From the NCBI GenBank assembly GCA_963719995.1, contig CAVRDW010000001.1, positions 259,770-323,769 on the forward strand: a stretch of 64,000 nucleotides of DNA, read 5' to 3'. Source of the DNA: an uncultured beta proteobacterium. Its GTDB lineage: Bacteria > Pseudomonadota > Gammaproteobacteria > Burkholderiales > SG8-39. A program made the translations under genes and the position numbers. The notes under the pieces are model-generated. The model did not search any database. It saw only the letters and a list, made by a program, of their open reading frames with translations, and had not been told where the DNA came from. The number at the start of each line of letters is the position of its first letter. Within the stretch, counting starts at the first letter, position 1. Shown here piece after piece: positions 1 through 64,000 of this stretch.

Positions 1-186
1 CGCCTTGATATTGGCCACCGGAAACGCGGTCAGCACGCCGTCGGCGACCACCAGCAGGTACGGGCTCTTCAGGAAATCCTCAAGCCGCAGCTGCCTGGCG
101 GCGGCGTTGGCGGCCTGGTTGGGAAAGCCGAACGACACCTTGCTGCCATCGGTGAAGTGCACCGTGAGCGCACGGGTTGGCTCCAT
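1..186 (-). CDS. hypothetical protein, N-terminal part only (gene runs off the left edge)
   Basis: Own minus-strand translation: ATG at 186-184 preceded by AAGGAGA (complement of 191-197). Open to position 1: MEPTRALTVHFTDGSKVSFGFPNQAANAAARQLRLEDFLKSPYLLVVADGVLTAFPVANIKA. Absent from the ORF track because it has no stop inside the window. Confidence 0.5.
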   Translation of the reverse strand, partial: MEPTRALTVHFTDGSKVSFGFPNQAANAAARQLRLEDFLKSPYLLVVADGVLTAFPVANIKA

Positions 187-535
187 CGCGTCTCCTTCTT
201 GTTGCGCCGGAATAGCGCTGCGTCGGATTCTAGCGCGGTCGCCCAGTCAGCAAACGCTGCCTGCGCCGCGGCGATTCGCAGCCCGATTTCCTGCTGCGCA
301 TGACACGTGACGCGAGCGGGCGCTCCCTCGGCCTCAGGTTTGCAGCGCAGAGCCGGGTGTGCGCGCATGGCGATTGAGGAGCGCGCGCGGCGCATGTATG
401 AGCTTGAAGCAAGGGCGCACCGACAATGACGTTGCGGTCCCGATGAGTGCGCTGCCGCACATAAGCACCTGTTTTTCCTGGACTCCTTATACTTCCCGCA
501 CTCCGCTTTGGGCGGAGATGCCGAGTCGGGGAGTC

Positions 536-1246
536 ATGAGGGCAAGAGCACGCGTGAGTACCGGGAATCGGATTCTTGCGAATTTGCCGCGCACGGACCT
601 CGCGCGAATGATTCCGCATCTGGAACCCGTTGCGCTGACACTTGGAGAAGTGCTGTACGAACCCGGCGCCCTGATACGGCATTGCTATTTCCCGAACGAC
701 GGCGTCGTCTCGCTGCTCACCGTGGTGGCACCGCACAAGGCAGCGGAGGTCGGGATGGTTGGCGGCGAAGGCCTGGTGGGGACGTCCGCGGCCGTCGGCA
801 TCAAGGTGTCGCAGCTTCGCGCCGTGGTGCAAGGCGCCGGTTCGGCGATGCGGATGACGGCCGCGAGCCTGCGGAAGGAATTCGACGCGAGCATCTCGTT
901 GCATCGCGGGGTGCTGCGCTTCACGCACGCGCTGATGAGCCAGATCGCGCAGACCGCCGTCTGCAACCGTTTTCACAATGCGGAGAAGCGTCTAGCGCGC
1001 TGGCTGCTGGTGACCCGCGACCGCCTGGGCTCGGAAAACTTCCAGCTGACGCACCAGTTCCTGTCGATGATGATCGGGGTGCGCCGCGTCGGCGTGACCC
1101 ACGCGGCGGGCAGCCTCGCCAGGCGAAAGCTGATCACTTACAGCCGCGGCAATGTCCGCATACTGGACGTGAAGGGCCTCCAAGCCGCCTCGTGCGAATG
1201 CTATGGAGTGGTAAAGGCCATTTACGCGAGCACCTCCGGCGCCTGA
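536..1246 (+). CDS. Crp/Fnr-family transcriptional regulator (paralogue 1 of 4)
   Basis: ORF 359-1246. Effector-domain-like N-part and C-terminal HTH (MIGVRRVGVTHAAGSL). Shares TAVCNRFH and C-E-C-Y motifs with the paralogues at 23.7-28.7 kb. Start at 518 or 536 cannot be decided. Confidence 0.85.
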   Translation: MRARARVSTGNRILANLPRTDLARMIPHLEPVALTLGEVLYEPGALIRHCYFPNDGVVSLLTVVAPHKAAEVGMVGGEGLVGTSAAVGIKVSQLRAVVQGAGSAMRMTAASLRKEFDASISLHRGVLRFTHALMSQIAQTAVCNRFHNAEKRLARWLLVTRDRLGSENFQLTHQFLSMMIGVRRVGVTHAAGSLARRKLITYSRGNVRILDVKGLQAASCECYGVVKAIYASTSGA

Positions 1247-1314
1247 CCTGGCTTGGGCGGCGACTGCGGGAGAAGAAATGCCGGGCGCCGTCGGTGCGTG
1301 AGGAACGAAGCGGT

Positions 1315-1390
1315 TGGCTCCCCGACCAGGGCTCGAACCTGGGACCTGCGGATTAACAGTCCGTCGCTCTACCAACTGAGCTATCGGGGA
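1315..1390 (-). tRNA. tRNA-Asn (anticodon GTT)
   Basis: 76-nt cloverleaf read by hand on the minus strand: TCCCCGA acceptor, CTGTTAA anticodon loop, GGTTCGAGCCC T-arm, encoded CCA. Confidence 0.95.
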
Positions 1391-1449
1391 ATCGTGCGAG
1401 AGGCGGCATTCTAGAGATTTTTACGCGCCGCAGCAACGCAACGACCGTC

Positions 1450-2538
1450 TCAACCCGGCAGCAGGTAGAGGGTGATCGCGAACACGGAATAGACGGCCAG
1501 CAGTTGCACGCCGTTGAACCAGGCCGATTTGCCGGAGATCGCCACCAGCGCGGCGGTGAGCATGCTGATGAACACGGTCAGCACCTGCCCCGGCGTGAAG
1601 CTCAGGTCCATGGGCGCAGGCGCCACTACGTAGCTCAGGAGCGCGAGCACGGGCGCGACGAACAGCGCGATCTGCGCCGCGCTGCCCATGGCGATGCCCA
1701 CGCTGAGGTCGAGGCGGTTCTTGCGGGCTGCTGAAATCGCAGTCATGGACTCGGCCGCGCCGCCAACCAGCGCCACGACCACGAAGCCCACGAACGCCGG
1801 CGACATACCGAGCGTCAGCGCTGCTTGTTGCACGGATTCGACGAAAACCTCGCTCACCAGCGCGATGAGCAACGTGGCGCCCGCGAGGCCCGCGATCGCC
1901 ACGCCGAGCGGCCAGGGCTTGTCTTCGCCTTCCGCGGCATGGTCCTTGCCTGCGAAGAACTCGCGATGCGTGACGAGCGAGAACAGCAGGCCCAGCGCAT
2001 AGATGGTAATCAGCAGGATCGACAGGCCGATGCTCAGGTGGGACATGAATTCCGGCGCCTCGATGCCCCTGGCCCCGACGAGCGCCGAAGGCACGATCAG
2101 CGTCACCGTGGCGAGCATCAGCATGTTGACCTGCAGGCGCGCGCCGAGCGGGTTGTATTCCTGAACGCGGTGGCGCAAGCCGCCGAGCAACAGCGCCGCT
2201 CCGAGCATGAACAGGGTGTTGGCCACGATGGCGCCCGCAATGGATGCCTTGACCAGTTCGAACATGCCCGCGCGCAGGGCCGTGATGGCGATCACCAGCT
2301 CGGTGAGGTTGCCGAGGGTGGCGTTGAGCAGGCCGCCGATGGCGTCGCCGGTCTTCGAGGCGACGGCCTCGGTCGAATGGCTGAGCAGGGCGGCGAGCGG
2401 CACGATGGCCGCGACGGAAAGGAAGAACAGCAGCGTGTGCGACTTCGGCGCCAGGTGCTCCGCGATGAGCACGACCGGCGCCAGCACCAGCAGCCAGAAG
2501 ATGGGCGTCTTGCGCATTTCCTGCAGGATTCGGTTCAT
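1450..2538 (-). CDS. cax: calcium/proton exchanger (CaCA/CAX family)
   Basis: Intact 362-aa ORF, polytopic. Paired alpha-repeat motifs (GNLTELVIAI... and GSAAQIALFVAP...) are typical of bacterial Ca2+/H+ antiporters. Confidence 0.85.
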   Translation of the reverse strand: MNRILQEMRKTPIFWLLVLAPVVLIAEHLAPKSHTLLFFLSVAAIVPLAALLSHSTEAVASKTGDAIGGLLNATLGNLTELVIAITALRAGMFELVKASIAGAIVANTLFMLGAALLLGGLRHRVQEYNPLGARLQVNMLMLATVTLIVPSALVGARGIEAPEFMSHLSIGLSILLITIYALGLLFSLVTHREFFAGKDHAAEGEDKPWPLGVAIAGLAGATLLIALVSEVFVESVQQAALTLGMSPAFVGFVVVALVGGAAESMTAISAARKNRLDLSVGIAMGSAAQIALFVAPVLALLSYVVAPAPMDLSFTPGQVLTVFISMLTAALVAISGKSAWFNGVQLLAVYSVFAITLYLLPG

Positions 2539-2544
2539 GTCGGC

Positions 2545-4131
2545 CTAGAGTTGCGATTCGATCGGCAACCAGGACAGGAGGCCCGCCCCGAGCCGGCGCC
2601 AGAAGCTCGCACCGGGGTCGCTGTCGTAGCGTATCTCGCGTCCGTCTTCCAGCGCGATCCATTCTACGCGCCTGCCGGAGCCCGCTGCGTCCCCCGGCGC
2701 CAGCGCCAAACGATAGGCCGAGCCGCGCAGATCGGCATCGAGCCGCTGCACAAAGGCGCGCGCCATCTCGGGCATCTCGAGGATGACGCCGATCTCGGTG
2801 TTCAGGAACAACGAGCGCGGATCGAGGTTCATCGAACCGACGAACAGGGTGCGCCGGTCGGCGACGAAGGTCTTGGCATGCAGCGCCGCGCGCGAGGACC
2901 CGCTCACGCCATGCGCCGTGTCGGTGCGCTTGGCCGCCGCATCCTGTTTCTGGGCCGCGCCCGGCTTGAGCTCATAGAGCTCGACGCCCGCCTCGAGCAG
3001 GGGCTTGCGATAGCGCTGGTAGCCGGAATGCACCGAGACGACGTCCGTCGAGGCGAGCGAGTTGGTGATGATCCGCACCTTCACGCCGCGCTGGCGCAGC
3101 CGCCGCAGGGACTCCACGCCTTCCTTGCCGGGCACGAAGTAGGGCGACAGCACCAGCAGTTCCGATTCGGGCGGCGCCACTTCGCTGCGCAGCCTGGACT
3201 GCAGGTGGGTTGCCTGCTGCGTCGGAGCGGACTCGATCTTCTGCGGATCGTCGAACACCATGCGGGCATCGCCCCAGAAGTACTCCACGGCGTAGGCGCG
3301 CAGCCGCGCCGCGAGCGGGCTCCTGAGCAGGGCTTGTGCGTACGGCCCGTCCTTCTGCGATTCGACGAACGCGTGGAGCGCCGCGCGCGCCTGCGCGACC
3401 GCCTGCGCGTCCGGCTGGCCGCGTGCGAGCGCCTCGATCGGGTAGACCATGGCGCTGTTCCAGTACAGGTCGAATGCCCCGGATACCTGCGCCACCACCG
3501 GCCCGACCGCGACGACGTCGAAGTCGCGCATCTCCACGTCCTCGCGCGCCGCGAAGTACTCGTCGCCGATGTTGCGGCCGCCGACAATGCCCATCTGGTT
3601 GTCGGCGGTGAACGACTTGTTGTGCATGCGGCGGTTCGTGCGCTCGAATTCGGCGAGCAAGCCGAGGGTGCGCGCGCCGCGCATCGCCAGGGGGTTGAAC
3701 AGGCGCACCTCGACGTTGGGATGGGCGTCGATCATGAGCAGGTCGGCGTCCTTGGCGGCGGTGCCGACGTCGTCGAGCAGCAGGCGCACGCGCACGCCGC
3801 GATCAGCCGCGCGCAGCAGCGCGTCGACCAGAAGCTTGCCACTGACATCGCCATGCCAGATGTAGTACTGGAGGTCGAGGCTGCGTTCAGCGGCCTCGGT
3901 GAGCACGACGCGGGCGACGAACGCGTCGAGTCCGCTCGCCAGGGGGAAGGAGCCCGAGCGCGGCGCGTGCCGCGCAAGCAGCGGGGCGAGCGCATGCGCG
4001 AGACGCGTGTTTCCCGTGTCGCTCAGCGCGTAGCTTTCTTTGCGCGGATAGTCCGTCGGCAGGTTCATGCAGCTGGCCAGAGCGGCGCTGAGCAACAGGC
4101 AGGTCAATCCATGCTGCGCGTTGCGGAGCAT
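2545..4131 (-). CDS. phospholipase D-family lipoprotein (two HKD motifs)
   Basis: Intact 528-aa ORF. Lipobox LSAALASC. Two HxKxxxxD motifs (HNKSFTADN and HAKTFVADR). Confidence 0.85.
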   Translation of the reverse strand: MLRNAQHGLTCLLLSAALASCMNLPTDYPRKESYALSDTGNTRLAHALAPLLARHAPRSGSFPLASGLDAFVARVVLTEAAERSLDLQYYIWHGDVSGKLLVDALLRAADRGVRVRLLLDDVGTAAKDADLLMIDAHPNVEVRLFNPLAMRGARTLGLLAEFERTNRRMHNKSFTADNQMGIVGGRNIGDEYFAAREDVEMRDFDVVAVGPVVAQVSGAFDLYWNSAMVYPIEALARGQPDAQAVAQARAALHAFVESQKDGPYAQALLRSPLAARLRAYAVEYFWGDARMVFDDPQKIESAPTQQATHLQSRLRSEVAPPESELLVLSPYFVPGKEGVESLRRLRQRGVKVRIITNSLASTDVVSVHSGYQRYRKPLLEAGVELYELKPGAAQKQDAAAKRTDTAHGVSGSSRAALHAKTFVADRRTLFVGSMNLDPRSLFLNTEIGVILEMPEMARAFVQRLDADLRGSAYRLALAPGDAAGSGRRVEWIALEDGREIRYDSDPGASFWRRLGAGLLSWLPIESQL

Positions 4132-4190
4132 CGGCGCAACTATAGCGCCTGAGCCGCTATACTGTGGCGGCCAATCGCGCCCGTCCGTCC

Positions 4191-4851
4191 ATGAGCCACC
4201 AGCCAGAAGACGTTGCTGCGGCCGTCCTCTCGCCGTTCGAGCGCGGGGCCGAGGTCATCTTCGGCATCCTGATGGCGATCTCGGTGACGGCTGCGGCGGG
4301 GATCACCTCTGGCGGAGACGCCGATGCGCGCACGCTGATGATCGCGGCGCTCGGCTGCAATCTGGCATGGGGGCTCATCGATGGCGTGATCTACCTGCTG
4401 CAGCTGCAGTTCGAGCGCCATCGCGTGCACCGCATGGTCCTGGAGCTGCGCGAGCTCAAGGCCGAGGAGGCGTTCCGCGCAGCGCGTCGCGGCCGAGGTG
4501 CCGCCGCTCGTCGCGCAGGCCATGACTGCCGATTCCTACGCCTACATCCGCCGGGCCGCGCAGGCCTACGCGCGCCGGAGGCCCGCATTCTGGTCGCGCC
4601 AGGAAGTTGCAGCCGCAGGGCTCATCTGCGCGCTGGTCTTCGGCTCCACGTTTCCCCTCGTGGTGCCCTTCATGGTGATGCAGGATCCCGTACTGGCGCT
4701 GCGTGCGTCGCATGCGATCGCCGTGGCCATGCTGTTCTTCCTCGGCTGGAAGCTTGGACGCTGGTCCGGGGCTTCGCCCCTCGGGTCGGGCGCGTTGCTC
4801 GCCATGGGCGGCGTCGTGCTCGCCGTCCTGTGCGTGGCGCTGGGCGGATGA
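4191..4851 (+). CDS. VIT1/CCC1-like membrane protein, reading frame interrupted once
   Basis: N-part lies in the frame of ORF 4164-6050 (MSHQPEDVAAAVLSPFERGAEVIFGILMAISV...). C-part is ORF 4498-4851 (hydrophobic helices, ...FFLGWKLGRWSG...). The frames join near 4478. The family call is pattern memory only. Confidence 0.5.
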
Positions 4852-6050
4852 AAGCGGCGCTCGCGCTGCTGCTTGCCCTGGGGGCGGCGGGCGCTGCGCG
4901 GAGCGAAGGCGACACGATGGAACGGGGCGCGCAGGCCGATGCGAGCATCGGGGAGCGCCTCAAGGCGAGTGCGCGCACCATAGAGGGCACGGATACCCGC
5001 TACCTCATCGCCGGATACCTTCAGCTCGATGGGCTCTGGACCCGCCGCGAGTTGGGCGGGGACGAGAAGGATACCTTTCTCGCCTCGGCGATCCCGTTCG
5101 GCGCCGCGGACCAGGACACGCGCCTCGGTGTCCGTGCCTCCCAGTTCAACGCCATCGCGCATACGCCCACGCCATGGGGCGGCTTCACGGCGCATGCGCA
5201 AGCGGACCTCTTCGCCTACGACGAGGGGACGAAGCTGAATCTCACCCAGCTCGCGCTGCACTTCGGCGAATGGCTGAAGGTGGGCAAGACCTACACGACG
5301 TTCATGGACGACACCGCCTGGCCCTCCACGCTCGACTACAACGGTCCGAGCGGCGCCGTGTTCGTGCGCCAGTTCGTCGTGCGCGGCGGCGTGCCGATCG
5401 GCGAGGGACTGCGGCTCGAGGCGGCCCTCGAAGATCCCCAGGCGGATGCGCAGGCGGGCGGACCGAATTTCAGCGCCTCGGCGAGCGCCGAGCGTCCCGA
5501 CATCGTGGCACGGCTGCGTTACGAGGGCGAGCGGCTGCACGCGCAGATTGCCGGCCTCTCGCGCTCGGTGACCTACTCGGCGCAGCTCGCGTCGCTCGCA
5601 AGCGTGCGCCGGACCATTTCGGGCTACGGCGTCAGTGCCTCGGCGGCGCTGCAAATCGGCGAAGGCGACCGGCTGCTCGTGCAGTGGAACGAGGGCGAGG
5701 CGATCGGCCGCTATTTCAACGACGGCCTGAGCAGCCTCGGCGCGGTCTACGACGCCGGCGGCTCCCTCGAGCCACTCAAGCTCACGGGCGCGTATCTCTA
5801 CTACGAGCGCACGTGGGCCGAGCGCTGGACCACGACAGCCGGGGTGAGCGCGCTGCGCACGCGCAGTGAAGGCCTGCGGCCAGCTGCCGATCTCCAGCGC
5901 ATCGAGTATGTGTCGGCGAACCTCGTGCACCGGTTGCGCACGAACCTCTTTCTCGGTGCGGAGGCCCTGTGGGGCAGGGCGGAGCGCGTGGATGCGACGC
6001 GGGCGGACGACAGCCGCATCCAGCTTACGGCCCGGTACTACCTCTATTAG
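4848..6050 (+). CDS. outer-membrane beta-barrel protein (DcaP-like porin family candidate)
   Basis: ATG 4848 overlaps the upstream TGA (ATGA). Signal peptide MKAALALLLALGAAGAARS. Alternating amphipathic strands and a C-terminal ...LTARYYLY. The 628-aa track ORF is this gene read through from the upstream out-of-frame tail. Confidence 0.7.
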   Translation: MKAALALLLALGAAGAARSEGDTMERGAQADASIGERLKASARTIEGTDTRYLIAGYLQLDGLWTRRELGGDEKDTFLASAIPFGAADQDTRLGVRASQFNAIAHTPTPWGGFTAHAQADLFAYDEGTKLNLTQLALHFGEWLKVGKTYTTFMDDTAWPSTLDYNGPSGAVFVRQFVVRGGVPIGEGLRLEAALEDPQADAQAGGPNFSASASAERPDIVARLRYEGERLHAQIAGLSRSVTYSAQLASLASVRRTISGYGVSASAALQIGEGDRLLVQWNEGEAIGRYFNDGLSSLGAVYDAGGSLEPLKLTGAYLYYERTWAERWTTTAGVSALRTRSEGLRPAADLQRIEYVSANLVHRLRTNLFLGAEALWGRAERVDATRADDSRIQLTARYYLY

Positions 6051-6095
6051 GGCCGCTTGCCGAGCGTCTCGCGGGCGGCGCGGGGCGGCCGGCGC

Positions 6096-7313
6096 TCAGC
6101 GCAGCACGCGCGCGATCGCCTCGGCCACGTAGTCGATGTTCTTCGCGTTGAGCGCGGCGACGCAGATGCGCCCGGTCTCGATCGCGTAGATGGAATACTC
6201 CGCGCGCAGGCGCTCGACCTGCGCCTTGGTCAGGCCGGTGTAGGAGAACAGGCCGTTCTGGCGCAGCACGAAGGACCAGTCGGCGCCCGGCACGCGCTTG
6301 CCGATGCCGTCGACGAGCGCCTTGCGCATCGCCTTGATGCGCTCGCGCATGCCGCCGAGCTCCTGCTCCCACAGCGCGCGCAGCTCGGGCGTGGTGAGCA
6401 CGCGCGCGACGATGTCGCTGCCGTGCGTCGGCGGGTTCGAGTAGTTGGCGCGCACGATGCGCTTGACCTGCGAGAGCGCGCGCGCCGCCTCGTCGGCGCT
6501 GCCGGCCACCAGGCTGAAGGCGCCCACGCGCTCGCCGTAGAGCGAGAGCGACTTGGAGAAGGAGCTCGACAGGAACACGGGCGACGTGGCGCCCGCGAAC
6601 AGGCGTGCCGCGTAGGCGTCGGCATCGATGCCGTCGCCGAAGCCCTGGTAGGCGAGATCGAGGAACGGCACCAGGCCGCGCGCGCGCACCACGGCCAGCA
6701 CCTTCTGCCATTGCTCCGGCGCGAGGTCGACGCCGGTCGGGTTGTGGCAGCAGCTGTGCAGCACGACGATGTCCCCCGCCGGCAGCCCCTGGAGCGCGGC
6801 CAGCATCGGCTCGAAGCGCAGTCCGCGCGTGGCCGGGTCGAAGTAGGGGTAGGTGCCGACCTTGAAGCCGGCGCCCTCGAAGAGCGCGCGGTGGTTCTCC
6901 CAGCTCGGCTCGCTGATCCAGACCTGGGCGCCCGGCGAGAGCAGCCTGAGGAAGTCGGCGCCGATCTTGAGGCCGCCGGTGCCGCCGAGCGCCTGCACCG
7001 TGATGGCGCGCTTGTCCTTCAGCGCCGGGGCGTCCGCACCGAACACGAGCGCCTGCACGGCCTGGTCGTAGGCTGCAGTCCGTCGATCGGCAGGTACGGC
7101 TTGGGCGCGCCCGACTGCACGCGCTGCTGCTCGGCGCGCCGCACGCACTCCAGCAGCGGCACCTTGCCGTTCGTCGTCGTAATACACGCCCACGCCGAGG
7201 TTCACCTTGCCCGGGTTCTGGTCCGCGACAAAGAGCTCGGTGATGCCGAGGATCGGATCCTTCGGCGCCATCGGCACCGCGGCGAGGAGGGAGGGGGAGT
7301 GAGGCGCGTTCAT
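6096..7313 (-). CDS. class-I aspartate/aromatic-amino-acid aminotransferase, with a garbled about 30-aa stretch
   Basis: [24 protein letters not shown]..., [16 protein letters not shown] (PLP-lysine region), NYSNPP. A +1/-1 indel pair at about 7172 and 7076 replaces the conserved ...[18 protein letters not shown]...PIDGL... segment, which is readable in the alternative frame. Confidence 0.85.
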
Positions 7314-7314
7314 C

Positions 7315-9388
7315 GTGCTAGCATCGATCGTTTCTCCAGGCGAAATTCTACCCGTGGCGGCGACTTTCCCCAACAGCCCGTACCGGCTGCACCAGCCGTT
7401 CGCGCCGTCGGGCGACCAGCCGGAGGCGATCGAGCAGCTCGTCGAGGGGATGCGCGACGGCCTCGCCTTCCAGACGCTGCTCGGCGTCACCGGCTCGGGC
7501 AAGACCTACACCATGGCCAACGTCATCGCGCAGCTGGGGCGGCCGGCGCTGGTGCTGGCGCCGAACAAGACGCTGGCGGCGCAGCTCTACTCGCGAGTTC
7601 CGCGAGTTCTTCCCCGAGAACGCGGTCGAGTACTTCGTCTCCTACTACGACTACTACCAGCCCGAGGCCTACGTGCCGGCGCGGGACCTGTACATCGAGA
7701 AGGATTCCTCGATCAACGAGCACATCGAGCAGATGCGCCTGTCGGCCACCAAGTCGCTGCTCGAGCGGCGCGACTGCGTGATCGTGGCCACGGTGTCGGC
7801 GATCTACGGCATCGGCGACCCCTCCGAGTACCACGGCATGATCCTGCACCTGCGCCAGGGCGAGAAGAGCTCGCCAGCGCGACGTGATCGCGCGGCTGGT
7901 GGCGATGCAGTACGAGCGCAACGAGCTCGATTTCCGCCGCGGCACCTTCCGCGTGCGCGGCGACGTGATCGACGTCTTCCCCGCGGAGCACGCCGAGCAC
8001 GCGGTGCGCATCACGCTGGCCGAGGACGAGATCGAGCAGCTGCAGATCTTCGATCCCGCTGACCGGGCGCGTGCTGCACGCGCTGCGCGCGCTTCACGGT
8101 GTACCCGTCGAGCCACTACGTGACGCCGCGCGAGACGACCTTGCGCGCCATCGAGGCGATCAAGGCCGAGCTGCGCGAGCGCATCGAGTTCTTCCAGAAA
8201 GCCGGCCGCCTGGTGGAGGCGCAGCGGATCGAGCAGCGCACGCGCTTCGACCTGGAGATGCTCGTCGAGCTGGGCTTCTGCAAGGGCATCGAGAACTATT
8301 CGCGCCACCTCTCCGGCCGCAAGGCGGGCGAGCCGCCGCCGACGCTGATCGACTACCTGCCGCCGGACGCGCTGATGTTCATCGACGAGAGCCACGTCAC
8401 CATCGGCCAGCTCGGCGGCATGTACAAGGGCGACCGCTCGCGCAAGGAGAACCTGGTCGAGTACGGCTTTCGCCTGCCCTCGGCGCTGGACAACCGGCCG
8501 CTGCGCTTCGACGAGTTCGAGCGGGTCGTGCGGCAGACGGTCTTCGTCTCTGCGACGCCCGGCGGACTACGAGCGCGGGAAGTCCGCGCAGGTGGTGGAG
8601 CAGGTGGTGCGCCCGACCGGGCTGGTCGACCCGCAGGTGAGGTGCGGCCCGCCGCGACGCAGGTGGACGACCTGATGTCGGAGATACACGACCGCGTGCA
8701 GAAGCACGAGCGCGTGCTGGTGACGACGCTGACCAAGCGCATGGCCGAGGAACTGACCGAGTACCTCGCCGAGCACGGCATCAAGGTGCGCTACCTGCAC
8801 TCGGAGGTCGACACGGTGGAGCGCGTCGAGATCATCCGCGACCTGCGCCTGGGCGAGTTCGACGTGCTGGTGGGCATCAACCTGCTGCGCGAGGGCCTCG
8901 ACCTGCCGGAAGTGTCGCTGGTGGCGATTCTCGACGCCGACAAGGAAGGGTTCCTGCGCTCGGAGCGCTCGCTGATCCAGACCATCGGCCGCGCGGCGCG
9001 CCACCTCAACGGCTCAGCCATCCTGTATGCCGACGTGATGACCGATTCCATGCGGCGGGCGATCGGCGAAACCGAGCGCCGGCGCAACAAGCAGCTCGCC
9101 TACAACGTGCAGCACAAGATCACGCCCATCGGCGTCACCAAGCGCATCAAGGACCTGATCGACGGCGTCTACGACGCGGAGGACGCTGCCACCGAGCGCA
9201 AGGCCGCGCAAGAGGAGGCGCGCTACGAGGCGATGAGCGAGAAGCAGGTCGCCCGCGAGATCCGCCGCCTCGAAAAGGACATGGTGGCGCATGCGCGCAA
9301 CCTCGAGTTCGAGAAGGCGGCGGCACTGCGCGACCGCCTCGCCGAGCTCAAGCGGCGCGTGTTCGGCGTCGCCCTGCAGTCGGAATAG
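7315..9388 (+). CDS. uvrB: excinuclease ABC subunit B, frame interrupted at least 6 times
   Basis: UvrB sequence hops between ORFs 7315-7887, 7673-8062, 7884-8123 and 8099-9388. Motifs include [49 protein letters not shown] and a C-terminal UVR domain. Start is GTG 7315 or GTG 7354. Confidence 0.9.
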
Positions 9389-9518
9389 CGCACGCTGGGT
9401 ACGCCAGCGCACAGTCCGGGCCGTGCCATTGTGGTTAGCGGGCCGCTGCCCCATACTCGGGCCGCGGCGGCATCCCGCTGGGAAAAAAGCGGGAGCCTGC
9501 GCGCACAAGGGGGGAACC

Positions 9519-10268
9519 GTGAAGGCGTGCGTGGCGGCAGTGCTCCTGCTCTTCGGCGCGAAATGTCTTGCCCAGGGCTATCCCGAGAGCGAAGCGGCGG
9601 CCGCGTGGCGCGCCCTCGCCTCGAGCTACGTGCGCCAGGCGCTCAAGGACCGCGCGGTGGACCGGGATCCCGCGTTGAACGCCCGCGTGGATGCCGTGAT
9701 GGCGGCGGTTGGCGCGGCGGTGGCCGCCGTCGATGCACGCTATGCCGGCGCCACCTGGAGGGCCATCCTGATCGAGGACTTCGGCCACGGCGCGGCGGCG
9801 TTCCCGGGGCAGACCATCCTCATGGACGCGAAATTCGTGCGGCGGCTGGAGCTCGGCGACGAGGAGCTGGCGCTGATCCTCGCCCACGAAGCGGCGCATG
9901 TCCTCGCCGGGCATGCCTTGGAGAAGCTCTCATTCATGGCGGAGGTCGTCGGGCGGGAGAAGGTGCCCACCGCGAGCCTGGCGTTGCGCGAGTTCCTCGC
10001 GCGGGACTCCTACGCCGTGGCGTTCCAACCGAAGGCGCGGCAGCAGGAGCGCGAGGCGGACCGGCTGGGGGCGGCGATCTTCTTTGCCGCCGGCTACGAT
10101 GCGCAGCGGGCCCTGGTGCTGTTCGACAAGCTGGCGCAGCTGGAAAGCGGCGAGGAGCGTCTCAATCCGGGGTCGCATGATTCCGCAGAGGCGCGCAAAC
10201 AGGCGATCGTGCAGGTCCTCGAGGAGCTGCAGCGGCTGCAGGCCAGCCGCGGCTCCGGGGAACGGTAG
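9519..10268 (+). CDS. M48-family zinc metalloprotease, secreted
   Basis: GTG 9519 after AAGGGGGGA. Signal peptide VKACVAAVLLLFGAKCLA. HEAAH plus downstream EREADRLG. Confidence 0.8.
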   Translation: MKACVAAVLLLFGAKCLAQGYPESEAAAAWRALASSYVRQALKDRAVDRDPALNARVDAVMAAVGAAVAAVDARYAGATWRAILIEDFGHGAAAFPGQTILMDAKFVRRLELGDEELALILAHEAAHVLAGHALEKLSFMAEVVGREKVPTASLALREFLARDSYAVAFQPKARQQEREADRLGAAIFFAAGYDAQRALVLFDKLAQLESGEERLNPGSHDSAEARKQAIVQVLEELQRLQASRGSGER

Positions 10269-10281
10269 AAACTGGCTGCGC

Positions 10282-10356
10282 TCAGCGCAGGCCGAGGAAC
10301 GACAGTAGCGCGAGGACGATGACGACCGCGCCGACGATGTAGACGATGCTGTTCAT
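10282..10356 (-). CDS. 24-aa single-helix membrane peptide
   Basis: Own translation: MNSIVYIVGAVVIVLALLSFLGLR, preceded by AAAGGA. Too short for the ORF track. This type of peptide recurs in proteobacteria in my memory, but I cannot name a family. Confidence 0.45.
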   Translation of the reverse strand: MNSIVYIVGAVVIVLALLSFLGLR

Positions 10357-10427
10357 GAGCTGGTCCTTTGTGTGAAGCCGTACTGTGTCACTTCCAGCCC
10401 CGGCGTTCGGTGCGACAGCGCGCACTG

Positions 10428-10682
10428 TCAGAGCTTTTGTGCGGTGGCGCGGCCTTCTGCGTTGACGAAAACCCGGTAGCGATTGCCGTCCTTGCAGATC
10501 GCGATGTGGTCGTTGTCGCCCTGTCGTTTGGCGCTGACCACTTCGCCGCATGGCATGGCCAGCAGCATGAGGACGGCGGTCAGGTCCTTCAGCAGCGCGG
10601 GGTCGTCTGCGGCCGGCACGGGCGCCGCGGCGAGCATGGCGAAAGGGAACAGCAGGGCCGCAGCCCGGGCTTTGATGGACAC
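10428..10682 (-). CDS. small secreted hypothetical protein
   Basis: ORF 10428-10712. GTG 10682 sits 7 nt after GAAGGAGA. Signal peptide VSIKARAAALLFPFAMLAAAPVPA. Two Cys in the mature part. Confidence 0.6.
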   Translation of the reverse strand: MSIKARAAALLFPFAMLAAAPVPAADDPALLKDLTAVLMLLAMPCGEVVSAKRQGDNDHIAICKDGNRYRVFVNAEGRATAQKL

Positions 10683-10698
10683 GACGCTTCTCCTTCGG

Positions 10699-11172
10699 TC
10701 AGGCGAGCGCATTGAATTTCACCGGGTCGACGAGGATCCCCCAGATCGCTTCGCGCGAGCCCGAGATCATGCGCGCCAGGGAGGGATCGCCGTCCTGGAG
10801 GACGGCGAGCACCTTCAGCACCAGCATGTCGTACGGCTGACGCAGCGCGCTGACGCCGCTTGCGCCACCGCTCTGGTGATATGCCCGGACCTGCTGCAAC
10901 AGGTCATCCATCTGGTTCTTGAGCGCCAGCTTGGTGAACACGCCGATGGCGTCGGTGCTGCGCAGGCGCTCCTTCAGGGCCGCAACGTCCAGCGTTGGTG
11001 CTGGCGCGGGCTTGGCGGCCGCGCTCTTGGCCCGCGCGGCCTGGGTCGGCTTGACGCCCGTGGGTGCGATGACCGCGGGTGCCGTGGAAGGCTTCGACGG
11101 AGCCGGCGGCGCGTCGACGACGGTGGCGCAGCCCGCCACGACGGCGAGCAAGCCGACCACTGCGCGACGCAT
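10699..11172 (-). CDS. hypothetical lipoprotein
   Basis: Within ORF 10699-11307. MRRAVVGLLAVVAGC lipobox, Pro/Ala-rich linker, helical C-domain. Confidence 0.65.
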   Translation of the reverse strand: MRRAVVGLLAVVAGCATVVDAPPAPSKPSTAPAVIAPTGVKPTQAARAKSAAAKPAPAPTLDVAALKERLRSTDAIGVFTKLALKNQMDDLLQQVRAYHQSGGASGVSALRQPYDMLVLKVLAVLQDGDPSLARMISGSREAIWGILVDPVKFNALA

Positions 11173-11218
11173 GCCGTGCACGGCAAGACGTCCGTGACGA
11201 GCGATGGCCGTCGGGCGG

Positions 11219-11542
11219 CTAGCGCTTGGCGACCAGGATACCCACCAGCAGGCCGGCCGTAGCCGCGACGCCGACCGCGGACCACGGGTTGTCGTGCACG
11301 TAGCCATTGACGGCGGCTGCGCTTTCCCGGGTCTTGTCGTACATCGGCTGCGACGCGTCCGCCAGCGCGATCTTGGCGCGCGACACCTTTTCCTCGAACT
11401 TCGCCCGCGCCGTCGCGAGGCCTTCGCCCGACATCGTCGCTGCGGCTTTCAGCAGATCCTCGCTGTCGGCGATCATGGCCCTGAAATCGGCGGCGATCCT
11501 GCTGCCGGCCCGGTCGAACTCCTTCACTGACTGAATGGTCAT
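11219..11542 (-). CDS. DUF883/ElaB(YqjD)-family C-tail-anchored stress protein
   Basis: MTIQSVKEFDRAGSRIAADFRAMIADSEDLLKA...ENPW-like DNPWSAVGVAATAGLLVGILVAKR terminal anchor. Confidence 0.8.
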   Translation of the reverse strand: MTIQSVKEFDRAGSRIAADFRAMIADSEDLLKAAATMSGEGLATARAKFEEKVSRAKIALADASQPMYDKTRESAAAVNGYVHDNPWSAVGVAATAGLLVGILVAKR

Positions 11543-11564
11543 GGCTGTCTCCTGGGTTTGAAAC

Positions 11565-12264
11565 TCATGGTGCCGCGGGGGCCAGCGTGCGCCAGTCCTC
11601 GTTCTCCCACGGCCGCGCGGCTGCCTTACCGGACATCTCATAGCGGCGCGCGGCCTCGTCCCAGTCGGCGATCGCCCACCAGGCATTGAGGTAATCGAGC
11701 CGCCGGTTCTCGTGCTTCAGGTAATAGGCATGTTCCCAGACGTCGTTGACCAGCACCGGGAAATGACCCTGCGTCAGCGGGTTCTCGTGGCCGCTGGTGG
11801 TGGTCACCTGCAGCTTGCCGCCGTCCCTCTGCGCGCGCGACGAGCCACACCCAGCCGGAGCCGAACACCTTGTTGCCCGCTTCGGCGAAGCGCGCCTTGA
11901 GCTGCGTGAAACTGCCGAAGTCGCGCTTGATCGCGTCGGCGAGCGCGCCGGTCGGCTCGCCGCCGCCGCCGGGCGACATCGCGAGCCACAGCAGGCTGTG
12001 GTTCAGATGCCCGCCGGCGTTGTTGCGCACCGCCGTGCGCGCAGTCACCGGGATCTCGCCCGCGTTGAGCAGCAGCCAGAGGGCCGAGCGATGCTGCAGC
12101 TCGGGGCAGTCCGCAAGGGCTGCGTTCAGGTTGTCCACGTACGACGCGTGGTGCTTGCCATGGTGCAGCATCATGGTGCGCGCGTCGATGTGCGGCTCCA
12201 GCGCCGCATAGGCGTAGGGCAGGGCCGGCAATGCGTGCAGCGGCCCTTCGCGACCGGATCCCAT
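11565..12264 (-). CDS. Fe/Mn-family superoxide dismutase (Mn-type signature), one frameshift
   Basis: N-part (LPALPYAYAALEPHIDARTMMLHHGKHHASYV, NNAGGHLNHSLLW) lies in the frame of ORF 11638-13242. C-part (DVWEHAYYLKHENRRLDYL) is ORF 11565-11807. The frames join at about 11825, an extra G in GAGGGAC. ATG 12264-12262 overlaps the upstream stop. Confidence 0.85.
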
Positions 12265-12422
12265 CACAAGCGGCCCGTGAGGACCAGCACCAGCAGCACG
12301 ATCACCACCACCCCGAGCACCCCGCTGGGTGCGTAACCCCAACTCCTGCTGTGGGGCCAGCTGGGAAACGCGCCCAGCAGCGCCAGCACCAGCACGATCA
12401 GTATCACGGTCCCGAGTGTCAT
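12264..12422 (-). CDS. DUF3309-family small membrane protein (52 aa)
   Basis: Own translation: MTLGTVILIVLVLALLGAFPSWPHSRSWGYAPSGVLGVVVIVLLVLVLTGRL, after GAGGAG. The WPHSRSWGY motif is characteristic of the family. Below the ORF-track size cut-off. Confidence 0.75.
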   Translation of the reverse strand: MTLGTVILIVLVLALLGAFPSWPHSRSWGYAPSGVLGVVVIVLLVLVLTGRL

Positions 12423-12443
12423 TGCGTTGCTCCTCGATTCGCG

Positions 12444-15400
12444 CTATGTCCGAACGGCAAGCGTCTGCGGAATTGTCCGCGTGCCGTGAGGAACGCTCGG
12501 TGCGCTGGCGCACACGCCGCCGCTGGCTGGCGGCCGCAGGCGGACCTCCACCTGGTGCTCCTGGCGGTCGTCGCGCAGCTGGATCTCCGGTTCCGGCTGG
12601 ACGATGCCGTCCACGCTGACGCGCATTTCGGCATCGGCGCCGGCGGATTGGCGCACGGTGATGCGGTAGGTGGTTTGCCGGAAGCGATAGCGCAAGCGGA
12701 ATTCCTGCCAATCCGCCGGCAGGCAGGGGGCGAAACGCATGCGGTCCGCCGTTACCCGCAATCCGAGCAGCGATTCGGTGATCAGGCGGTACATCCAGCC
12801 GGCGGAACCGGTGTACCAGGTCCAGCCGCCGCGCCCGGTGTGCGGGGCGACGGCGTAGACGTCGGCGGCGACGACGTAGGGTTCCACCTTGTAGCGGGCG
12901 GTCCCGTCGGGCGAGGCGCCGTGCTGCAGCGGGTTGATCATGCCGAGCAGCTCCCAGGCGCGCGCGGCATCGCCCTGCGCGGCGAAGGCCATCGCCGCCC
13001 AGATCGCCGCGTGGGTGTACTGGCCGCCGTTCTCGCGCACGCCCGGGCACGTAGCCGCGGATGTAGCCCGGATCCAGGCCCGACTTGTCGAACGGCGGGT
13101 CGAGCAGCTGGATGAGCGCGTGGTCGCGGCGCACCAGGCGCTGATCGAGCGCGTCCATCGCCAGCCGCGCGCGTGCGGGTTCGCGCCGCGCCGGACAGCA
13201 CCGACCAGCTCTGCGCGATGGAGTCGATCTGGCATTCGGCATTCGACGCCGAGCCCAGCGGCGTGCCGTCGTCGAAGTAGGCGCGGCGATACCACGCGCC
13301 GTCCCAGCCGTGCTCCTCGATGTTCAGGCGCAGCCGCGCGGCTTCCAGCTCGCAGCGCTCGGCGAAAGGCTGCGTCGTCTCGCCAGGCGCGCAAGCACGG
13401 CGAACTGCGTCAGCACCTCGTGCAGGAAGAAGCCCAGCCACACGCTTTCGCCCTTGCCCTGCAGGCCGACCAGGTTCATGCCGTCGTTCCAGTCGCCGGA
13501 GCCCATCAGCGGCAGGCCGTGCGCGCCGAACCGCAGGCCCATGTGGATCGCACGCACGCAGTGCTGGTACAGGCTCGCGGATTCGCGCGGAGCGCTGCGG
13601 CAGGTCGTAATAGGAATCCTCCCCGGGGTTCACGACGCGGCCGTCCAGGAACTGGACCTGCTCCTCGCAGGATCGCGCTGTCCCCGGTGCTCAGCACGTA
13701 GCGGCAGGTCGCCAGCGGCAGCCACAGGTAATCGTCCGAGCAGTGCGTGCGCACGCCGCGCCCGGACGGCGGATGCCACCAGTGCTGCACGTCGCCCTCC
13801 GGGAACTGGCGCGCGGCGCACAGCAGCAGGTGCGCGCGCACCAGCTGCGGCTCGGCGTGCACCAGCGCCATGACATCCTGCAGCTGGTCGCGGAAGCCGA
13901 AGGCGCCGCCCGACTGGTAGTAGCCGCTGCGGCCCCACAGGCGGCACGCCATCGTCTGGTAGACCAGCCAGCCGTTGCACAGCACGTCGAGCGACCGATC
14001 GGGCGTCTCGATCTGCACGGCGCCCAGGGTCTGTTGCCAGTACTGGCGCACGGCGTCGAGCGCCACGCGGGCCGTGCCGGACTTCCGCAGGCGCTGCACC
14101 AGGCGGCTGGCGTCGTCGGCGCCGCGTCCCACGCCCATGCGGAAGATGATCTCGCGCGACGGCGCCGTCGGCGAGGTCGAACGGGACCTGGATCGCGGCG
14201 CAGGGGTCCATGGCCGCGCCCACCTTGCCGGACAGCCGGGCGCGGCGCGAGGGCAGCCGGGTTGCGCAGCGTGCCGTTGCGCCCGATGAACTCGGTGCGA
14301 TCGCCGCTGACGGTCCGGGTTACGTTCGTCCACGTCGAAGAAGGCGACCTGCTCGGCGAATTCGGGGTTGTAGGCGTTGCGCGCAAGCAGCGCGCCGCTG
14401 CCGGGATCGATTTCGGTGACCACGTGCATGCTCGATTTCGTGCCGCAGGTCGCCCAGCACCCATTCCACGTAGCCGGTCGCGGAGAGGCGGCGCGGCCGG
14501 CCCGAGGCGTTGCGCACCTTGAGCACCGCGAACTTGACCGGCATGTCGAGCGCCACGTAGACCGTGCAGCTCGGTCGCGATGCCGTCCTCGGTGTGCTCG
14601 AACACGCTGTAGCCGAAGCCGTGCCGGCGTGACGTAGTCGCCCGTGCCGCGGGCAGGGCAGCGCGCGTCGGCGACCAGACGTGCCCGGTCTCCTCGTCGC
14701 GCAGATAGAAGGCTTCGCCGCTGGCGTCGCCGACCGGGTCGTTGTGCCAGGGCGTGAGGCGGAACTCGTGGGCGTTCTCGTGCCAGGTGTAGGCGGCGCC
14801 GCTTTCGGAGATCACGCAGCCGAAGTGCGGATTGGCCAGCACGTTGACCCAGGGCGCGGGGGTGGCCTGCCGCTGCGACGTCGTGATCACGTACTCGCGC
14901 CCGTCGGGCGTGAAGCCGCCGCAGCCCGTTGAACAGCAGCAACTCGCGCGGCGCGGCCACAGCAGGCTGCGCCGGTTCGGCGCCGTGGGCGCGGGTCGCG
15001 ACGAAGCGCGGGATGACCGGCTCCACCACGGCGCGCCGCTTGACCTGTTCCGCGAGGGTACCCCGGCCGTCGGTGAAGACGACGCGCGCCACCGCCTGCA
15101 GCAGGATGCGGTCCTCGCTCGAGATCTGGTCGGCGGAGCGCACGAAGATGCCGCCGGGCCGGTCGATCACGTTGCGCTTCGACGCCGGCGGCGATCAGGC
15201 CCATGATCTGGTCGTGCAGCAGCTGGCGGTAGCCGCCGCGCTCCTCGTTCCAGATCACCAGGTCGACCGCCAGGCCCTTCAGGCGCCAGTAGGCGTGGGC
15301 CTGGACCAGCTGGCGCACCAGCTCGATGTTCGCCGGGTCCTTCAATCTGCACCAGCACGATCGGCAGGTCTCCCGAGATGGCGTAGCCCCACAAGCCCGG

Positions 15401-18400
15401 ACTGCCCGCGCCGGTTCCTGGCGATGACGCCCGCCTCGGCGCGCAGCGCAGGCATTGGCGTAGAGGATCGAGCTGGCGAGGCGCCCGTAGAGCTGCGCAT
15501 CGGCTTCGGTGACGTTGATCTGCCGCAGCGCGACCTGGCTGTGCGTCCAGGCCATCTCGAAAGCGCGATCGGCAAGGCGACGGTCCTGGTACTTCTCCGC
15601 CAGGTGCAGGCAGGCGGCGCGGCTCTCGCCGACGCCGGTGACCAGATCGAGCGTGGCCGTCTGCAGCGGCTCGAGGGCGAAGCGCTGCCGGATGGCGACG
15701 ATCGGGTCCAGCACCGAGCCCTGGCTGCCCGAGAGCGCGCGGTCGTCGCGCAGCGCCTGCGGCTCGGTCACGCCGTTGCCGCGGCCGATGAAACGCGACC
15801 GGTCGGTTTCGTACGACACCTGCGCGGCCTCCGCTCCGTGCAGCGCCATCAGATGCAGCATCCAGGGCGTCGATTCCTCGCGGCGAGCGCGGCCGGCGCG
15901 TGCACAGGATGGCCTGCCGCGCAGGCACGATCTCGGTCTGGACGAACAGGTTGCTGAACGCCGGGTGCAGGGCGTCCGCAGACGCGGCGCCGAGCACCAC
16001 CTCGGCGTAGCTCGTCACTTCGATGGTCCGGCGCGTGCCGGAGCGGTTGGTGATGCGAAGCCGGCGCAGCTCGATGTCATCCTCCGGCGACACCACGATC
16101 TCGGTATGCGTGTCGAAATCCGCGTCATGGCGGCGGAACTCCACCCGCTGCTCGGTGAACATCGCTTCGTAGGTATCGGGGCGCTTCAGCGTCGGCTGGA
16201 AAGCGCTCGACCAGAACTGGCCGCTGTCCACGTCGCGCAGGTAGCAGAACGTGCCCCACGGGTCGCGCGTGCCGTCCTCGCGCCAGCGGGTGACGGCAAG
16301 GTCCTTCCAGCGGCTGTAGCCGCCGCCCGCGTTCGTGACCATCACGTGGTAGCGGCCGTTGGACAGGAGCTGCACTGCGGGCATCGCCGTATCGGGCGAG
16401 CTGAACACCCGCATCAGCGGCTCGAGGTTCTCGGCGGCGGCGCGGGGATCGATCCGCTCCGGGTGACTCAGATAGAACGCATTGGTCTTCGGTATGCGTT
16501 CCTGCAGCAGCAGCAGGGTGGCCTGGAACTGCGGATCGGATGCGAAGCGCCGCTGCATCGGCCGCTCGAGCAGCAGGTGCGCCAGCGCCAGCAGGCTCAT
16601 GCGCCTGGTGGTGGGCCATGAACGAGCGCACGACGGCGCTGGTCTCCGCGCGGCGCAGGCGCGCCGGCGTGTAGTCGATCGCCTCGTAGAAGCCGAACCT
16701 GCCCAGAATGCCGTCGGCGGCGAGCCGCTGCAGGTTTTCGCAGGCCGCCTCGGGCTCGATCATCAGCGCCAGCGCCGTGGCGTAGGGCGCGATCACCAGG
16801 TCCTCGCCCAGGCCGCGATTGAGGCCGAGGCCGGGCACGCCGAACGCGCGGTACTGGTAATTGCGCGCCGCGTCGATCGTGTTGTACCCGGACTCCGACA
16901 TGCCCCAGGGCACGCCGCGCCGGGCGCCGTACTCGATCTGCCGCGTGACCGCCACGCGGCAGCTTTCGTCGAGCAGCGTGTGCTCGTAGGCTGGCATCAC
17001 GATCAGCGGCATCAGGTACTCGAACATCGAGCCGCTCCAGGAGAGCAGCGCCGGCCCGCTGCCGGCGTTGACGAGCAATCGTCCCAGCGCGAACCAGCTC
17101 TGCTGCGGCAGTTGCCCCTGTGCGATCGCGACGAACACCGCAAAGCGCGCCTCCGAGGCGAGCAGGTCGTAGTAGCCGGCATCGCACTTGCGTTCCGTCA
17201 CGTTGTAGCCGATCGCCAGCAGATGCCGGACGTCGTCATACAGGAATTCGTAGTCCGCGCGCGCCATGTCGCCCGCCTGCGTCGCGAGATGCGCGATCTC
17301 CTCCATGCGCGCGCGCGCGGGCGCACTGCCTTGCTTGGCCAGCTCGCGCAGCGTCGGCATGCTGTTCGTGTACGGCACGGCCGGCAACGGCGCGAGCAAG
17401 GTCAGCTCATCCAGGGCGTCCTGGCATTGCCGGCCGAGCGCGCGCGCCCAGTCCAGGGGCTCTGCCTGCGCCTCTGCGTCGAGGCCGCCCACGATCTGCG
17501 CGCTGCCGGCCGCGAGCTGCTCCAGGACCACGCGCGCGGCCGCGATGGAAGGCGGTCGCTCGGCCAATGCGGAATCGAGCGCCTGCCGGAAGCGGAGCAG
17601 GGCGCCCGACGCCAATTGCGGCGCGGCGTCGGCCAGCGTCCTGGCGGTGTCATCCACTCCCTCCAGCCATCGCGCCGCGAGCACCGGCTGATCCGGCAGC
17701 GCAGCCAGCCCGGCGCGCAGCGTCAGCAGATGTCCCGCGAGGTTGCCGCTGTCGACCGTGGACACGTACATCGGTAGCAGCGGCCGCAAGGAATGCGTGT
17801 CGTACCAGTTGTAGAAGTGGCCGCGATACCGCTCCAGCTTGTGCATCGTGGCGAGCGCATGGCGCGTGCGCTCGATGAGCTTGCCGGCGGGCACATAGCC
17901 GAAGTCGTACGCCGACAGGTTCGCGAGCAGCGCCAGACCCATGTTGGTCGGGGAGGTGCGGTGCGCGAGCGCCGTGGCAGCGACTTTCCTGGAAATTGTC
18001 CGGCGGCAGCCAATGCTCCTCCGGCCCGACGAAGGTCTCGAAGAAGGCCCAGGTCCTGCGCGACACGATGCGCAGGAACGCGATCTGCTCAGGCGTGAGC
18101 CGAGGCTGCGGACGCTGCAAGCGGGCGGCTGAGCCACCACGCCAGCAGCGGCGACGCCGCCCAGAGCAGCAGCAGCGGTGCGGCCACTGTGAGCGCCGCG
18201 GGCTGGGCCAGCAGCAAACCCAGCGTCGTGGCGGCCGAGACGAAGGGAGCGATCCACATCGAACGCAGTGACGCTTGCAGCCCGGAGCCGCCGCCGCCGG
18301 CGGGCGCTCCGCTGTCGAACTGGCTCGGTGTCCACTGCAGGAGCCGCCGTCGCGTGATCAGCATGCCGACCAAGGTGCGCAGGATGGCATCCAGGCTCTG

Positions 18401-21111
18401 GAAGGCCTCGTAGGGCAGGCAGGCAAGCGTGAACGTCGCCTGCGCCAGGCGCGCCCCGGCCGAGCGCAGGACTCCGGCGAGATGCTGGTGCAGCACCGTG
18501 TCTTCCGGTTTGCGCAGCAGATCGACGCATCGAGGCGATCAACCCGGGTGCCAGCAGCACTGCCAGCACGACGAGGGTCCAAACCCAAGCCGGCCACAGC
18601 AGGGCCCATCCCAGCAGCAGCAGCAGCGTCAGTGCCGGGGCGACCAGGCTGCGGCGCAGGTTGTCGAAGATCTTCCACTGCGACAGGCGCGAAAGCGGAT
18701 TGGCCTCCGTGCCGCCGTCCGCCGCAGGCACGCGCCGGCGCAGCCAGCCGGCCAGCTGCCAGTCGCCGCGCATCCAGCGGTGCCGGCGGCTCGACGTCGG
18801 CGCTGTAGCGCGAGGGATACTCCTCGTAGAGTTGCACGTCGCTGCACCAGTCCGGAGCGCGCGTAGCACGCCTTCCAGCAGGTCGTGGCTGAGGATGCGG
18901 TTCTCCGGAAAGCGTCCCTTCAGCGCGCTGTTCGAAGGCGTCGACATCGTAGATGCCCTTGCCGATGAACGAGCCTTCGCCGAACAGGTCCTGGTAGACA
19001 TCGGAGACCATGCGCGTGTACGGATCGATGCCGGCTTCCTCGCCGTGCAGCCGGGCGTAGCGCGAGCGGTTCGCCTCGGTCAGGCTCACCGCCACGCGTG
19101 GCTGCAGGATGCCGTAGCCCGCCGTCACGCGCCGGCGGGCGGCGTCGTAGCGCGGGCGGTTGAGCGGATGCGCCATGGTGCCGACCAGCTGGCGCGCCGC
19201 GTCCCGCGGCAGCTGCGTATCGGTATCCAGCGTGATCACGTAGCGCACGCCGGACAGGACAGCGATCCGGCCGACGATGCGGGAGAACGGATCGACAACG
19301 CCGCCGCGCAGCAGGGCGTTCAGTTCACCCAGCTTGCCCCGCTTGCGCTCGTGCCCCATCCACATCCGCTCGCGCGGATTCCAGCGGCGCGGGCGGTGGA
19401 ACAGGAAGAAGGCATCCTCGTCCCCCGCCTTCCCGGCGCCACGGTATTTCTCGTTCAACTCGGCGATGCGCTGCGCGGCGAGTTCGACGAGCGCCCCGTC
19501 CTGCGGCAGCGTTTCCTGCGGCGCGTCCGCGAAGTCCGTGAGCAGCCCGAAGTGCAGGTGCGCGTCCCGGTTGGCAAGGAAGCGGACCTCGAGCGCCTCG
19601 GCCAGGTCTTCGACGTCCCGCACGCTGCAGATGAGAGTCGGGATCACCACGAGGGTCCGGCATCCAGGCACGATGCCCTTGGAAAAATCCATGCGCGGCA
19701 GCGGCTGCGGCGGCAGGAGCAGAGTCGTCAGCCAGTTCACCAGCGCTATTGCGAGCTGACTGGTGCCGAGGGCGGCCAAGGCGCCGCACAGCAGGAGGAG
19801 CCAGCCACGTGCGCCGTTGGCATGGGCCTGCTGGAGCAGGCCGGCCGTGAATGCCGCCGTCACCAGCGCAATCGCGCCGAAATAGAGGCAACCGCCGTGG
19901 ACGCGCCGGATGGCCCGCGCGGCTGACCTGCGCATCCGCACCCTGGCTTCGAGCTGGGGCAAACCGCCACTGACCAGGTAGTAGCCGACATGCGCGGCGC
20001 GATCGTCACCCCCATCGCGCGCCGCGGCCTCGCGCGCCAGCTGCACGCAGCAGCGCGCCACCTGTTCCTCGGTGTGCTCGCTGCGCCTGGCGATTCTTTC
20101 CAGCACGTGGCGATAGTGGTCACGCGTGGCGAAGTCCATCCGCCCGTACACGCCGCCCGGATCCTCGCGCAGGCTGCGCTCGGCGAGGCTCATGGTCTCG
20201 ACGAACGCGTGCCAGTCGGTCGCGGCCAGCAGGCGCAGGCTGCCGATGCTGTTGCTGATGGAGACCTGGTCGGCGGCCTGCTGCTGGTTTTCCGATTGCA
20301 CCAGCTGGGCGGTGGACAGGCCAAGCTCGGACAGCCGCTGCTCGATCCAGTGCAGCGGCATGACCAGGCTCGCGCTTTGCCCCTGGAGCCGCCGCACGAG
20401 CTCCGCCACGAAGGCGCTGCTCATCGGCGGGTTGGACCGCGCCATGTCCGCAACCACCAGGATCAAGCTGTTGGGTTCGGTCTGCGCGACCTGCGTCATG
20501 CGGCCGGCCCAGTAATCGGCCAGATCCAGGCCCTTGCGATGGGCGATGATGCGGGTGGCCGCGCGGCGCAGATTCTCGATCAGCGCCAGGCGCAGCATGA
20601 TCGGCACGGCCCACAGCTCGCCCAGGGTCAGCGTGGTGACGCTCTGGTAGGCCGTGATGAAGCGGCGGAAGCCCTCTGGATCGATCTGTCCGTCGCCGTG
20701 CGAGATGGCCTCCAGGGCGATGTCGTAGGCGCGCGGCAGCCCGGCCGATGGCCCGCTGCCCAGGTGCGGCAGCTCGCGGCTGTAGTCCTTGGGCAGGTGC
20801 TTCTTGGCGGTGCGAACCTGCTCTTCGATCAGGTGGAAGTTGTCGAGCAGCCATTCGCCGGCAGGCGTGCCCGGCCGATCCTCCCGGATCGCCGCCGTGA
20901 GCACCTGGCAGGCCTTGAGCAGCACGCCTTCGTTTTGCGCCAGGCGCGCGAGCAGCTGGTCGCGCGAGCGCTTCGGCCCCGGCGCGTGCGAAGCCGCCAG
21001 CGCCTTGCCATGCTGTTCCATCTGATCGGCGCCGAGCAGCTCCGAGCGCAGCGGCGGCTCTTCGATGGCGCCCCCGGCGCCGCCGCGCAAGCGCCGGAAC
21101 AGGTTCCGCAC
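12444..21111 (-). CDS. ndvB: cyclic beta-1,2-glucan synthase (NdvB/ChvB/Cgs-like, about 2,890 aa), frame interrupted at least 20 times
   Basis: Homologous sequence hops among minus-strand ORFs 18358-21111, 16125-19001, 18089-18496, 17650-18120, 15167-16600, 14887-15861, 13506-15170, 13691-14890, 12938-13633 and 12444-13394. The N-terminal membrane/glycosyltransferase part includes YVITLDTDTQLPRDAA. The C-terminal GH94 phosphorylase-like part includes YYQSGGAFGFRDQLQD and WWHPPSGRGVRT. Start is GTG 21111, or ATG 21204 if there is one more frameshift. Confidence 0.9.
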
Positions 21112-21411
21112 CTGGGGCAGGATGTCGATGTTGATCTCTCTCCTGGTCAGCGATCGCCCAGCCCGATTCTTCTTCGCTGAGGACTGCGAACGATCCGCTA
21201 CTCATCGCATTATCCACGCGAGCGGGCGCGAGGCTCGGTGCGGTGCCGAACGAACCGCCGGCCGCATTCTTTTCAGCTGGGTACGTTGACGAACGGAATG
21301 CCCAGGGCGAACCGACCAGAATGCGCCATTCGTCAGGCGCGCAACGGCGGCTCGCAGTGCCGCCGCCGATACCCGGGCGGACCCCAGTCAACCACATAAG
21401 AGAAAATCATC

Positions 21412-21723
21412 ATGACCCAATTGAAGCGCCTGTCCGCAATTCTTCTCGCCCTCGCGTTCGCGACGATCCTGGGATGTGCGGGAACCTCGACCAAGGAAAG
21501 CACCGGCGAGTACTTCGACGACACCTGGATCACGACGAAAGTGAAGTCCGCTTTGGTCGACGATCCGCAGATCAAGTCCGCCGAGATCAACGTCGAGACC
21601 TTCAAGGGCGTCGTGCAACTGAGCGGTTTCGTCAGCTCGAGCGCGGCCATGCAGCAGGCGGTCAAGGTCGCCAAGGGCGTCCAGGGCGTGACCTCGGTCA
21701 AGAACGACATGCGGATCAAGTAG
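21412..21723 (+). CDS. BON-domain lipoprotein (OsmY-like)
   Basis: Intact 103-aa ORF. Lipobox LGCAG. BON domain DTWITTKVKSALVDDPQIKSAEINVETFKGVVQLSGFV. Confidence 0.9.
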   Translation: MTQLKRLSAILLALAFATILGCAGTSTKESTGEYFDDTWITTKVKSALVDDPQIKSAEINVETFKGVVQLSGFVSSSAAMQQAVKVAKGVQGVTSVKNDMRIK

Positions 21724-21837
21724 CGACGCCGCCGCAAGCTGCCGCAACGTGCGGTAGCGAACAGAAAGCTCCGGATGGAAGCAGCAAAGTGTCAACGGGT
21801 GCCTCGCTCCCTCCCTGGTGGGGCACTTGGAGTCCTT

Positions 21838-21873
21838 GGCCCGGAATGGCAACCCCATTCCGGGCCTTCTTGC
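21838..21873 (+). terminator. rho-independent terminator after the BON gene
   Basis: Perfect 12-bp stem GGCCCGGAATGG / CCATTCCGGGCC with loop CAACC, followed by TTCTTGCT. Confidence 0.7.
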
Positions 21874-21903
21874 TGCAGCCCCAGGGAAACCGCCGGAGAC
21901 CGC

Positions 21904-22512
21904 ATGCCCCGCCATCTCGCGCGCGCCATGTATGACCAGCTCGAAGACACGCTGACCTCGATCACCATGCAGTTGCGCTCGGCCATCCAGGCCGACGCCA
22001 GCATGCCGGCGCGGGTCAATGGCAGGGTCAACGAGGCGATCGGCCGCCTGCGGCGCAGCAGCGGCTGGGCCCGTCAGGTATCCGCCGAGCTCGGCTCGGT
22101 CCTGCTGGACACGCTGGGCCTGGCCGCAACGGTCGAATGGCACGTGCGCCAGTTCCGCAAATGCACCGGCATCCTTTGCGAGCTGACGGTGAACGACGCG
22201 GCCAGCGTCGACCTGCCCGAAGGCTATGCCGAGTCCGTCTATGACATGTACAGCGAGGCGCTGAGCAATGTCGCGCGCCATTCCGGCGCGAGCCGCGTGG
22301 CGATCGCGCTCGCCATCACGCCGGTCCAGGTGAGCCTGGCGGTGCACGACAATGGCATCGGGCTCGGCGACGCGACGCCGGTCTCGGGCGCCGGCAGCAT
22401 CGCCGCAATTTGCGCGCGCGCGAGGGCCTACAAGGGAAGTTGCGAAGTCAACGGCACGCGCAATACCGGCACCACCCTCACGGTGAGCCTGCCGATGTCG
22501 AGAGCGTTGTGA
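21904..22512 (+). CDS. stand-alone HisKA_3/HATPase_c histidine-kinase-like protein with Tyr at the phospho-His position
   Basis: Within ORF 21775-22512. LARAMYDQLEDTLTSITMQL aligns residue-for-residue with the NarX-type H-box IARELHDSIAQSLSCMKMQV, placing Y where H is expected. N, G1 (VHDNGIGLG) and G2 boxes are present. There is no sensor or TM region, and only 5 residues precede the H-box. Confidence 0.7.
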   Translation: MPRHLARAMYDQLEDTLTSITMQLRSAIQADASMPARVNGRVNEAIGRLRRSSGWARQVSAELGSVLLDTLGLAATVEWHVRQFRKCTGILCELTVNDAASVDLPEGYAESVYDMYSEALSNVARHSGASRVAIALAITPVQVSLAVHDNGIGLGDATPVSGAGSIAAICARARAYKGSCEVNGTRNTGTTLTVSLPMSRAL

Positions 22513-22808
22513 GCACCATCCAGGACCGCATGAAATCGCTGAACAGCTGCGGCGATGCCGCCAGCCTGCGCTCCGCGGTCAGCGAGCTTTGCGCCGAGTT
22601 CGGCAAGGTCCTGACGTTGGACGTGCTGACCATGGCCGAGGCCGAGAAGCACTGGGCGCTGTGTTTCCTGCGGCTCGAGTCCGCGGCACAGGAGGCCCGG
22701 CTGATGAGTGCCTGCGGCGTGCCCCGCTTCGGCGATGATCTGCTGGTGGTCGTCGACCTGGTGCGTGCGCCGCCGCGCGCCGGCGCGATCAGCCCGCCAG
22801 GCCCCTGA
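22509..22808 (+). CDS. hypothetical 99-aa protein, translationally coupled to the kinase-like gene
   Basis: GTG 22509 overlaps the upstream TGA (GTGA); an alternative ATG is at 22530. High third-position GC. No family recognised. Confidence 0.5.
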   Translation: MSTIQDRMKSLNSCGDAASLRSAVSELCAEFGKVLTLDVLTMAEAEKHWALCFLRLESAAQEARLMSACGVPRFGDDLLVVVDLVRAPPRAGAISPPGP

Positions 22809-23193
22809 GGACCGCGTAGCACTCGCAGGAAGCCGCGTCCCGTCCGTTGCGGGTGCCGATGGCTGCTGCGCATCTTCCTCGAGAGTGGCGACGGTTCCAG
22901 GCTCGTGCCGCCCGCGGGCTGCGTCAGCTAGTGTCAGGAGTGCAAGCATTGGTCTTGCGCGAGCCCGGTCCGGCCCTTGAGCAGGGTGGTGCGGCGGTAC
23001 GGCAGAGCGGCTTGGCTCAACTCGTCGGCCCTTGATTCCAGTTGGAATTCTTCTCAAAGCCTGCGGCACGGGAGCGATGAGGCCTGCCGGGCGCTACCGA
23101 TTCCGTGCAATTGCGCACTGACAACTATGCCGTTTGCGGTAGGCCCGCCGCAGAAGATACTCGCGCCCCAATGCGAACCAGGGAGGGGCGCAA

Positions 23194-23712
23194 ATGGGCA
23201 AGGGCCTGCGTTGGATGCTTTGCGTGGTTGGTGTGGCGGCGGCGGGCGGCACGTCCGGCGAGCCGCTGGACATCCCGCTGCCCGACCGGCAGCGCAATTT
23301 CCACGTCCAACTCTACAGTTTCTCGCACCACCCCGACCGGGAGGGCGTGCGCCGCGCTGGCCTGGACAACGAGTCCAACTCGGGAGTCGGCCTCAATTAC
23401 GCCTTCCACACTGACGCGCGCGGCGTAGGATTCGTCGAGGCCGGGTATTACCGCGATTCCGGGGAAAAGCTGGCGCGGCTCGCGGGTGTCGGTTACCAAT
23501 ACAAGCTCGGCGACCACGTGCGGATCGGCGCCGCCCTGACGGGAATCCAGAGCGAGACCTACAACCGCGGCAGGTTCTTTGTCGCGCCGCTGCCGATCCT
23601 CACTGTCGACTTCGGCTCCATAAAACTGAACGCCATGTATGTTCCCAGCTATGGGGACTACAACAAGTACGCCGTGTACGGTTTCTATTTCAGCCTGCCG
23701 ATGGCGCAGTGA
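23194..23712 (+). CDS. PagP-like outer-membrane lipid A acyltransferase family protein
   Basis: Intact 172-aa ORF after GGGAGGGG. Aligns by eye along E. coli PagP, including the His (FSHH), the Asp-Ser pair (YRDSG vs KDSW) and the C-terminal PLPIL...NAMYVPSYG...YGFYFSLP strands. Confidence 0.6.
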   Translation: MGKGLRWMLCVVGVAAAGGTSGEPLDIPLPDRQRNFHVQLYSFSHHPDREGVRRAGLDNESNSGVGLNYAFHTDARGVGFVEAGYYRDSGEKLARLAGVGYQYKLGDHVRIGAALTGIQSETYNRGRFFVAPLPILTVDFGSIKLNAMYVPSYGDYNKYAVYGFYFSLPMAQ

Positions 23713-24439
23713 CGCTGCCCTGCCGGGGCCGCACGTCGGATAGCAGACGGCTGAATTCCTTGCCGACCACGCCATAGCATTCGCACACGCGCGCCTCGAG
23801 CCGGGTGCGCTCGAGCACCTCGATGTGCCCGCGGCGCGAGAGGATGGCTCCGGCTTGCTGCAACCGGCCGGCGACCTCCGTGATGCTTTCCCTGCGCACG
23901 CCGAGCATGCCGGCGACCTGTTCCTGCGTCATGACGAATTGGCCAGAGGGGATGCGATCGAGGGTCACCAGCAGCCAGCGGCACAGCTGCTGCTCGACCG
24001 AATGATGCCGGTTGCAGACCGCCGTCTGCGACATCTGCGCCATCAGCGCCTGGGTGTAGCGCAGCAGCAGGCGCTGCATCGGGCCGGCGCGATCGAATTC
24101 CGCCTTGAGCAGGCGGCGCTCCAGGCGCCAAGCCTCGCCGGCGGTCTGCACCACCGCCGAGCTCGGTGTCGTATCTCCGCCCATGTACAGGGATATGCCC
24201 ACCATGCCTTCATTGCCTACGCCCGCCACCGAGGCCGAGTCGCCGGACTCCATGACGTAGTGCAGCGACACGATGGCGGTGATGGGAAAGTAGGCATGCT
24301 GCAACTGGCTGCCGGGTTCGTAGATCATCTGCCCGAGGGGCATTGGCACGCGCTCCAGGTGCGGGGCAAGGCGCTCGAAGTCCTCCCTGGGCAACGCGGC
24401 GAGAAGGAGGTTCTGACCGGGGTCGTGGCGGGTGCGCAT
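23690..24439 (-). CDS. Crp/Fnr-family transcriptional regulator (paralogue 2)
   Basis: Intact 249-aa ORF. TAVCNRHHSVEQQLCRWLL, HTH MLGVRRESITEVAGRL, C-terminal VCECYGVV. Confidence 0.9.
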   Translation of the reverse strand: MRTRHDPGQNLLLAALPREDFERLAPHLERVPMPLGQMIYEPGSQLQHAYFPITAIVSLHYVMESGDSASVAGVGNEGMVGISLYMGGDTTPSSAVVQTAGEAWRLERRLLKAEFDRAGPMQRLLLRYTQALMAQMSQTAVCNRHHSVEQQLCRWLLVTLDRIPSGQFVMTQEQVAGMLGVRRESITEVAGRLQQAGAILSRRGHIEVLERTRLEARVCECYGVVGKEFSRLLSDVRPRQGSVTAPSAG

Positions 24440-24463
24440 CGGGGGCCGCTGCGGTCCGAGGTG

Positions 24464-25288
24464 CTACGCCCTTGGGGAGAGCGCCATGCCGATGCCGCGG
24501 TAACCGATGAACCGGCAGGCCCGGTCGAACATCGGCTCACCGCTCACCTGGAATCGCTGCACGGAGCCATCGGCAGTGACGCGGCTGAAGACGAAATCGA
24601 CGAATGGCATTCGCGATGCAATGATGTCCCGAAGCCTGTCGCGCTCCTTCTCGTTCCAGCCTTCCACCCGTTGGGGATTGGCGCCATCCCTCAGCGCGTC
24701 GACGCGAATACCGAGCATCTCCAGCACCGGGCCGGAGACCTTGGTGAATTTGCCGACTTCGTCCTGCTCCCAGTACCAGTCGGAGGCGAGCTCGGTCAGG
24801 CTGCGGTAGCGGGCTTCGCTTTCGCGCAGTTCGGCGGTGCGTTCCTTCACCGCCTGTTCCAGCTCCCGGTTGTAGTTTTCGAGCTTGCGGTGCAGCAGGC
24901 GTACTTCCAGCATGTTGCGGATGCGCGTCCTGACTTCGACCAGGTCGAACGGCTTGCTGACGAAATCCTTGGCGCCGGCCTGCAAGGCGCGCAGCTTGTG
25001 GCCGGGCTGGGCGGTGATCACGAGCACCGGCAGGTAGCTGTCCGCGTCGTTCGTTTTCAGGCTCTCGATCACCTGGAACCCGTCCATGCCGGGCATCTGC
25101 AGATCGAGCAGGATCAGGTCGTACCGGTTCTTGCGGTGCAGTGCACAGACCTCGTGCGGATCCATGGTCGAGGCGACGCGGGTATAGCCGGCCTCGCGCA
25201 GCATCTGCTCGAGCAGGTCCACGTTGACCGCCTGATCGTCGACGATCAGGATGCTGGCCTTGAGAATTTCCGCTTCCGAAAGCGTCAT
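24464..25288 (-). CDS. response regulator, REC domain + coiled coil + PAS domain, no DNA-binding or enzymatic output
   Basis: MTLSEAEILKASILIVDDQ...DLILLDLQMPGMDG...KPF receiver, then a PAS-like C-terminus (WYWEQDEVGKFTKVSG...). ATG 25288 overlaps the stop of the upstream kinase. Confidence 0.85.
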   Translation of the reverse strand: MTLSEAEILKASILIVDDQAVNVDLLEQMLREAGYTRVASTMDPHEVCALHRKNRYDLILLDLQMPGMDGFQVIESLKTNDADSYLPVLVITAQPGHKLRALQAGAKDFVSKPFDLVEVRTRIRNMLEVRLLHRKLENYNRELEQAVKERTAELRESEARYRSLTELASDWYWEQDEVGKFTKVSGPVLEMLGIRVDALRDGANPQRVEGWNEKERDRLRDIIASRMPFVDFVFSRVTADGSVQRFQVSGEPMFDRACRFIGYRGIGMALSPRA

Positions 25289-26925
25289 GCGTGTTTCCTC
25301 ATGGGTGCGCCGCCGGCGGCCGAGCCGGCATGCTCCAGTCCCATGTCCAGCGCATCCATGAACTGGTCGACCTTTATGGGTTTTGTGAGATAGCGGAAGA
25401 ACCCGGCCTGCAGCCCTTTCTCGATGTCGCGGGGCAGGGCGATCGCGCTGAGCGCGATGATGGGAATGCGCGACGTGGCCGGGTCGGCGCGCAGCACTTT
25501 CATGGCTTCGAGCCCGCTGATGCCCGGCAGGTTGATGTCCATCAGGATCAGGTCCGGCAAGTGGGCGCGCGCGAACTCGATGCCGAGGTTGCCGTCCGCC
25601 GCGCTCAGCAGGCGCAGGTCGGGGCGTCGCGCGATGAGCTGCTCGACCAGCTCCAGGTTGGCGGGATTGTCCTCGACGTAGAGCAGCGTGCGCGGCGGCC
25701 TTACCGCCGGCGCCCGCGGTCCCGCCGGCGTCGTGCGGACGGCCTGCGGCACCTCGATCGGCGTCGCGCGCGTCTGGGCCAGTTCGATCCAGAACACGCT
25801 TCCCTTGCCGAGCGCGCTTTCGACGCCGATGGTGCCTCCCATCAGCTCGGTGAGGCGCTTGGTGACCATCAGGCCGATGCCTGAGCCTTCCTCCGCACCA
25901 TATTCCTTGCCGAGGCGATTGAACGGCTGGAAAAGCTGCGCCAGCTGCGCCGGCGTCAACCCCGCTCCTGTGTCGCGCACGCTGATGCGCACCGAAGCCG
26001 GGGCGCGCGCCGCGCACTCCATCGTCACCTTGCCCCCCGAGCGGTTGTACTTGACGGCGTTGGACAGCAGATTGATCAGGATCTGCTTCAGGCGGGTGCG
26101 GTCGGCAGTGAGGAACAAGGGGGCCGCGAGCTGCGGATACGTCATGCGGATGCCGCGCTTCTGCGCCTGCGGTTCGATCATGGTGCGGCACTCCTGCATC
26201 ACCTCGAGCAGCGGCACCGGTTCCAGCGACAGCGTGATCTTCCCCGACTCGATCAGCGCGAGATCGAGGACTTCGTTGATCAGGTCCAGCAGGTACCAGC
26301 CCGCCTTGAGGATCTGCTCGAGATTGCGCTTTTGCGTGGGCGTCGGGGGCGGCGTGCCCGAGTCCATGAGCTGGGCGAACCCGAGGATCGCATTGAGCGG
26401 CGTGCGCAGTTCATGGCTCATGCTGGAGAGGAAGTCCGTCTTGGCGCGATTGGCCGTCTCCGCGGCGGCCATGGCCTCCTTCAGTTCCGATTCGACGCGT
26501 TTGCGCACCGAATTGTCGGTGCCGATCAGCAGATAGCCGATGATGCCGCCGTTGTCGCCGCGCAACGCGGTGATCGACACCACGGCCGGGAAGCGGCTGC
26601 CATCCTTGCGGATATAGGTCAGCTCGTAGCTGTCGTCGATCTCGCGCGACGCTTTGAACGCCAGTGCCTCGAAACCCGGCGCAATGGGGGTGGCGAGTTC
26701 CACGCTCAGCGCCTGCGCGCGCGCCTTCACTTCCTCCGGATCGTGGATGTCGCTCGGGCTGATGCGGTTGACGACCTCGGCCGCCCGGTAGCCCAGCATG
26801 CGCTCGGCGCCGACGTTGAACAGCTGGATGATGCCTTTCTCGTCCGTGGCGATGATGGAGAAGCGGGCGCTGCTGAGGATCGCTTTGCGCAGCGCGCTCG
26901 CCTTGGGCAATGCCGCTTTGGCCAT
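25285..26925 (-). CDS. hybrid sensor histidine kinase (PAS-HisKA-HATPase_c-REC), cytoplasmic
   Basis: Intact 546-aa ORF. H-box SHELRTPLNAILGF, N/G boxes, and a C-terminal receiver (LLYVEDNPANL...LILMDINLPGISG...KP). No TM segment. Confidence 0.9.
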   Translation of the reverse strand: MAKAALPKASALRKAILSSARFSIIATDEKGIIQLFNVGAERMLGYRAAEVVNRISPSDIHDPEEVKARAQALSVELATPIAPGFEALAFKASREIDDSYELTYIRKDGSRFPAVVSITALRGDNGGIIGYLLIGTDNSVRKRVESELKEAMAAAETANRAKTDFLSSMSHELRTPLNAILGFAQLMDSGTPPPTPTQKRNLEQILKAGWYLLDLINEVLDLALIESGKITLSLEPVPLLEVMQECRTMIEPQAQKRGIRMTYPQLAAPLFLTADRTRLKQILINLLSNAVKYNRSGGKVTMECAARAPASVRISVRDTGAGLTPAQLAQLFQPFNRLGKEYGAEEGSGIGLMVTKRLTELMGGTIGVESALGKGSVFWIELAQTRATPIEVPQAVRTTPAGPRAPAVRPPRTLLYVEDNPANLELVEQLIARRPDLRLLSAADGNLGIEFARAHLPDLILMDINLPGISGLEAMKVLRADPATSRIPIIALSAIALPRDIEKGLQAGFFRYLTKPIKVDQFMDALDMGLEHAGSAAGGAPMRKHA

Positions 26926-27049
26926 GGTTGCTCTCAGCGCACCGGCCGCTTGCTCTCGACGAGCGGCAGCAGGTTGGCCAACACGATCAGCCGCATCAGC
27001 GCTCCCATCACCAGGATCGCCAGCGATTCGAGCAGCGCGAGGAACACCG

Positions 27050-27793
27050 CTAGGCGACGCTGGATGGCCTTGCTTCCACGAAGCTCGGCGCAGGGATCTT
27101 CGAGTACGCCACCCCGTCGTGCATGTCGCGCACGACGGTATAGCAGTCGCAACAGGCGGCTTCGAGTCCGGCGTGATCCAGGATCCTGATGCTGCCGCGG
27201 CTGTACTCGATGAGGTGGCGGCGCTGCAGATCGCTTGCCGCTTCGGTGACGCCGACCCGGCGCACGCCCAGCATGTGCGACAGGAATTCGTGCGTCATGC
27301 GGAATTCTCCCGAGCGCACGCGGTCGCGGGTCATCAGCAGCCAGCGGGCAAGCCGTGCCTCTACGACGTGGAAGCGATTGCAGGCCGCGGTCTGCGAGAT
27401 CTGCGCCATCAGCGTGTGGACATAGAGGTTCAACTCGGTCTGCAGAGCGGGGATGGCGTGCAGTTCGGTGCGGAAGCGGTCCGCGCTCATTTTCAGGGCG
27501 TACCCGGCACCCTGAACCAGTGCGCGCACCGACGAAACGCCGATGCCCAACGCCAACGGAACCCCGACCATGCCTTCGCGGCCCACCATGCCGACTTCAA
27601 GCGCGAGATGGCCGTCCACCGGGGTCAGCAGGGATACCAGGGACTCGGTGGGGAAGAAGACGTCGCGGATGGTGTCGCCGGGATGGTAGAGGGTATCGCC
27701 GAAGGTCAGCGTCACGGGGGCGAGGCCGGAAACCATCCGCTGATAGGACTTGCGCGGCAAGGCCGCCAACAGGCTGTTGAGTATTGCCGCCAT
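27050..27793 (-). CDS. Crp/Fnr-family transcriptional regulator (paralogue 3)
   Basis: ORF 27050-27844; the likely start is MAAILNSLLAALP at 27793. TAACNRFHVVEARLARWLL, HTH, C-terminal CCDCYTVV. Confidence 0.85.
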   Translation of the reverse strand: MAAILNSLLAALPRKSYQRMVSGLAPVTLTFGDTLYHPGDTIRDVFFPTESLVSLLTPVDGHLALEVGMVGREGMVGVPLALGIGVSSVRALVQGAGYALKMSADRFRTELHAIPALQTELNLYVHTLMAQISQTAACNRFHVVEARLARWLLMTRDRVRSGEFRMTHEFLSHMLGVRRVGVTEAASDLQRRHLIEYSRGSIRILDHAGLEAACCDCYTVVRDMHDGVAYSKIPAPSFVEARPSSVA

Positions 27794-27928
27794 CGAACAC
27801 GCATACTCTGCGCAGCCGCGCGAACTGTATGTGCGCTTGCCCACCTAGGGAAGCTCTGAACAGGTTCCGCGTGCGCGACTGGTTCAGGGCTTCCGTAGGG
27901 CGCGCGACGCCGAAGCGTCGGCGCAGAC

Positions 27929-28684
27929 CTATCTCGCGGCGGCTATGGGAGCCGCGTACGCAGCGGGCATCAGCCGGTCGTACTCCCGCTTGACCACAGC
28001 GTAGCACTCGCACACACGCGCTTCGAGCCGCTTGCGGTCTGTGACGTGGATGTGTCCGCGCCGATACTCGATCAACCCGTCAGCCTGCAGCCTGCTGGCG
28101 GCCTCGGTGACGCCCTCGCGGCGCACGCCGAGCATGTTGGCGATCAATTCCTGGGTCATCATCAGATTGTCGCCTTTCAGCCGGTCGAGGCTCAGCAGCA
28201 GCCAGCGGCACAGCTGCTGATCGATCGAATGGTGGCGGTTACAGACCGCGGTCTGCGTCATCTGCGTAATCAGCGCCTGCGTATAGCGCAGCAGCAGGTG
28301 CTGCAGCTCGGGGTTGGCGTCGAACTCCGCTTTAAGCACCGAAGCCCGGACCCGGTAGCCATGGCCGGCACTTTGCACGACGGCGCGGCTCGGCGTGGTT
28401 TCGCCGCCCATGAAAAGGGCGATGCCCACCAGGCCCTCGAAGCCGGTGACGGCGATCTCGGCCGAGGCGCCATCCGCCAGAACGTACAGAAGTGACACGA
28501 TGCTGTCGGTCGGGAAGTAGACATAACCCTGCTTGCCGCCGGACTCATACAGCACCATGCCCAGAGGCAGGGGAACATCCTCCAGCGAAGGCACAAGCTT
28601 GCGGTAGGTTGCGTCGGACAGGGACGCCAGAAGGAGATTCTGCTTCGGGCTGGGTGGGGCGGTGGCTGGTACCGCTTTGCGCAT
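27929..28684 (-). CDS. Crp/Fnr-family transcriptional regulator (paralogue 4)
   Basis: Intact 251-aa ORF. TAVCNRHHSIDQQLCRWLL, HTH MLGVRREGVTEAASRL, C-terminal VCECYAVV. Confidence 0.9.
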   Translation of the reverse strand: MRKAVPATAPPSPKQNLLLASLSDATYRKLVPSLEDVPLPLGMVLYESGGKQGYVYFPTDSIVSLLYVLADGASAEIAVTGFEGLVGIALFMGGETTPSRAVVQSAGHGYRVRASVLKAEFDANPELQHLLLRYTQALITQMTQTAVCNRHHSIDQQLCRWLLLSLDRLKGDNLMMTQELIANMLGVRREGVTEAASRLQADGLIEYRRGHIHVTDRKRLEARVCECYAVVKREYDRLMPAAYAAPIAAAR

Positions 28685-28899
28685 GTCGGAAATGATACGC
28701 GCTTAGTGCGCTAACGGACATAGATTTCTCTGATCCCTGCGTGCGCTTGCGGACAGACCAGGTAGCGCAGCGGGCGCCACGCGACCCGGGCTATGTGCGT
28801 CAGCTAGCGGAAGGCGCTCGGCGAAACGCCCACAATGCACCGGTGATCACTCAGGACTTTCCTTCTGGGCCACAGCAGAGCTGTCATCGAAGGAACACA

Positions 28900-29604
28900 A
28901 TGCAAAACACGTTCACATTCAGCAAGCCGCACGCCGCACTGGCCATCGCCTGCACCTTGGCTTTCGGCCTGTTCTCCCCAGCCGCAAACGCGCAGGCCAT
29001 GAACCCCGATGAGAAGGCGCTGGTCGTCGATTCCCAGAGCCGGCCGGTGAAGAGCGGCGACGGCAGTTGCGTGCACAGCGGTTTCGGTCCGGCGCCGGCG
29101 TGGAATGCCGCCTGCCATGACCCGCTCCCGGTACCGGTCGCACAAGCCGTCACACCCGCGCCGGCACCGGATCCGGTGCCCGTGGCTGCAGTGCCCATCG
29201 TAGTACTGGTTCCGGCGACCGAGAACGTCAAGTTCGACGCCGACGTCATGTTCGACTCCGGCAAGGCGGAGCTGCGACCGGCAAGCCGCGAGGCGCTCGA
29301 CGCCTTCATCGGCAAGCTCGAGGGGCTGGAGTCCCAGTCCGTGATCGCGGTCGGGTATGCCGATCGCATGGGGCCCGAAGGCGCCAACCAGGCGCTGTCC
29401 GAGGCGCGCGTGAGCACGGTCAAGTCCTATCTCGTCACCAAGGGTATGGCGGCCGACCGCATTCAGACCAACGCCGTCGGCGAGACGCAGCCCAGCACGG
29501 CAACGGCGGACTGCAAGGAGGCCAAGAGCAAGACCAACATCGCCTGCCTGCAGGCTGATCGTCACGTGATGATCGAAGTGTCCGGTTCCAGGATCGCCAA
29601 GTAG
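28900..29604 (+). CDS. OmpA-C-like domain protein, secreted
   Basis: ATG 28900 after GAAGGAA. Signal peptide ...LFSPAANA. Pro-rich linker and an OmpA-like peptidoglycan-binding domain (FDSGKAELRPASREALD...GYADRMGPEGANQALSEARV). Confidence 0.85.
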   Translation: MQNTFTFSKPHAALAIACTLAFGLFSPAANAQAMNPDEKALVVDSQSRPVKSGDGSCVHSGFGPAPAWNAACHDPLPVPVAQAVTPAPAPDPVPVAAVPIVVLVPATENVKFDADVMFDSGKAELRPASREALDAFIGKLEGLESQSVIAVGYADRMGPEGANQALSEARVSTVKSYLVTKGMAADRIQTNAVGETQPSTATADCKEAKSKTNIACLQADRHVMIEVSGSRIAK

Positions 29605-29630
29605 GCGATCGCGACAGGAAATGGAGGCAG

Positions 29631-29662
29631 GGGGCCCCGCGCGAGCGGGGCCCTCTTTCGTT
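29631..29662 (+). terminator. rho-independent terminator after the OmpA-like gene
   Basis: GGGGCCCCGC-GCGA-GCGGGGCCC stem-loop followed by TCTTTCGTTCT. Confidence 0.7.
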
Positions 29663-29761
29663 CTCGGCCGGGCCTGCGTCCTCGGGCGCACGGTCTGCGC
29701 TTGCGCTGTTGCGCAAGCTCTGCGAGCGACGCCGACATCAACTGAAGAGGAGCTTCGAATC

Positions 29762-30202
29762 ATGGGCAAGTACGTTCTTGCCCAGACCGAACAGGTGCGT
29801 CCCATCGGCGTAGCCGCCCGCGGCGTGGACGTGAAGCTGATGCTGCCCGGCAAGTCCGATTCGGGCCTCGCCTTCCACGCCGGGCGCTCGCACTATGCGG
29901 CGCTGCTGCGCGCGGGCGTAAAGATCTACGAGCTGCGCGACGCGATGCTGCATGCCAAGACCGCGACCATCGACGGCGTGTGGTCCTGCGTCGGTTCGAC
30001 CAATCTGGACTGGCGCAGCTTCCTGCACAACGACGAGATCGACGCCGCCATCCTGGGGCGGGATTTCGCCGGCCAGATGGAGGCCGCGTTCGCCGCCGAT
30101 CTCGCGGAAGCGGAGGCCATGGACCTGGAGCGCTGGGAGGGGCGCTCCATTGCGCTCAGGCTGCAGGAGTGGGCGTCGCGGCTGTGGGAGTACTGGCTCT
30201 AA
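29762..30202 (+). pseudogene. 5'-truncated cardiolipin-synthase/PLD-like gene retaining only the second HKD domain
   Basis: The 146-aa ORF begins at the ...AARGVDVKLMLPGKSD segment that follows the first half of Cls-type enzymes. Single HKD (LHAKTATIDGVWSCVGSTNLDWRS) and a Cls-like tail. Nothing Cls-like lies upstream, where the OmpA terminator sits. Confidence 0.6.
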
Positions 30203-30269
30203 GCTGGAAACGCCGCGCTCGGTACGTTGACGCACCGATTGCGTCCCGCCCAGCGGGGCACACTGCACG

Positions 30270-30653
30270 ATGCGCCTGCGATCGCTGCCGGTCCTGATCG
30301 CCCTTTCCCTGGTGGTGCTTCCCGCTGCAGCCGGGATGGTGCTCTACAGGGCTTGGGCATCCGGCACCAATGGCATTACGGAGCAGCGGCTGGCGCCCAT
30401 CCCTTCCAAAGTCAGCCCGGCGTGGCGCTGCCCGCACTGCGGGCGCATCGAGTCCAAGCGCAAGCTCGGCCCCGACGCGGCTGATCCTCTCGCCCCGCCA
30501 AGTTACGAATACGCCGTGAGCATGGCAAACGGTTCGAGCAGAGTGTTCCGCGACCCATCGCCTTCGCGCTGGCGCTTGGGGGAGCGCCTGATCTACATCG
30601 ACGGCGGGCAATTCGCGCCGACACCAGCCGTCGCTGGGGACGCCGAATACTGA
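30270..30653 (+). CDS. hypothetical membrane-anchored protein with CxxCG motif
   Basis: Intact 127-aa ORF, N-terminal anchor LPVLIALSLVVLPAAAG. The pattern CPHCGRIES ... YEYAVSMANGSSRVF ... W.LGERL resembles small envelope proteins I recall from Burkholderiales. No obvious SD. Confidence 0.45.
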   Translation: MRLRSLPVLIALSLVVLPAAAGMVLYRAWASGTNGITEQRLAPIPSKVSPAWRCPHCGRIESKRKLGPDAADPLAPPSYEYAVSMANGSSRVFRDPSPSRWRLGERLIYIDGGQFAPTPAVAGDAEY

Positions 30654-30664
30654 GCCGGCAGCAG

Positions 30665-30698
30665 AAAAAAGCCCGGGACGGGGTTGCCGTCGCCGGGC
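30665..30698 (-). terminator. rho-independent terminator (minus strand), candidate 3' end of the rne transcript
   Basis: On the minus strand: GCCCGGCGACGG-CAACC-CCGTCCCGGGC followed by TTTTTT. It lies about 190 nt past the rne stop. Confidence 0.5.
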
Positions 30699-30884
30699 CG
30701 GTTACTGCAGGTATCCGACTTTTGGGGGAAGAGGGGAGGGCCGAATACCCGCCAGCATCATCCTGCCCGCAGGACGGAACCTCTGTGCGTTGTCGAACCA
30801 ATGCACATAGTCCGCTCGGCATTGGCGCCAGGCGAATAGCGCCGGCGCGCCGTCGAGCAATGCGCGCCGGAGGCAACCCCCGAG

Positions 30885-33737
30885 CTACTTGCGCGTCTCG
30901 ATCTGCACCAGCGGCTCCTCGCCGGCCGGACGCGAGGGTTCGCGGCGTGGCCGGCCGAGCGGCACGGACTCCTCGGGCTGCGCGGCCGGACTCGTCCGGT
31001 CAGCGCGCGTCTCCACCATCTGCAGCCCGGCGCTTTCCAGCATCTCGCGCGTATCCACGCGCGGCGCTTCCGGCGGCGCCGCCACGGGCCTTGACTCCAC
31101 CGGCCGCGTCGCCACGGGACTGGGCTCCACCGGCCGCGTCGCCACGGGACTGGGCTCCACCGGCTCCGCCGGGAGCGCAGCCGATAGCGCCAGTTCGGTC
31201 TTCACGACCTCGCCCGCGTCGCGCTCCTGGCTTGCGACTTCGCCGCGTGCTTCGCGTTCTCGCCGCGCGGCTTCGTCGCGGGCCTGCGCCTCGGCACGCA
31301 TCTGTGCCCGGTGCATTTCCCGCTCCCGCTTGCGCAGCTCCTCGACATCGGGGGACTTCGCCAGGAACGGCGGCACCTCGCCGGCTCCCTGGTCCTGCTC
31401 GAACGCGTCCGCCGGCAGTCCCGCAAGCTGCGGACGCGGACTCGCGCCCTGGTCGGGACGCCGCTCACGATGGCGGTCGCGGCGACCGCGCCGGCCGCGT
31501 CGCTGCTCGTCACCTTCGCGGGCCGCAGGCTGCGAGCCTTCGGGCATGCGTGGCGCCTGTGGCAGCAAGCCTTCTGCGGTGCGCGGTGCTTGCGGTTGCG
31601 AACCTTCGGCCGCGCGTGGCGTCTGCGGCTGAGATTGTTGAGGTTGCGCGGGTCGCTGTTGCCCCTGCGGGCGTTGCTGCTCAGGACGTCGCTCGCCGCC
31701 CGGGCGCTGGTCGCGCGGCTGCCCGCCATGGCGTTGGTCGGGCCTGCGCTCGCCGCCTTGCTGCGGACGGCGCTCGCCGCCCTGCTGCGGGCGGCGCTCG
31801 CCGCCACGGTGCTCGTCGCGCGGCCGGTCGCGCCGCTGATCGCGCCGCTCGTCGCGGCGCTCGCCGCCTTGGCGCTCACCACCGTGGCGCTGCTCGGGAC
31901 GGCGTTCGCGTTGCGACTGTTGCTCACGCCGCGGCTCGCGCGCAGTGCGTGAGGCGTCGTTCGCCGCAGGAAGCGCGGGCGATTCGGGTTTCTCCACCCG
32001 GAGCCATCCAAGGATCCGGCTCATGAAGCTCGTCTGAGACTGCGGGACCGCCTCGGCCCTGGCGGGCGCGGGGCGCGCAGGCTCGGCCGCCGGCGCTGCC
32101 GGTCGCTCCGGCACGATAGGGGCCGGCTGGTCGGGGACGATGCCCTTGACCGCAGCCTCGGGCCGCTCGCGCTTGGGCTCGCCCGTTGCCTCTTCGGGCT
32201 TGGGCTCTTCCGGCGGCTCGACCATCTCGTAGCTGGCGGGCACGTGCTCCATGGCGTTCAGCTCGTCGTGGCGCAGGCGCTGCACCTTGTAGTGCGGCGT
32301 CTCCAGGTGCGGGTTGGGCACCAGCAGGATGTTCACCTTGAGGCGCGCCTCGAGCTTCTGGATCTCCGCGCGCTTCTCGTTCAGCAGGAAGCTCGCCACG
32401 TCCACCGGCACCTGTACGTGCACGGCGCCCGTGTTCTCCTTCATGGCCTCTTCCTGCAGGATGCGCAGCACGTGCAGCGCCGTGGACTCGGTGCCGCGGA
32501 TGAAGCCGGTGCCGCTGCAGCGCGGGCAGCTGATGTGCGCCGTTTCCTCGAGGGACGCCTGCAGGCGCTGGCGCGAGAGCTCCAGCAGCCCGAAGCGCGA
32601 GATCTTGCCGATCTGCACGCGCGCGCGGTCGTAGCGCAGGGCGTCGCGAAAGCGGTTCTCCACCTCGCGCTGGTTCTTCTGCGACTCCATGTCGATGAAG
32701 TCGACCACGATCAGGCCGCCGAGGTCGCGCAGGCGCAGCTGGCGCGCCACTTCGTCGGCGGCCTCCAGGTTGGTGCGCAGCGCCGTTTCCTCGATGTCGC
32801 CGCCCTTGGTGGCGCGCGCCGAGTTGACGTCCACCGCGACCAGCGCCTCGGTGTGGTCGATGACGATCGCGCCGCCCGAGGGCAGGCTGACCTGGCGCGA
32901 GTAGGCGCTCTCGATCTGGTGCTCGATCTGGAAGCGCGAGAACAGGGGCACGTCGTCGCGGTAGAGCTTCACCTTGCCGACGTTGGCCGGCATCACCGTC
33001 TGCATGAACGTGCGCGCCTGCTCGTAGATCTCGTCGGTGTCGATCAGGATCTCGCCGATGTCCGGCTGCAGGTAGTCCCGGATGGCGCGGATGACGAGGC
33101 TCGACTCGAGATAGATCAGGAACGGCTTCTTTTCCTGCGTGGCCGTGGAGGCGCCTTCGACGGCGCCCCACAGCTGCAGCAGGTAATTGAGGTCCCACTG
33201 CAGCTCCTCGGGCGAGCGGCCGATCGCCGCCGTGCGCGCAATCACGCTCATGCCCTCGGGCACCTGCAGCTTGTCCAGCGTGTCGCGCAGCTCGTTGCGG
33301 TCCTCGCCCTCGACGCGGCGCGAGACGCCGCCGCCACGGGGGTTGTTCGGCATCAGGACGAGGTAACGTCCGGCGAGGCTGATGTAGGTGGTGAGGGCCG
33401 CGCCCTTGGTGCCGCGCTCGTCCTTCTCGACCTGGACGATGAGGTCCTGGCCTTCGGAGAGGGCATCCTGGATGCGCGCCCGGCCGACGTCCACGCCGGG
33501 CTTGAAATAGACCTTGTCGACTTCCTTGAAGGGCAGGAACCCGTGCCGTTCCTCGCCGTAATCGACGAAGGCGGCCTCGAGGCTGGGCTCGATGCGGGTG
33601 ATGATGCCTTTGTAGATATTGCTCTTGCGCTGCTCCCTTGCTGCGGACTCGATGTCGAGGTCGACTAACTTCTGTCCTTCTACGATGGCGACGCGCAACT
33701 CTTCCTGCTGCGTCGCATTGAACAACATGCGTTTCAC
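30885..33737 (-). CDS. rne: ribonuclease E
   Basis: Intact 950-aa ORF (GTG start). The N-terminal catalytic half is highly conserved ([24 protein letters not shown]...; [12 protein letters not shown] Zn-link). The C-terminal half is Arg/Pro/Glu-rich low-complexity scaffold. Confidence 0.97.
31081..31170 (-). repeat. 3 x 30-nt in-frame tandem repeat inside the rne scaffold region
   Basis: Units 31081-31110, 31111-31140 and 31141-31170 encode (PVATRPVE[PS]S/R) repeats. Confidence 0.85.
31747..31818 (-). repeat. 3 x 24-nt in-frame tandem repeat inside the rne scaffold region
   Basis: Units starting 31747, 31771 and 31795 encode GGERRPQQ-type repeats. Confidence 0.8.
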
Positions 33738-34005
33738 TTCGTATTCTCCTGCGCGCGCAGGAGATCCTGATGTCCGTCGGTCAGCGTTCTCCTAGGAAAA
33801 GCTGGATGCGAAGGGGCGGGGAATGATCCTGCCGCGCGCTATTGAGTAGTATCGCTACTTAGGGTGAGCGAACATCACCACTGCTTCAGGTCCGGCTGTG
33901 GCCGAACAGGAGGCGGGTTGCAGGTCCCGGCGGCGGAAAAGGTCTTCGCCACACCCATCGAACCTGTGCCTCGCATCTCGAAGCAACGCGGGGATCATAC
34001 GGATA
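33738..34005 (-). promoter_or_regulatory. rne 5' leader / rne-rluC divergent control region with an SD-sequestering hairpin
   Basis: A perfect 20-nt palindrome TCTCCTGCGC|GCGCAGGAGA lies at 33745-33764. Its 3' arm on the rne mRNA is the AGGAGA Shine-Dalgarno, 7 nt before the GTG start at 33737. Confidence 0.6.
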
Positions 34006-34954
34006 ATGAATGACTTAAGCAAGGCTCGGGCGACCCTACTCGAAGTCGGGGAGGAAAGCGCCTCGCAGCGCATCGACAATTTCCTGCTGCGCCGCCTGAA
34101 GGGCGTGCCCAAGAGCCACGTCTACCAGGTGCTGCGCAGCGGCCAGGTGCGGGTCAACAGCGGCCGTGTCAAGCCGGACTATCGGCTGAGGGTCGGTGAC
34201 CGCGTCCGCCTGCCGCCGGTGCGCGTGCGCGGCGGCCGTGAAGCCGGCTCCCAAGCCCATGGCGCTGCCGATCGTGTACGAGGACGCATCGCTGCTGGTG
34301 ATCGACAAACCGTCGGGCATCGCGGTGCACGGCGGCAGCGGGGTGAGTTACGGCGTGATCGAATCCCTGCGCGCGCAGCGGCCGCAGGCGAAGCTGCTGG
34401 AGCTGGTGCACCGCCTGGACCGCGACACTTCGGGGCTGCTGGTCGTCGCCAAGAAGCGCAGCGCGCTGGTCGAGCTGCACCGCATGCTGCGCGAGGGCCT
34501 GGTCCACAAGCTCTACGCGGCGCTCGTGCAGGGGAGGTGGAGCGGCGGCGCACGCGAGATCCGGGCGCCGCTGCACAAGTTCGTCACCGCCGGCGGGGAA
34601 CGGCGGGTGGCGGTGCACGGGGACGGCCAATCGGCGCTCACCCGGGTGCGGCCGATCGCCGCCGGCGACGCGTGCAGTCTCCTCGAGCTGGAGCTGCTGA
34701 CCGGCCGCACGCACCAGATCCGCGTGCACCTCGCGCACGCCGGCCATCCGGTCCTGGGCGACGACAAATATGGGGATTTCGAGCTCAATCGCGCGTTGGT
34801 GAAAGAAGGCGTGAAGCGCCTGATGCTGCATGCGCGCCGGCTGAGTTTCGTGCATCCAGTGAGCGGCGAGCCGATCGAGCTCGACTCGCCGTTGCCGACG
34901 GACATGCGCCGCTTTGCGGAGACCCACCTTGCGATACCAGCTGGTCGTCTTTGA
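34006..34954 (+). CDS. rluC: 23S rRNA pseudouridine synthase RluC-like, one frameshift
   Basis: The S4-domain N-part (MNDLSKARATLLEVGEESASQRIDNFLLRRLKGVPKSHVYQVLRSGQVRVN) lies in the frame of ORF 33898-35064. The catalytic part (HRLDRDTSGLLVVAK, GRTHQIRVH) is ORF 34196-34954. The frames join at about 34225. Confidence 0.85.
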
Positions 34955-35579
34955 CTGGGACGGCACGCTCATGGATTCGACGGCGGGCATCGCCGAATCG
35001 ATCCGCAGCGCGGCGCGCGACCTGGGCTTGCCGGTACCGGCCCGGGAAGTCGCCAGCCACGTGATCGGGCTTGGGCTGCGCGATTCGCTGCGCGGCGCGG
35101 TGCCTGCCCTGCCGGAGCAGCGCTACGCGGAGTTCGTTGAAGCGTACCGGCGGCACTTCGCGCTCGAGCAGCAGAGGATGGAGCTGTTCCCGGGCGTGCG
35201 CGAGCTGCTGGAGGAGCTGCTCGCAAGCGGACGGCTGCTGGCGGTGGCGACGGGCAAGAGCCGCCGCGGCCTGGACCAGGCGCTCGCGGCGACCGACCTG
35301 CAGCGGTACTTCGCCGCCTCCCGCTGCGCGGACGAGACGACGCCCAAGCCGGACCCCGCGATGCTGCTGGAGCTCCTGGACGAGCTCGACGCGGCGCCAA
35401 GGGGCGCGCTGATGGTCGGCGATACGTCGCACGACCTCGAAATGGCGCGCGGCGCCGGCGTGGATGCGGTGGCGGTGAGCTACGGCGCGCATGCGGGGGA
35501 CGCGCTGCGCGTTCTCGCGCCGCGAGCCTGCGTGGCTAGCGTCGCCGAACTGCGGGCATGGCTGACGGCGCACGGCTGA
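34929..35579 (+). CDS. HAD-IA family hydrolase (phosphoglycolate-phosphatase-like)
   Basis: ORF 34914-35579. DxD motif VVFDWDGTL, ATGKSR, GDTSHD. TTG 34929 has GGAGA 6 nt upstream; TTG 34914 is the longest alternative. Confidence 0.85.
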   Translation: MRYQLVVFDWDGTLMDSTAGIAESIRSAARDLGLPVPAREVASHVIGLGLRDSLRGAVPALPEQRYAEFVEAYRRHFALEQQRMELFPGVRELLEELLASGRLLAVATGKSRRGLDQALAATDLQRYFAASRCADETTPKPDPAMLLELLDELDAAPRGALMVGDTSHDLEMARGAGVDAVAVSYGAHAGDALRVLAPRACVASVAELRAWLTAHG

Positions 35580-35914
35580 TCTGCGCCTCCGGCGCATTGC
35601 GCGAGGCGGGGGCCGGGGTGCGCTTCGACGTGGAGTACTTCGGCGAGCGCGCGCCTGCGTTCGTCGTGCGCTTCCAGGGGCGCGTCCACGGCTACCTCAA
35701 CCGCTGCGCGCACGTGGCAATGGAACTCGATTGGCGCGCGGGAGCGTTCTTCGATTCGGCGGGGCGCGATTTGATATGCTCGACCCACGGCGCCGTGTAC
35801 GCGGCCGACAGCGGGCGCTGCCTCGGCGGGCCCTGCGGCGGGGCGCCGCTGGTTCCCCTCAGGCTGGAAGAGCGCGACGGGCAGGTCTATTTCATAGGAG
35901 TCGCAGATGACTGA
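35558..35914 (+). CDS. Rieske [2Fe-2S] domain protein
   Basis: Intact 118-aa ORF. CAH...x17...CSTHG Rieske ligands. Confidence 0.85.
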   Translation: MADGARLICASGALREAGAGVRFDVEYFGERAPAFVVRFQGRVHGYLNRCAHVAMELDWRAGAFFDSAGRDLICSTHGAVYAADSGRCLGGPCGGAPLVPLRLEERDGQVYFIGVADD

Positions 35915-36848
35915 CAACGGCGAGCATTGGGAGCGCGGGCTGATCGAGAAGCTGGCGACCGCGGCGCTCAAGGAGCAACGTCGCGCGCGGCTGTGGGGCA
36001 TCTTCTTCAAGCTGCTGACCTTTGCCTACATCACCGTGATCATCCTGCTGGCGATCGACTGGAAGAGCGGGGGCGAGGTTTCCGGCAAGCACACGGCGCT
36101 GGTGGAGGTGAGCGGCATCATCGGTCCGGGCACCGATGCGAGCGCCGAGCGGGTCACCACCGCGTTGCAGGCCGCGTTCAAGGACAAGAACACGCAAGGG
36201 GTCGTGGTGCGCATCAACAGCCCCGGCGGCAGCCCGGTCCAGGCGCAGAACATCTACGAAGAGATGCGCAGGCTGCGCAAGAAGCATCCGGCGATCCCGC
36301 TCTACGCGGTGGTCGAGGACCTGTGCGCCTCGGGCGGCTATTACGTGGCCGCGGGAGCCGACCGCATCTACGTCGCCAAGTCGAGCATCGTCGGCTCCAT
36401 CGGCGTGCGCATGGACAGCTTCGGCGTCACCGGGCTGATGGAGAAGCTCGGCGTCGAGCGGCGCCTGCTCACCGCGGGGGACAACAAGGGCTTCCTCGAC
36501 CCGTTCCTGCCAGTGGACGAGCGCCAGAAGCAGCACGCGCAGACGCTGCTCGAGGACATCCATCAGCAGTTCATCGGCGTGGTGCGCGAAGGCCGCGGCA
36601 AGCGCCTGAAGGAGACGCCGGACATGTTCTCGGGGCTGATCTGGACCGGACACAAGAGCCTGGAGCTCGGGCTTGCCGACGCTTACGGCAGCCTCGACTA
36701 CGTGGCGCGCGAGGTCGTCAAGGCGGAGAACATCGTCGACTACACCCAGAAGGAGAACATCGCGGAGAAGTTCGCGCGCCGTTTTGGCGCCGGCGCCGCG
36801 AGCGCCATCCTCGAGCTGGCGATCCGCCAGGCACCGCAGCTGCGCTAG
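35907..36848 (+). CDS. sppA: signal peptide peptidase SppA, 36K type (S49)
   Basis: Intact 313-aa ORF. N-terminal anchor, catalytic region VRINSPGGS and CASGGYYVA...GSIGV. The TAG stop (36846-36848) shares its G with the first base of the downstream repeat element. Confidence 0.9.
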   Translation: MTDNGEHWERGLIEKLATAALKEQRRARLWGIFFKLLTFAYITVIILLAIDWKSGGEVSGKHTALVEVSGIIGPGTDASAERVTTALQAAFKDKNTQGVVVRINSPGGSPVQAQNIYEEMRRLRKKHPAIPLYAVVEDLCASGGYYVAAGADRIYVAKSSIVGSIGVRMDSFGVTGLMEKLGVERRLLTAGDNKGFLDPFLPVDERQKQHAQTLLEDIHQQFIGVVREGRGKRLKETPDMFSGLIWTGHKSLELGLADAYGSLDYVAREVVKAENIVDYTQKENIAEKFARRFGAGAASAILELAIRQAPQLR

Positions 36849-37203
36849 GGAGACTCTGATTTATTCGCGCGGTGGCGCGTTGCGGCCGGAACGCGGCGCC
36901 GGCTAGGCGCGCGGCCGCAGCGATAGGTCGATATCGCAAGGCCGAGCAACAACGCCGGCGCCCGTGTCATCGCGCTATCGTATGCCCACCGTCGAGGACT
37001 TCCGGCCGCAACCCGAAGGCGGCGAGGCCTTTGCCTTGAACCCCCGCCTCGCGGCCTCGCCGCCTGGAGGGACGGGGTCGAGTTTTCACGCATGGCTTCG
37101 CCATCGGCCGCCTTGCGGGCGTCCAGCACACGGCGGCGTCCGCTGTCTCGCCCTGCACGAAAATCGCCACCGTCGCGCACGCGGGAATAAATCAGAGTCT
37201 CCC
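36848..37203. mobile_element. MITE-like non-coding element, copy 1 (356 bp)
   Basis: Termini GGGAGACTCTGATTTATTC (left) and its exact reverse complement (right). Flanks are TA / TG. The internal sequence is homologous to copies 2 and 3 but in inverse orientation. Multiple internal inverted repeats. Only spurious ORFs. Confidence 0.8.
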
Positions 37204-37235
37204 TGGGCGGACGTCGCGCTGCCCGCCGGCTGGCC

Positions 37236-37922
37236 CTAGGCCAGCAGCAGGAAGACCGCGGGCCGCTTGCCGAGCGCGGTGCGCATGCCTCGCCATTGCG
37301 CGATCGTGCGCGTCGAGATTTCCTCGGTGGGCAGCGTCAGATCGGCGGCGACGCAGAGGCGCGTGCCGCGGTCGCACGATGCCAGCAGCGCCTCCAGCAG
37401 CGCGTCGTTGCGGTAGGGCGTCTCGATGAAGATCTGCGTTTCACGCTCGGCCCGCGAGCGCCGCTCCAGGCTGCGGATGCGCTCCGCGCGCTCGCGCTTG
37501 TCGCGCGGCAGGTAGCCGCAGAAGGCGAAGCGCTGCCCTTCGAGGCCGGAGGCCATCAGGGCGAGCAGGATGGCGGAGGAGCCGGCCAGCGGAATGACCC
37601 GGAAACCTTCGCGATGCGCGGCCGCGACCACGTCCGCGCCGGGATCGGCGACCGCCGGGCAGCCGGCTTCCGAGATCACGCCGAGCGAGCGTCCTTCGCG
37701 CAGGGGTGCCAGCAGCGGCGCGGCATCCTCGCCGATCTCGCGGATGTTGAGCTCGCGCATGGCGCAGGGCATGCCCAGCGCGGCAAGATAGGCGCGCGCG
37801 GTCTTCGCATTCTCGACGGCGAAATCCCGCAACGAGCGTACCGCCTGTGCCGTTGCGGCTGGCAGCGCCTCCGCGGCGGGGCCGCCGAGAGGAGCCGGAA
37901 TGAGATAGAGGGCGGCTGTCAT
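37236..37922 (-). CDS. SAM-dependent methyltransferase, tetrapyrrole-methylase (RsmI-like) fold
   Basis: Intact 228-aa ORF. LYLIPAPLG..., GVISEAGCPAVADPG, ETPYR motifs. Confidence 0.8.
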   Translation of the reverse strand: MTAALYLIPAPLGGPAAEALPAATAQAVRSLRDFAVENAKTARAYLAALGMPCAMRELNIREIGEDAAPLLAPLREGRSLGVISEAGCPAVADPGADVVAAAHREGFRVIPLAGSSAILLALMASGLEGQRFAFCGYLPRDKRERAERIRSLERRSRAERETQIFIETPYRNDALLEALLASCDRGTRLCVAADLTLPTEEISTRTIAQWRGMRTALGKRPAVFLLLA

Positions 37923-38512
37923 TCACGCAGCACGGGCATGCCGGCCTGCTGCAGCAGTTGGGTGAGTGCGATGAGCGGCAGGCCGACGAGCGCCGTCGGA
38001 TCGTGGCACTCGATGCGCGCGATGAGCGCGATGCCCAAGCCTTCCGATTTCGCGCTGCCCGCGCAGTCGTAGGGCTGCTCGCGCTGCAAGTAGTCCTCGA
38101 TCTGCGCGGCGCTGAGCCGCCGAAAATGCACCAGGCAGGGCACGACGACCGAGCGGATCGCTCCGCTGTGTGCATCGCACAGCGAGACTGCAGTGTCGAA
38201 ACAGGCCGTGTGGCCGCTCATCCTGGTCAGCTGCCGGACCGCGTTGGCGTGCGTGCCGGGCTTGTCGAGAACTTCGCCGCCGCAGGATGCGACCTGATCG
38301 GAGCCGATGATCAACGCGCGCGGGAATCGCGCGACAACGGCCCGCGCCTTCGCCTCAGCGAGCCTCGCCGCGGTGGCCGCCGGCGCTTCCGCTGGCAGCG
38401 CGCGCTCCTCCACCGCAGGGTCTGCGCATTCGAAGGGCAGGCCGAGCCGTCCGAGCAGCGCCTTGCGATAGCGCGAGGTGGACGCGAGCACCAATGGTCG
38501 AGGCTGAAGCAT
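37919..38512 (-). CDS. maf: Maf-family nucleoside-triphosphate pyrophosphatase (YceF-like)
   Basis: MLQPRPLVLASTSRYRKALLGRLGLPF...IIGSDQV...YDCAGS. Sits in the yceF position divergent from yceD-rpmF, as in E. coli. Confidence 0.85.
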   Translation of the reverse strand: MLQPRPLVLASTSRYRKALLGRLGLPFECADPAVEERALPAEAPAATAARLAEAKARAVVARFPRALIIGSDQVASCGGEVLDKPGTHANAVRQLTRMSGHTACFDTAVSLCDAHSGAIRSVVVPCLVHFRRLSAAQIEDYLQREQPYDCAGSAKSEGLGIALIARIECHDPTALVGLPLIALTQLLQQAGMPVLRE

Positions 38513-38560
38513 GGCTTTGTTTTGACACGGTTTTTCGCGAATGATATCATCCGCGCCTTC

Positions 38561-39067
38561 ATGCCGCAGCAGCCGGGGCAGTTTCCCGTGATCGACGGCT
38601 TCAAGTTTGCGGCGGCCGGGGGCAAGCTGCAGGGCACTTGGCCAGTGCGCGTGTTTCCCCGATTGCGCGACCTGTTGCACGATGACTCGGGAACGATCGA
38701 GTACGAGGTGCTCGGCGGCATCAGCGCGCTCGGGCAGCCGGAGCTTGCGTTGCGCGCCTGGGGCACGCTGCAACTGGCGTGCAAGCAGTGTCTGGGCGCG
38801 CTGGCGTTCGCGGCCCGGGTGGAGTCGACGCTGCGGCTGGCGTCCACGCAGGCAGAGGTGGACGCGGAGCCGTTGACGGCCGAAGGGCCGGATAGCATCG
38901 TGGCGACGAAGGCGATGCCGGTGCGCGATCTGGTCGAGGACGAGCTGCTGCTCGCCTTGCCCTACGCGCCGAGACATCAGGATTGCGCGGCGCGCGCCGA
39001 GCACGCGCCGCAGGCAGGGCAGACGCCGTTTGCGGGGTTGCGCGGAAAGCTGCGCGGCGACAGATGA
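38561..39067 (+). CDS. yceD: YceD/DUF177 family protein
   Basis: 168 aa inside ORF 37958-39067. CxxC...[12 protein letters not shown] pattern. Immediately upstream of rpmF. Confidence 0.85.
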
Positions 39068-39086
39068 ACTTGAAAGGAGCTTGACC

Positions 39087-39266
39087 ATGGCAGTGCAACA
39101 GAACAAGAAATCGCCTTCGCGGCGCGGCATGCATCGGGCGCACGACTTCCTGAGCAATCCGCCGCTGGCGATCGAGCCCACCACGGGCGAGGCGCACCTG
39201 CGCCACCACGTCAGCCCGACCGGCTACTACCGCGGCAAGAAGGTCGCGAAGGCCAAAGGCGAGTAA
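39087..39266 (+). CDS. rpmF: 50S ribosomal protein L32
   Basis: [22 protein letters not shown]... after AAAGGAG. Confidence 0.97.
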
Positions 39267-39306
39267 GCCTCCCGCGCGCATCCTCATCCGGCGGTCGCGG
39301 CGCAAA

Positions 39307-39536
39307 GGGAGCCTCTGGCCTATTCCCGCGTGCGCGACGGTGGCTCAGGGCAAAGGCCTCGCCGCCCTCGGGTTGCGGCCGGAAGTCCTCGACGGTTGGC
39401 ATACGATAGCGCGATGACACGGGCGCCGGCGTTGTTGCTCGGCCTTGCGATATCGACCTATCGCTGCGGCCGCGCGCCTAGCCGGCGCCGCGTTCCGGCC
39501 GCAACGCGCATGCGCGCGAATAAGCCAGAGGCTCCC
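39307..39536. mobile_element. MITE-like non-coding element, copy 2 (230 bp, internally deleted)
   Basis: Termini GGGAGCCTCTGGC[C/T]TATTC. Flanks are AA / TA. Lacks the roughly 125-195 bp central module of copies 1 and 3. Lies between rpmF and plsX. Confidence 0.8.
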
Positions 39537-39549
39537 TAGGACCAGCTCG

Positions 39550-40592
39550 ATGGACATCACGGTCGCAATTGACTGCATGGGGGGCGATCATGGCCCCCGG
39601 GTGACGGTCCCTGCCGCCCTGGAGCTATTGCGCCGGCACGCCGACGTCGCAGTCGTGTTGGTCGGGCAGCGTGAAGCGCTGGACAAGGAACTGGCGGCGC
39701 AGGGCCACTTGGATGGTGCGCGCCTGCGCGTTCGGCACGCAGCCGAAGTGGTCAGCATGGACGAGCCGCCGGCGCAAGCACTGCGCTACAAGAAGGACTC
39801 GTCGATGCGGGTCGCGGTCAACCTGGTGAAGACGGGCGAGGCCCATGCCTGCGTCAGCGCCGGCAACACCGGCGCGCTGATGGCGATCTCGCGCTATCGT
39901 GCTCAAGACCTTGCCCGGCATCGACCGCCCGCGATCGCCACGGTGCTGCCCAACATGCAGGGCGGCTAGACCTACGTGCTCGACCTGGGCGCCAACGTCG
40001 ACTGCACCCCCGAGCAGCTGATGCAGTTCGGCGTCATGGGGGCGATGCTGGTGGCGGCCGTCGAGCACAAGGAACGGCCAACGGTGGGCCTGCTCAACAT
40101 CGGCGACGAGGACATCAAGGGCAACGAGACGGTGAAGCGCGCGGCCGATCTGCTGCGCGCCAGCGGACTGAATTTCCACGGCAACGTCGAGGGCGACGAC
40201 ATCTTCAAGGGCACGACCGACGTGGTGGTCTGCGACGGCTTCGTCGGCAATGTCGCTGCTCAAGGCCTCCGAAGGCGTGGCCACGATGATCACCGGCTTC
40301 CTGCGCCAGGAGTTCACGCGCAATCCGTGGCGCAGGCTGTCGGCGCTGGTGGCGATGCCGGTGCTCAAAGCGCTGCGCAGCGCGCATGGATCCCGGCCGC
40401 TACAACGGCGCGAGCCTGCTCGGCCTGCGCGGCATCGTGATCAAGAGCCATGGCTCGGCGGACGCATACGCCTTCGGCCAGGCGCTGGAGCGCGCCGTCG
40501 AGGAGGTGCGCAACGACGTGCTCCAGCGCATCACCCGGCGCATGGGGCAAGCGCAGCCCGCCGCCGACGACAGGGAAGCGGCTGCGCGATGA
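39550..40592 (+). CDS. plsX: phosphate acyltransferase PlsX, interrupted (indel pair, in-frame TAG, further frameshifts)
   Basis: [16 protein letters not shown]..., [45 protein letters not shown], spread over ORFs 39445-39969, 39976-40440, 40250-40819 and 40386-40592. Confidence 0.9.
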
Positions 40593-41556
40593 TCTACTCG
40601 CGCATCGTCGGCACCGGCAGCTACCTGCCGCCGCGCGTCGTGACCAACGCGGAGTTCGCGGCGCGCCTGGACACCAGCGACGCGTGGATCCGCGAGCGCA
40701 CCGGCATCGCGCAGCGCCACATCGCCGACGAATCGCAGGCTTCGAGCGACCTCGCGCTGGAGGCGAGCCGCGCACGCGCTGGCAGGCGGCGGGCGTCAAG
40801 GCGCAGGACCTCGACCTGATCATCGTCGCCACCTCGACGCCGGACTTCGTCTTCCCCAGCACCGCCTGCCTGCTGCAGGCGAAGCTCGGCGTGCGCAAGG
40901 CTGCGCCGCGTTCGACCTGCAGGCGGTGTGCAGCGGCTTCGTCTATGCGCTGGCGACCGCCGACAGCTTCATCCGCTCGGGCATCGCAAAAGCGCGCGCT
41001 GGTCGTCGGCGCCGAGGTGTTCTCGCGCATCCTCGACTGGAACGACCGCGGCACCTGCGTGCTGTTCGGCGACGGCGCCGGCGCGGTGGTGCTCGCGGCG
41101 GACTCCAAGCCGGGCACTGCACGCGATCGATCCTGCACGCCGACGGCAGCCATGCCGGCATCCTGTGCGTGCCGGGCAACGTCTGCGGCGGACGCATCCT
41201 CGGCTCGCCCTTTCTGCAGATGGACGGGCAGGCCGGTGTTCAAGTTCGCGGTCAAGGTGCTCGACGAGGTGGCGCGCGAAACCGTCGCCGCGGCCGGCAT
41301 GCGCCTGGAGGACATCGACTGGCTGATTCCGCACCAGGCCAACGTGCGCATCCTGGAGGCCACGGCGCGCAAGCTCGGGCTGCCGCTGGAGAAGCTGGTG
41401 GTGACCGTCGATCACCACGGCAACACCTCGGCGGCGTCGGTGCCGCTGGCGCTGGACGAGTTCGTGCGCGCGGGAAAGATCCGGGCCGGGCACCGCGTGC
41501 TGATGCAAGGCGTCGGCGGTGGTTTCACCTGGGGCGCGACTCTCGCGACAATGTGA
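40589..41556 (+). CDS. fabH: 3-oxoacyl-ACP synthase III, frame interrupted at least 5 times
   Basis: [20 protein letters not shown]..., [10 protein letters not shown] (active-site Cys), [25 protein letters not shown]. The sequence alternates among three frames. Confidence 0.9.
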
Positions 41557-41560
41557 GCCG

Positions 41561-42507
41561 ATGAAACTGGCGATGGTCTTTCCCGGGCAGGGCTCGCAGT
41601 CGGTCGGCATGCTGCAGGCCTATGCGGGCCTGCCCGGGGTGGACGGACGTGAGGCGCGAAGCCGACAGTCGCGCTGGGGAGCGATTTCCTCGCGCTGCTC
41701 GACGAAGGGCCGGCGGAGGCACTCAACCTGACCGTCAACACGCAGCCGGCGATGGTGACGGCGGGCATACGCGGCCTACCGCGCCTGGCGCGCGCTCGGC
41801 GGTCCGGCGCCCGAGGTGGTCGCCGGCCACAGCCTGGGCGAGTACACCGCGCTGGTGGCGGCCGGCGCCCTCGCCTTTCGCGACTGCCTGCCGCTGGTGC
41901 GCTTCCGCGCCCAGGCGATGCAGGAGGCCGTGCCCGAAGGGCAGGGCGCGATGGCCGCGATCCTCGGCCTCGACGACGCGGCGGTGCGCGCCGCGTGCGC
42001 GGAAGCCGCGCAGGGCGAAGTCGTGCAGGCGGTCAACTTCAACGCCCCCGGCCAGATCGTGATCGCCGGGCACAAGGCCGCGGTGGCACGCGCCATGGAG
42101 GCGTGCAAGGCGCAGGGCGCCAAGCGCGCACTGCCGCTGCCGGTGAGCGCGCCGTTCCATTCGCAGCCTGATGCGGCCCGCCGCCGAGAAGCTGCGCGGC
42201 TACCTCGAGCGACGTCGCAGTCGCCGCGCCCGCGCATCGCGCTGGTCAACAACGTCGATGTCGCGACGCGCAGCGCGAGCCGGCGCGAGATCAAGGATGC
42301 GCTGGTGCGCCAGGCGGCCTCGCCCGGTGCGCTGGGTCGAGACGATCCAGAAGATGAAGGCGATGCGGCGTGACGCACGTCGTCGAATGCGGCCCCGGCA
42401 AGGTGCTCGCCGGCATGGTCAAGCGCATCGACGGCGACGCTGCACAGCTACGCGCTGGCCGACAGGGCGTCGCTCGAGCAGGCGCTGGCGGCGCTGAAGG
42501 CCACGGC

Positions 42508-42511
<4 letters not shown>
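41561..42511 (+). CDS. fabD: ACP S-malonyltransferase, frame interrupted at least 6 times
   Basis: MKLAMVFPGQGSQSVGM, VAGHSLGEYTALV, VSAPFHS, VECGPGKVLAGM. The TGA overlaps the fabG ATG. Confidence 0.9.
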
Positions 42512-43262
<751 letters not shown>

Positions 43263-43327
43263 ATTGGTTGGCGCCGATTTGGTAAAATCCGGGCCGCCGC
43301 TTGGCCCCTACAGGGAAGGAGCAATTC

Positions 43328-43567
43328 ATGGAAAACGTCGAAGCACGCGTCAAGAAGATCATCGCCGAGCAGCTCGGCGTGAACGAGGCCGAGATCAAGA
43401 ACGAATCCTCGTTCGTCGACGACCTCGGCGCCGACTCGCTCGACACGGTGGAACTGGTGATGGCCCTCGAGGACGAGTTCGAGACCGAGATTCCCGACGA
43501 GGAAGCCGAGAAGATCACCACCGTCCAGCAGGCCATCGACTACGTCAAGTCGCACGCCAAGTCGTAA
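43328..43567 (+). CDS. acpP: acyl carrier protein
   Basis: [48 protein letters not shown] after GGAAGGAG. Confidence 0.97.
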
Positions 43568-43585
43568 GCGCCGGCAGCAAGAGTA

Positions 43586-44828
43586 GTGTCGCGCCGCCGC
43601 GTCGTCGTCACCGGCCTGGGCATCGTCTGCCCGGTCGGCAACACCGTCGCGGAAGCGTGGGAGCAGCCTGGTCGCCGGCAAGTCCGGCATCGGCCGCATC
43701 ACGCGCTTCGATGCGTCGGCCTTCGCCTGCCAGATTCGCCGGCGAGGTGAAGGGCTTCGACGTCGCCGCGCATCTGCCGGCCAAGGAAGCCCGGCACATG
43801 GACACCTTCATCCACTACGGCCTCGCCGCGGCGATGCAGGCGTGGCAGGACTCCGGCCTGCAGGTGACCGAGGCGAACGCCGAGCGCATCGGCGTGAACA
43901 TCGGCTCGGGCATCGGCGGCCTGCCGCTGATCGAGGAGACGCACGCCGAGCTACGCGCAGCGCGGCCCGCGGCGCATCTCGCCGTTCTTCGTGCCCGGCC
44001 TCGATCATCAACATGATCTCGGGCCACCTGTCGATCAAGTACGGCATCAAGGGCCCGAACCTCGCGATGGTCACCGCCTGCACCACCGGCCTGCACTGCA
44101 TCGGCGAGGCGGCGCGCACTGATCGAGTACGGCGACGCCGACGTGATGATCGCCGGCGGCGCCGAGGCGACCGTGTCGCCGCTGGGCGTCGGCGGCTTCG
44201 CCGCGGCGCGGGCGCTGTCGACCCGCAACGACGACCCGCAGACCGCCACCCGGCCCTGGGACAAGGACCGCGACGGCTTCGTGCTCGGCGAGGGCGCCGG
44301 CGTCGCTGGTGCTCGAGGAGTACGAGCACGCCAAGGCGCGCGGCGCCAGGATCTACTGCCGAGGTCGTCGGCTTCGGCATGAGCGCCGACGCCTACCACA
44401 TGACGGCGCCGAACGTGGACGGCCCGAAGCGCTGCATGCGCGCGGCGCTTGCGCAACGCCGCGCATCAACGCCGACCAGGTCCAGTACCTCAACGCCCAC
44501 GGCACCTCCACGCCGCTGGGCGACATGAACGAGACCAAGGCCATCAAGCTGGCGTTCGGCGACCACGCGGCGAAGCTGGTCGTGAACTCGACCAAGTCGA
44601 TGACCGGCCACCTGCTGGGCGGCGCCGGCGGCATCGAGTCGGTGTTCACGGTGCTGGCGCTGCACCACCAGGTGTCGCCGCCGACCATCAACATCTTCAA
44701 CCAGGACCCGGAGTGCGACCTCGACTACTGCGCCAACACGGCGCGCGAGATGCAAGATCGACGTCGCGGTCAAGAACAACTTCGGCTTCGGCGGCACCAA
44801 CGGCACGCTGGTGTTCGCTCGCGTTTGA
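43586..44828 (+). CDS. fabF: 3-oxoacyl-ACP synthase II, frame interrupted at least 5 times
   Basis: GTG start, [73 protein letters not shown]. Confidence 0.9.
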
Positions 44829-44872
44829 GCGCAGCACCGGCGCTGCGGCTCGAGTTGCGTGCTTCGCGCGTC

Positions 44873-45277
44873 ATGGCGGCGGTCATCGTGTCGGCGCACC
44901 TGGCGGGTGCCGCATGCCTGGCGGCCGTGCTGCCCGGCACCGCGGGCGGCCGTCGCAGCCCTGCTGGTCCTGCTGCTGGGCTTGGTCGTGGCCCGGGACC
45001 GGGCGTTGCTGCGCGGGCGCAGTTCGGTGCGCCGCCTCGAGCTGCGCGAAGGCGGGGCGCCTTGTTCGAACTGGCGGACGGCCGGCAGCTGGCCGGCAGC
45101 GTCGCCGGCCGTCGCAATGTCAACCGGTGGTGGGTGACGCTGCCGCTGCGGGGCGAATCGAGGCGTATCGTGCTGGTGACGCGGGACATGCTCCCGGCCG
45201 GGGACTTCCGGCGGCTGCGGATGTGGGCGCTGTGGGGGCGGCTCGCGAACGTGGCGACCGCGCCACTTCCCTCCTGA
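44873..45277 (+). CDS. YgfX/CptA-like inner-membrane protein candidate, frame interrupted
   Basis: Two predicted TM helices, then ...NRWWVTLPLRGESRRIVLVTRDMLPAGDFRRLRMWALWG. Pieces lie in ORFs 44309-45277 and 44859-45137. TTG 44825 is an alternative start. Family assignment is from pattern memory. Confidence 0.45.
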   Translation: MAAVIVSAHLAGAACLAAVLPGTAGGRRSPAGPAAGLGRGPGPGVAARAQFGAPPRAARRRGALFELADGRQLAGSVAGRRNVNRWWVTLPLRGESRRIVLVTRDMLPAGDFRRLRMWALWGRLANVATAPLPS

Positions 45278-45296
45278 GGCACCTGCGGTCATGCCG

Positions 45297-45327
45297 CCGA
45301 ACTATTTCATAAGGGCATTGTCTGTGG
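45297..45327 (+). promoter_or_regulatory. sigma-E (ECF) type autoregulated promoter upstream of rpoE
   Basis: GAACTA (45299-45304), 16-nt spacer, TCTGT (45321-45325). Matches the GGAACTT-N16-TCTGA class of RpoE/AlgU promoters. About 80 nt upstream of the rpoE ATG. Confidence 0.6.
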
Positions 45328-45402
45328 CACATAGGCGTTGCAGCCGGGCGCGCAGCGGCCTGGGCACCCGGAGGACCGGGGCTCACGCAGGCAGGCGGGG
45401 CG

Positions 45403-46004
45403 ATGTCTGAGCGCGACATCGACCGGCAGCTGGTGGTGCGGGCGCAGCGGGGCGACAAGCGGGCGTTCGAGCTGCTGGTGGAGAAGTACCAGCGCAAGCT
45501 CGGACGGCTGCTGTCGCGGTTCATCCGCGACCCGGCGGAGGTCGAGGACGTGACGCAGGAAGCGTTCATCAAGGCGTATCGGGCGCTCGCCGGCGTTCCG
45601 CGGCGACAGCGCGTTCTATACGTGGCTGTACCGGATCGGCATCAACACCGCCAAGAACTACCTGATGGCGCTGGGCCGGCGGGCGCCGACCTCGACCGAG
45701 GTGGAGGCGCGAGGAGGCGGAAGGTTTCGAGGAGGGCGAGCAGTTGCGCGACATCAACACGCCTGAGAGCATGTTGCTGTCCAAGGAGATTGCGACGACG
45801 GTGAATGCGACGATCGAGGAGCTGCCCGAGGAGCTGCGCACGGCGATCCAGCTGCGCGAGATCGAGGGCATGAGCTACGAGGACATCGCGCGCATCATGG
45901 ATTGCCCGATCGGCACGGTGCGCTCGCGGATTTTCCGGGCGCGCGAGGCGATCGCGGAGCGGCTGCGGCCGCTGCTCGACACGCGCAAGGACCAGAGGTG
46001 GTAG
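45403..46004 (+). CDS. rpoE: RNA polymerase sigma factor RpoE (sigma-24), frame interrupted at least 2 times
   Basis: MSERDIDRQLVVRAQRGDKRAFELLVEKYQRKL..., then FYTWLYRIGINTAKNYL readable in another frame, then ORF 45744-46004 (LREIEGMSYEDIARIMDCPIGTVRSRIFRAREA). Confidence 0.9.
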
Positions 46005-46008
46005 GACG

Positions 46009-46542
46009 ATGAAGGCAAGGATTTCGGCGATGATGGACGGCGAGCTCGCAGCGCACGAGCTGGACGAGCCGTTGTCCGCGATTGCAGCGGATCGGGAAGC
46101 CAGGGAGTCCTGGCGCACCTACCATCTGATCAGCGATGCCCTGCGCGGCGACGCCATCCTGTCCGCCAGCTGCGCGCGCCGCGTGTCCCAGCGGCTGGCG
46201 CAGGAGCCGACGCTGATTGCGTCCCTGCCAGGAGCGGTGCGCGCACCCGAGCGGCCGCGCTGGTTCGTGCCTTCCGCACTGGCGGCGAGCGTCGCTGCCG
46301 TGGCATTCGTCGGCTGGGTGGCGCTCGCGCCGCAGCGAGGATCCGCGCCAGCCACCGCCCCGGCGCCTCTGGCGCAGGCGCCGCAGGCGCAGCGAGTCGC
46401 AGAGCCGCCGAAGGTGCCGGTCACCAGCGCCACGCAGGACTACCTGTTCGCGCATCAGGCCTTCTCGCCGCGCAACTCGCTGCAGGGCATGGCGCCCTAC
46501 GTGCGCACGGTCTCGGTCGAGACCGTGCAGAGGAAGAAATGA
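46009..46542 (+). CDS. rseA: anti-sigma-E factor (RseA/MucA N-domain family)
   Basis: Intact 177-aa ORF. MKARISAMMDGEL...W.TYHLISDALRG, central TM helix. Confidence 0.85.
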   Translation: MKARISAMMDGELAAHELDEPLSAIAADREARESWRTYHLISDALRGDAILSASCARRVSQRLAQEPTLIASLPGAVRAPERPRWFVPSALAASVAAVAFVGWVALAPQRGSAPATAPAPLAQAPQAQRVAEPPKVPVTSATQDYLFAHQAFSPRNSLQGMAPYVRTVSVETVQRKK

Positions 46543-47504
46543 GCCGCGCGCTCGGTGCCTGGATGCTTTGCGCGTTCGCGGGCATGGCGCAGGCCCAGGT
46601 GTCCCCGGAGGCGCTCGATTGGCTGCGGCGGATGTATCAGGCGACGGATAAGCTCTCGTACACGGGCACCTTCGTCTACCAGCAGGGCGATCGCACCGAG
46701 ACCTCGCGCATCACGCGGCGCGCCGAGCCGGCCGGCAGCATCGAGAAGCTCGAGGTGCTGGACGGTGTCGCCGCGGGAGGTGGTGCGCACGCGCGACGAG
46801 ATCCGCTGCTACCTGCCGGCCAGCCAGACGGTCAAGGTCGACCGGCGCCGCGATCAGCGCAGCTTCCCGGCACTGTTGCCTGCGCAGGTGACGACCCTGG
46901 GCGAGCACTACGACATCAGCATGGACGAGACCGCGGCGCATCGCCGGCTACGACTGCCAGGCGATCGTGCTCGCACCCAAGGACGACCTGCGCTACGGCT
47001 ACAAGCTCTGGGCCGACGTGCAAACCGGCATGCTGCTCAAGGCGCGCGCCTTCAACCGCAACGGCGAGACGGTCGAGCAGTTCACGTTCACGCAGCTGGA
47101 GATCGGCCGCGTGTCCCGCGAGCGGGTGCGGCCGCGCGCACGTGGCACGCACCTGGCGCGATCGAGCAGGCGGCAGTCGAGTCCCGCGAACCTCGCGCAG
47201 GCGGGTTGGACCATGAGCGCGGACCTGCCGGGCTTTCGCAAAGTCATCGAGATCACGCGCATGCTGCGCGACGCGCAGCCGGTCGGACAGGTGGTCTATT
47301 CCGACGGCCTGGCGGCGGTGTCCGTGTTCATCGAGCCGCTCGCCGGCCGCGCGGAGACGCCGCAGCATGGGGCTGGCCAGCATGGGTGCCGTGAACGTCT
47401 ACACGCGCGAAGTCGCCAACCATCTGGTGACGGTGGTCGGCGAGGCGCCCGCCGCCAGCGTGCAGCGCATCGCCAACACCGTTGCCTACCGCCCGCCGCA
47501 ATGA
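46539..47504 (+). CDS. rseB: sigma-E regulatory protein RseB/MucB, frame interrupted at least 4 times
   Basis: Signal peptide, WLRRMYQATDKLSYTGTFVYQQGD, YGYKLWADVQTGMLLKA, VSVFIEPL. Pieces lie in ORFs 46539-47216, 46555-47394 and 46967-47545. Confidence 0.85.
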
Positions 47505-47556
47505 CCATTACCGCCCGGAGCGGTTTCCGGGCGCCGCACCCTTGAGAGGACTTTCC

Positions 47557-48983
47557 ATGCGTTTCGTCAGAACTGCTGTCACGTTCCTGCTGGCCGCCTG
47601 CACCTCGCTGGCGTTCGCCCAGGCGCGCGAGCTGCCCGACTTCACGCGACTGGTCGAGGAACAGGGCGCACGCGGTCGTCAACATCAGCACCACCCAGGC
47701 GGTGCGCCGCGGCGCGCCGTGCCGCAGGTCCCGAACATCGAGGACGAGGAAGTGCTGGAGTTCTTCCGCCGCTTCATCCCGCGCCAGCAGCCCGGACCCG
47801 GCCCGCGCCCCGAGAGCCGCTCGCTCGGCTCCGGCTTCGTCATCAGCGCCGACGGCTACATCCTGACCAACGCGCACGTCGTCGACGCCGCCGACGAGAT
47901 CAACGTCAGGCTGACCGACAAGCGCGAGTACAAGGCCAAGGTGATCGGCGCCGACAAGCGCACCGACGTGGCGCTGATCAAGATCGAGGCGAGCGGCCTG
48001 CCCGTGGTGCGCATGGGCGATCCCGCCAAGCTCAAGGTGGGCGAGTGGGTGGTGGCGATCGGCTCGCCGTTCGGCTTCGAGAACACGGTCACCGCCGGCA
48101 TCGTCAGCGCCAAGGGTCGCTCGCTGCCGCAGGAGAACTTCGTGCCGTTCATCCAGACCGACGTGGCCATCAACCCCGGCAACTCCGGCGGGCCGCTGTT
48201 CAACATGCGGGGCGAGGTGGTCGGCGTCAATTCGCAGATCTACAGCCGCACGGGCGGCTTCATGGGCCTGTCGTTCGCCATTCCGATCGACGTGGCGCTC
48301 GACATCCAGAAGCAGCTGCGCGAGAAGGGCCGCGTGTCGCGCGGCCGCATCGGCGTGGTGATCCAGGAGGTGACCAAGGACCTGGCGGTTTCCTTCGGCC
48401 TGGACCGGCCGCGCGGCGCGCTGGTCAACTCGGTGGAGAAGGGCAGCCCGGCGGACAAGGCCGGCATCGAGGCGACCGACATCATCACCCGCTTCGACGG
48501 CAAGGCAGTCGAGTCCTCCAGCGACCTGCCGCGCTCGTCGGCGTCCACCCGGCCGGGCGCCAGCGCGCCGATTGAAGTGTGGCGCAAGGGCGCCGCGCGC
48601 AACCTGACGCGTCACGGTGGGCGAGCTGCAGGAGGAACGAATCGCCGCGCGCGAGCCGCCGCGCGAGCGCAAGCCGGTGGAGCAGGTCGCCAACCGGCTG
48701 GGCCTGGTGGTGTCCGAGCTGAGCGCCGAGCAGAAGAAGGAGATGCGGCTGGCGTACGGGCTGGTGGTGACCGACGTGCGCGCCGAGGCGCGCGCCGACG
48801 TGCGCCGCGGGCGACGTGATCCTGAAGATGGTGCATAACGGCCAGCACACCGAGCTGAAGTCCACCGACCAGTTCAACAAGCTGCTCGCCGGTCTGGACA
48901 AGAACGCGGTGATCACGCTGCAGGTGCGCCGCGGCGAGAACACGGCGTTCGTCACCGTTTCCGGCCTCGCCGACAAGGGCTAG
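47557..48983 (+). CDS. DegP/DegQ/MucD-family periplasmic serine endoprotease, frame interrupted at least 3 times
   Basis: Signal peptide, GSGFVISADGYILTNAHVV, TDVAINPGNSGGPLFN, two PDZ regions. The C-terminus ...TLQVRRGENTAFVTVSGLADKG is readable in another frame. Confidence 0.9.
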
Positions 48984-49012
48984 CCGGCTCGCCGCCGCGG
49001 AGGGCCAGGGCG

Positions 49013-49237
49013 ATTCTTCGCCTCTACGGGCGCCGGTATTGCCACTTGTGCGAGGAAATGGCGCTCGCGTTGCGCGCGCTGGCGGTGCCGTTCGTGGAGA
49101 TCGACGTCGATGCCGACGCGGCCCTCGAGGCGCGCTACGGCGAGCGGGTGCCCGTGCTGACCGACGCCGCGGGCGCGGAGATCTGCCACTACCGCCTCGA
49201 TGAGGCCGCCCTGCGAACCCGGCTTGCGGTAAGATAG
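49013..49237 (+). CDS. glutaredoxin-like (DUF836) protein, start codon unresolved
   Basis: ...[48 protein letters not shown]. There is no ATG/GTG/TTG upstream of the CxxC in frame. ATT 49013 lies 8 nt after GGAGGG. Confidence 0.6.
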
Positions 49238-49252
49238 CGGCTGCAGCGAGAG

Positions 49253-49278
49253 AAGGGTGCCACGGGCACCCTTTTTTG
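49253..49278 (+). terminator. rho-independent terminator closing the rpoE-degP operon
   Basis: AAGGGTGCC-ACG-GGCACCCTT stem-loop running into TTTTTT. Confidence 0.8.
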
Positions 49279-49286
49279 CGTTCTCC

Positions 49287-51092
49287 ATGACCCCGCAGAG
49301 CCGCATCCGCAATTTCTCGATCATCGCCCACATCGACCACGGCAAGTCGACGCTGGCCGACCGCTTCATCCAGCTGTGCGGCGGACTGGCGGACCGCGAG
49401 ATGGCCGAGCAGGTGCTCGACTACGATGGACCTGGAGCGCGAGCGCGGCATCACCATCAAGGCGCAGACCGCGGCGCTGCAGTACCAGGCGCGCGACGGC
49501 GAGCAGTACCTGCTCAACCTGATCGATACGCCGGGACATGTCGACTTCTCCTACGAGGTGAGCCGCTCGCTCGCGGCCTGCGAAGGCGCGCTGCTGGTGG
49601 TGGATGCCTCGCAGGGCGTGGAGGCGCAGACGGTCGCCAACTGCTACACCGCCATCGAGCAGGGCGTCGAGGTGATCCCGGTGCTCAACAAGATCGACCT
49701 GCCCTCCGCGGACCCGGCGAACGCGATCCAGGAGATCGAGGACGTGATCGGCATCCAGGCGCAGGACGCGCTGCGTGCCAGCGCCAAGACCGGCGAGGGC
49801 GTGCCGGAGATCCTCGAGGCGGTGATCGCGCGCGTGCCGCCGCCCAAGGGGGACCCGGCGGCGCGCCTGCAGGCGCTGGTCATCGACTCCTGGTTCGACA
49901 ACTACGTCGGCGTGGTGATGCTGGTGCGCATGATGCAGGGCACGCTGCGCGCCAAGGACAAGGTGCTCCTCATGAGCACCGACGCCACGCACCTGTGCGA
50001 GCAGGTCGGCGTGTTCACGCCGAAGTCGGCGTCGCGCAGCGAGCTGGTGGCGGGCGAGGTGGGCTTCGTCGTCGCCGGGGTGAAGGAGCTGCGCGAGGCG
50101 AAGGTCGGCGACACGATCACGCATGCGGACAAGCCTGCCGCCGTCGCCGCTGCCCGGGTTCAAGGAGATCAAGCCGCAGGTGTTCGCGGGCCTGTATCCG
50201 GTGGAGTCCAACCAGTACGAGGCGCTGCGCGAGGCAATGGAGAAGCTGCACCTGAACGACGCCTCGTTCCATTACGAGCCGGAAGTCTCGCAGGCGCTGG
50301 GCTTCGGTTTCCGCTGCGGCTTCCTCGGGCCTGCTGCACATGGACATCGTGCAGGAGCGGCTGGAGCGCGAGTACGGCATGCAGCTGGTCACCACCGCGC
50401 CCTCGGTGGTCTACGAGGTGCTGCTGCGCGACGGCACGGTGCAGCAGATTTCAAACCCCGCGAAGCTCCCCGACCCTGCGCAGATCGAGGAGATCCGCGA
50501 GCCGATGATCGCCACCACCATTTTCGTGCCGCAGGCGTACGTCGGGCCGGTGATGACGCTGTGCACCGAGAAGCGCGGCACCCAGACCAACCTGCACTAC
50601 TCGTCGCGCCACGTCGTGCTGTCCTACGACCTGCCGCTCAACGAAGTGGTGCTCGATTTCTTCGACCGGCTGAAGTCGCTGACCCGCGGCTTTGGCTCGA
50701 TGGACTATGAGTTCAAGTCGTACCGGCCCGCCGACGTCATCCGGCTCGACGTGCTGGTGAACGGCGAGCGCGTCGATGCGCTCTCCAGCATGGTGCATCG
50801 CGAGGCGGCGCAGCGGCGCGGACGCGAGCTCGCCGCCCGCCTGCGCGGCCTGATCCCGCGCCAGATGTTCGACGTCGCGATCCAGGCGGCGATCGGCTCG
50901 AACATCATCGCGCGCGAGAACGTCAAGGCGCTGCGCAAGAACGTGCTCGCCAAGTGCTATGGCGGCGACGTCACGCGCAAGAGGAAGCTCCTGGAGAAGC
51001 AGAAGGAAGGCAAGAAGCGCATGAAGCAGGTGGGCTCGGTCGAGATCCCGCAGGAGGCATTCCTCGCCGTCCTGCAGCGGGACGACAAGTGA
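49287..51092 (+). CDS. lepA: elongation factor 4 (LepA), frame interrupted at least 4 times
   Basis: [70 protein letters not shown], ...[23 protein letters not shown]. Pieces lie in ORFs 49257, 49426, 50123 and 50340. Confidence 0.95.
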
Positions 51093-51879
51093 GCTTCGCG
51101 GCGTTCCTGCTGATTCTGCTGGTCGTCACTGGCGTCGTGTGGGCGCTCGATGCCGCCTGGCTGGGACGGCGACGCGCCGCGCGGCGCCAAGCAGCCCTGG
51201 TGGGTCGAGTACTCGGTCAGCTTCTTTCCCGGTGATCCTGATCGTGTTCCTGCTGCGCTCGTTCCTGGTCGAGCCGTTCAAGATCCCGTCGGGATCGATG
51301 ATCCCGACGCTGCTGGTGGGCGACTTCATCCTGGTCAACAAGTTCACCTACGGCATCCGGCTGCCGGTGGTCAACGTCAAGGTGCTGGAGCTCAACGCGC
51401 CGCAGCGGGGCGACGTGATGGTGTTCCGCTTTCCCGACGATCCGTCGCTCGACTACATCAAGCGGGTGGTGGGCGTCCCGGGCGACCGCATCGACTACCG
51501 CGACAAGCGCCTGTCGGTCAACGGCCAGCCGGTGCCGCTGAAGCAGATCGAGGACTACCTGTCGCGCGAGCGCATGCAGTACTCGCGCCGCTACCTGGAG
51601 ACGCTGAACGCGCATGCGCACCAGATCATGATCGAGGACGACGCCCCGGCGTTCGTGCCCCAGGCGCGCGCGTTCCCGCATATCGAGAATTGCAACTACA
51701 ATATGTCAGGCGTGGCGTGCACCGTTCCGCCCGGCCATTACTTCGTGATGGGTGACAACCGTGACAATTCGAGCGACAGCAGGGTCTGGGGATTCGTGCC
51801 CGACGCCAACATCGTCGGCAAGGCATTCTTCATCTGGCTCAACCTCGGCGAGCTGGGCCGTTTCGGCTCGTTCCGCTAG
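51089..51879 (+). CDS. lepB: signal peptidase I, frame interrupted at least once near the 5' end
   Basis: GTG 51089 overlaps the lep[42 protein letters not shown]. Confidence 0.9.
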
Positions 51880-51889
51880 GAGACCGATC

Positions 51890-52249
51890 ATGCGCAAAAG
51901 GCAGCAGGGGCTCTCGTTGCTGGGGTTGATCTTCGGCGGATTTGTGCTGATCTTCGCCCTGCTGCTCGTCATGAAGGTGACGCCGTCCTACCTTGAATAC
52001 TTCGCCATCAAGAAGGCGGTCGTCAGCATTGCCAACGAAACACGCGGCCGCGGGGCAACGGTCAGCGAAATCCGGCGCCGCTTCGAGAACCGCTCGAATG
52101 TGGACGACTTCAGCAGCGTGAAGCCGAGCGATCTGGAGATCACCAAGGAAGGCAACGACTACGTGATCGCGGCCTCCTACCGCAGGGAAGTTCCCCTCTT
52201 CGGCCACGTCGGGCTCTACTTCGATTTCAGCGTCTCCTCCACAGACTGA
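51890..52249 (+). CDS. DUF4845 domain protein
   Basis: MRKRQQGLSLLGLIFGGFVLIFALLLVMKVTPSYLEYFAIKKAV after TAGGAGA. Conserved lepB-rnc spacer gene in betaproteobacteria. Confidence 0.8.
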   Translation: MRKRQQGLSLLGLIFGGFVLIFALLLVMKVTPSYLEYFAIKKAVVSIANETRGRGATVSEIRRRFENRSNVDDFSSVKPSDLEITKEGNDYVIAASYRREVPLFGHVGLYFDFSVSSTD

Positions 52250-52259
52250 CCGGGACCGC

Positions 52260-52931
52260 TTGGCCGGCGGCGCGCGTCTCGAGGAGCGGCTGGGCCACCG
52301 CTTCCTGCGCGCCGAGCTCCTGCAGCAGGCGCTGACCCACCGCAGCTACGGCACCCCGAACAACGAGCGCCTGGAGTTCCTCGGCGACGGCGTGCTCGAT
52401 TGCGTCATCCGCGAGGAGCTGTTCGCCCGTTTCCCCGCCCTGAGCGAAGGCGAGCTGTCGCGGCTGCGGGCAAGCCTGGTGCGCCGGGAGACCCTGGCCG
52501 CGATGGCGCGGGATCTGGGCGTCGGCGAGCACGTGCGCATGGGCGAGGGCGAGAGCGCGAGCGGGGGCGCGCAGCGCCCTTCGATCCTCAGCGACGCCTT
52601 GGAAGCGCTGTATGGCGCGGTCTTCCTGGACGGCGGCTATGAGTCTGCGCGCGCCGCCATCTGCGCAACTTTCGCTTCTCTGCTCGCATCGCTGGATGCG
52701 CGCGCGCTCGCCAAGGATCCCAAGACGCAGCTGCAGGAGGTCCTGCAGGGCCGCGGCCAGGCGCTGCCGACGTATCGCGTGCTCTCCACGCAGGGCGCCG
52801 CGCACCGCCAGAGCTTCGAGGTCGAATGCGCGGTCGCGGACCTCGGACTGCGCGCCACGGGCCGTGGCGAGGCTCGGCGGGCGGCGGAGCAGCAGGCAGC
52901 GGAGGCCATGCTGCGGCAGCTCAAGGCATGA
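52260..52931 (+). CDS. rnc: ribonuclease III
   Basis: Intact. ALTHRSY, NERLEFLGDGVL, dsRBD C-terminus. TTG start as given by the track. Confidence 0.93.
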   Translation: MAGGARLEERLGHRFLRAELLQQALTHRSYGTPNNERLEFLGDGVLDCVIREELFARFPALSEGELSRLRASLVRRETLAAMARDLGVGEHVRMGEGESASGGAQRPSILSDALEALYGAVFLDGGYESARAAICATFASLLASLDARALAKDPKTQLQEVLQGRGQALPTYRVLSTQGAAHRQSFEVECAVADLGLRATGRGEARRAAEQQAAEAMLRQLKA

Positions 52932-53812
52932 GCGGGTTCCGCAGCGGCAGCGTCGGCCTGGTCGGCAGGCCGAACACGGGGAAATCGAGCCTGCTCAACC
53001 GGCTGCTGGGGCAAAAGCTTGCCATCGTCTCGCCTCGCGAGCAGACCACACGGCACGCGCTGATGGGCATCCTCACCACCGCGGACTGCCAGTACGTGTT
53101 CGTCGATTCGCCGGGATTCCAGGTGCGGCACCGCAACCTTCTCAATCGCTCGCTCAACCGCCGCGCGGGTGAAACGGCGCGCGACGTCGACGTGGTCGCC
53201 TTCGTGGTCGAAGCGCTGCGCTTCGACGCCGCCGACCGCGCGGCGCTCGCCAAGGTGCCGGCCGGACGCCCGCTGGTGGCCGTGGTCAACAAGGTCGACC
53301 TGGTCAAGCCCGCTGCGAAGCTGATGCCGTTCCTCGAACGCGTGGCGCAGGAGCGCGAGTTCGCGGCCATCGTGCCGGTCTCGGCGGCGACCGGCCGCAA
53401 CCTGCCGGAATTGCTGCGGGTGCTGCGCGGCTACCTGCCCGAGGCGGCTGCGTCCTACCCGGCGGACCAGTTGACGGATCGCGACGAGCGCTTCTTCGCT
53501 GCGGAACTGGTGCGCGAGAAGCTGTTCCGGCTCCTGTCGGAGGAACTGCCGTACCGGTGCGAGGCGGTGGTCGAAAGCTTCAAGGAGGAAGGGCGACTGC
53601 GGCGCATCCAGGTGACGATCTGGGTCGAGCGCGAGGGCCACAAGGCGATCGTCATCGGGCGGCAGGGCGCGACGCTCAAGCGCATCTCCACCGAGGCGCG
53701 CAAGGACATGGAGCGGCTGTACGGCGGCAAGGTGTTCCTGCAGGTGTGGGTCAAGGTGCGCAAGCAGTGGACGGAGGACGAGCGCATGCTGCGCGAGCTG
53801 GGGTACGGCTGA
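52928..53812 (+). CDS. era: GTPase Era
   Basis: Intact. [20 protein letters not shown] domain. ATGA overlap with rnc. Confidence 0.95.
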
Positions 53813-54534
53813 TGCGCCGGCGCACCGATCGCGAGCCGGCGTTCGTCCTGCACAGTTATCCCTACAAGGAGACCAGCCTGATCGTGGAGGTCTTTGCGCG
53901 GCACCGCGGCCGCGTCGGACTGCTCGCGCGCGGGGCGCGGCGGCCGCGCTCGGCGATCCGCGGCACGCTGCTCGCGTTCCACCCGCTGCGGCTGAGCTGG
54001 AGCGCATCCGCGGAGCTGGGCACGCTGACGGCCGCGGAATGGTCGGGCGGCCAGCCCGCGCTGCAGGGCCAGGGCCTGATGTGCGGTTTCTACCTGAACG
54101 AGCTGCTGCTGAAGCTGCTGCCGCGCGAAGATGCCCACGAGCGGCTCTTCGATGCCTATGCCGAGAGCCTTGCGCGCCTCGCGGCGGGAGCCGATCACGC
54201 GGCCGTGCTGCGGGGCTTCGAGCGCAGGCTGCTGACCGAACTCGGGTATGCTCCCCTGCTCGAACGCGACGCCGCGACGGGCATGCCGGTGCAATCGGCG
54301 ATGCGCTATGCCTACGAGCCGGAGCGCGGTCCGCTCGCTGCCGAAGGCGGCCGGCCCGGCGCCGAAGCGCACACCGTGAGCGGTCAGACGCTGCTCGACA
54401 TGGCGCGCGACGACTACGCGCGGCGCGAGACCCGGGAGGAGGCGCGACGGTTGATGCGCTGGCTCATCGGCGCGCGCCTCGGCGGCCAGCCGCTGCATAC
54501 GCGCGAGGTCTTGCTGGAGCTGCAGGAGCTATGA
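53812..54534 (+). CDS. recO: DNA repair protein RecO
   Basis: Intact. [19 protein letters not shown]..., ATG overlaps the era TGA. Confidence 0.9.
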
Positions 54535-55278
54535 TCGAACTCGGCGTCAACGTGGACCACGTGGCGACGGTACGCCAGGCGCGCCGCACGTACGAGCCCG
54601 ACCCCGTGTGGGCCGCGGTGGAGGCCCACCTCGGCGGCGCCGACGGCATCACCGTCCACTTGCGCGAAGACCGGCGCCACATCCAGGACGAGGACGTGCG
54701 GCGACTGCGCGAGTTGACGCACATCAAGCTGAACCTGGAAATGGCGGCGACCGACGAGATGATCGAGGTGGCGCGCCGCATACGGCCGGAGATGGCGATG
54801 CTGGTGCCCGAGGGCCGCCATGAGATCACCACCGAAGGTGGCCTGGACATCGCATCGCAGGAGGCGCGCCTGCGCCAGGCCGTCTCCCGGCTGGCGGAGG
54901 CGGGGATCGTGGTCTCGGTCTTCATCGATGCCGAGGCGCGGCAGGTCGAGGCCGCCCAGCGCATCGGCGCTGCCGTGTGCGAGGTACACACCGGGCCCCT
55001 ACGCGCATGCCTTCCATGCCAAGGGGCGCGACGCGGAGTCGCCGGCGGTGCTCGCCGAGCTGGAGAAGATGCGCCGGGCGGGGGAGGGCATCCGCGCGCT
55101 CGGCATGCGCTTCAACGCCGGGCACGCGCTCAATTACTTCAACGTCGAGCCGGTGGCCCGGCTGCCGGGACTGCGCGAGCTGCATATCGGCCACGCCATC
55201 GTCAGCCGCGCCGTGTTCGTCGGCATGCGCGAGGCGGTGCGCGAGATGAAGCAGCTGATCGTCCAGGCCGCAAGGTGA
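54531..55278 (+). CDS. pdxJ: pyridoxine 5'-phosphate synthase, one frameshift
   Basis: [18 protein letters not shown]...HLREDRRHI..., then ORF 54820-55278 (HTGPYAHAF..., ELHIGHAIV). The frames join at about 54995. Confidence 0.92.
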
Positions 55279-55658
55279 TCTACGGCGTCGGCACCGACCT
55301 GATCGAGATCACCCGCGTCGAGCGCGCGCTGGCGCGCTTCGGCGTACGTTTTGCGCAGCGCATTCTCTGCGAGCCGGAGTTGCAGCGCTTTGCCACGCAT
55401 GCCAAGCCCGCCGCCTACCTCGCCAAGCGTTTCGCCGCCAAGGAAGCCTTCTCCAAGGCCCTGGGGACCGGGATCCGCGCGCCGGCAAACTGGCACGGCG
55501 TGTGGGTGATCAACCACCGCTCCGGAAAGCCTCAGCTCGAGTTCTCGGCTGAGCTCGCTGCGCTGCTGCGCAGCCGCGGCATCCTGCGCTCGCACCTCAC
55601 CCTGACCGATGAGCGCGGCATGGCGGCGGCCACGGTGATCCTCGAATGCGACGGCTGA
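55275..55658 (+). CDS. acpS: holo-ACP synthase
   Basis: [16 protein letters not shown]...[14 protein letters not shown] overlap with pdxJ. Confidence 0.9.
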
Positions 55659-56678
55659 GGGCGCGCCTGCCGCTGGGTCCGGTCGTGGTGGATCCGGCGG
55701 GCACCGCCCTGAACGACGACGACCGCCGCCGGATGCTGCACCCGGCGGCCGGCGGCGTCATCTTGTTCGCACGCAATTTCGAGAATGCCGCGCAGCTGCA
55801 GGCGCTCACCGAGGAGATCCATTGCCTGCGCGAGCCGCCGCTGCTCATCGGCGTGGACCACGAGGGCGGGCGGGTGCAGCGATTCCGCGAAAGCTTCACC
55901 GTGCTTCCGCCCATGCGTGCGCTGGGCGGCCTGTGGGATCGCGACCGGGAGGCGGGCAGGGCGGCAGCGCGCGCCGCCGGCTACATCATCGCTGCCGAGC
56001 TCGCGGCCCATGGCCTGGACTTCAGCTTCACGCCGGTGCTGGACCTGGATTACGGCGCCAGCGCAGTGATCGGCGACCGCGCGCTGCATTTCGACCCGAT
56101 CGCCGTGGGCGCGCTGGCGGCTGCGCTGATCAGCGGTCTGGGCGACGGCGGCATGGCCGCGGTCGGGAAGCACTTTCCGGGGCACGGCTACGTGGCTGCC
56201 GACTCCCATGTCGCCATCCCGGTCGACAATCGCGCGCTCGCGGAGATCCTGCGCAAGGATCTGGCTGCCCTACGGGCCCGCGATTGCGGCAGGTCTCGCC
56301 GGCGTGATGCCGGCGCACGTGGTCTATCCCGAGGTGGACCGGGAGCCCGCCGGCTACTCGAGCATATGGCTGAAGGACGTGCTGCGCGGGCGGCTGGGGT
56401 TCGAAGGGCTCATCTTCAGCGATGACCTGTCGATGGCCGGGGCGAGCGGCGCCGGCGATCATGCCGCCCGGGCCCGCGCCGCGCTGGCGGCCGGCTGCGA
56501 CATGGTGCTGCTATGCAATGACCTGGAGGGTGCGGAACGGCTGCTGCACGCTCTGGCAGCGCAGGCCTCGCCGATGCCGGAGCGCCTGGAGCGCATGCGC
56601 CGCCGGGGCGGCGGTCGCGACCTGAGGAAGAGCGTGGCCTTCCGGGATGCGCAGGAAGCGCTCGGCGCGCTGGCCTAG
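55646..56678 (+). CDS. nagZ: beta-N-acetylhexosaminidase NagZ, one frameshift
   Basis: [30 protein letters not shown], then ORF 56208-56678 ([10 protein letters not shown]..., IFSDDLSM). The frames join at about 56265. The TAG stop shares its G with MITE copy 3. Confidence 0.9.
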
Positions 56679-57101
56679 GGAGCCTCTGATCTATGTCCGC
56701 GTGCGCGACGGTGGCGATTTTCGTGCAGGGCGAGACAGCGGACGCCGCCGTGTGCTTGACGCCCACAAGGCGGCCGATGGCGATGCCATGCGCGAACCCC
56801 GCAGGCGCTTGCGCCTGCGGGCGTCGCGGGGCGCCCGTGAGGAGCGCAGCCGCAAGCGGCTGCGCTGCTCGCCCCGTCCCTCCAGGCGGCGAGGCCGTGA
56901 GGCGTGGGTGTAAGGCAAAGCCCTCGCCGCCCTCGGGTTGCGGCCGGAAGCCCGTGGCGGTTGGCTTGCGATAGCGCCATGACACGGGCGTCGGCGTTGT
57001 TGCTCGGCCTTGCGATATCGACATATCGCTGCGGCCGCGCGCCTAGCCGGCGCCGCGTTCCGGCCGCAACGCGCACCCGCGCACATAGATCAGAGGCTCC
57101 C
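56678..57101. mobile_element. MITE-like non-coding element, copy 3 (424 bp, longest)
   Basis: Termini GGGAGCCTCTGATCTATGT (left) and its exact reverse complement (right). Flanked by TA on both sides (56676-56677 and 57102-57103). Same orientation as copy 2. Carries about 70 bp more than copy 1. Confidence 0.85.
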
Positions 57102-57670
57102 TAAGCGCGCTCCATGTAGGTGCCTTCGTTCGTGTCGATCTTGATGCTGCTCGCCCTTGTTGATGAACGGCGGTACCTGCACCGTGATGCCGGTTTCCAT
57201 CGTCGCGGGCTTGAAGGTGTTGGTCGCCGTCGCGTTCCGGATGCCGGGCTCGGTGTCGACCACCGTGAGCACCACGGAGGGCGGAATCTCGATGCCGATC
57301 GCGCGGCCATTGTAGAAATTGATCTGCACGTCGGTGTTGGGCAGCAGGTAGCCGGCCTGTCCCTCGAGAAACTCTTCCGGCAAGCGTCAACTGCTCGTAG
57401 TTTTCCTTGTCCATGAAGACGTAGCCGGTCGCCGTCCTGGTAGAGGAACTGCATGTCGCGCGGATCGACGAAGGCGCGCTCGACCTTGTCCTCGGTGCGG
57501 AAGCGCTGGTTGGTCTTGGTGCCGGCCTCGATGTCCTTCATCTCGACCTGCATGAAGGCGCCGCCGCGGCCGCCGACGTGCACGTGGTAGCACTTGAGCA
57601 CGCGCCAGACGCGCTTGTCCCACTCGAGCAGGTTGCCGACGCGGATTTCGACTGCGGAGACCTTGGACAT
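57101..57670 (-). CDS. efp: elongation factor P, frame interrupted about 3 times
   Basis: [52 protein letters not shown]..., middle in ORFs 57043-57414 and 57090-57383 ([36 protein letters not shown]), end ...[14 protein letters not shown]. The TAG stop shares its G with the MITE terminus. Confidence 0.92.
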
Positions 57671-57746
57671 GGCGGGTTGCCGTGCGGAAAAAGGGCCGCG
57701 AATTCTACACTGGATTCGCGCCCGGGCGCTAGAATTCGCGCTCCGC

Positions 57747-59517
57747 ATGGATGCGCCGCGCTTCGACCCGAAGAGCTTCGTCGCCGGGCTGCCGAACCTG
57801 CCCGGGGTCTACCGCATGCTGGGGCCGGGCGGGGAGGCGCTGTACGTCGGCAAGGCACGGGACCTGAAGAAGCGCGTCGGCAGTCGTACTTCCAGAAGAA
57901 TGTCGCCAGCCCGCGCATCCGCATGATGCTGCAGCAGGTCGCGCAGATCGAGGTCACCGCGACGCGCTCGGAGGCGCGAAGCGCTGCTCCTGGAGAACAA
58001 CCTCATCAAGAGCCTCGCGCCGCGCTACAACATCCTGTTCCGCGACGACAAGTCGTATCCCTACCTGGTGATCAGCGGCCACCGCTTCCCGCGCCTGGGC
58101 TTCCATCGCGGCGCGGCGCGAGCGCGGCGACCGCTACTTCGGCCCGTTTCCGCACGCATCCGCGGTGCGCGAGAGCATCCAGCTGCTGCAGCGCGTGTTC
58201 CGCCTGCGCACCTGCGAGGACACGGTGTTCGCGAATCGCTCGCGACCCTGCCTGCTGCACCAGATCCGGCGCTGCACGGCGCCCTGCACGGGCCTGATCA
58301 GCGAGCAGGCGTACGCGCAGGACGTGCAGCACGCCGAACTGTTCCTGCGCGGGCGCGAAGACGACGTCATGCAGCGCCTCAACGAGCGGATGCAGGCCGC
58401 CTCGCAGTTGCACGACTACGAGGCGGCGGCGGTGTTCCGCGACCAGGTGCGCGCGCTGGCGCGCGTGCAGGCGCGGCAATACGTGGAGTCCAATCGCGGC
58501 GTGGATGCCGACGTCGTCGCGTGCGCCATCGCGGGCGGCCTGGCCTGCGTGAACCTGGCGATGATCCGCGGCGGGCGGCACGTCGGCGACCGCAGCTACT
58601 TTCCCGCGAACGCCGATGCGGCGGAGGCGGCGGAGGTGCTGCAGGCGTTCCTCGAGCAGCATTACGTCGAGCAGCCGCTGCCGCCGCTGGTGCTGGTGAG
58701 CCACCCGGTGGAGTTCGACGCGTTGCGGCCCACGCAAGGGGAACGTCGCGTCTGGCTGGCGATGGCCTTGAAGAACGCCCAGCTCGCGCTGGCGCAGCGC
58801 GCGCGCGAGACGGGCGCGCAGGAAGAGCGCCTGGCCGCGCTGCGCGATGCGCTCCAGCTCCCTGACTCGGCGCAGCGCATCGAGTGTTTCGACATCAGCC
58901 ACACCATGGGGGAGGCCGCCGTGGCATCCTGCGTGGTCTATGACAGGCACACGCTGCAGAAGGGCGAGTACCGGCGCTTCAACTTGCGCGGCATTACCCC
59001 GGGCGACGACTACGCGGCGATGCGCCAGGCGCTGGCGCGGCGCTACGAACGCGTCAATGCGGAAGACGGCAGAATTCCCGACCTGGTGCTGATCGACGGC
59101 GGCAAAGGGCAGGTCAGCGCAGGCCGCCAGGCGCTGGCGGAGCTCGGCCTGCACGAAGTGGTGATTGTCGGCGTCGCCAAGGGTCCGGAGCGCAAGCCGG
59201 GCCTCGAGGAACTGATCGTGGAGACCGATCGGCGCGCCCTGCAGCTGGCGCCGACGCATCCCGGCTTGCACCTGATCCAGCAGATTCGCGACGAGGCGCA
59301 CCGCTTCGCCCTCGTGGGACACCGCGCGCGGCGCGGTCGCGCGCGCACCACCTCGACGCTGACGCAGATTCCCGGCATCGGCGCGCAGCGCCGGCAGCGC
59401 CTGCTGGCGCATTTCGGCGGCCTGCGCGAGGTGCAGGCCGCCGCCGTGGACGAAATCGCCCAAGTCGAAGGCATCAGCCGGCCGCTGGCCGAGCGCATCT
59501 ACAAGGCGCTGCACTGA
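57747..59517 (+). CDS. uvrC: excinuclease ABC subunit C, frame interrupted at least 3 times in the first 450 nt
   Basis: GIY-YIG N-terminus ([30 protein letters not shown]), [26 protein letters not shown] readable in a second frame, and the rest in ORF 58165-59517 (UVR, RNase-H-like and HhH domains). Confidence 0.92.
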
Positions 59518-60083
59518 TGCCACTGAATCTGCCGAATCTGGTGACGTGGCTGCGCATCATCCTGATCCCGCTGATCGTCGGCATCTTCTATCTGCCGGAG
59601 AGCTGGCTGTCGCTGCCCGGCAAGAACGTCACGGCGACCTCGATCTTCGTCGTCGCCGCGCTCAGCGACTGGCTCGACGGCTACCTCGCGCGCGCGCTCG
59701 ACCAGACCTCCGCGTTCGGCGCATTCCTCGATCCCGTCGCCGACAAGCTGATCGTCGTGGCGGCGCTGGTCGTGCTGCTGCAGCTGGACCGCGTGGAGCC
59801 GGTCATCGCGCTGATCATCATCGGCCGGGAGATCGCCATCTCGGCCCTGCGCGAATGGATGGCGAAGCTCGGCCAGTCGGGCAGCGTCGCCGTCGCCTAT
59901 GTCGGCAAGATCAAGACCGCAAGCCAAATGGTCGCCATCCCGCTGCTCCTGTTCCACGACGACGTGCTTGGCGTGTTCAACGCGCAATGGCTCGGCACCA
60001 TCCTGATCAACGCGGCCGCGGTCCTGACCGTGATTTCCATGCTGCACTACCTGCGTCGCGCACTGCCCCACGCGAGGGGTTGA
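59517..60083 (+). CDS. pgsA: CDP-diacylglycerol--glycerol-3-phosphate 3-phosphatidyltransferase
   Basis: Intact 188-aa ORF. DWLDGYLAR...GAFLDPVADK motif. Confidence 0.93.
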   Translation: MPLNLPNLVTWLRIILIPLIVGIFYLPESWLSLPGKNVTATSIFVVAALSDWLDGYLARALDQTSAFGAFLDPVADKLIVVAALVVLLQLDRVEPVIALIIIGREIAISALREWMAKLGQSGSVAVAYVGKIKTASQMVAIPLLLFHDDVLGVFNAQWLGTILINAAAVLTVISMLHYLRRALPHARG

Positions 60084-60107
60084 GCTATAATGCGCGGCGT
60101 CAAAGAC

Positions 60108-60183
60108 GCGGGAGTAGCTCAGTTGGTAGAGCGCAACCTTGCCAAGGTTGAGGTCGCGAGTTCGAGACTCGTCTCCCGCTCCA
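60108..60183 (+). tRNA. tRNA-Gly (anticodon GCC)
   Basis: 76-nt cloverleaf by hand. GCGGGAG acceptor, TTGCCAA anticodon loop, encoded CCA. A TATAAT box lies at 60086-60091 upstream. Confidence 0.95.
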
Positions 60184-60193
60184 GCTTAGCGTA

Positions 60194-60221
60194 GGGAAGG
60201 CCGGGAGGCCTTCCCTTTTTC
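60194..60221 (+). terminator. hairpin plus T-run between tRNA-Gly and tRNA-Cys
   Basis: GGGAAGGCC-GGGA-GGCCTTCCC followed by TTTTTC. Confidence 0.6.
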
Positions 60222-60234
60222 ATTGCATCCCCGG

Positions 60235-60308
60235 GGCGGGATGGCAGAGTGGTCATGCAGCGGCCTGCAAAGCCGTGGACGCCGGTTCGATTCCGACTCC
60301 CGCCTCCA
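60235..60308 (+). tRNA. tRNA-Cys (anticodon GCA)
   Basis: 74-nt cloverleaf. GGCGGGA acceptor, CTGCAAA anticodon loop, encoded CCA. Confidence 0.93.
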
Positions 60309-60328
60309 ATCCTTCCCGCTGCACGACC

Positions 60329-60415
60329 GCCCGGGTGGCGAAACTGGTAGACGCAAGGGACTTAAAATCCCTAGGCCGCAAGGCCGTGCAGGTTCAAGTC
60401 CTGCCCCGGGCACCA
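60329..60415 (+). tRNA. tRNA-Leu (anticodon TAA)
   Basis: 87-nt class-II tRNA with a long variable arm (GGCCGCAAGGCCG). CTTAAAA anticodon loop, encoded CCA. Confidence 0.93.
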
Positions 60416-60432
60416 TGGAGCTTCTGAACCCA

Positions 60433-62223
60433 TCAGGGAATGATCTTGGTAACTTCGTTCGAGTACGTACTTTCATTATTCGAAGTGTCATAGGCCGTCG
60501 CTGCAAAATAGTACCGCGTCCCGCTGCTCAGTCCCGTCACCGTATGGGTGGTGACGTTTCCCACGTTCAGCCCGTGCCCGACGGACTGAAGATAGGTTCC
60601 CGGGGCGGTGCCGTAATAAATGCGGTAGCCACTCAGATTTTCGGCTGTTACGGCATCCCAGACGAGGGTGGCGCTGGTGCCAGGCGCCAGCGTAGTCGCA
60701 TTAACCGCAATTGACGGGCCTGAGGAGTTTCCCGCCGCATCAAGAGCCCGGACGGTGTAGGAGTAACTCGTGGAAGCGGTGAGGCCGGTGTTTTGAAATG
60801 TGGTGACGGCTCCCAGGGTGGCGATTTGCGATTCCACCACGATAGACGTTGTAACCGGTTACCCCAACATTATCCGTCGCAGCAGTCCAGGAAAGATTGA
60901 TTTGCGAGGAGGACGCAGCGGTAGCGGTGAGTCCCGTCGGAGTTGAGGGTGCGGTGGTGTCGGGCGCTGCTTGAGTCGCGGTAATGGCTGATGACGATGA
61001 TGCGGAGAGATTCCCCGCCGCATCAAAAGCTCGGACAGTGTAGGAGTATGCGTGGAAGCGGTGAGGCCGGTATTTTGAAATGTGGTGACGGCTCCCAGGG
61101 TGGCGATTTGCGTTCCACCACGATAGACGTTGTAGCCGGTTACCCCAACATTATCCGTCGCAGCAGTCCAGGAAAGATTGATTTGCGAGGAGGACGCAGC
61201 GGTAGCAGTGAGTCCCGTTGGAGTTGATGGTGCGGTGGTATCTGGCGCTGCTCGCGTCGTGGCACTGGCCAATGAGGATATTGGGGAGACATTCCCTGCG
61301 GCATCCAGAGCTCGCACGGAGTAGGAGTAAGTCGTGGAAGCGGCGAGGCCGGTGTTTTGGTATGTGGTGACGTTGCCCAGCGTAGTCAGGAGCGTGCCGT
61401 TGCGGCGGACCCTGTAGCCGGTTACTGCGACGTTGTCCGTGGAGGCTGACCAGCTGAGGTTGATCTGGGAGGCAGAGACGGCGTTCGCGGTGAGTCCCGT
61501 TGGTGTTGATGGCGCGATGGTATCGGCTGCGACCGGCGTCGTCGCACTTGCTGCGGTTGACTGGGCAGAGACATTCCCCGCAGCGTCAATCGCCTGGACT
61601 CTGTAGGAATAGGCTGTAGAAGCGGTCAAGCCAGTGTTCTGGAATGTGGTGGCATTGCCCAGAGTGATCAGGAGCACGCCGCCTCGAAAGACTCGGTAGC
61701 CCGTTACTGCCACGTTGTCTGTGGAGGCTGACCAGCTGAGGTTGATCTGGGAGGCAGAGACGGCGTTCGCGGTGAGTCCCGTTGGTGTTGATGGTGCGGT
61801 GGTATCTGGCGCCGCTCGCGTCGTGGCACTGGCCGATGAGGATATTGGGGAGACATTCCCTGCGGCATCCAGAGCTCGCACGGAGTAGGAGTAAGTCGTG
61901 GAAGCGGTGAGGCCGGTGTCTTGGTATGTGGTGACGTTGCCCAGCGTAGTCAGGAGCGTGCCGTTGCGGCGGACTCTGTAGCCGGTTACTGCGACGTTGT
62001 CCGTGGAGGCTGACCAGCTGAGGTTGATCTGGGAGGCAGAGACGGCGTTCGCGGTGAGTCCCGTTGGTGTTGATGGTTTGGTGGTGTCGGCAGCTTGAAG
62101 AGGCCAAGGCGCGGCAAGGAGGAGTGCAAGCAACGCGTTCAGGGGCCCGCGCGCCGGGCGATAAAGTCTTATCGCGCTCGAAGTACCGCGATTGATATTG
62201 AAGGCATTCCTGAATTTGTTCAT
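60433..62223 (-). CDS. secreted protein made of tandem fibronectin type III domains (5 x 94-aa units + 1 divergent FN3), frame interrupted twice
   Basis: ORFs 60859-62223 and 60433-60840, plus a bridging stretch in a third frame. Signal peptide ...LLLAAPWPLQA. Repeats read PSTPTGLTANAVSASQINLSWSASTDNVAVTGYRV.R.G...TLGN.TT.Q.TGLTASTTYSYSVRALDAAGNVS. Indels are at about 61046 (-1) and 60831 (+1). No catalytic domain. Confidence 0.8.
60650..62065 (-). repeat. 5 x 282-bp coding tandem repeat (FN3 units)
   Basis: The marker GGTGAGTCCCGT (AGTGAG... in the 61207 copy) recurs at 62053, 61771, 61489, 61207 and 60926. Spacing is 282, 282, 282 and 281 nt. Units 1 and 3, and units 4 and 5, are near-identical at DNA level. 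Confidence 0.85.
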
Positions 62224-62774
62224 TTCTCGCGTTCCGCGCGGCGTCCGCGAATTTCGACGGGCAACGCATCACTGGCGTGATCTACTGCGCCGGAACGTGA
62301 TATTCGGGCGCAAGCTCAGCCTGCCTAGTCAATCAAGCTGGCACGGCGAGAAGGCGAAGCAAGGCGCGTGCTAACGAGGTGAATGCAATGGAATCAGACA
62401 GTTGAAATGTGTGCTGCGCGCAACTACGTCGTGCAGTAACGACGGCATTCTGAACGGCTCCGCTCGGACGATTGAAAGTTCCGAAGGGGCTGACATGGAA
62501 GCCTTCTAGCCGAGGTTTTTTTGCTCCAGTGACTCAAGGTTCTAAATTCGAAACGTGCATATTTCACACGGTTTGGCTATGGCATTCCCGGAACGGAACA
62601 CCTCCGTCGTCGATCTACGACTGCCTATAGCTCTCCAACGGCCCGCTGTGATGCGCCAACGACGGAGGTCTATCGTTCCGCCGTGTTCAGCTGGATTCTC
62701 GGGAAGGAAACGCTGTTGAACCGATTGGCATGCGCCCGATGGCATCAAGCGATTACCCCTGCTTTGCGGGGGGA

Positions 62775-62788
62775 TGCCCCGGGCACCA
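62775..62788 (+). repeat. 14-bp direct repeat of the tRNA-Leu 3' end (att-like)
   Basis: TGCCCCGGGCACCA at 62775-62788 is identical to 60402-60415, the last 14 nt of tRNA-Leu including CCA. It lies exactly where base composition returns to high GC. Confidence 0.6.
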
Positions 62789-62794
62789 GGTGCC

Positions 62795-63220
62795 TCAGGC
62801 TGCTGCCATCGTCAGACGGATGCGGTTGCGCCCGAACAGGTAGGCGTAGTCGCGCGACGCAGCGAGTTCCTTGGTGAGGAGCACGCCCAGGCCGCCGATC
62901 TTGCGCATCGATAGCGTGGCGTCGAGCGCCACCTCCGGGAGTTGCGTGTAGGCATAGGGATTGAACGGCGGCGCCTTGTCCTCATACACCACGCGCACGC
63001 CGTCTTCCGCGCGCTGCAGCGCGATCCAGATTGGCGCGTCACAGTCCCCCCGGTGGCCGTGCCGCACGGTATTGGTGAACAGCTCCTCGAGCACCAGGTT
63101 GAGGCGCAGGCACTCGTCGCGCTGCAGCCCGGAATCGGCGCAGAATCCCTCGAGGAAAGCACGCACCTGCCTGAGCTGATCCAGGCGTGCAAGAAACTGT
63201 CCCACGCGGGCGTATTTCAC
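62795..63220 (-). CDS. RsbW/SpoIIAB-like anti-sigma regulatory kinase (HATPase_c_2)
   Basis: C-terminal 141 aa of ORF 62795-63934: LVLEELFTNTVRHGH..., KIGGLGVLLTKELA. GTG 63220 is the candidate start. Confidence 0.65.
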   Translation of the reverse strand: MKYARVGQFLARLDQLRQVRAFLEGFCADSGLQRDECLRLNLVLEELFTNTVRHGHRGDCDAPIWIALQRAEDGVRVVYEDKAPPFNPYAYTQLPEVALDATLSMRKIGGLGVLLTKELAASRDYAYLFGRNRIRLTMAAA

Positions 63221-63280
63221 GGTGTTAGCTGATTGTCCCGGGGCATTATAGAATCCCTGATGAAAAGGACGGGAGGCAGC

Positions 63281-63733
63281 ATGCGCCAAGTCATTGTGGC
63301 AGCGGCAGTTGCAGCAGCGCTCACGGCGGCGACGCCCGCACTGGCAAACGATGTCGGGCAGGTGAAGACGGCCAAGGGGAGCGTGCACGTCGAGCGCGAG
63401 GGCAAGCGCCTTCCCGCCAGCGTCGGCATGCCGATCCGCCAGGCCGACGCCCTGGTGACCGGCGCGGACGGCGCCGTCGGGGTGACGTTCACCGATAACA
63501 GCCTGCTGTCCACGGGCCCCAACAGCGTGCTGGTGGTGGACCGGTACGACTTCGACAGCACGACGCACGCGGGCCGTTTCGACACCTCGCTGAAGAAGGG
63601 GACGCTGGCCGTCGTGTCCGGGAAGATGGTGAAGCAGTCGCCCGACGCGATGAAGGTGCGCACGCCGGCGGCGATCATGGGCGTGCGCGGCACGGAATTC
63701 GTCGTGCAGGTGGAAGAGCCGGCGAAGAAATAG
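63281..63733 (+). CDS. FecR-domain secreted protein
   Basis: ORF 63233-63733. ATG 63281 after GGGAGG. Signal peptide MRQVIVAAAVAAALTAATPALA. VGQVKTAKGSVHVEREGKRLPASVGMPIRQADALVTGADGAVGVTFTDNS is FecR-like. Confidence 0.75.
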   Translation: MRQVIVAAAVAAALTAATPALANDVGQVKTAKGSVHVEREGKRLPASVGMPIRQADALVTGADGAVGVTFTDNSLLSTGPNSVLVVDRYDFDSTTHAGRFDTSLKKGTLAVVSGKMVKQSPDAMKVRTPAAIMGVRGTEFVVQVEEPAKK

Positions 63734-63736
63734 ACG

Positions 63737-64000
63737 ATGGGGGTCGTGATCGCCGCGCTGGTGACGGCGCTCATGATCTATTCGCACCAGTTGCCGGTCG
63801 GCGACGAACTGGTGGTGGTGCTTCCCGGACCCGACGGCAAGGTGGGGACCGTCGTGGTGGAACGAGGCGGGGAGACGGTGGTCCTCAACCAGGCCTATGC
63901 CGCGAGCCGCATCGTAAACGGCAGTGCGCCCCAAGCTCAGCGCCTCACGGATAGCCAGGTTCGCCAGGAGTTCGGTCCCCTGCTCATGGCGCTGCCTGGC
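63737..64000 (+). CDS. hypothetical membrane-anchored protein, N-terminal part (runs off the right edge)
   Basis: Own translation from ATG 63737: MGVVIAALVTALMIYSHQLPVGDELVVVLPGPDGKVGTVVVERGGETVVLNQAYAASRI.... Open to 64000. Proteins with this N-terminus that I recall continue into OmpA-like domains, but I cannot confirm that here. Confidence 0.5.
   Translation, partial: MGVVIAALVTALMIYSHQLPVGDELVVVLPGPDGKVGTVVVERGGETVVLNQAYAASRIVNGSAPQAQRLTDSQVRQEFGPLLMALPG

Follow-up and report, generated by a model that had tools for sequence, protein, structure and literature searches.

How can the two ends of a short, non-coding repeat match each other within every copy when they differ between copies? 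This question is raised by a family of hairpin-forming elements in the stretch of DNA analyzed here (64,000 nucleotides [nt], referred to as the window). A sequence-only reading had described three MITE-like copies whose termini covary, and had linked them to IS630/Tc1-mariner elements.

Copies of the element in the window

The coordinates proposed for the three copies, 36848-37203 (inverted), 39307-39536, and 56678-57101, were borne out by our analysis. They correspond to ends written as GGGAG...CTCCC; IS5-type boundaries are used below. A fourth copy, beyond the three of the earlier reading, is present as a remnant.

36849..37202, minus strand: copy 1, 354 bp by the IS5-type boundaries GGAGAC...GTCTCC; arm haplotype GGAGACTCTGATTTATTC, the same on both arms
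36849..36873, plus strand: example of a terminal arm, the R-end arm of copy 1
39308..39535, plus strand: copy 2, 228 bp, located between rpmF and plsX, with an internal deletion; its arms, GGAGCCTCTGGCCTATTC and GGAGCCTCTGGCTTATTC, have a single C/T mismatch
56679..57100, plus strand: copy 3, 422 bp; arm GGAGCCTCTGATCTATGT on both sides
27849..27894, plus strand: remnant or "mini" copy, 46 bp, flanked by CTAG and GTAG

Copies 1 to 3 are 91 to 94% identical in pairwise comparisons. Copy 1 is inverted, with its IRL-like L-end at the right side of the window copy; copy 2 is missing approximately 126 nt, and copy 3 carries an additional module of approximately 70 nt that consists of two small hairpins. 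In the remnant, 31 nt of the L-end (GGAAGCTCTGAACAGGTTCCGCGTGCGCGAC) are fused directly to a degenerate R arm (TGGTTCAGGGCTTCC). With lengths of 228 to 422 bp, arms of about 25 bp, and no transposase, copies 1 to 3 have the size and structure of MITEs. The termini had been quoted correctly. All six paired differences between copies were confirmed, and the C/T pair of copy 2 is the only arm mismatch. The reported absence of coding capacity is supported indirectly, by the indels among the aligned copies (1-nt indels, not multiples of three, together with large internal ones) and by a search of Rfam that returned nothing.

Dispersal and mobility of the family

Approximately 30 further copies of the family were found in six Burkholderiales metagenome-assembled genomes (MAGs) and in metagenomes, the six MAGs accounting for 29 loci. 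The same termini bound at least 91 MITEs of 44 to 460 bp whose interiors are unrelated. What had been taken for a family of three copies is instead part of a superfamily. It includes metagenomic minis of 44 to 55 bp that resemble the remnant at 27849-27894, some of which are simply two arms placed back to back.

The sites of copies 1 and 2 are empty in nine syntenic relatives, including L165 (95.7% identical), and copy 1 is present in L162 (97.3% identity). At the site of copy 2, the rpmF-plsX spacer of the nine relatives is 35 to 53 bp long and free of the element; in L165 this spacer is a small hairpin, which the insertion of copy 2 interrupts. The window itself has an empty site.

49214..49218, no strand: empty site in the window; the orthologous position of L017 (MAG contig DASTHP010000220) has a 356-bp copy

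The flanks of this site are 88 to 94% identical to those in L017, with the junction resolved only to about +/-4 nt. The many dispersed copies and their presence/absence polymorphism at orthologous sites demonstrate that this is a mobile, hairpin-forming, MITE-like family, as had been proposed. An exact look-up of AcpS, aimed at an empty site for copy 3, returned no record, and a blastn search of a plasmid collection with copy 1 gave no match. Contigs from MAGs and metagenomes may be chimeric across repeats.

The parent elements belong to the IS5 group

The same termini also bound IS5-family transposase genes in elements of 1.17 to 1.21 kb. These autonomous elements are L091:1593-2802, L125:741-1924, and the IS types found with P0028, P0065, and P0009. 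The proteins encoded by the elements of 1184 to 1210 bp match DDE_Tnp_1 and DUF772 and reach 345 and 356 bits with the IS5-family model NF033581 (cutoff, 140), and transposases between these termini are 57% and 48% identical to Escherichia coli InsH. The terminal repeats agree with this assignment: the superfamily has an inverted repeat of the GGAAGGTGCGAACAAG type of the IS5 group, the commonest MITE arm (GGAAGCTCTGAACAAGTC) shares 15 of 18 bases with the inverted repeat of E. coli IS5, and the IRR of the L091 IS shares 16/18 with E. coli IS5A. The window arms match IS5A at only 8 to 9 of 18 bases because of their variable positions. In the IS type found with P0065, the IRL reads ...AAGTCCCGCG and the IRR ...AAGTCGC, and this C/G asymmetry is the one that distinguishes the L- and R-ends of the MITEs.

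The proposed IS630/Tc1-mariner origin did not hold. Every transposase found between these termini is of the DDE_Tnp_1 type, and the single DDE_3 gene seen, L091:2882-3961, is not enclosed by them. Candidates of other kinds (attC sites, REP/BIME, retron a1/a2 repeats, and IS200/IS605 ends) were set aside after the IS5 partner had been found. As judged from these termini and the proteins encoded between them, the parent of the MITEs belongs to the IS5 group and not to IS630, and the copies are short non-coding mobile elements derived from IS5-type ISs. The element is common in soil Burkholderiales and of an ordinary kind, except that its two arms are identical within a copy and differ between copies.

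Neither the window nor the MAG loci showed any similarity to IS5 transposases. Likewise, no autonomous element with these termini was found to share a genome with the window copies, and it is for this reason that we infer their mobilization in trans.

Probable insertion into CTAG-like sites

The earlier reading had noted TA at four of the six flanks, which is correct, and had interpreted it as a 2-bp target duplication. Our results indicate a different unit: the flanking TA is probably the core of a CTAG (YTAR) target.

36845..36848, no strand: CTAG by copy 1, target tetranucleotide; it includes the TAG with which the Peptidase_S49 gene at 35907-36848 stops
37203..37206, no strand: CTGG, second copy of the copy 1 target, one A>G change from CTAG
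39304-39307: AAAG, flank of copy 2
39536-39539: CTAG, flank of copy 2
56675..56678, no strand: CTAG left of copy 3, containing the TAG stop codon of a GH3 (NagZ-like) gene
57101..57104, no strand: CTAA right of copy 3, in which CTA is the complement of the efp TAG stop codon on the minus strand

At the site of copy 1, the sequence in most empty relatives is ...gcgCTAG and then, without interruption, the downstream spacer; L165 has cggTAG, and in the window CTAG, the element, and CTGG precede the spacer that is found in L165. With CTAG as the empty site, a 4-bp and a 2-bp duplication are indistinguishable there. Sister MITE families display exact 4-bp duplications in 27/58 cases, 8 of which are non-palindromic (TTAG, CTAA, CTGG, CTTG, and CTTT), as do autonomous ISs in 10 of 25 copies (TTAG, CTAA, and CTAT among them). 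To accommodate exact duplications such as TTAG, CTAA, and CTTT, the TA model would have to invoke, in every case, a mismatch at the terminal repeat's first base. Moreover, 11/30 copies lack the T of the left TA, whereas the A beside it hardly varies; this is not the pattern of a strict 2-bp TA duplication.

In the 356-bp family, exact duplications are found in only 9 of 30 copies, all of them CTAG; the bases adjoining the repeat are always AG/CT, and the outer bases are variable and do not form direct repeats. Deviations at inner and outer flank positions (inner/outer) are 6/35 in the MITEs and 15/15 in autonomous IS copies (p = 0.002). Explanations of the fixed AG/CT by in situ extension of the stem, a donor-derived 5' flap, gene conversion between copies, chimeric assembly, or VSP-like decay of CTAG were considered, none of which fits all copies; L025a, for example, has the flanks AGAG/CTAT.

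The two arms covary

Covariation was examined in an alignment of 27 copies from the window and the six MAGs. The terminal 25-bp stem is 94% paired, and 10 of its 25 pairs have changed on both arms, in 76 cells, a number that was reached in none of 500 shuffles; control structures slid by 1 to 3 columns gave only 1 to 16 cells changed on both sides. The end-to-end covariation claimed from three copies holds across approximately 30. The conserved blocks of the arm are GGA, CTCTGA, A15, T17, and CGCG (IS5 numbering, with G1 as the first G of GGA), and positions 4, 5, 12, 13, 14, 16, and 18 vary in step on both arms. These variable positions coincide with those at which the arms of autonomous IS5 elements vary or differ. 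Transversion flips (A:T to T:A, G:C to C:G, or G:C to T:A, in either direction) make up about one-half of the paired changes, and wobble pairs occupy only 4 to 5 cells.

Among the 91 MITEs, there are 29 distinct, perfectly matched 18-nt haplotypes. The two arms are more alike in MITEs than in 11 IS types (Mann-Whitney p = 9e-5; 1.4e-3 when ascertainment is allowed for), and two IS types have perfect 18-nt arms despite the 1.2 kb between them. The number of mismatches does not rise with element length (rho = -0.27, confounded by family). In one case, an arm polymorphism is found across sister copies as T/T, C/C, and the heterozygous C/T (L005, L024, and L022). The same haplotypes are found in more than one genome and in MITE families whose interiors differ. 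On a tree of the interior (about 330 columns, with gene conversion between copies possible), they are interleaved, and they are partly clade specific.

No paired change was caught in situ among the only two orthologous MITE pairs found, L054/L103 and L087/L122, both of which belong to other families and display one unpaired change or none. Singletons are not depleted in the arms (2.0%, compared with 1.2% in the interior), a comparison in which, given the sparse sampling per genome, "private" changes cannot be equated with changes after insertion.

Correction between arms as the favored explanation

The earlier reading had left three options for the covariation, namely, hairpin-templated correction, a functional DNA or RNA stem, and distinct subfamilies. 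The first is the reading that we favor, ahead of an RNA stem and of subfamilies. The elements are non-autonomous deletion-derivative MITEs; their membership of the IS5 group, their mobility, and their covariation are shown by the results above, and we consider it somewhat probable that their arms are matched by templated correction from arm to arm at the DNA level. An IS5-family DDE transposase encoded elsewhere would, by homology, recognize the conserved blocks of the approximately 25-bp repeat (GGA, CTCTGA, A15, T17, and CGCG), and the element would enter CTAG-like (YTAR) tetranucleotides with a 4-bp duplication. In this GC-rich genome, most such sites would be TAG stop codons that terminate genes, with the stop restored by the duplication. 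The variable arm positions would be those dispensable to the transposase, as they are also positions at which autonomous IS5 arms vary or disagree. Being short and strongly self-complementary, the MITE may undergo intrastrand template switching at the quasipalindrome during replication, so that a mutation in one arm is either erased or copied to the other. The spacing of 200 to 400 nt between arms is longer than that of classical quasipalindrome hotspots. Template switching is known to make imperfect inverted repeats perfect in E. coli and other Proteobacteria, and multibase "compensatory" changes are possible in a single event (PMC7202029, PMC5941160, PMC8794818). It is a process and not an element family, and we infer its link to these MITEs. 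The frequency of transversion flips, the scarcity of wobble pairs, the strand-symmetric folding, the variation of IS arms at the same positions, the closer likeness of the two arms in MITEs, and the T/T, C/C, and C/T states in sister copies lead us to favor correction at the DNA level, probably by quasipalindrome template switching, over an RNA function. Such correction would be neither universal nor fast, since a 162-bp sister family has a fixed arm mismatch (AACAAG versus AATAAG). Also counting against this explanation are a C.C mismatch at position 21 that is retained in 25/27 copies, the perfect arms of two IS types, the orthologous pairs with no paired change, the failure to find a transposase in the window or the MAG loci, and the inexact flanks of the 356-bp family.

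Selection on a transcribed RNA hairpin could also keep the arms complementary, with the paired changes as classical compensatory substitutions; the hairpin could possibly act as an RNase III substrate, a stabilizer of mRNA 3' ends, an attenuator, or a small RNA. Each copy folds as a rod of very high stability (copy 2 has z = -8.5 on one strand and -7.6 on the other), and the small internal hairpins covary as well (at pair 78:86, 17 copies have AU and 8 have GC). RNA-level compensatory changes have a precedent in Bacillus bcr1 (PMC3184786). Between co-directional genes, the L-end is upstream in 13 cases and the reverse is found in 2, a bias that a purely DNA-level, symmetric process does not predict and the sole observation in favor of a strand-specific structured RNA. 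On the other hand, the folding energy has no strand preference (the L-to-R strand is more stable in 17/27 copies; p = 0.12), and transversions are frequent among the paired changes, with almost no G.U intermediates. Rfam gave nothing at the gathering score and only chance-level, unrelated families at E <= 1, and scans for promoters and terminators inside the copies found no consensus and nothing consistent. Furthermore, the copies lie in every kind of gene context, convergent pairs included, and identical arms surround dozens of unrelated interiors, which indicates a transposase site rather than an RNA. We therefore regard an RNA function as the cause of the matched arms as quite improbable.

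A second alternative does not involve base pairing. Distinct subfamilies, each with its own IS5-group transposase, would proliferate only with the same "address" on both arms. The sharing of haplotypes across genomes and MITE families, their partial clade specificity, and the differences in inverted repeats among IS types of the IS5 group are all consistent with this, and an L091 MITE end (AC.AACAAGTC) is identical to the IRL haplotype of the neighboring IS. Nevertheless, the 29 or more matched haplotypes, in near-combinatorial mixtures, would need equally many transposase specificities, and 9 of 11 IS types tolerate unlike bases on their own two arms at the same positions. Copies 1 and 2 both inserted recently into the same genome and have arms that differ at four positions, and the TATTC, CAATTC, and TTATTC variants were not seen in any of the 12 IS types or ends read. 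Haplotypes that look recombinant occur on both arms together, for which copying between arms or selection would still be needed. We consider subfamilies of this kind an unlikely explanation.

Finally, the extent of the pairing raises the possibility that the match is made during transposition. Complementarity is near perfect over exactly the outer 20 nt and ends at a conserved mismatch. Each transposition might rebuild one arm from the other, or a folded single strand might mimic a double-stranded IS end; in either case, perfect complementarity of approximately 20 nt would result from the chemistry of mobilization or be required by it. The AG/CT fixed next to the repeat while the outer flank varies, unlike in autonomous ISs, and the existence of minis made of two back-to-back arms would fit such a mechanism. 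However, the MITEs simply inherit the asymmetry at position 21 from the parent IS, whose IRL and IRR differ, sister families have stable arm mismatches, and there is no direct evidence of a single-stranded intermediate. To our knowledge, IS4/IS5-type DDE transposases have no mechanism for rebuilding an arm or acting on a folded strand, and we consider this explanation very improbable. We give little credence, too, to the idea that the arms and the two adjoining flank bases are made complementary in an extruded hairpin or cruciform, or that an IS5-type transposase acts on the folded single strand. If true, hairpin-templated copying would be part of MITE persistence or movement and could be the reason that the ends match better in MITEs than in the parent ISs.

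Comparison with known elements

The closest ISs are IS5 of E. coli, IS2000, ISPre1, ISPa41, and unnamed IS5 elements of Variovorax and soil metagenomes. The MITEs share with IS5 the inverted repeat (GGAAG..C.GAACAAGTC, 15/18 identical to E. coli IS5), a YTAR/CTAG target, for which exact 4-bp duplications are seen in sister families, and termini that they have in common with DDE_Tnp_1/DUF772 transposase elements matching NF033581. Unlike IS5, the window copies have no transposase and are only 228 to 422 bp long, and their interior is a GC-rich stack of hairpins, unrelated past about 25 nt at each end. The arm variants ATCTATTC, ATTTATTC, and GCCTATTC also set them apart from the 12 IS types or ends read.

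Correia elements of Neisseria are hairpin-forming MITEs with terminal repeats of approximately 26 bp, several end types, and flanking TA. They are 100 to 155 bp long, their TA duplication is genuine, and their terminal repeat is a different one; their end types combine freely, whereas the ends of the window family agree within a copy.

MITEs of the IS5 family are already known, including BrickBuilt, MITE293, and MITE700 of Porphyromonas gingivalis and ATR of Neisseria, which is linked to ISNme1 (PMC4596501). Like the window copies, they are short and non-coding, with termini that match IS5-family ISs (resident ISs in their case), long predicted stem-loops, and target duplications that are variable or missing; they differ in inverted-repeat sequence, IS5 subgroup, and host, and concerted variation of the two arms is not reported for them (PMC4596501). 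In the Bacillus cereus group, bcr1 is a mobile MITE-like repeat of approximately 155 bp in which compensatory changes maintain a cruciform-like fold (PMC3184786). It has 5-bp direct repeats and no link to IS5, and its covariation was read at the RNA level (PMC3184786), whereas the window MITEs look DNA-symmetric.

The superfamily in uncultured soil Burkholderiales appears to be undescribed and abundant, and its insertions at TAG stop codons leave the stop intact. It constitutes a natural experiment in which dozens of copies share a transposase-binding end, while the unconstrained positions drift, both arms together. This makes it a good system in which to measure templated correction between arms in genomes and to separate it from selection on an RNA stem, and it is a caution for those who read covariation as proof of a functional RNA structure.

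The copies in the window

Re-reading of the sequence recovered the three full copies described in the sequence-only reading, with their termini correctly quoted there, together with a 46-bp remnant that it had overlooked. These elements are as follows.

27849-27894: remnant, 31 nt of one end fused directly to a degenerate other end; flanks CTAG and GTAG
36848-37203: copy 1, on the S49 peptidase stop codon
39307-39536: copy 2, which lacks the central module (about 126 nt)
56678-57101: copy 3, at the tetranucleotide common to the convergent stops of the GH3 gene and efp; extra module of about 70 nt consisting of two small hairpins

Repeat finding in the window gave inverted matches of copy 1 to copy 3 (36846-37077 versus 56872-57103; 232 nt, 91%) and to copy 2 (36845-37052 versus 39332-39539; 208 nt, 94%), and a direct match between copies 2 and 3 (39349-39538 versus 56914-57103), so copy 1 is indeed the inverted one. 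About six terminal positions differ among copies and agree within a copy, as had been claimed, with the exception of one C/T in copy 2; many genes in the window are frameshifted, and such single-base details are therefore possibly errors. The plsX gene is interrupted first by an in-frame stop and then by a frameshift (39541-40600), a GH3/NagZ-like gene lies in two overlapping frames (55646-56678), and the Pfam match of efp (57101-57748) is limited to the N-terminal domain, with the C terminus again in frame. These interruptions suggest error-prone assembly or pseudogenes.

Repeats of other kinds are also present in the window.

60731-62085: 282-bp tandem repeat, 4.8 copies, 81% identity, coding for FN3-like 94-aa repeats in ORF 60859-62223 (minus strand), with a probable frameshift into 60433-60840; three tRNA genes (60108-60412) lie just before it
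31070-31805: three short tandem arrays (periods 30, 33, and 24 nt; about 2.5 to 3 copies each), probably coding repeats
897-1053, 23955-24111, 27321-27477, 28182-28338: 157-nt segments repeated at 63 to 82% identity, probably paralogous regulators, since one sits inside the gene (27950-28600, minus strand) of a Crp/Fnr-type regulator

Family size and mobility

An exact 20-mer of the conserved core matches 29 loci in six Burkholderiales MAGs, and this search supplied the 27 full copies aligned below. Among ten syntenic contigs sharing the L32 protein of the window (exact look-up), copies 1 and 2 are present in one (L162, 97.3% identical), and both sites are empty in the other nine, including L165 (95.7% identical). 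Most of the empty relatives have ...gcgCTAG joined to the spacer at site 1. In the window this junction is occupied, CTAG-[GGAGAC...GTCTCC]-CTGG, and the spacer beyond it is that of L165. The window is itself empty at 49214-49218, where contig L017 (88 to 94% identical) holds a copy. These empty and filled sites demonstrate that the elements are recent, precise insertions, and with the MAG loci they bear out the proposal of a dispersed mobile family.

The empty rpmF-plsX spacer of L165 (3181-3233) contains a hairpin, GGTCGCG-GTGGGCA-CGCGACC, whose stem is 7 bp long; in the corresponding stretch of the window (39267-39540), copy 2 takes the place of the loop and right arm of this hairpin. To the left of copy 2 stands AAAG, which does not cleanly duplicate CTAG.

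Parent element and target site

A degenerate pattern of the ends was scanned over metagenomes (at least 120 loci) and the ends were then paired, which gave at least 93 unique elements among the matches listed. At least 91 of these listed elements are MITEs of 44 to 460 bp with many unrelated interiors, some being "minis," merely two arms back to back. The two long elements among them (1,184 and 1,210 bp) have one ORF each, and both ORFs are IS5-family transposases (DDE_Tnp_1 plus DUF772; NF033581 scores of 345 and 356 bits, cutoff 140) with 57% and 48% identity to Escherichia coli InsH. The ends of E. coli IS5A are GGAAGGTGCGAACAAGTCCC and GGAAGGTGCGAATAAG, and the commonest MITE arm, GGAAGCTCTGAACAAGTCCC, matches an IS5A end at 15/18 positions. 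The same end type occurs in further IS5-group elements from plasmids (Variovorax, IS2000, ISPre1, and ISPa41) and in those reached via homologs of the L091 transposase. In the P0065-type autonomous IS, the left end (IRL) reads ...AAGTCCCGCG and the right end (IRR) ...AAGTCGC; this C/G difference is the one found between the two MITE ends at position 21, so the MITE is a deletion derivative that kept one IRL-like and one IRR-like end and with them inherited its conserved C.C stem mismatch.

IS5 duplicates 4 bp at YTAR. Exact 4-bp duplications in autonomous copies and sister MITE families (CTAG, TTAG, CTAA, CTAT, CTGG, CTTG, and CTTT) match this. We consider the elements very likely to be IS5-group MITEs. 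The earlier attribution to IS630 is not sustained, as the same termini bound IS5-family transposases and 4-bp duplications are seen; the TA flanks read as an IS630-type duplication are the core of CTAG, where 2-bp and 4-bp duplications give an identical string. CTAG in this GC-rich genome is mostly c+TAG at gene ends, and the stops are regenerated by the target duplication.

In the 356-bp family (the family of the window copies), the inverted repeats are nearly always bordered by AG on the left and CT on the right, as at window positions 36845-36848/37203-37206 and in L005, L010, and L025 (6/120 deviations at these inner bases), and the two outer bases are variable and not direct repeats (35/120); autonomous IS copies deviate equally at inner and outer bases, 15 versus 15 (Fisher P = 0.002), all these flank statistics being subject to possible chimeric assembly of MAG and metagenome contigs across repeats. 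Chimeras would break matched arms, never create them. Several of the outer deviations turn CTAG into CCAG or CTGG, recalling very-short-patch repair in a CTAGG context. Metagenome contigs with the same IS agree in one flank and differ in the other (L174, L177, and L178; L182 and L184), a sign of such chimeric assembly.

In contig L091, an IS630-type transposase gene (DDE_3 plus HTH; 2882-3961) directly follows an IS5-type IS, and past it, at position 3994, lies another MITE end with the haplotype of that IS's IRL.

Concerted evolution of the arms

Agreement between the two ends of a copy holds statistically in an alignment of 27 full copies, mostly 354 to 357 bp: pairing in the 25-bp terminal stem reaches 94%, and 10 pairs have changed on both sides (76 cells), a value reached in 0/500 shuffles and compared with 1 to 16 cells in slid-structure controls. 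Among the matches listed, the two 18-nt arms are identical in 56/91 superfamily MITEs, which fall into 29 distinct haplotypes. Variation falls at positions 4, 5, 12, 13, 14, 16, and 18 (IS5 numbering), with GGA, CTCTGA, A15, and T17 invariant. The two arms of autonomous ISs differ or vary at these same positions, and 11 IS types have 0 to 6 arm mismatches (median 3), more than the MITEs (P = 9e-5; P = 1.4e-3 when restricted to ISs able to pass the end-pairing threshold), which indicates that transposases tolerate these positions. The likeness of MITE arms is kept by some other factor.

Arms kept complementary as an RNA structure would fit the very stable folding of the elements. Copies flanked by co-directional genes mostly place their IRL-like end upstream (13 versus 2; binomial P of about 0.01; the 27 aligned copies plus L053, L075, L110, L123, and L129), which suggests a transcription-linked effect of some kind. 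However, fold stability is the same for both strands (17/27, P = 0.12), wobble cells number only four or five, and transversion flips, for which no wobble intermediate is possible, make up about half of the paired changes. No Rfam family matches the elements, and no promoter or terminator signals were found in them. Alternatively, the copies would be subfamilies, each with its own arm haplotype. Haplotypes recur across genomes and MITE families, as this predicts; they are interleaved on the tree of interiors, which is weak. Diversity is also higher in the arms than in the interior, though not dramatically (pi of 0.22 versus 0.125), a further point in favor of keeping these rivals in view.

One arm may instead template the copying of the other at the DNA level. 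One polymorphism is seen as T/T, C/C, and C/T among sister copies, which together with the strand symmetry and transversion flips fits such copying. Precisely such a process, quasipalindrome template switching, operates in E. coli and across Proteobacteria; a single event can yield "compensatory" changes of several bases (PMC7202029, PMC5941160, PMC8794818). The process was not seen in action, the only orthologous MITE pairs found, from other families, being uninformative. Fast, universal correction is opposed by the stable position-21 mismatch, by two IS types with perfect arms, and by a 162-bp sister family (L034, L054, L064, L073, L103, L107, and L115) with a fixed AACAAG/AATAAG arm difference, which E. 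coli IS5 also shows between its own two inverted repeats. Template-switch correction is a serious but tentative candidate for the main cause of the covariation.

IS5-family MITEs are already known, for example, in Porphyromonas gingivalis and Neisseria (PMC4596501), and compensatory changes have been reported in the MITE-like repeat bcr1 (PMC3184786). The window elements probably belong to a large, undescribed superfamily, which provides a clean example of concerted arm evolution, and an unusually rich one.
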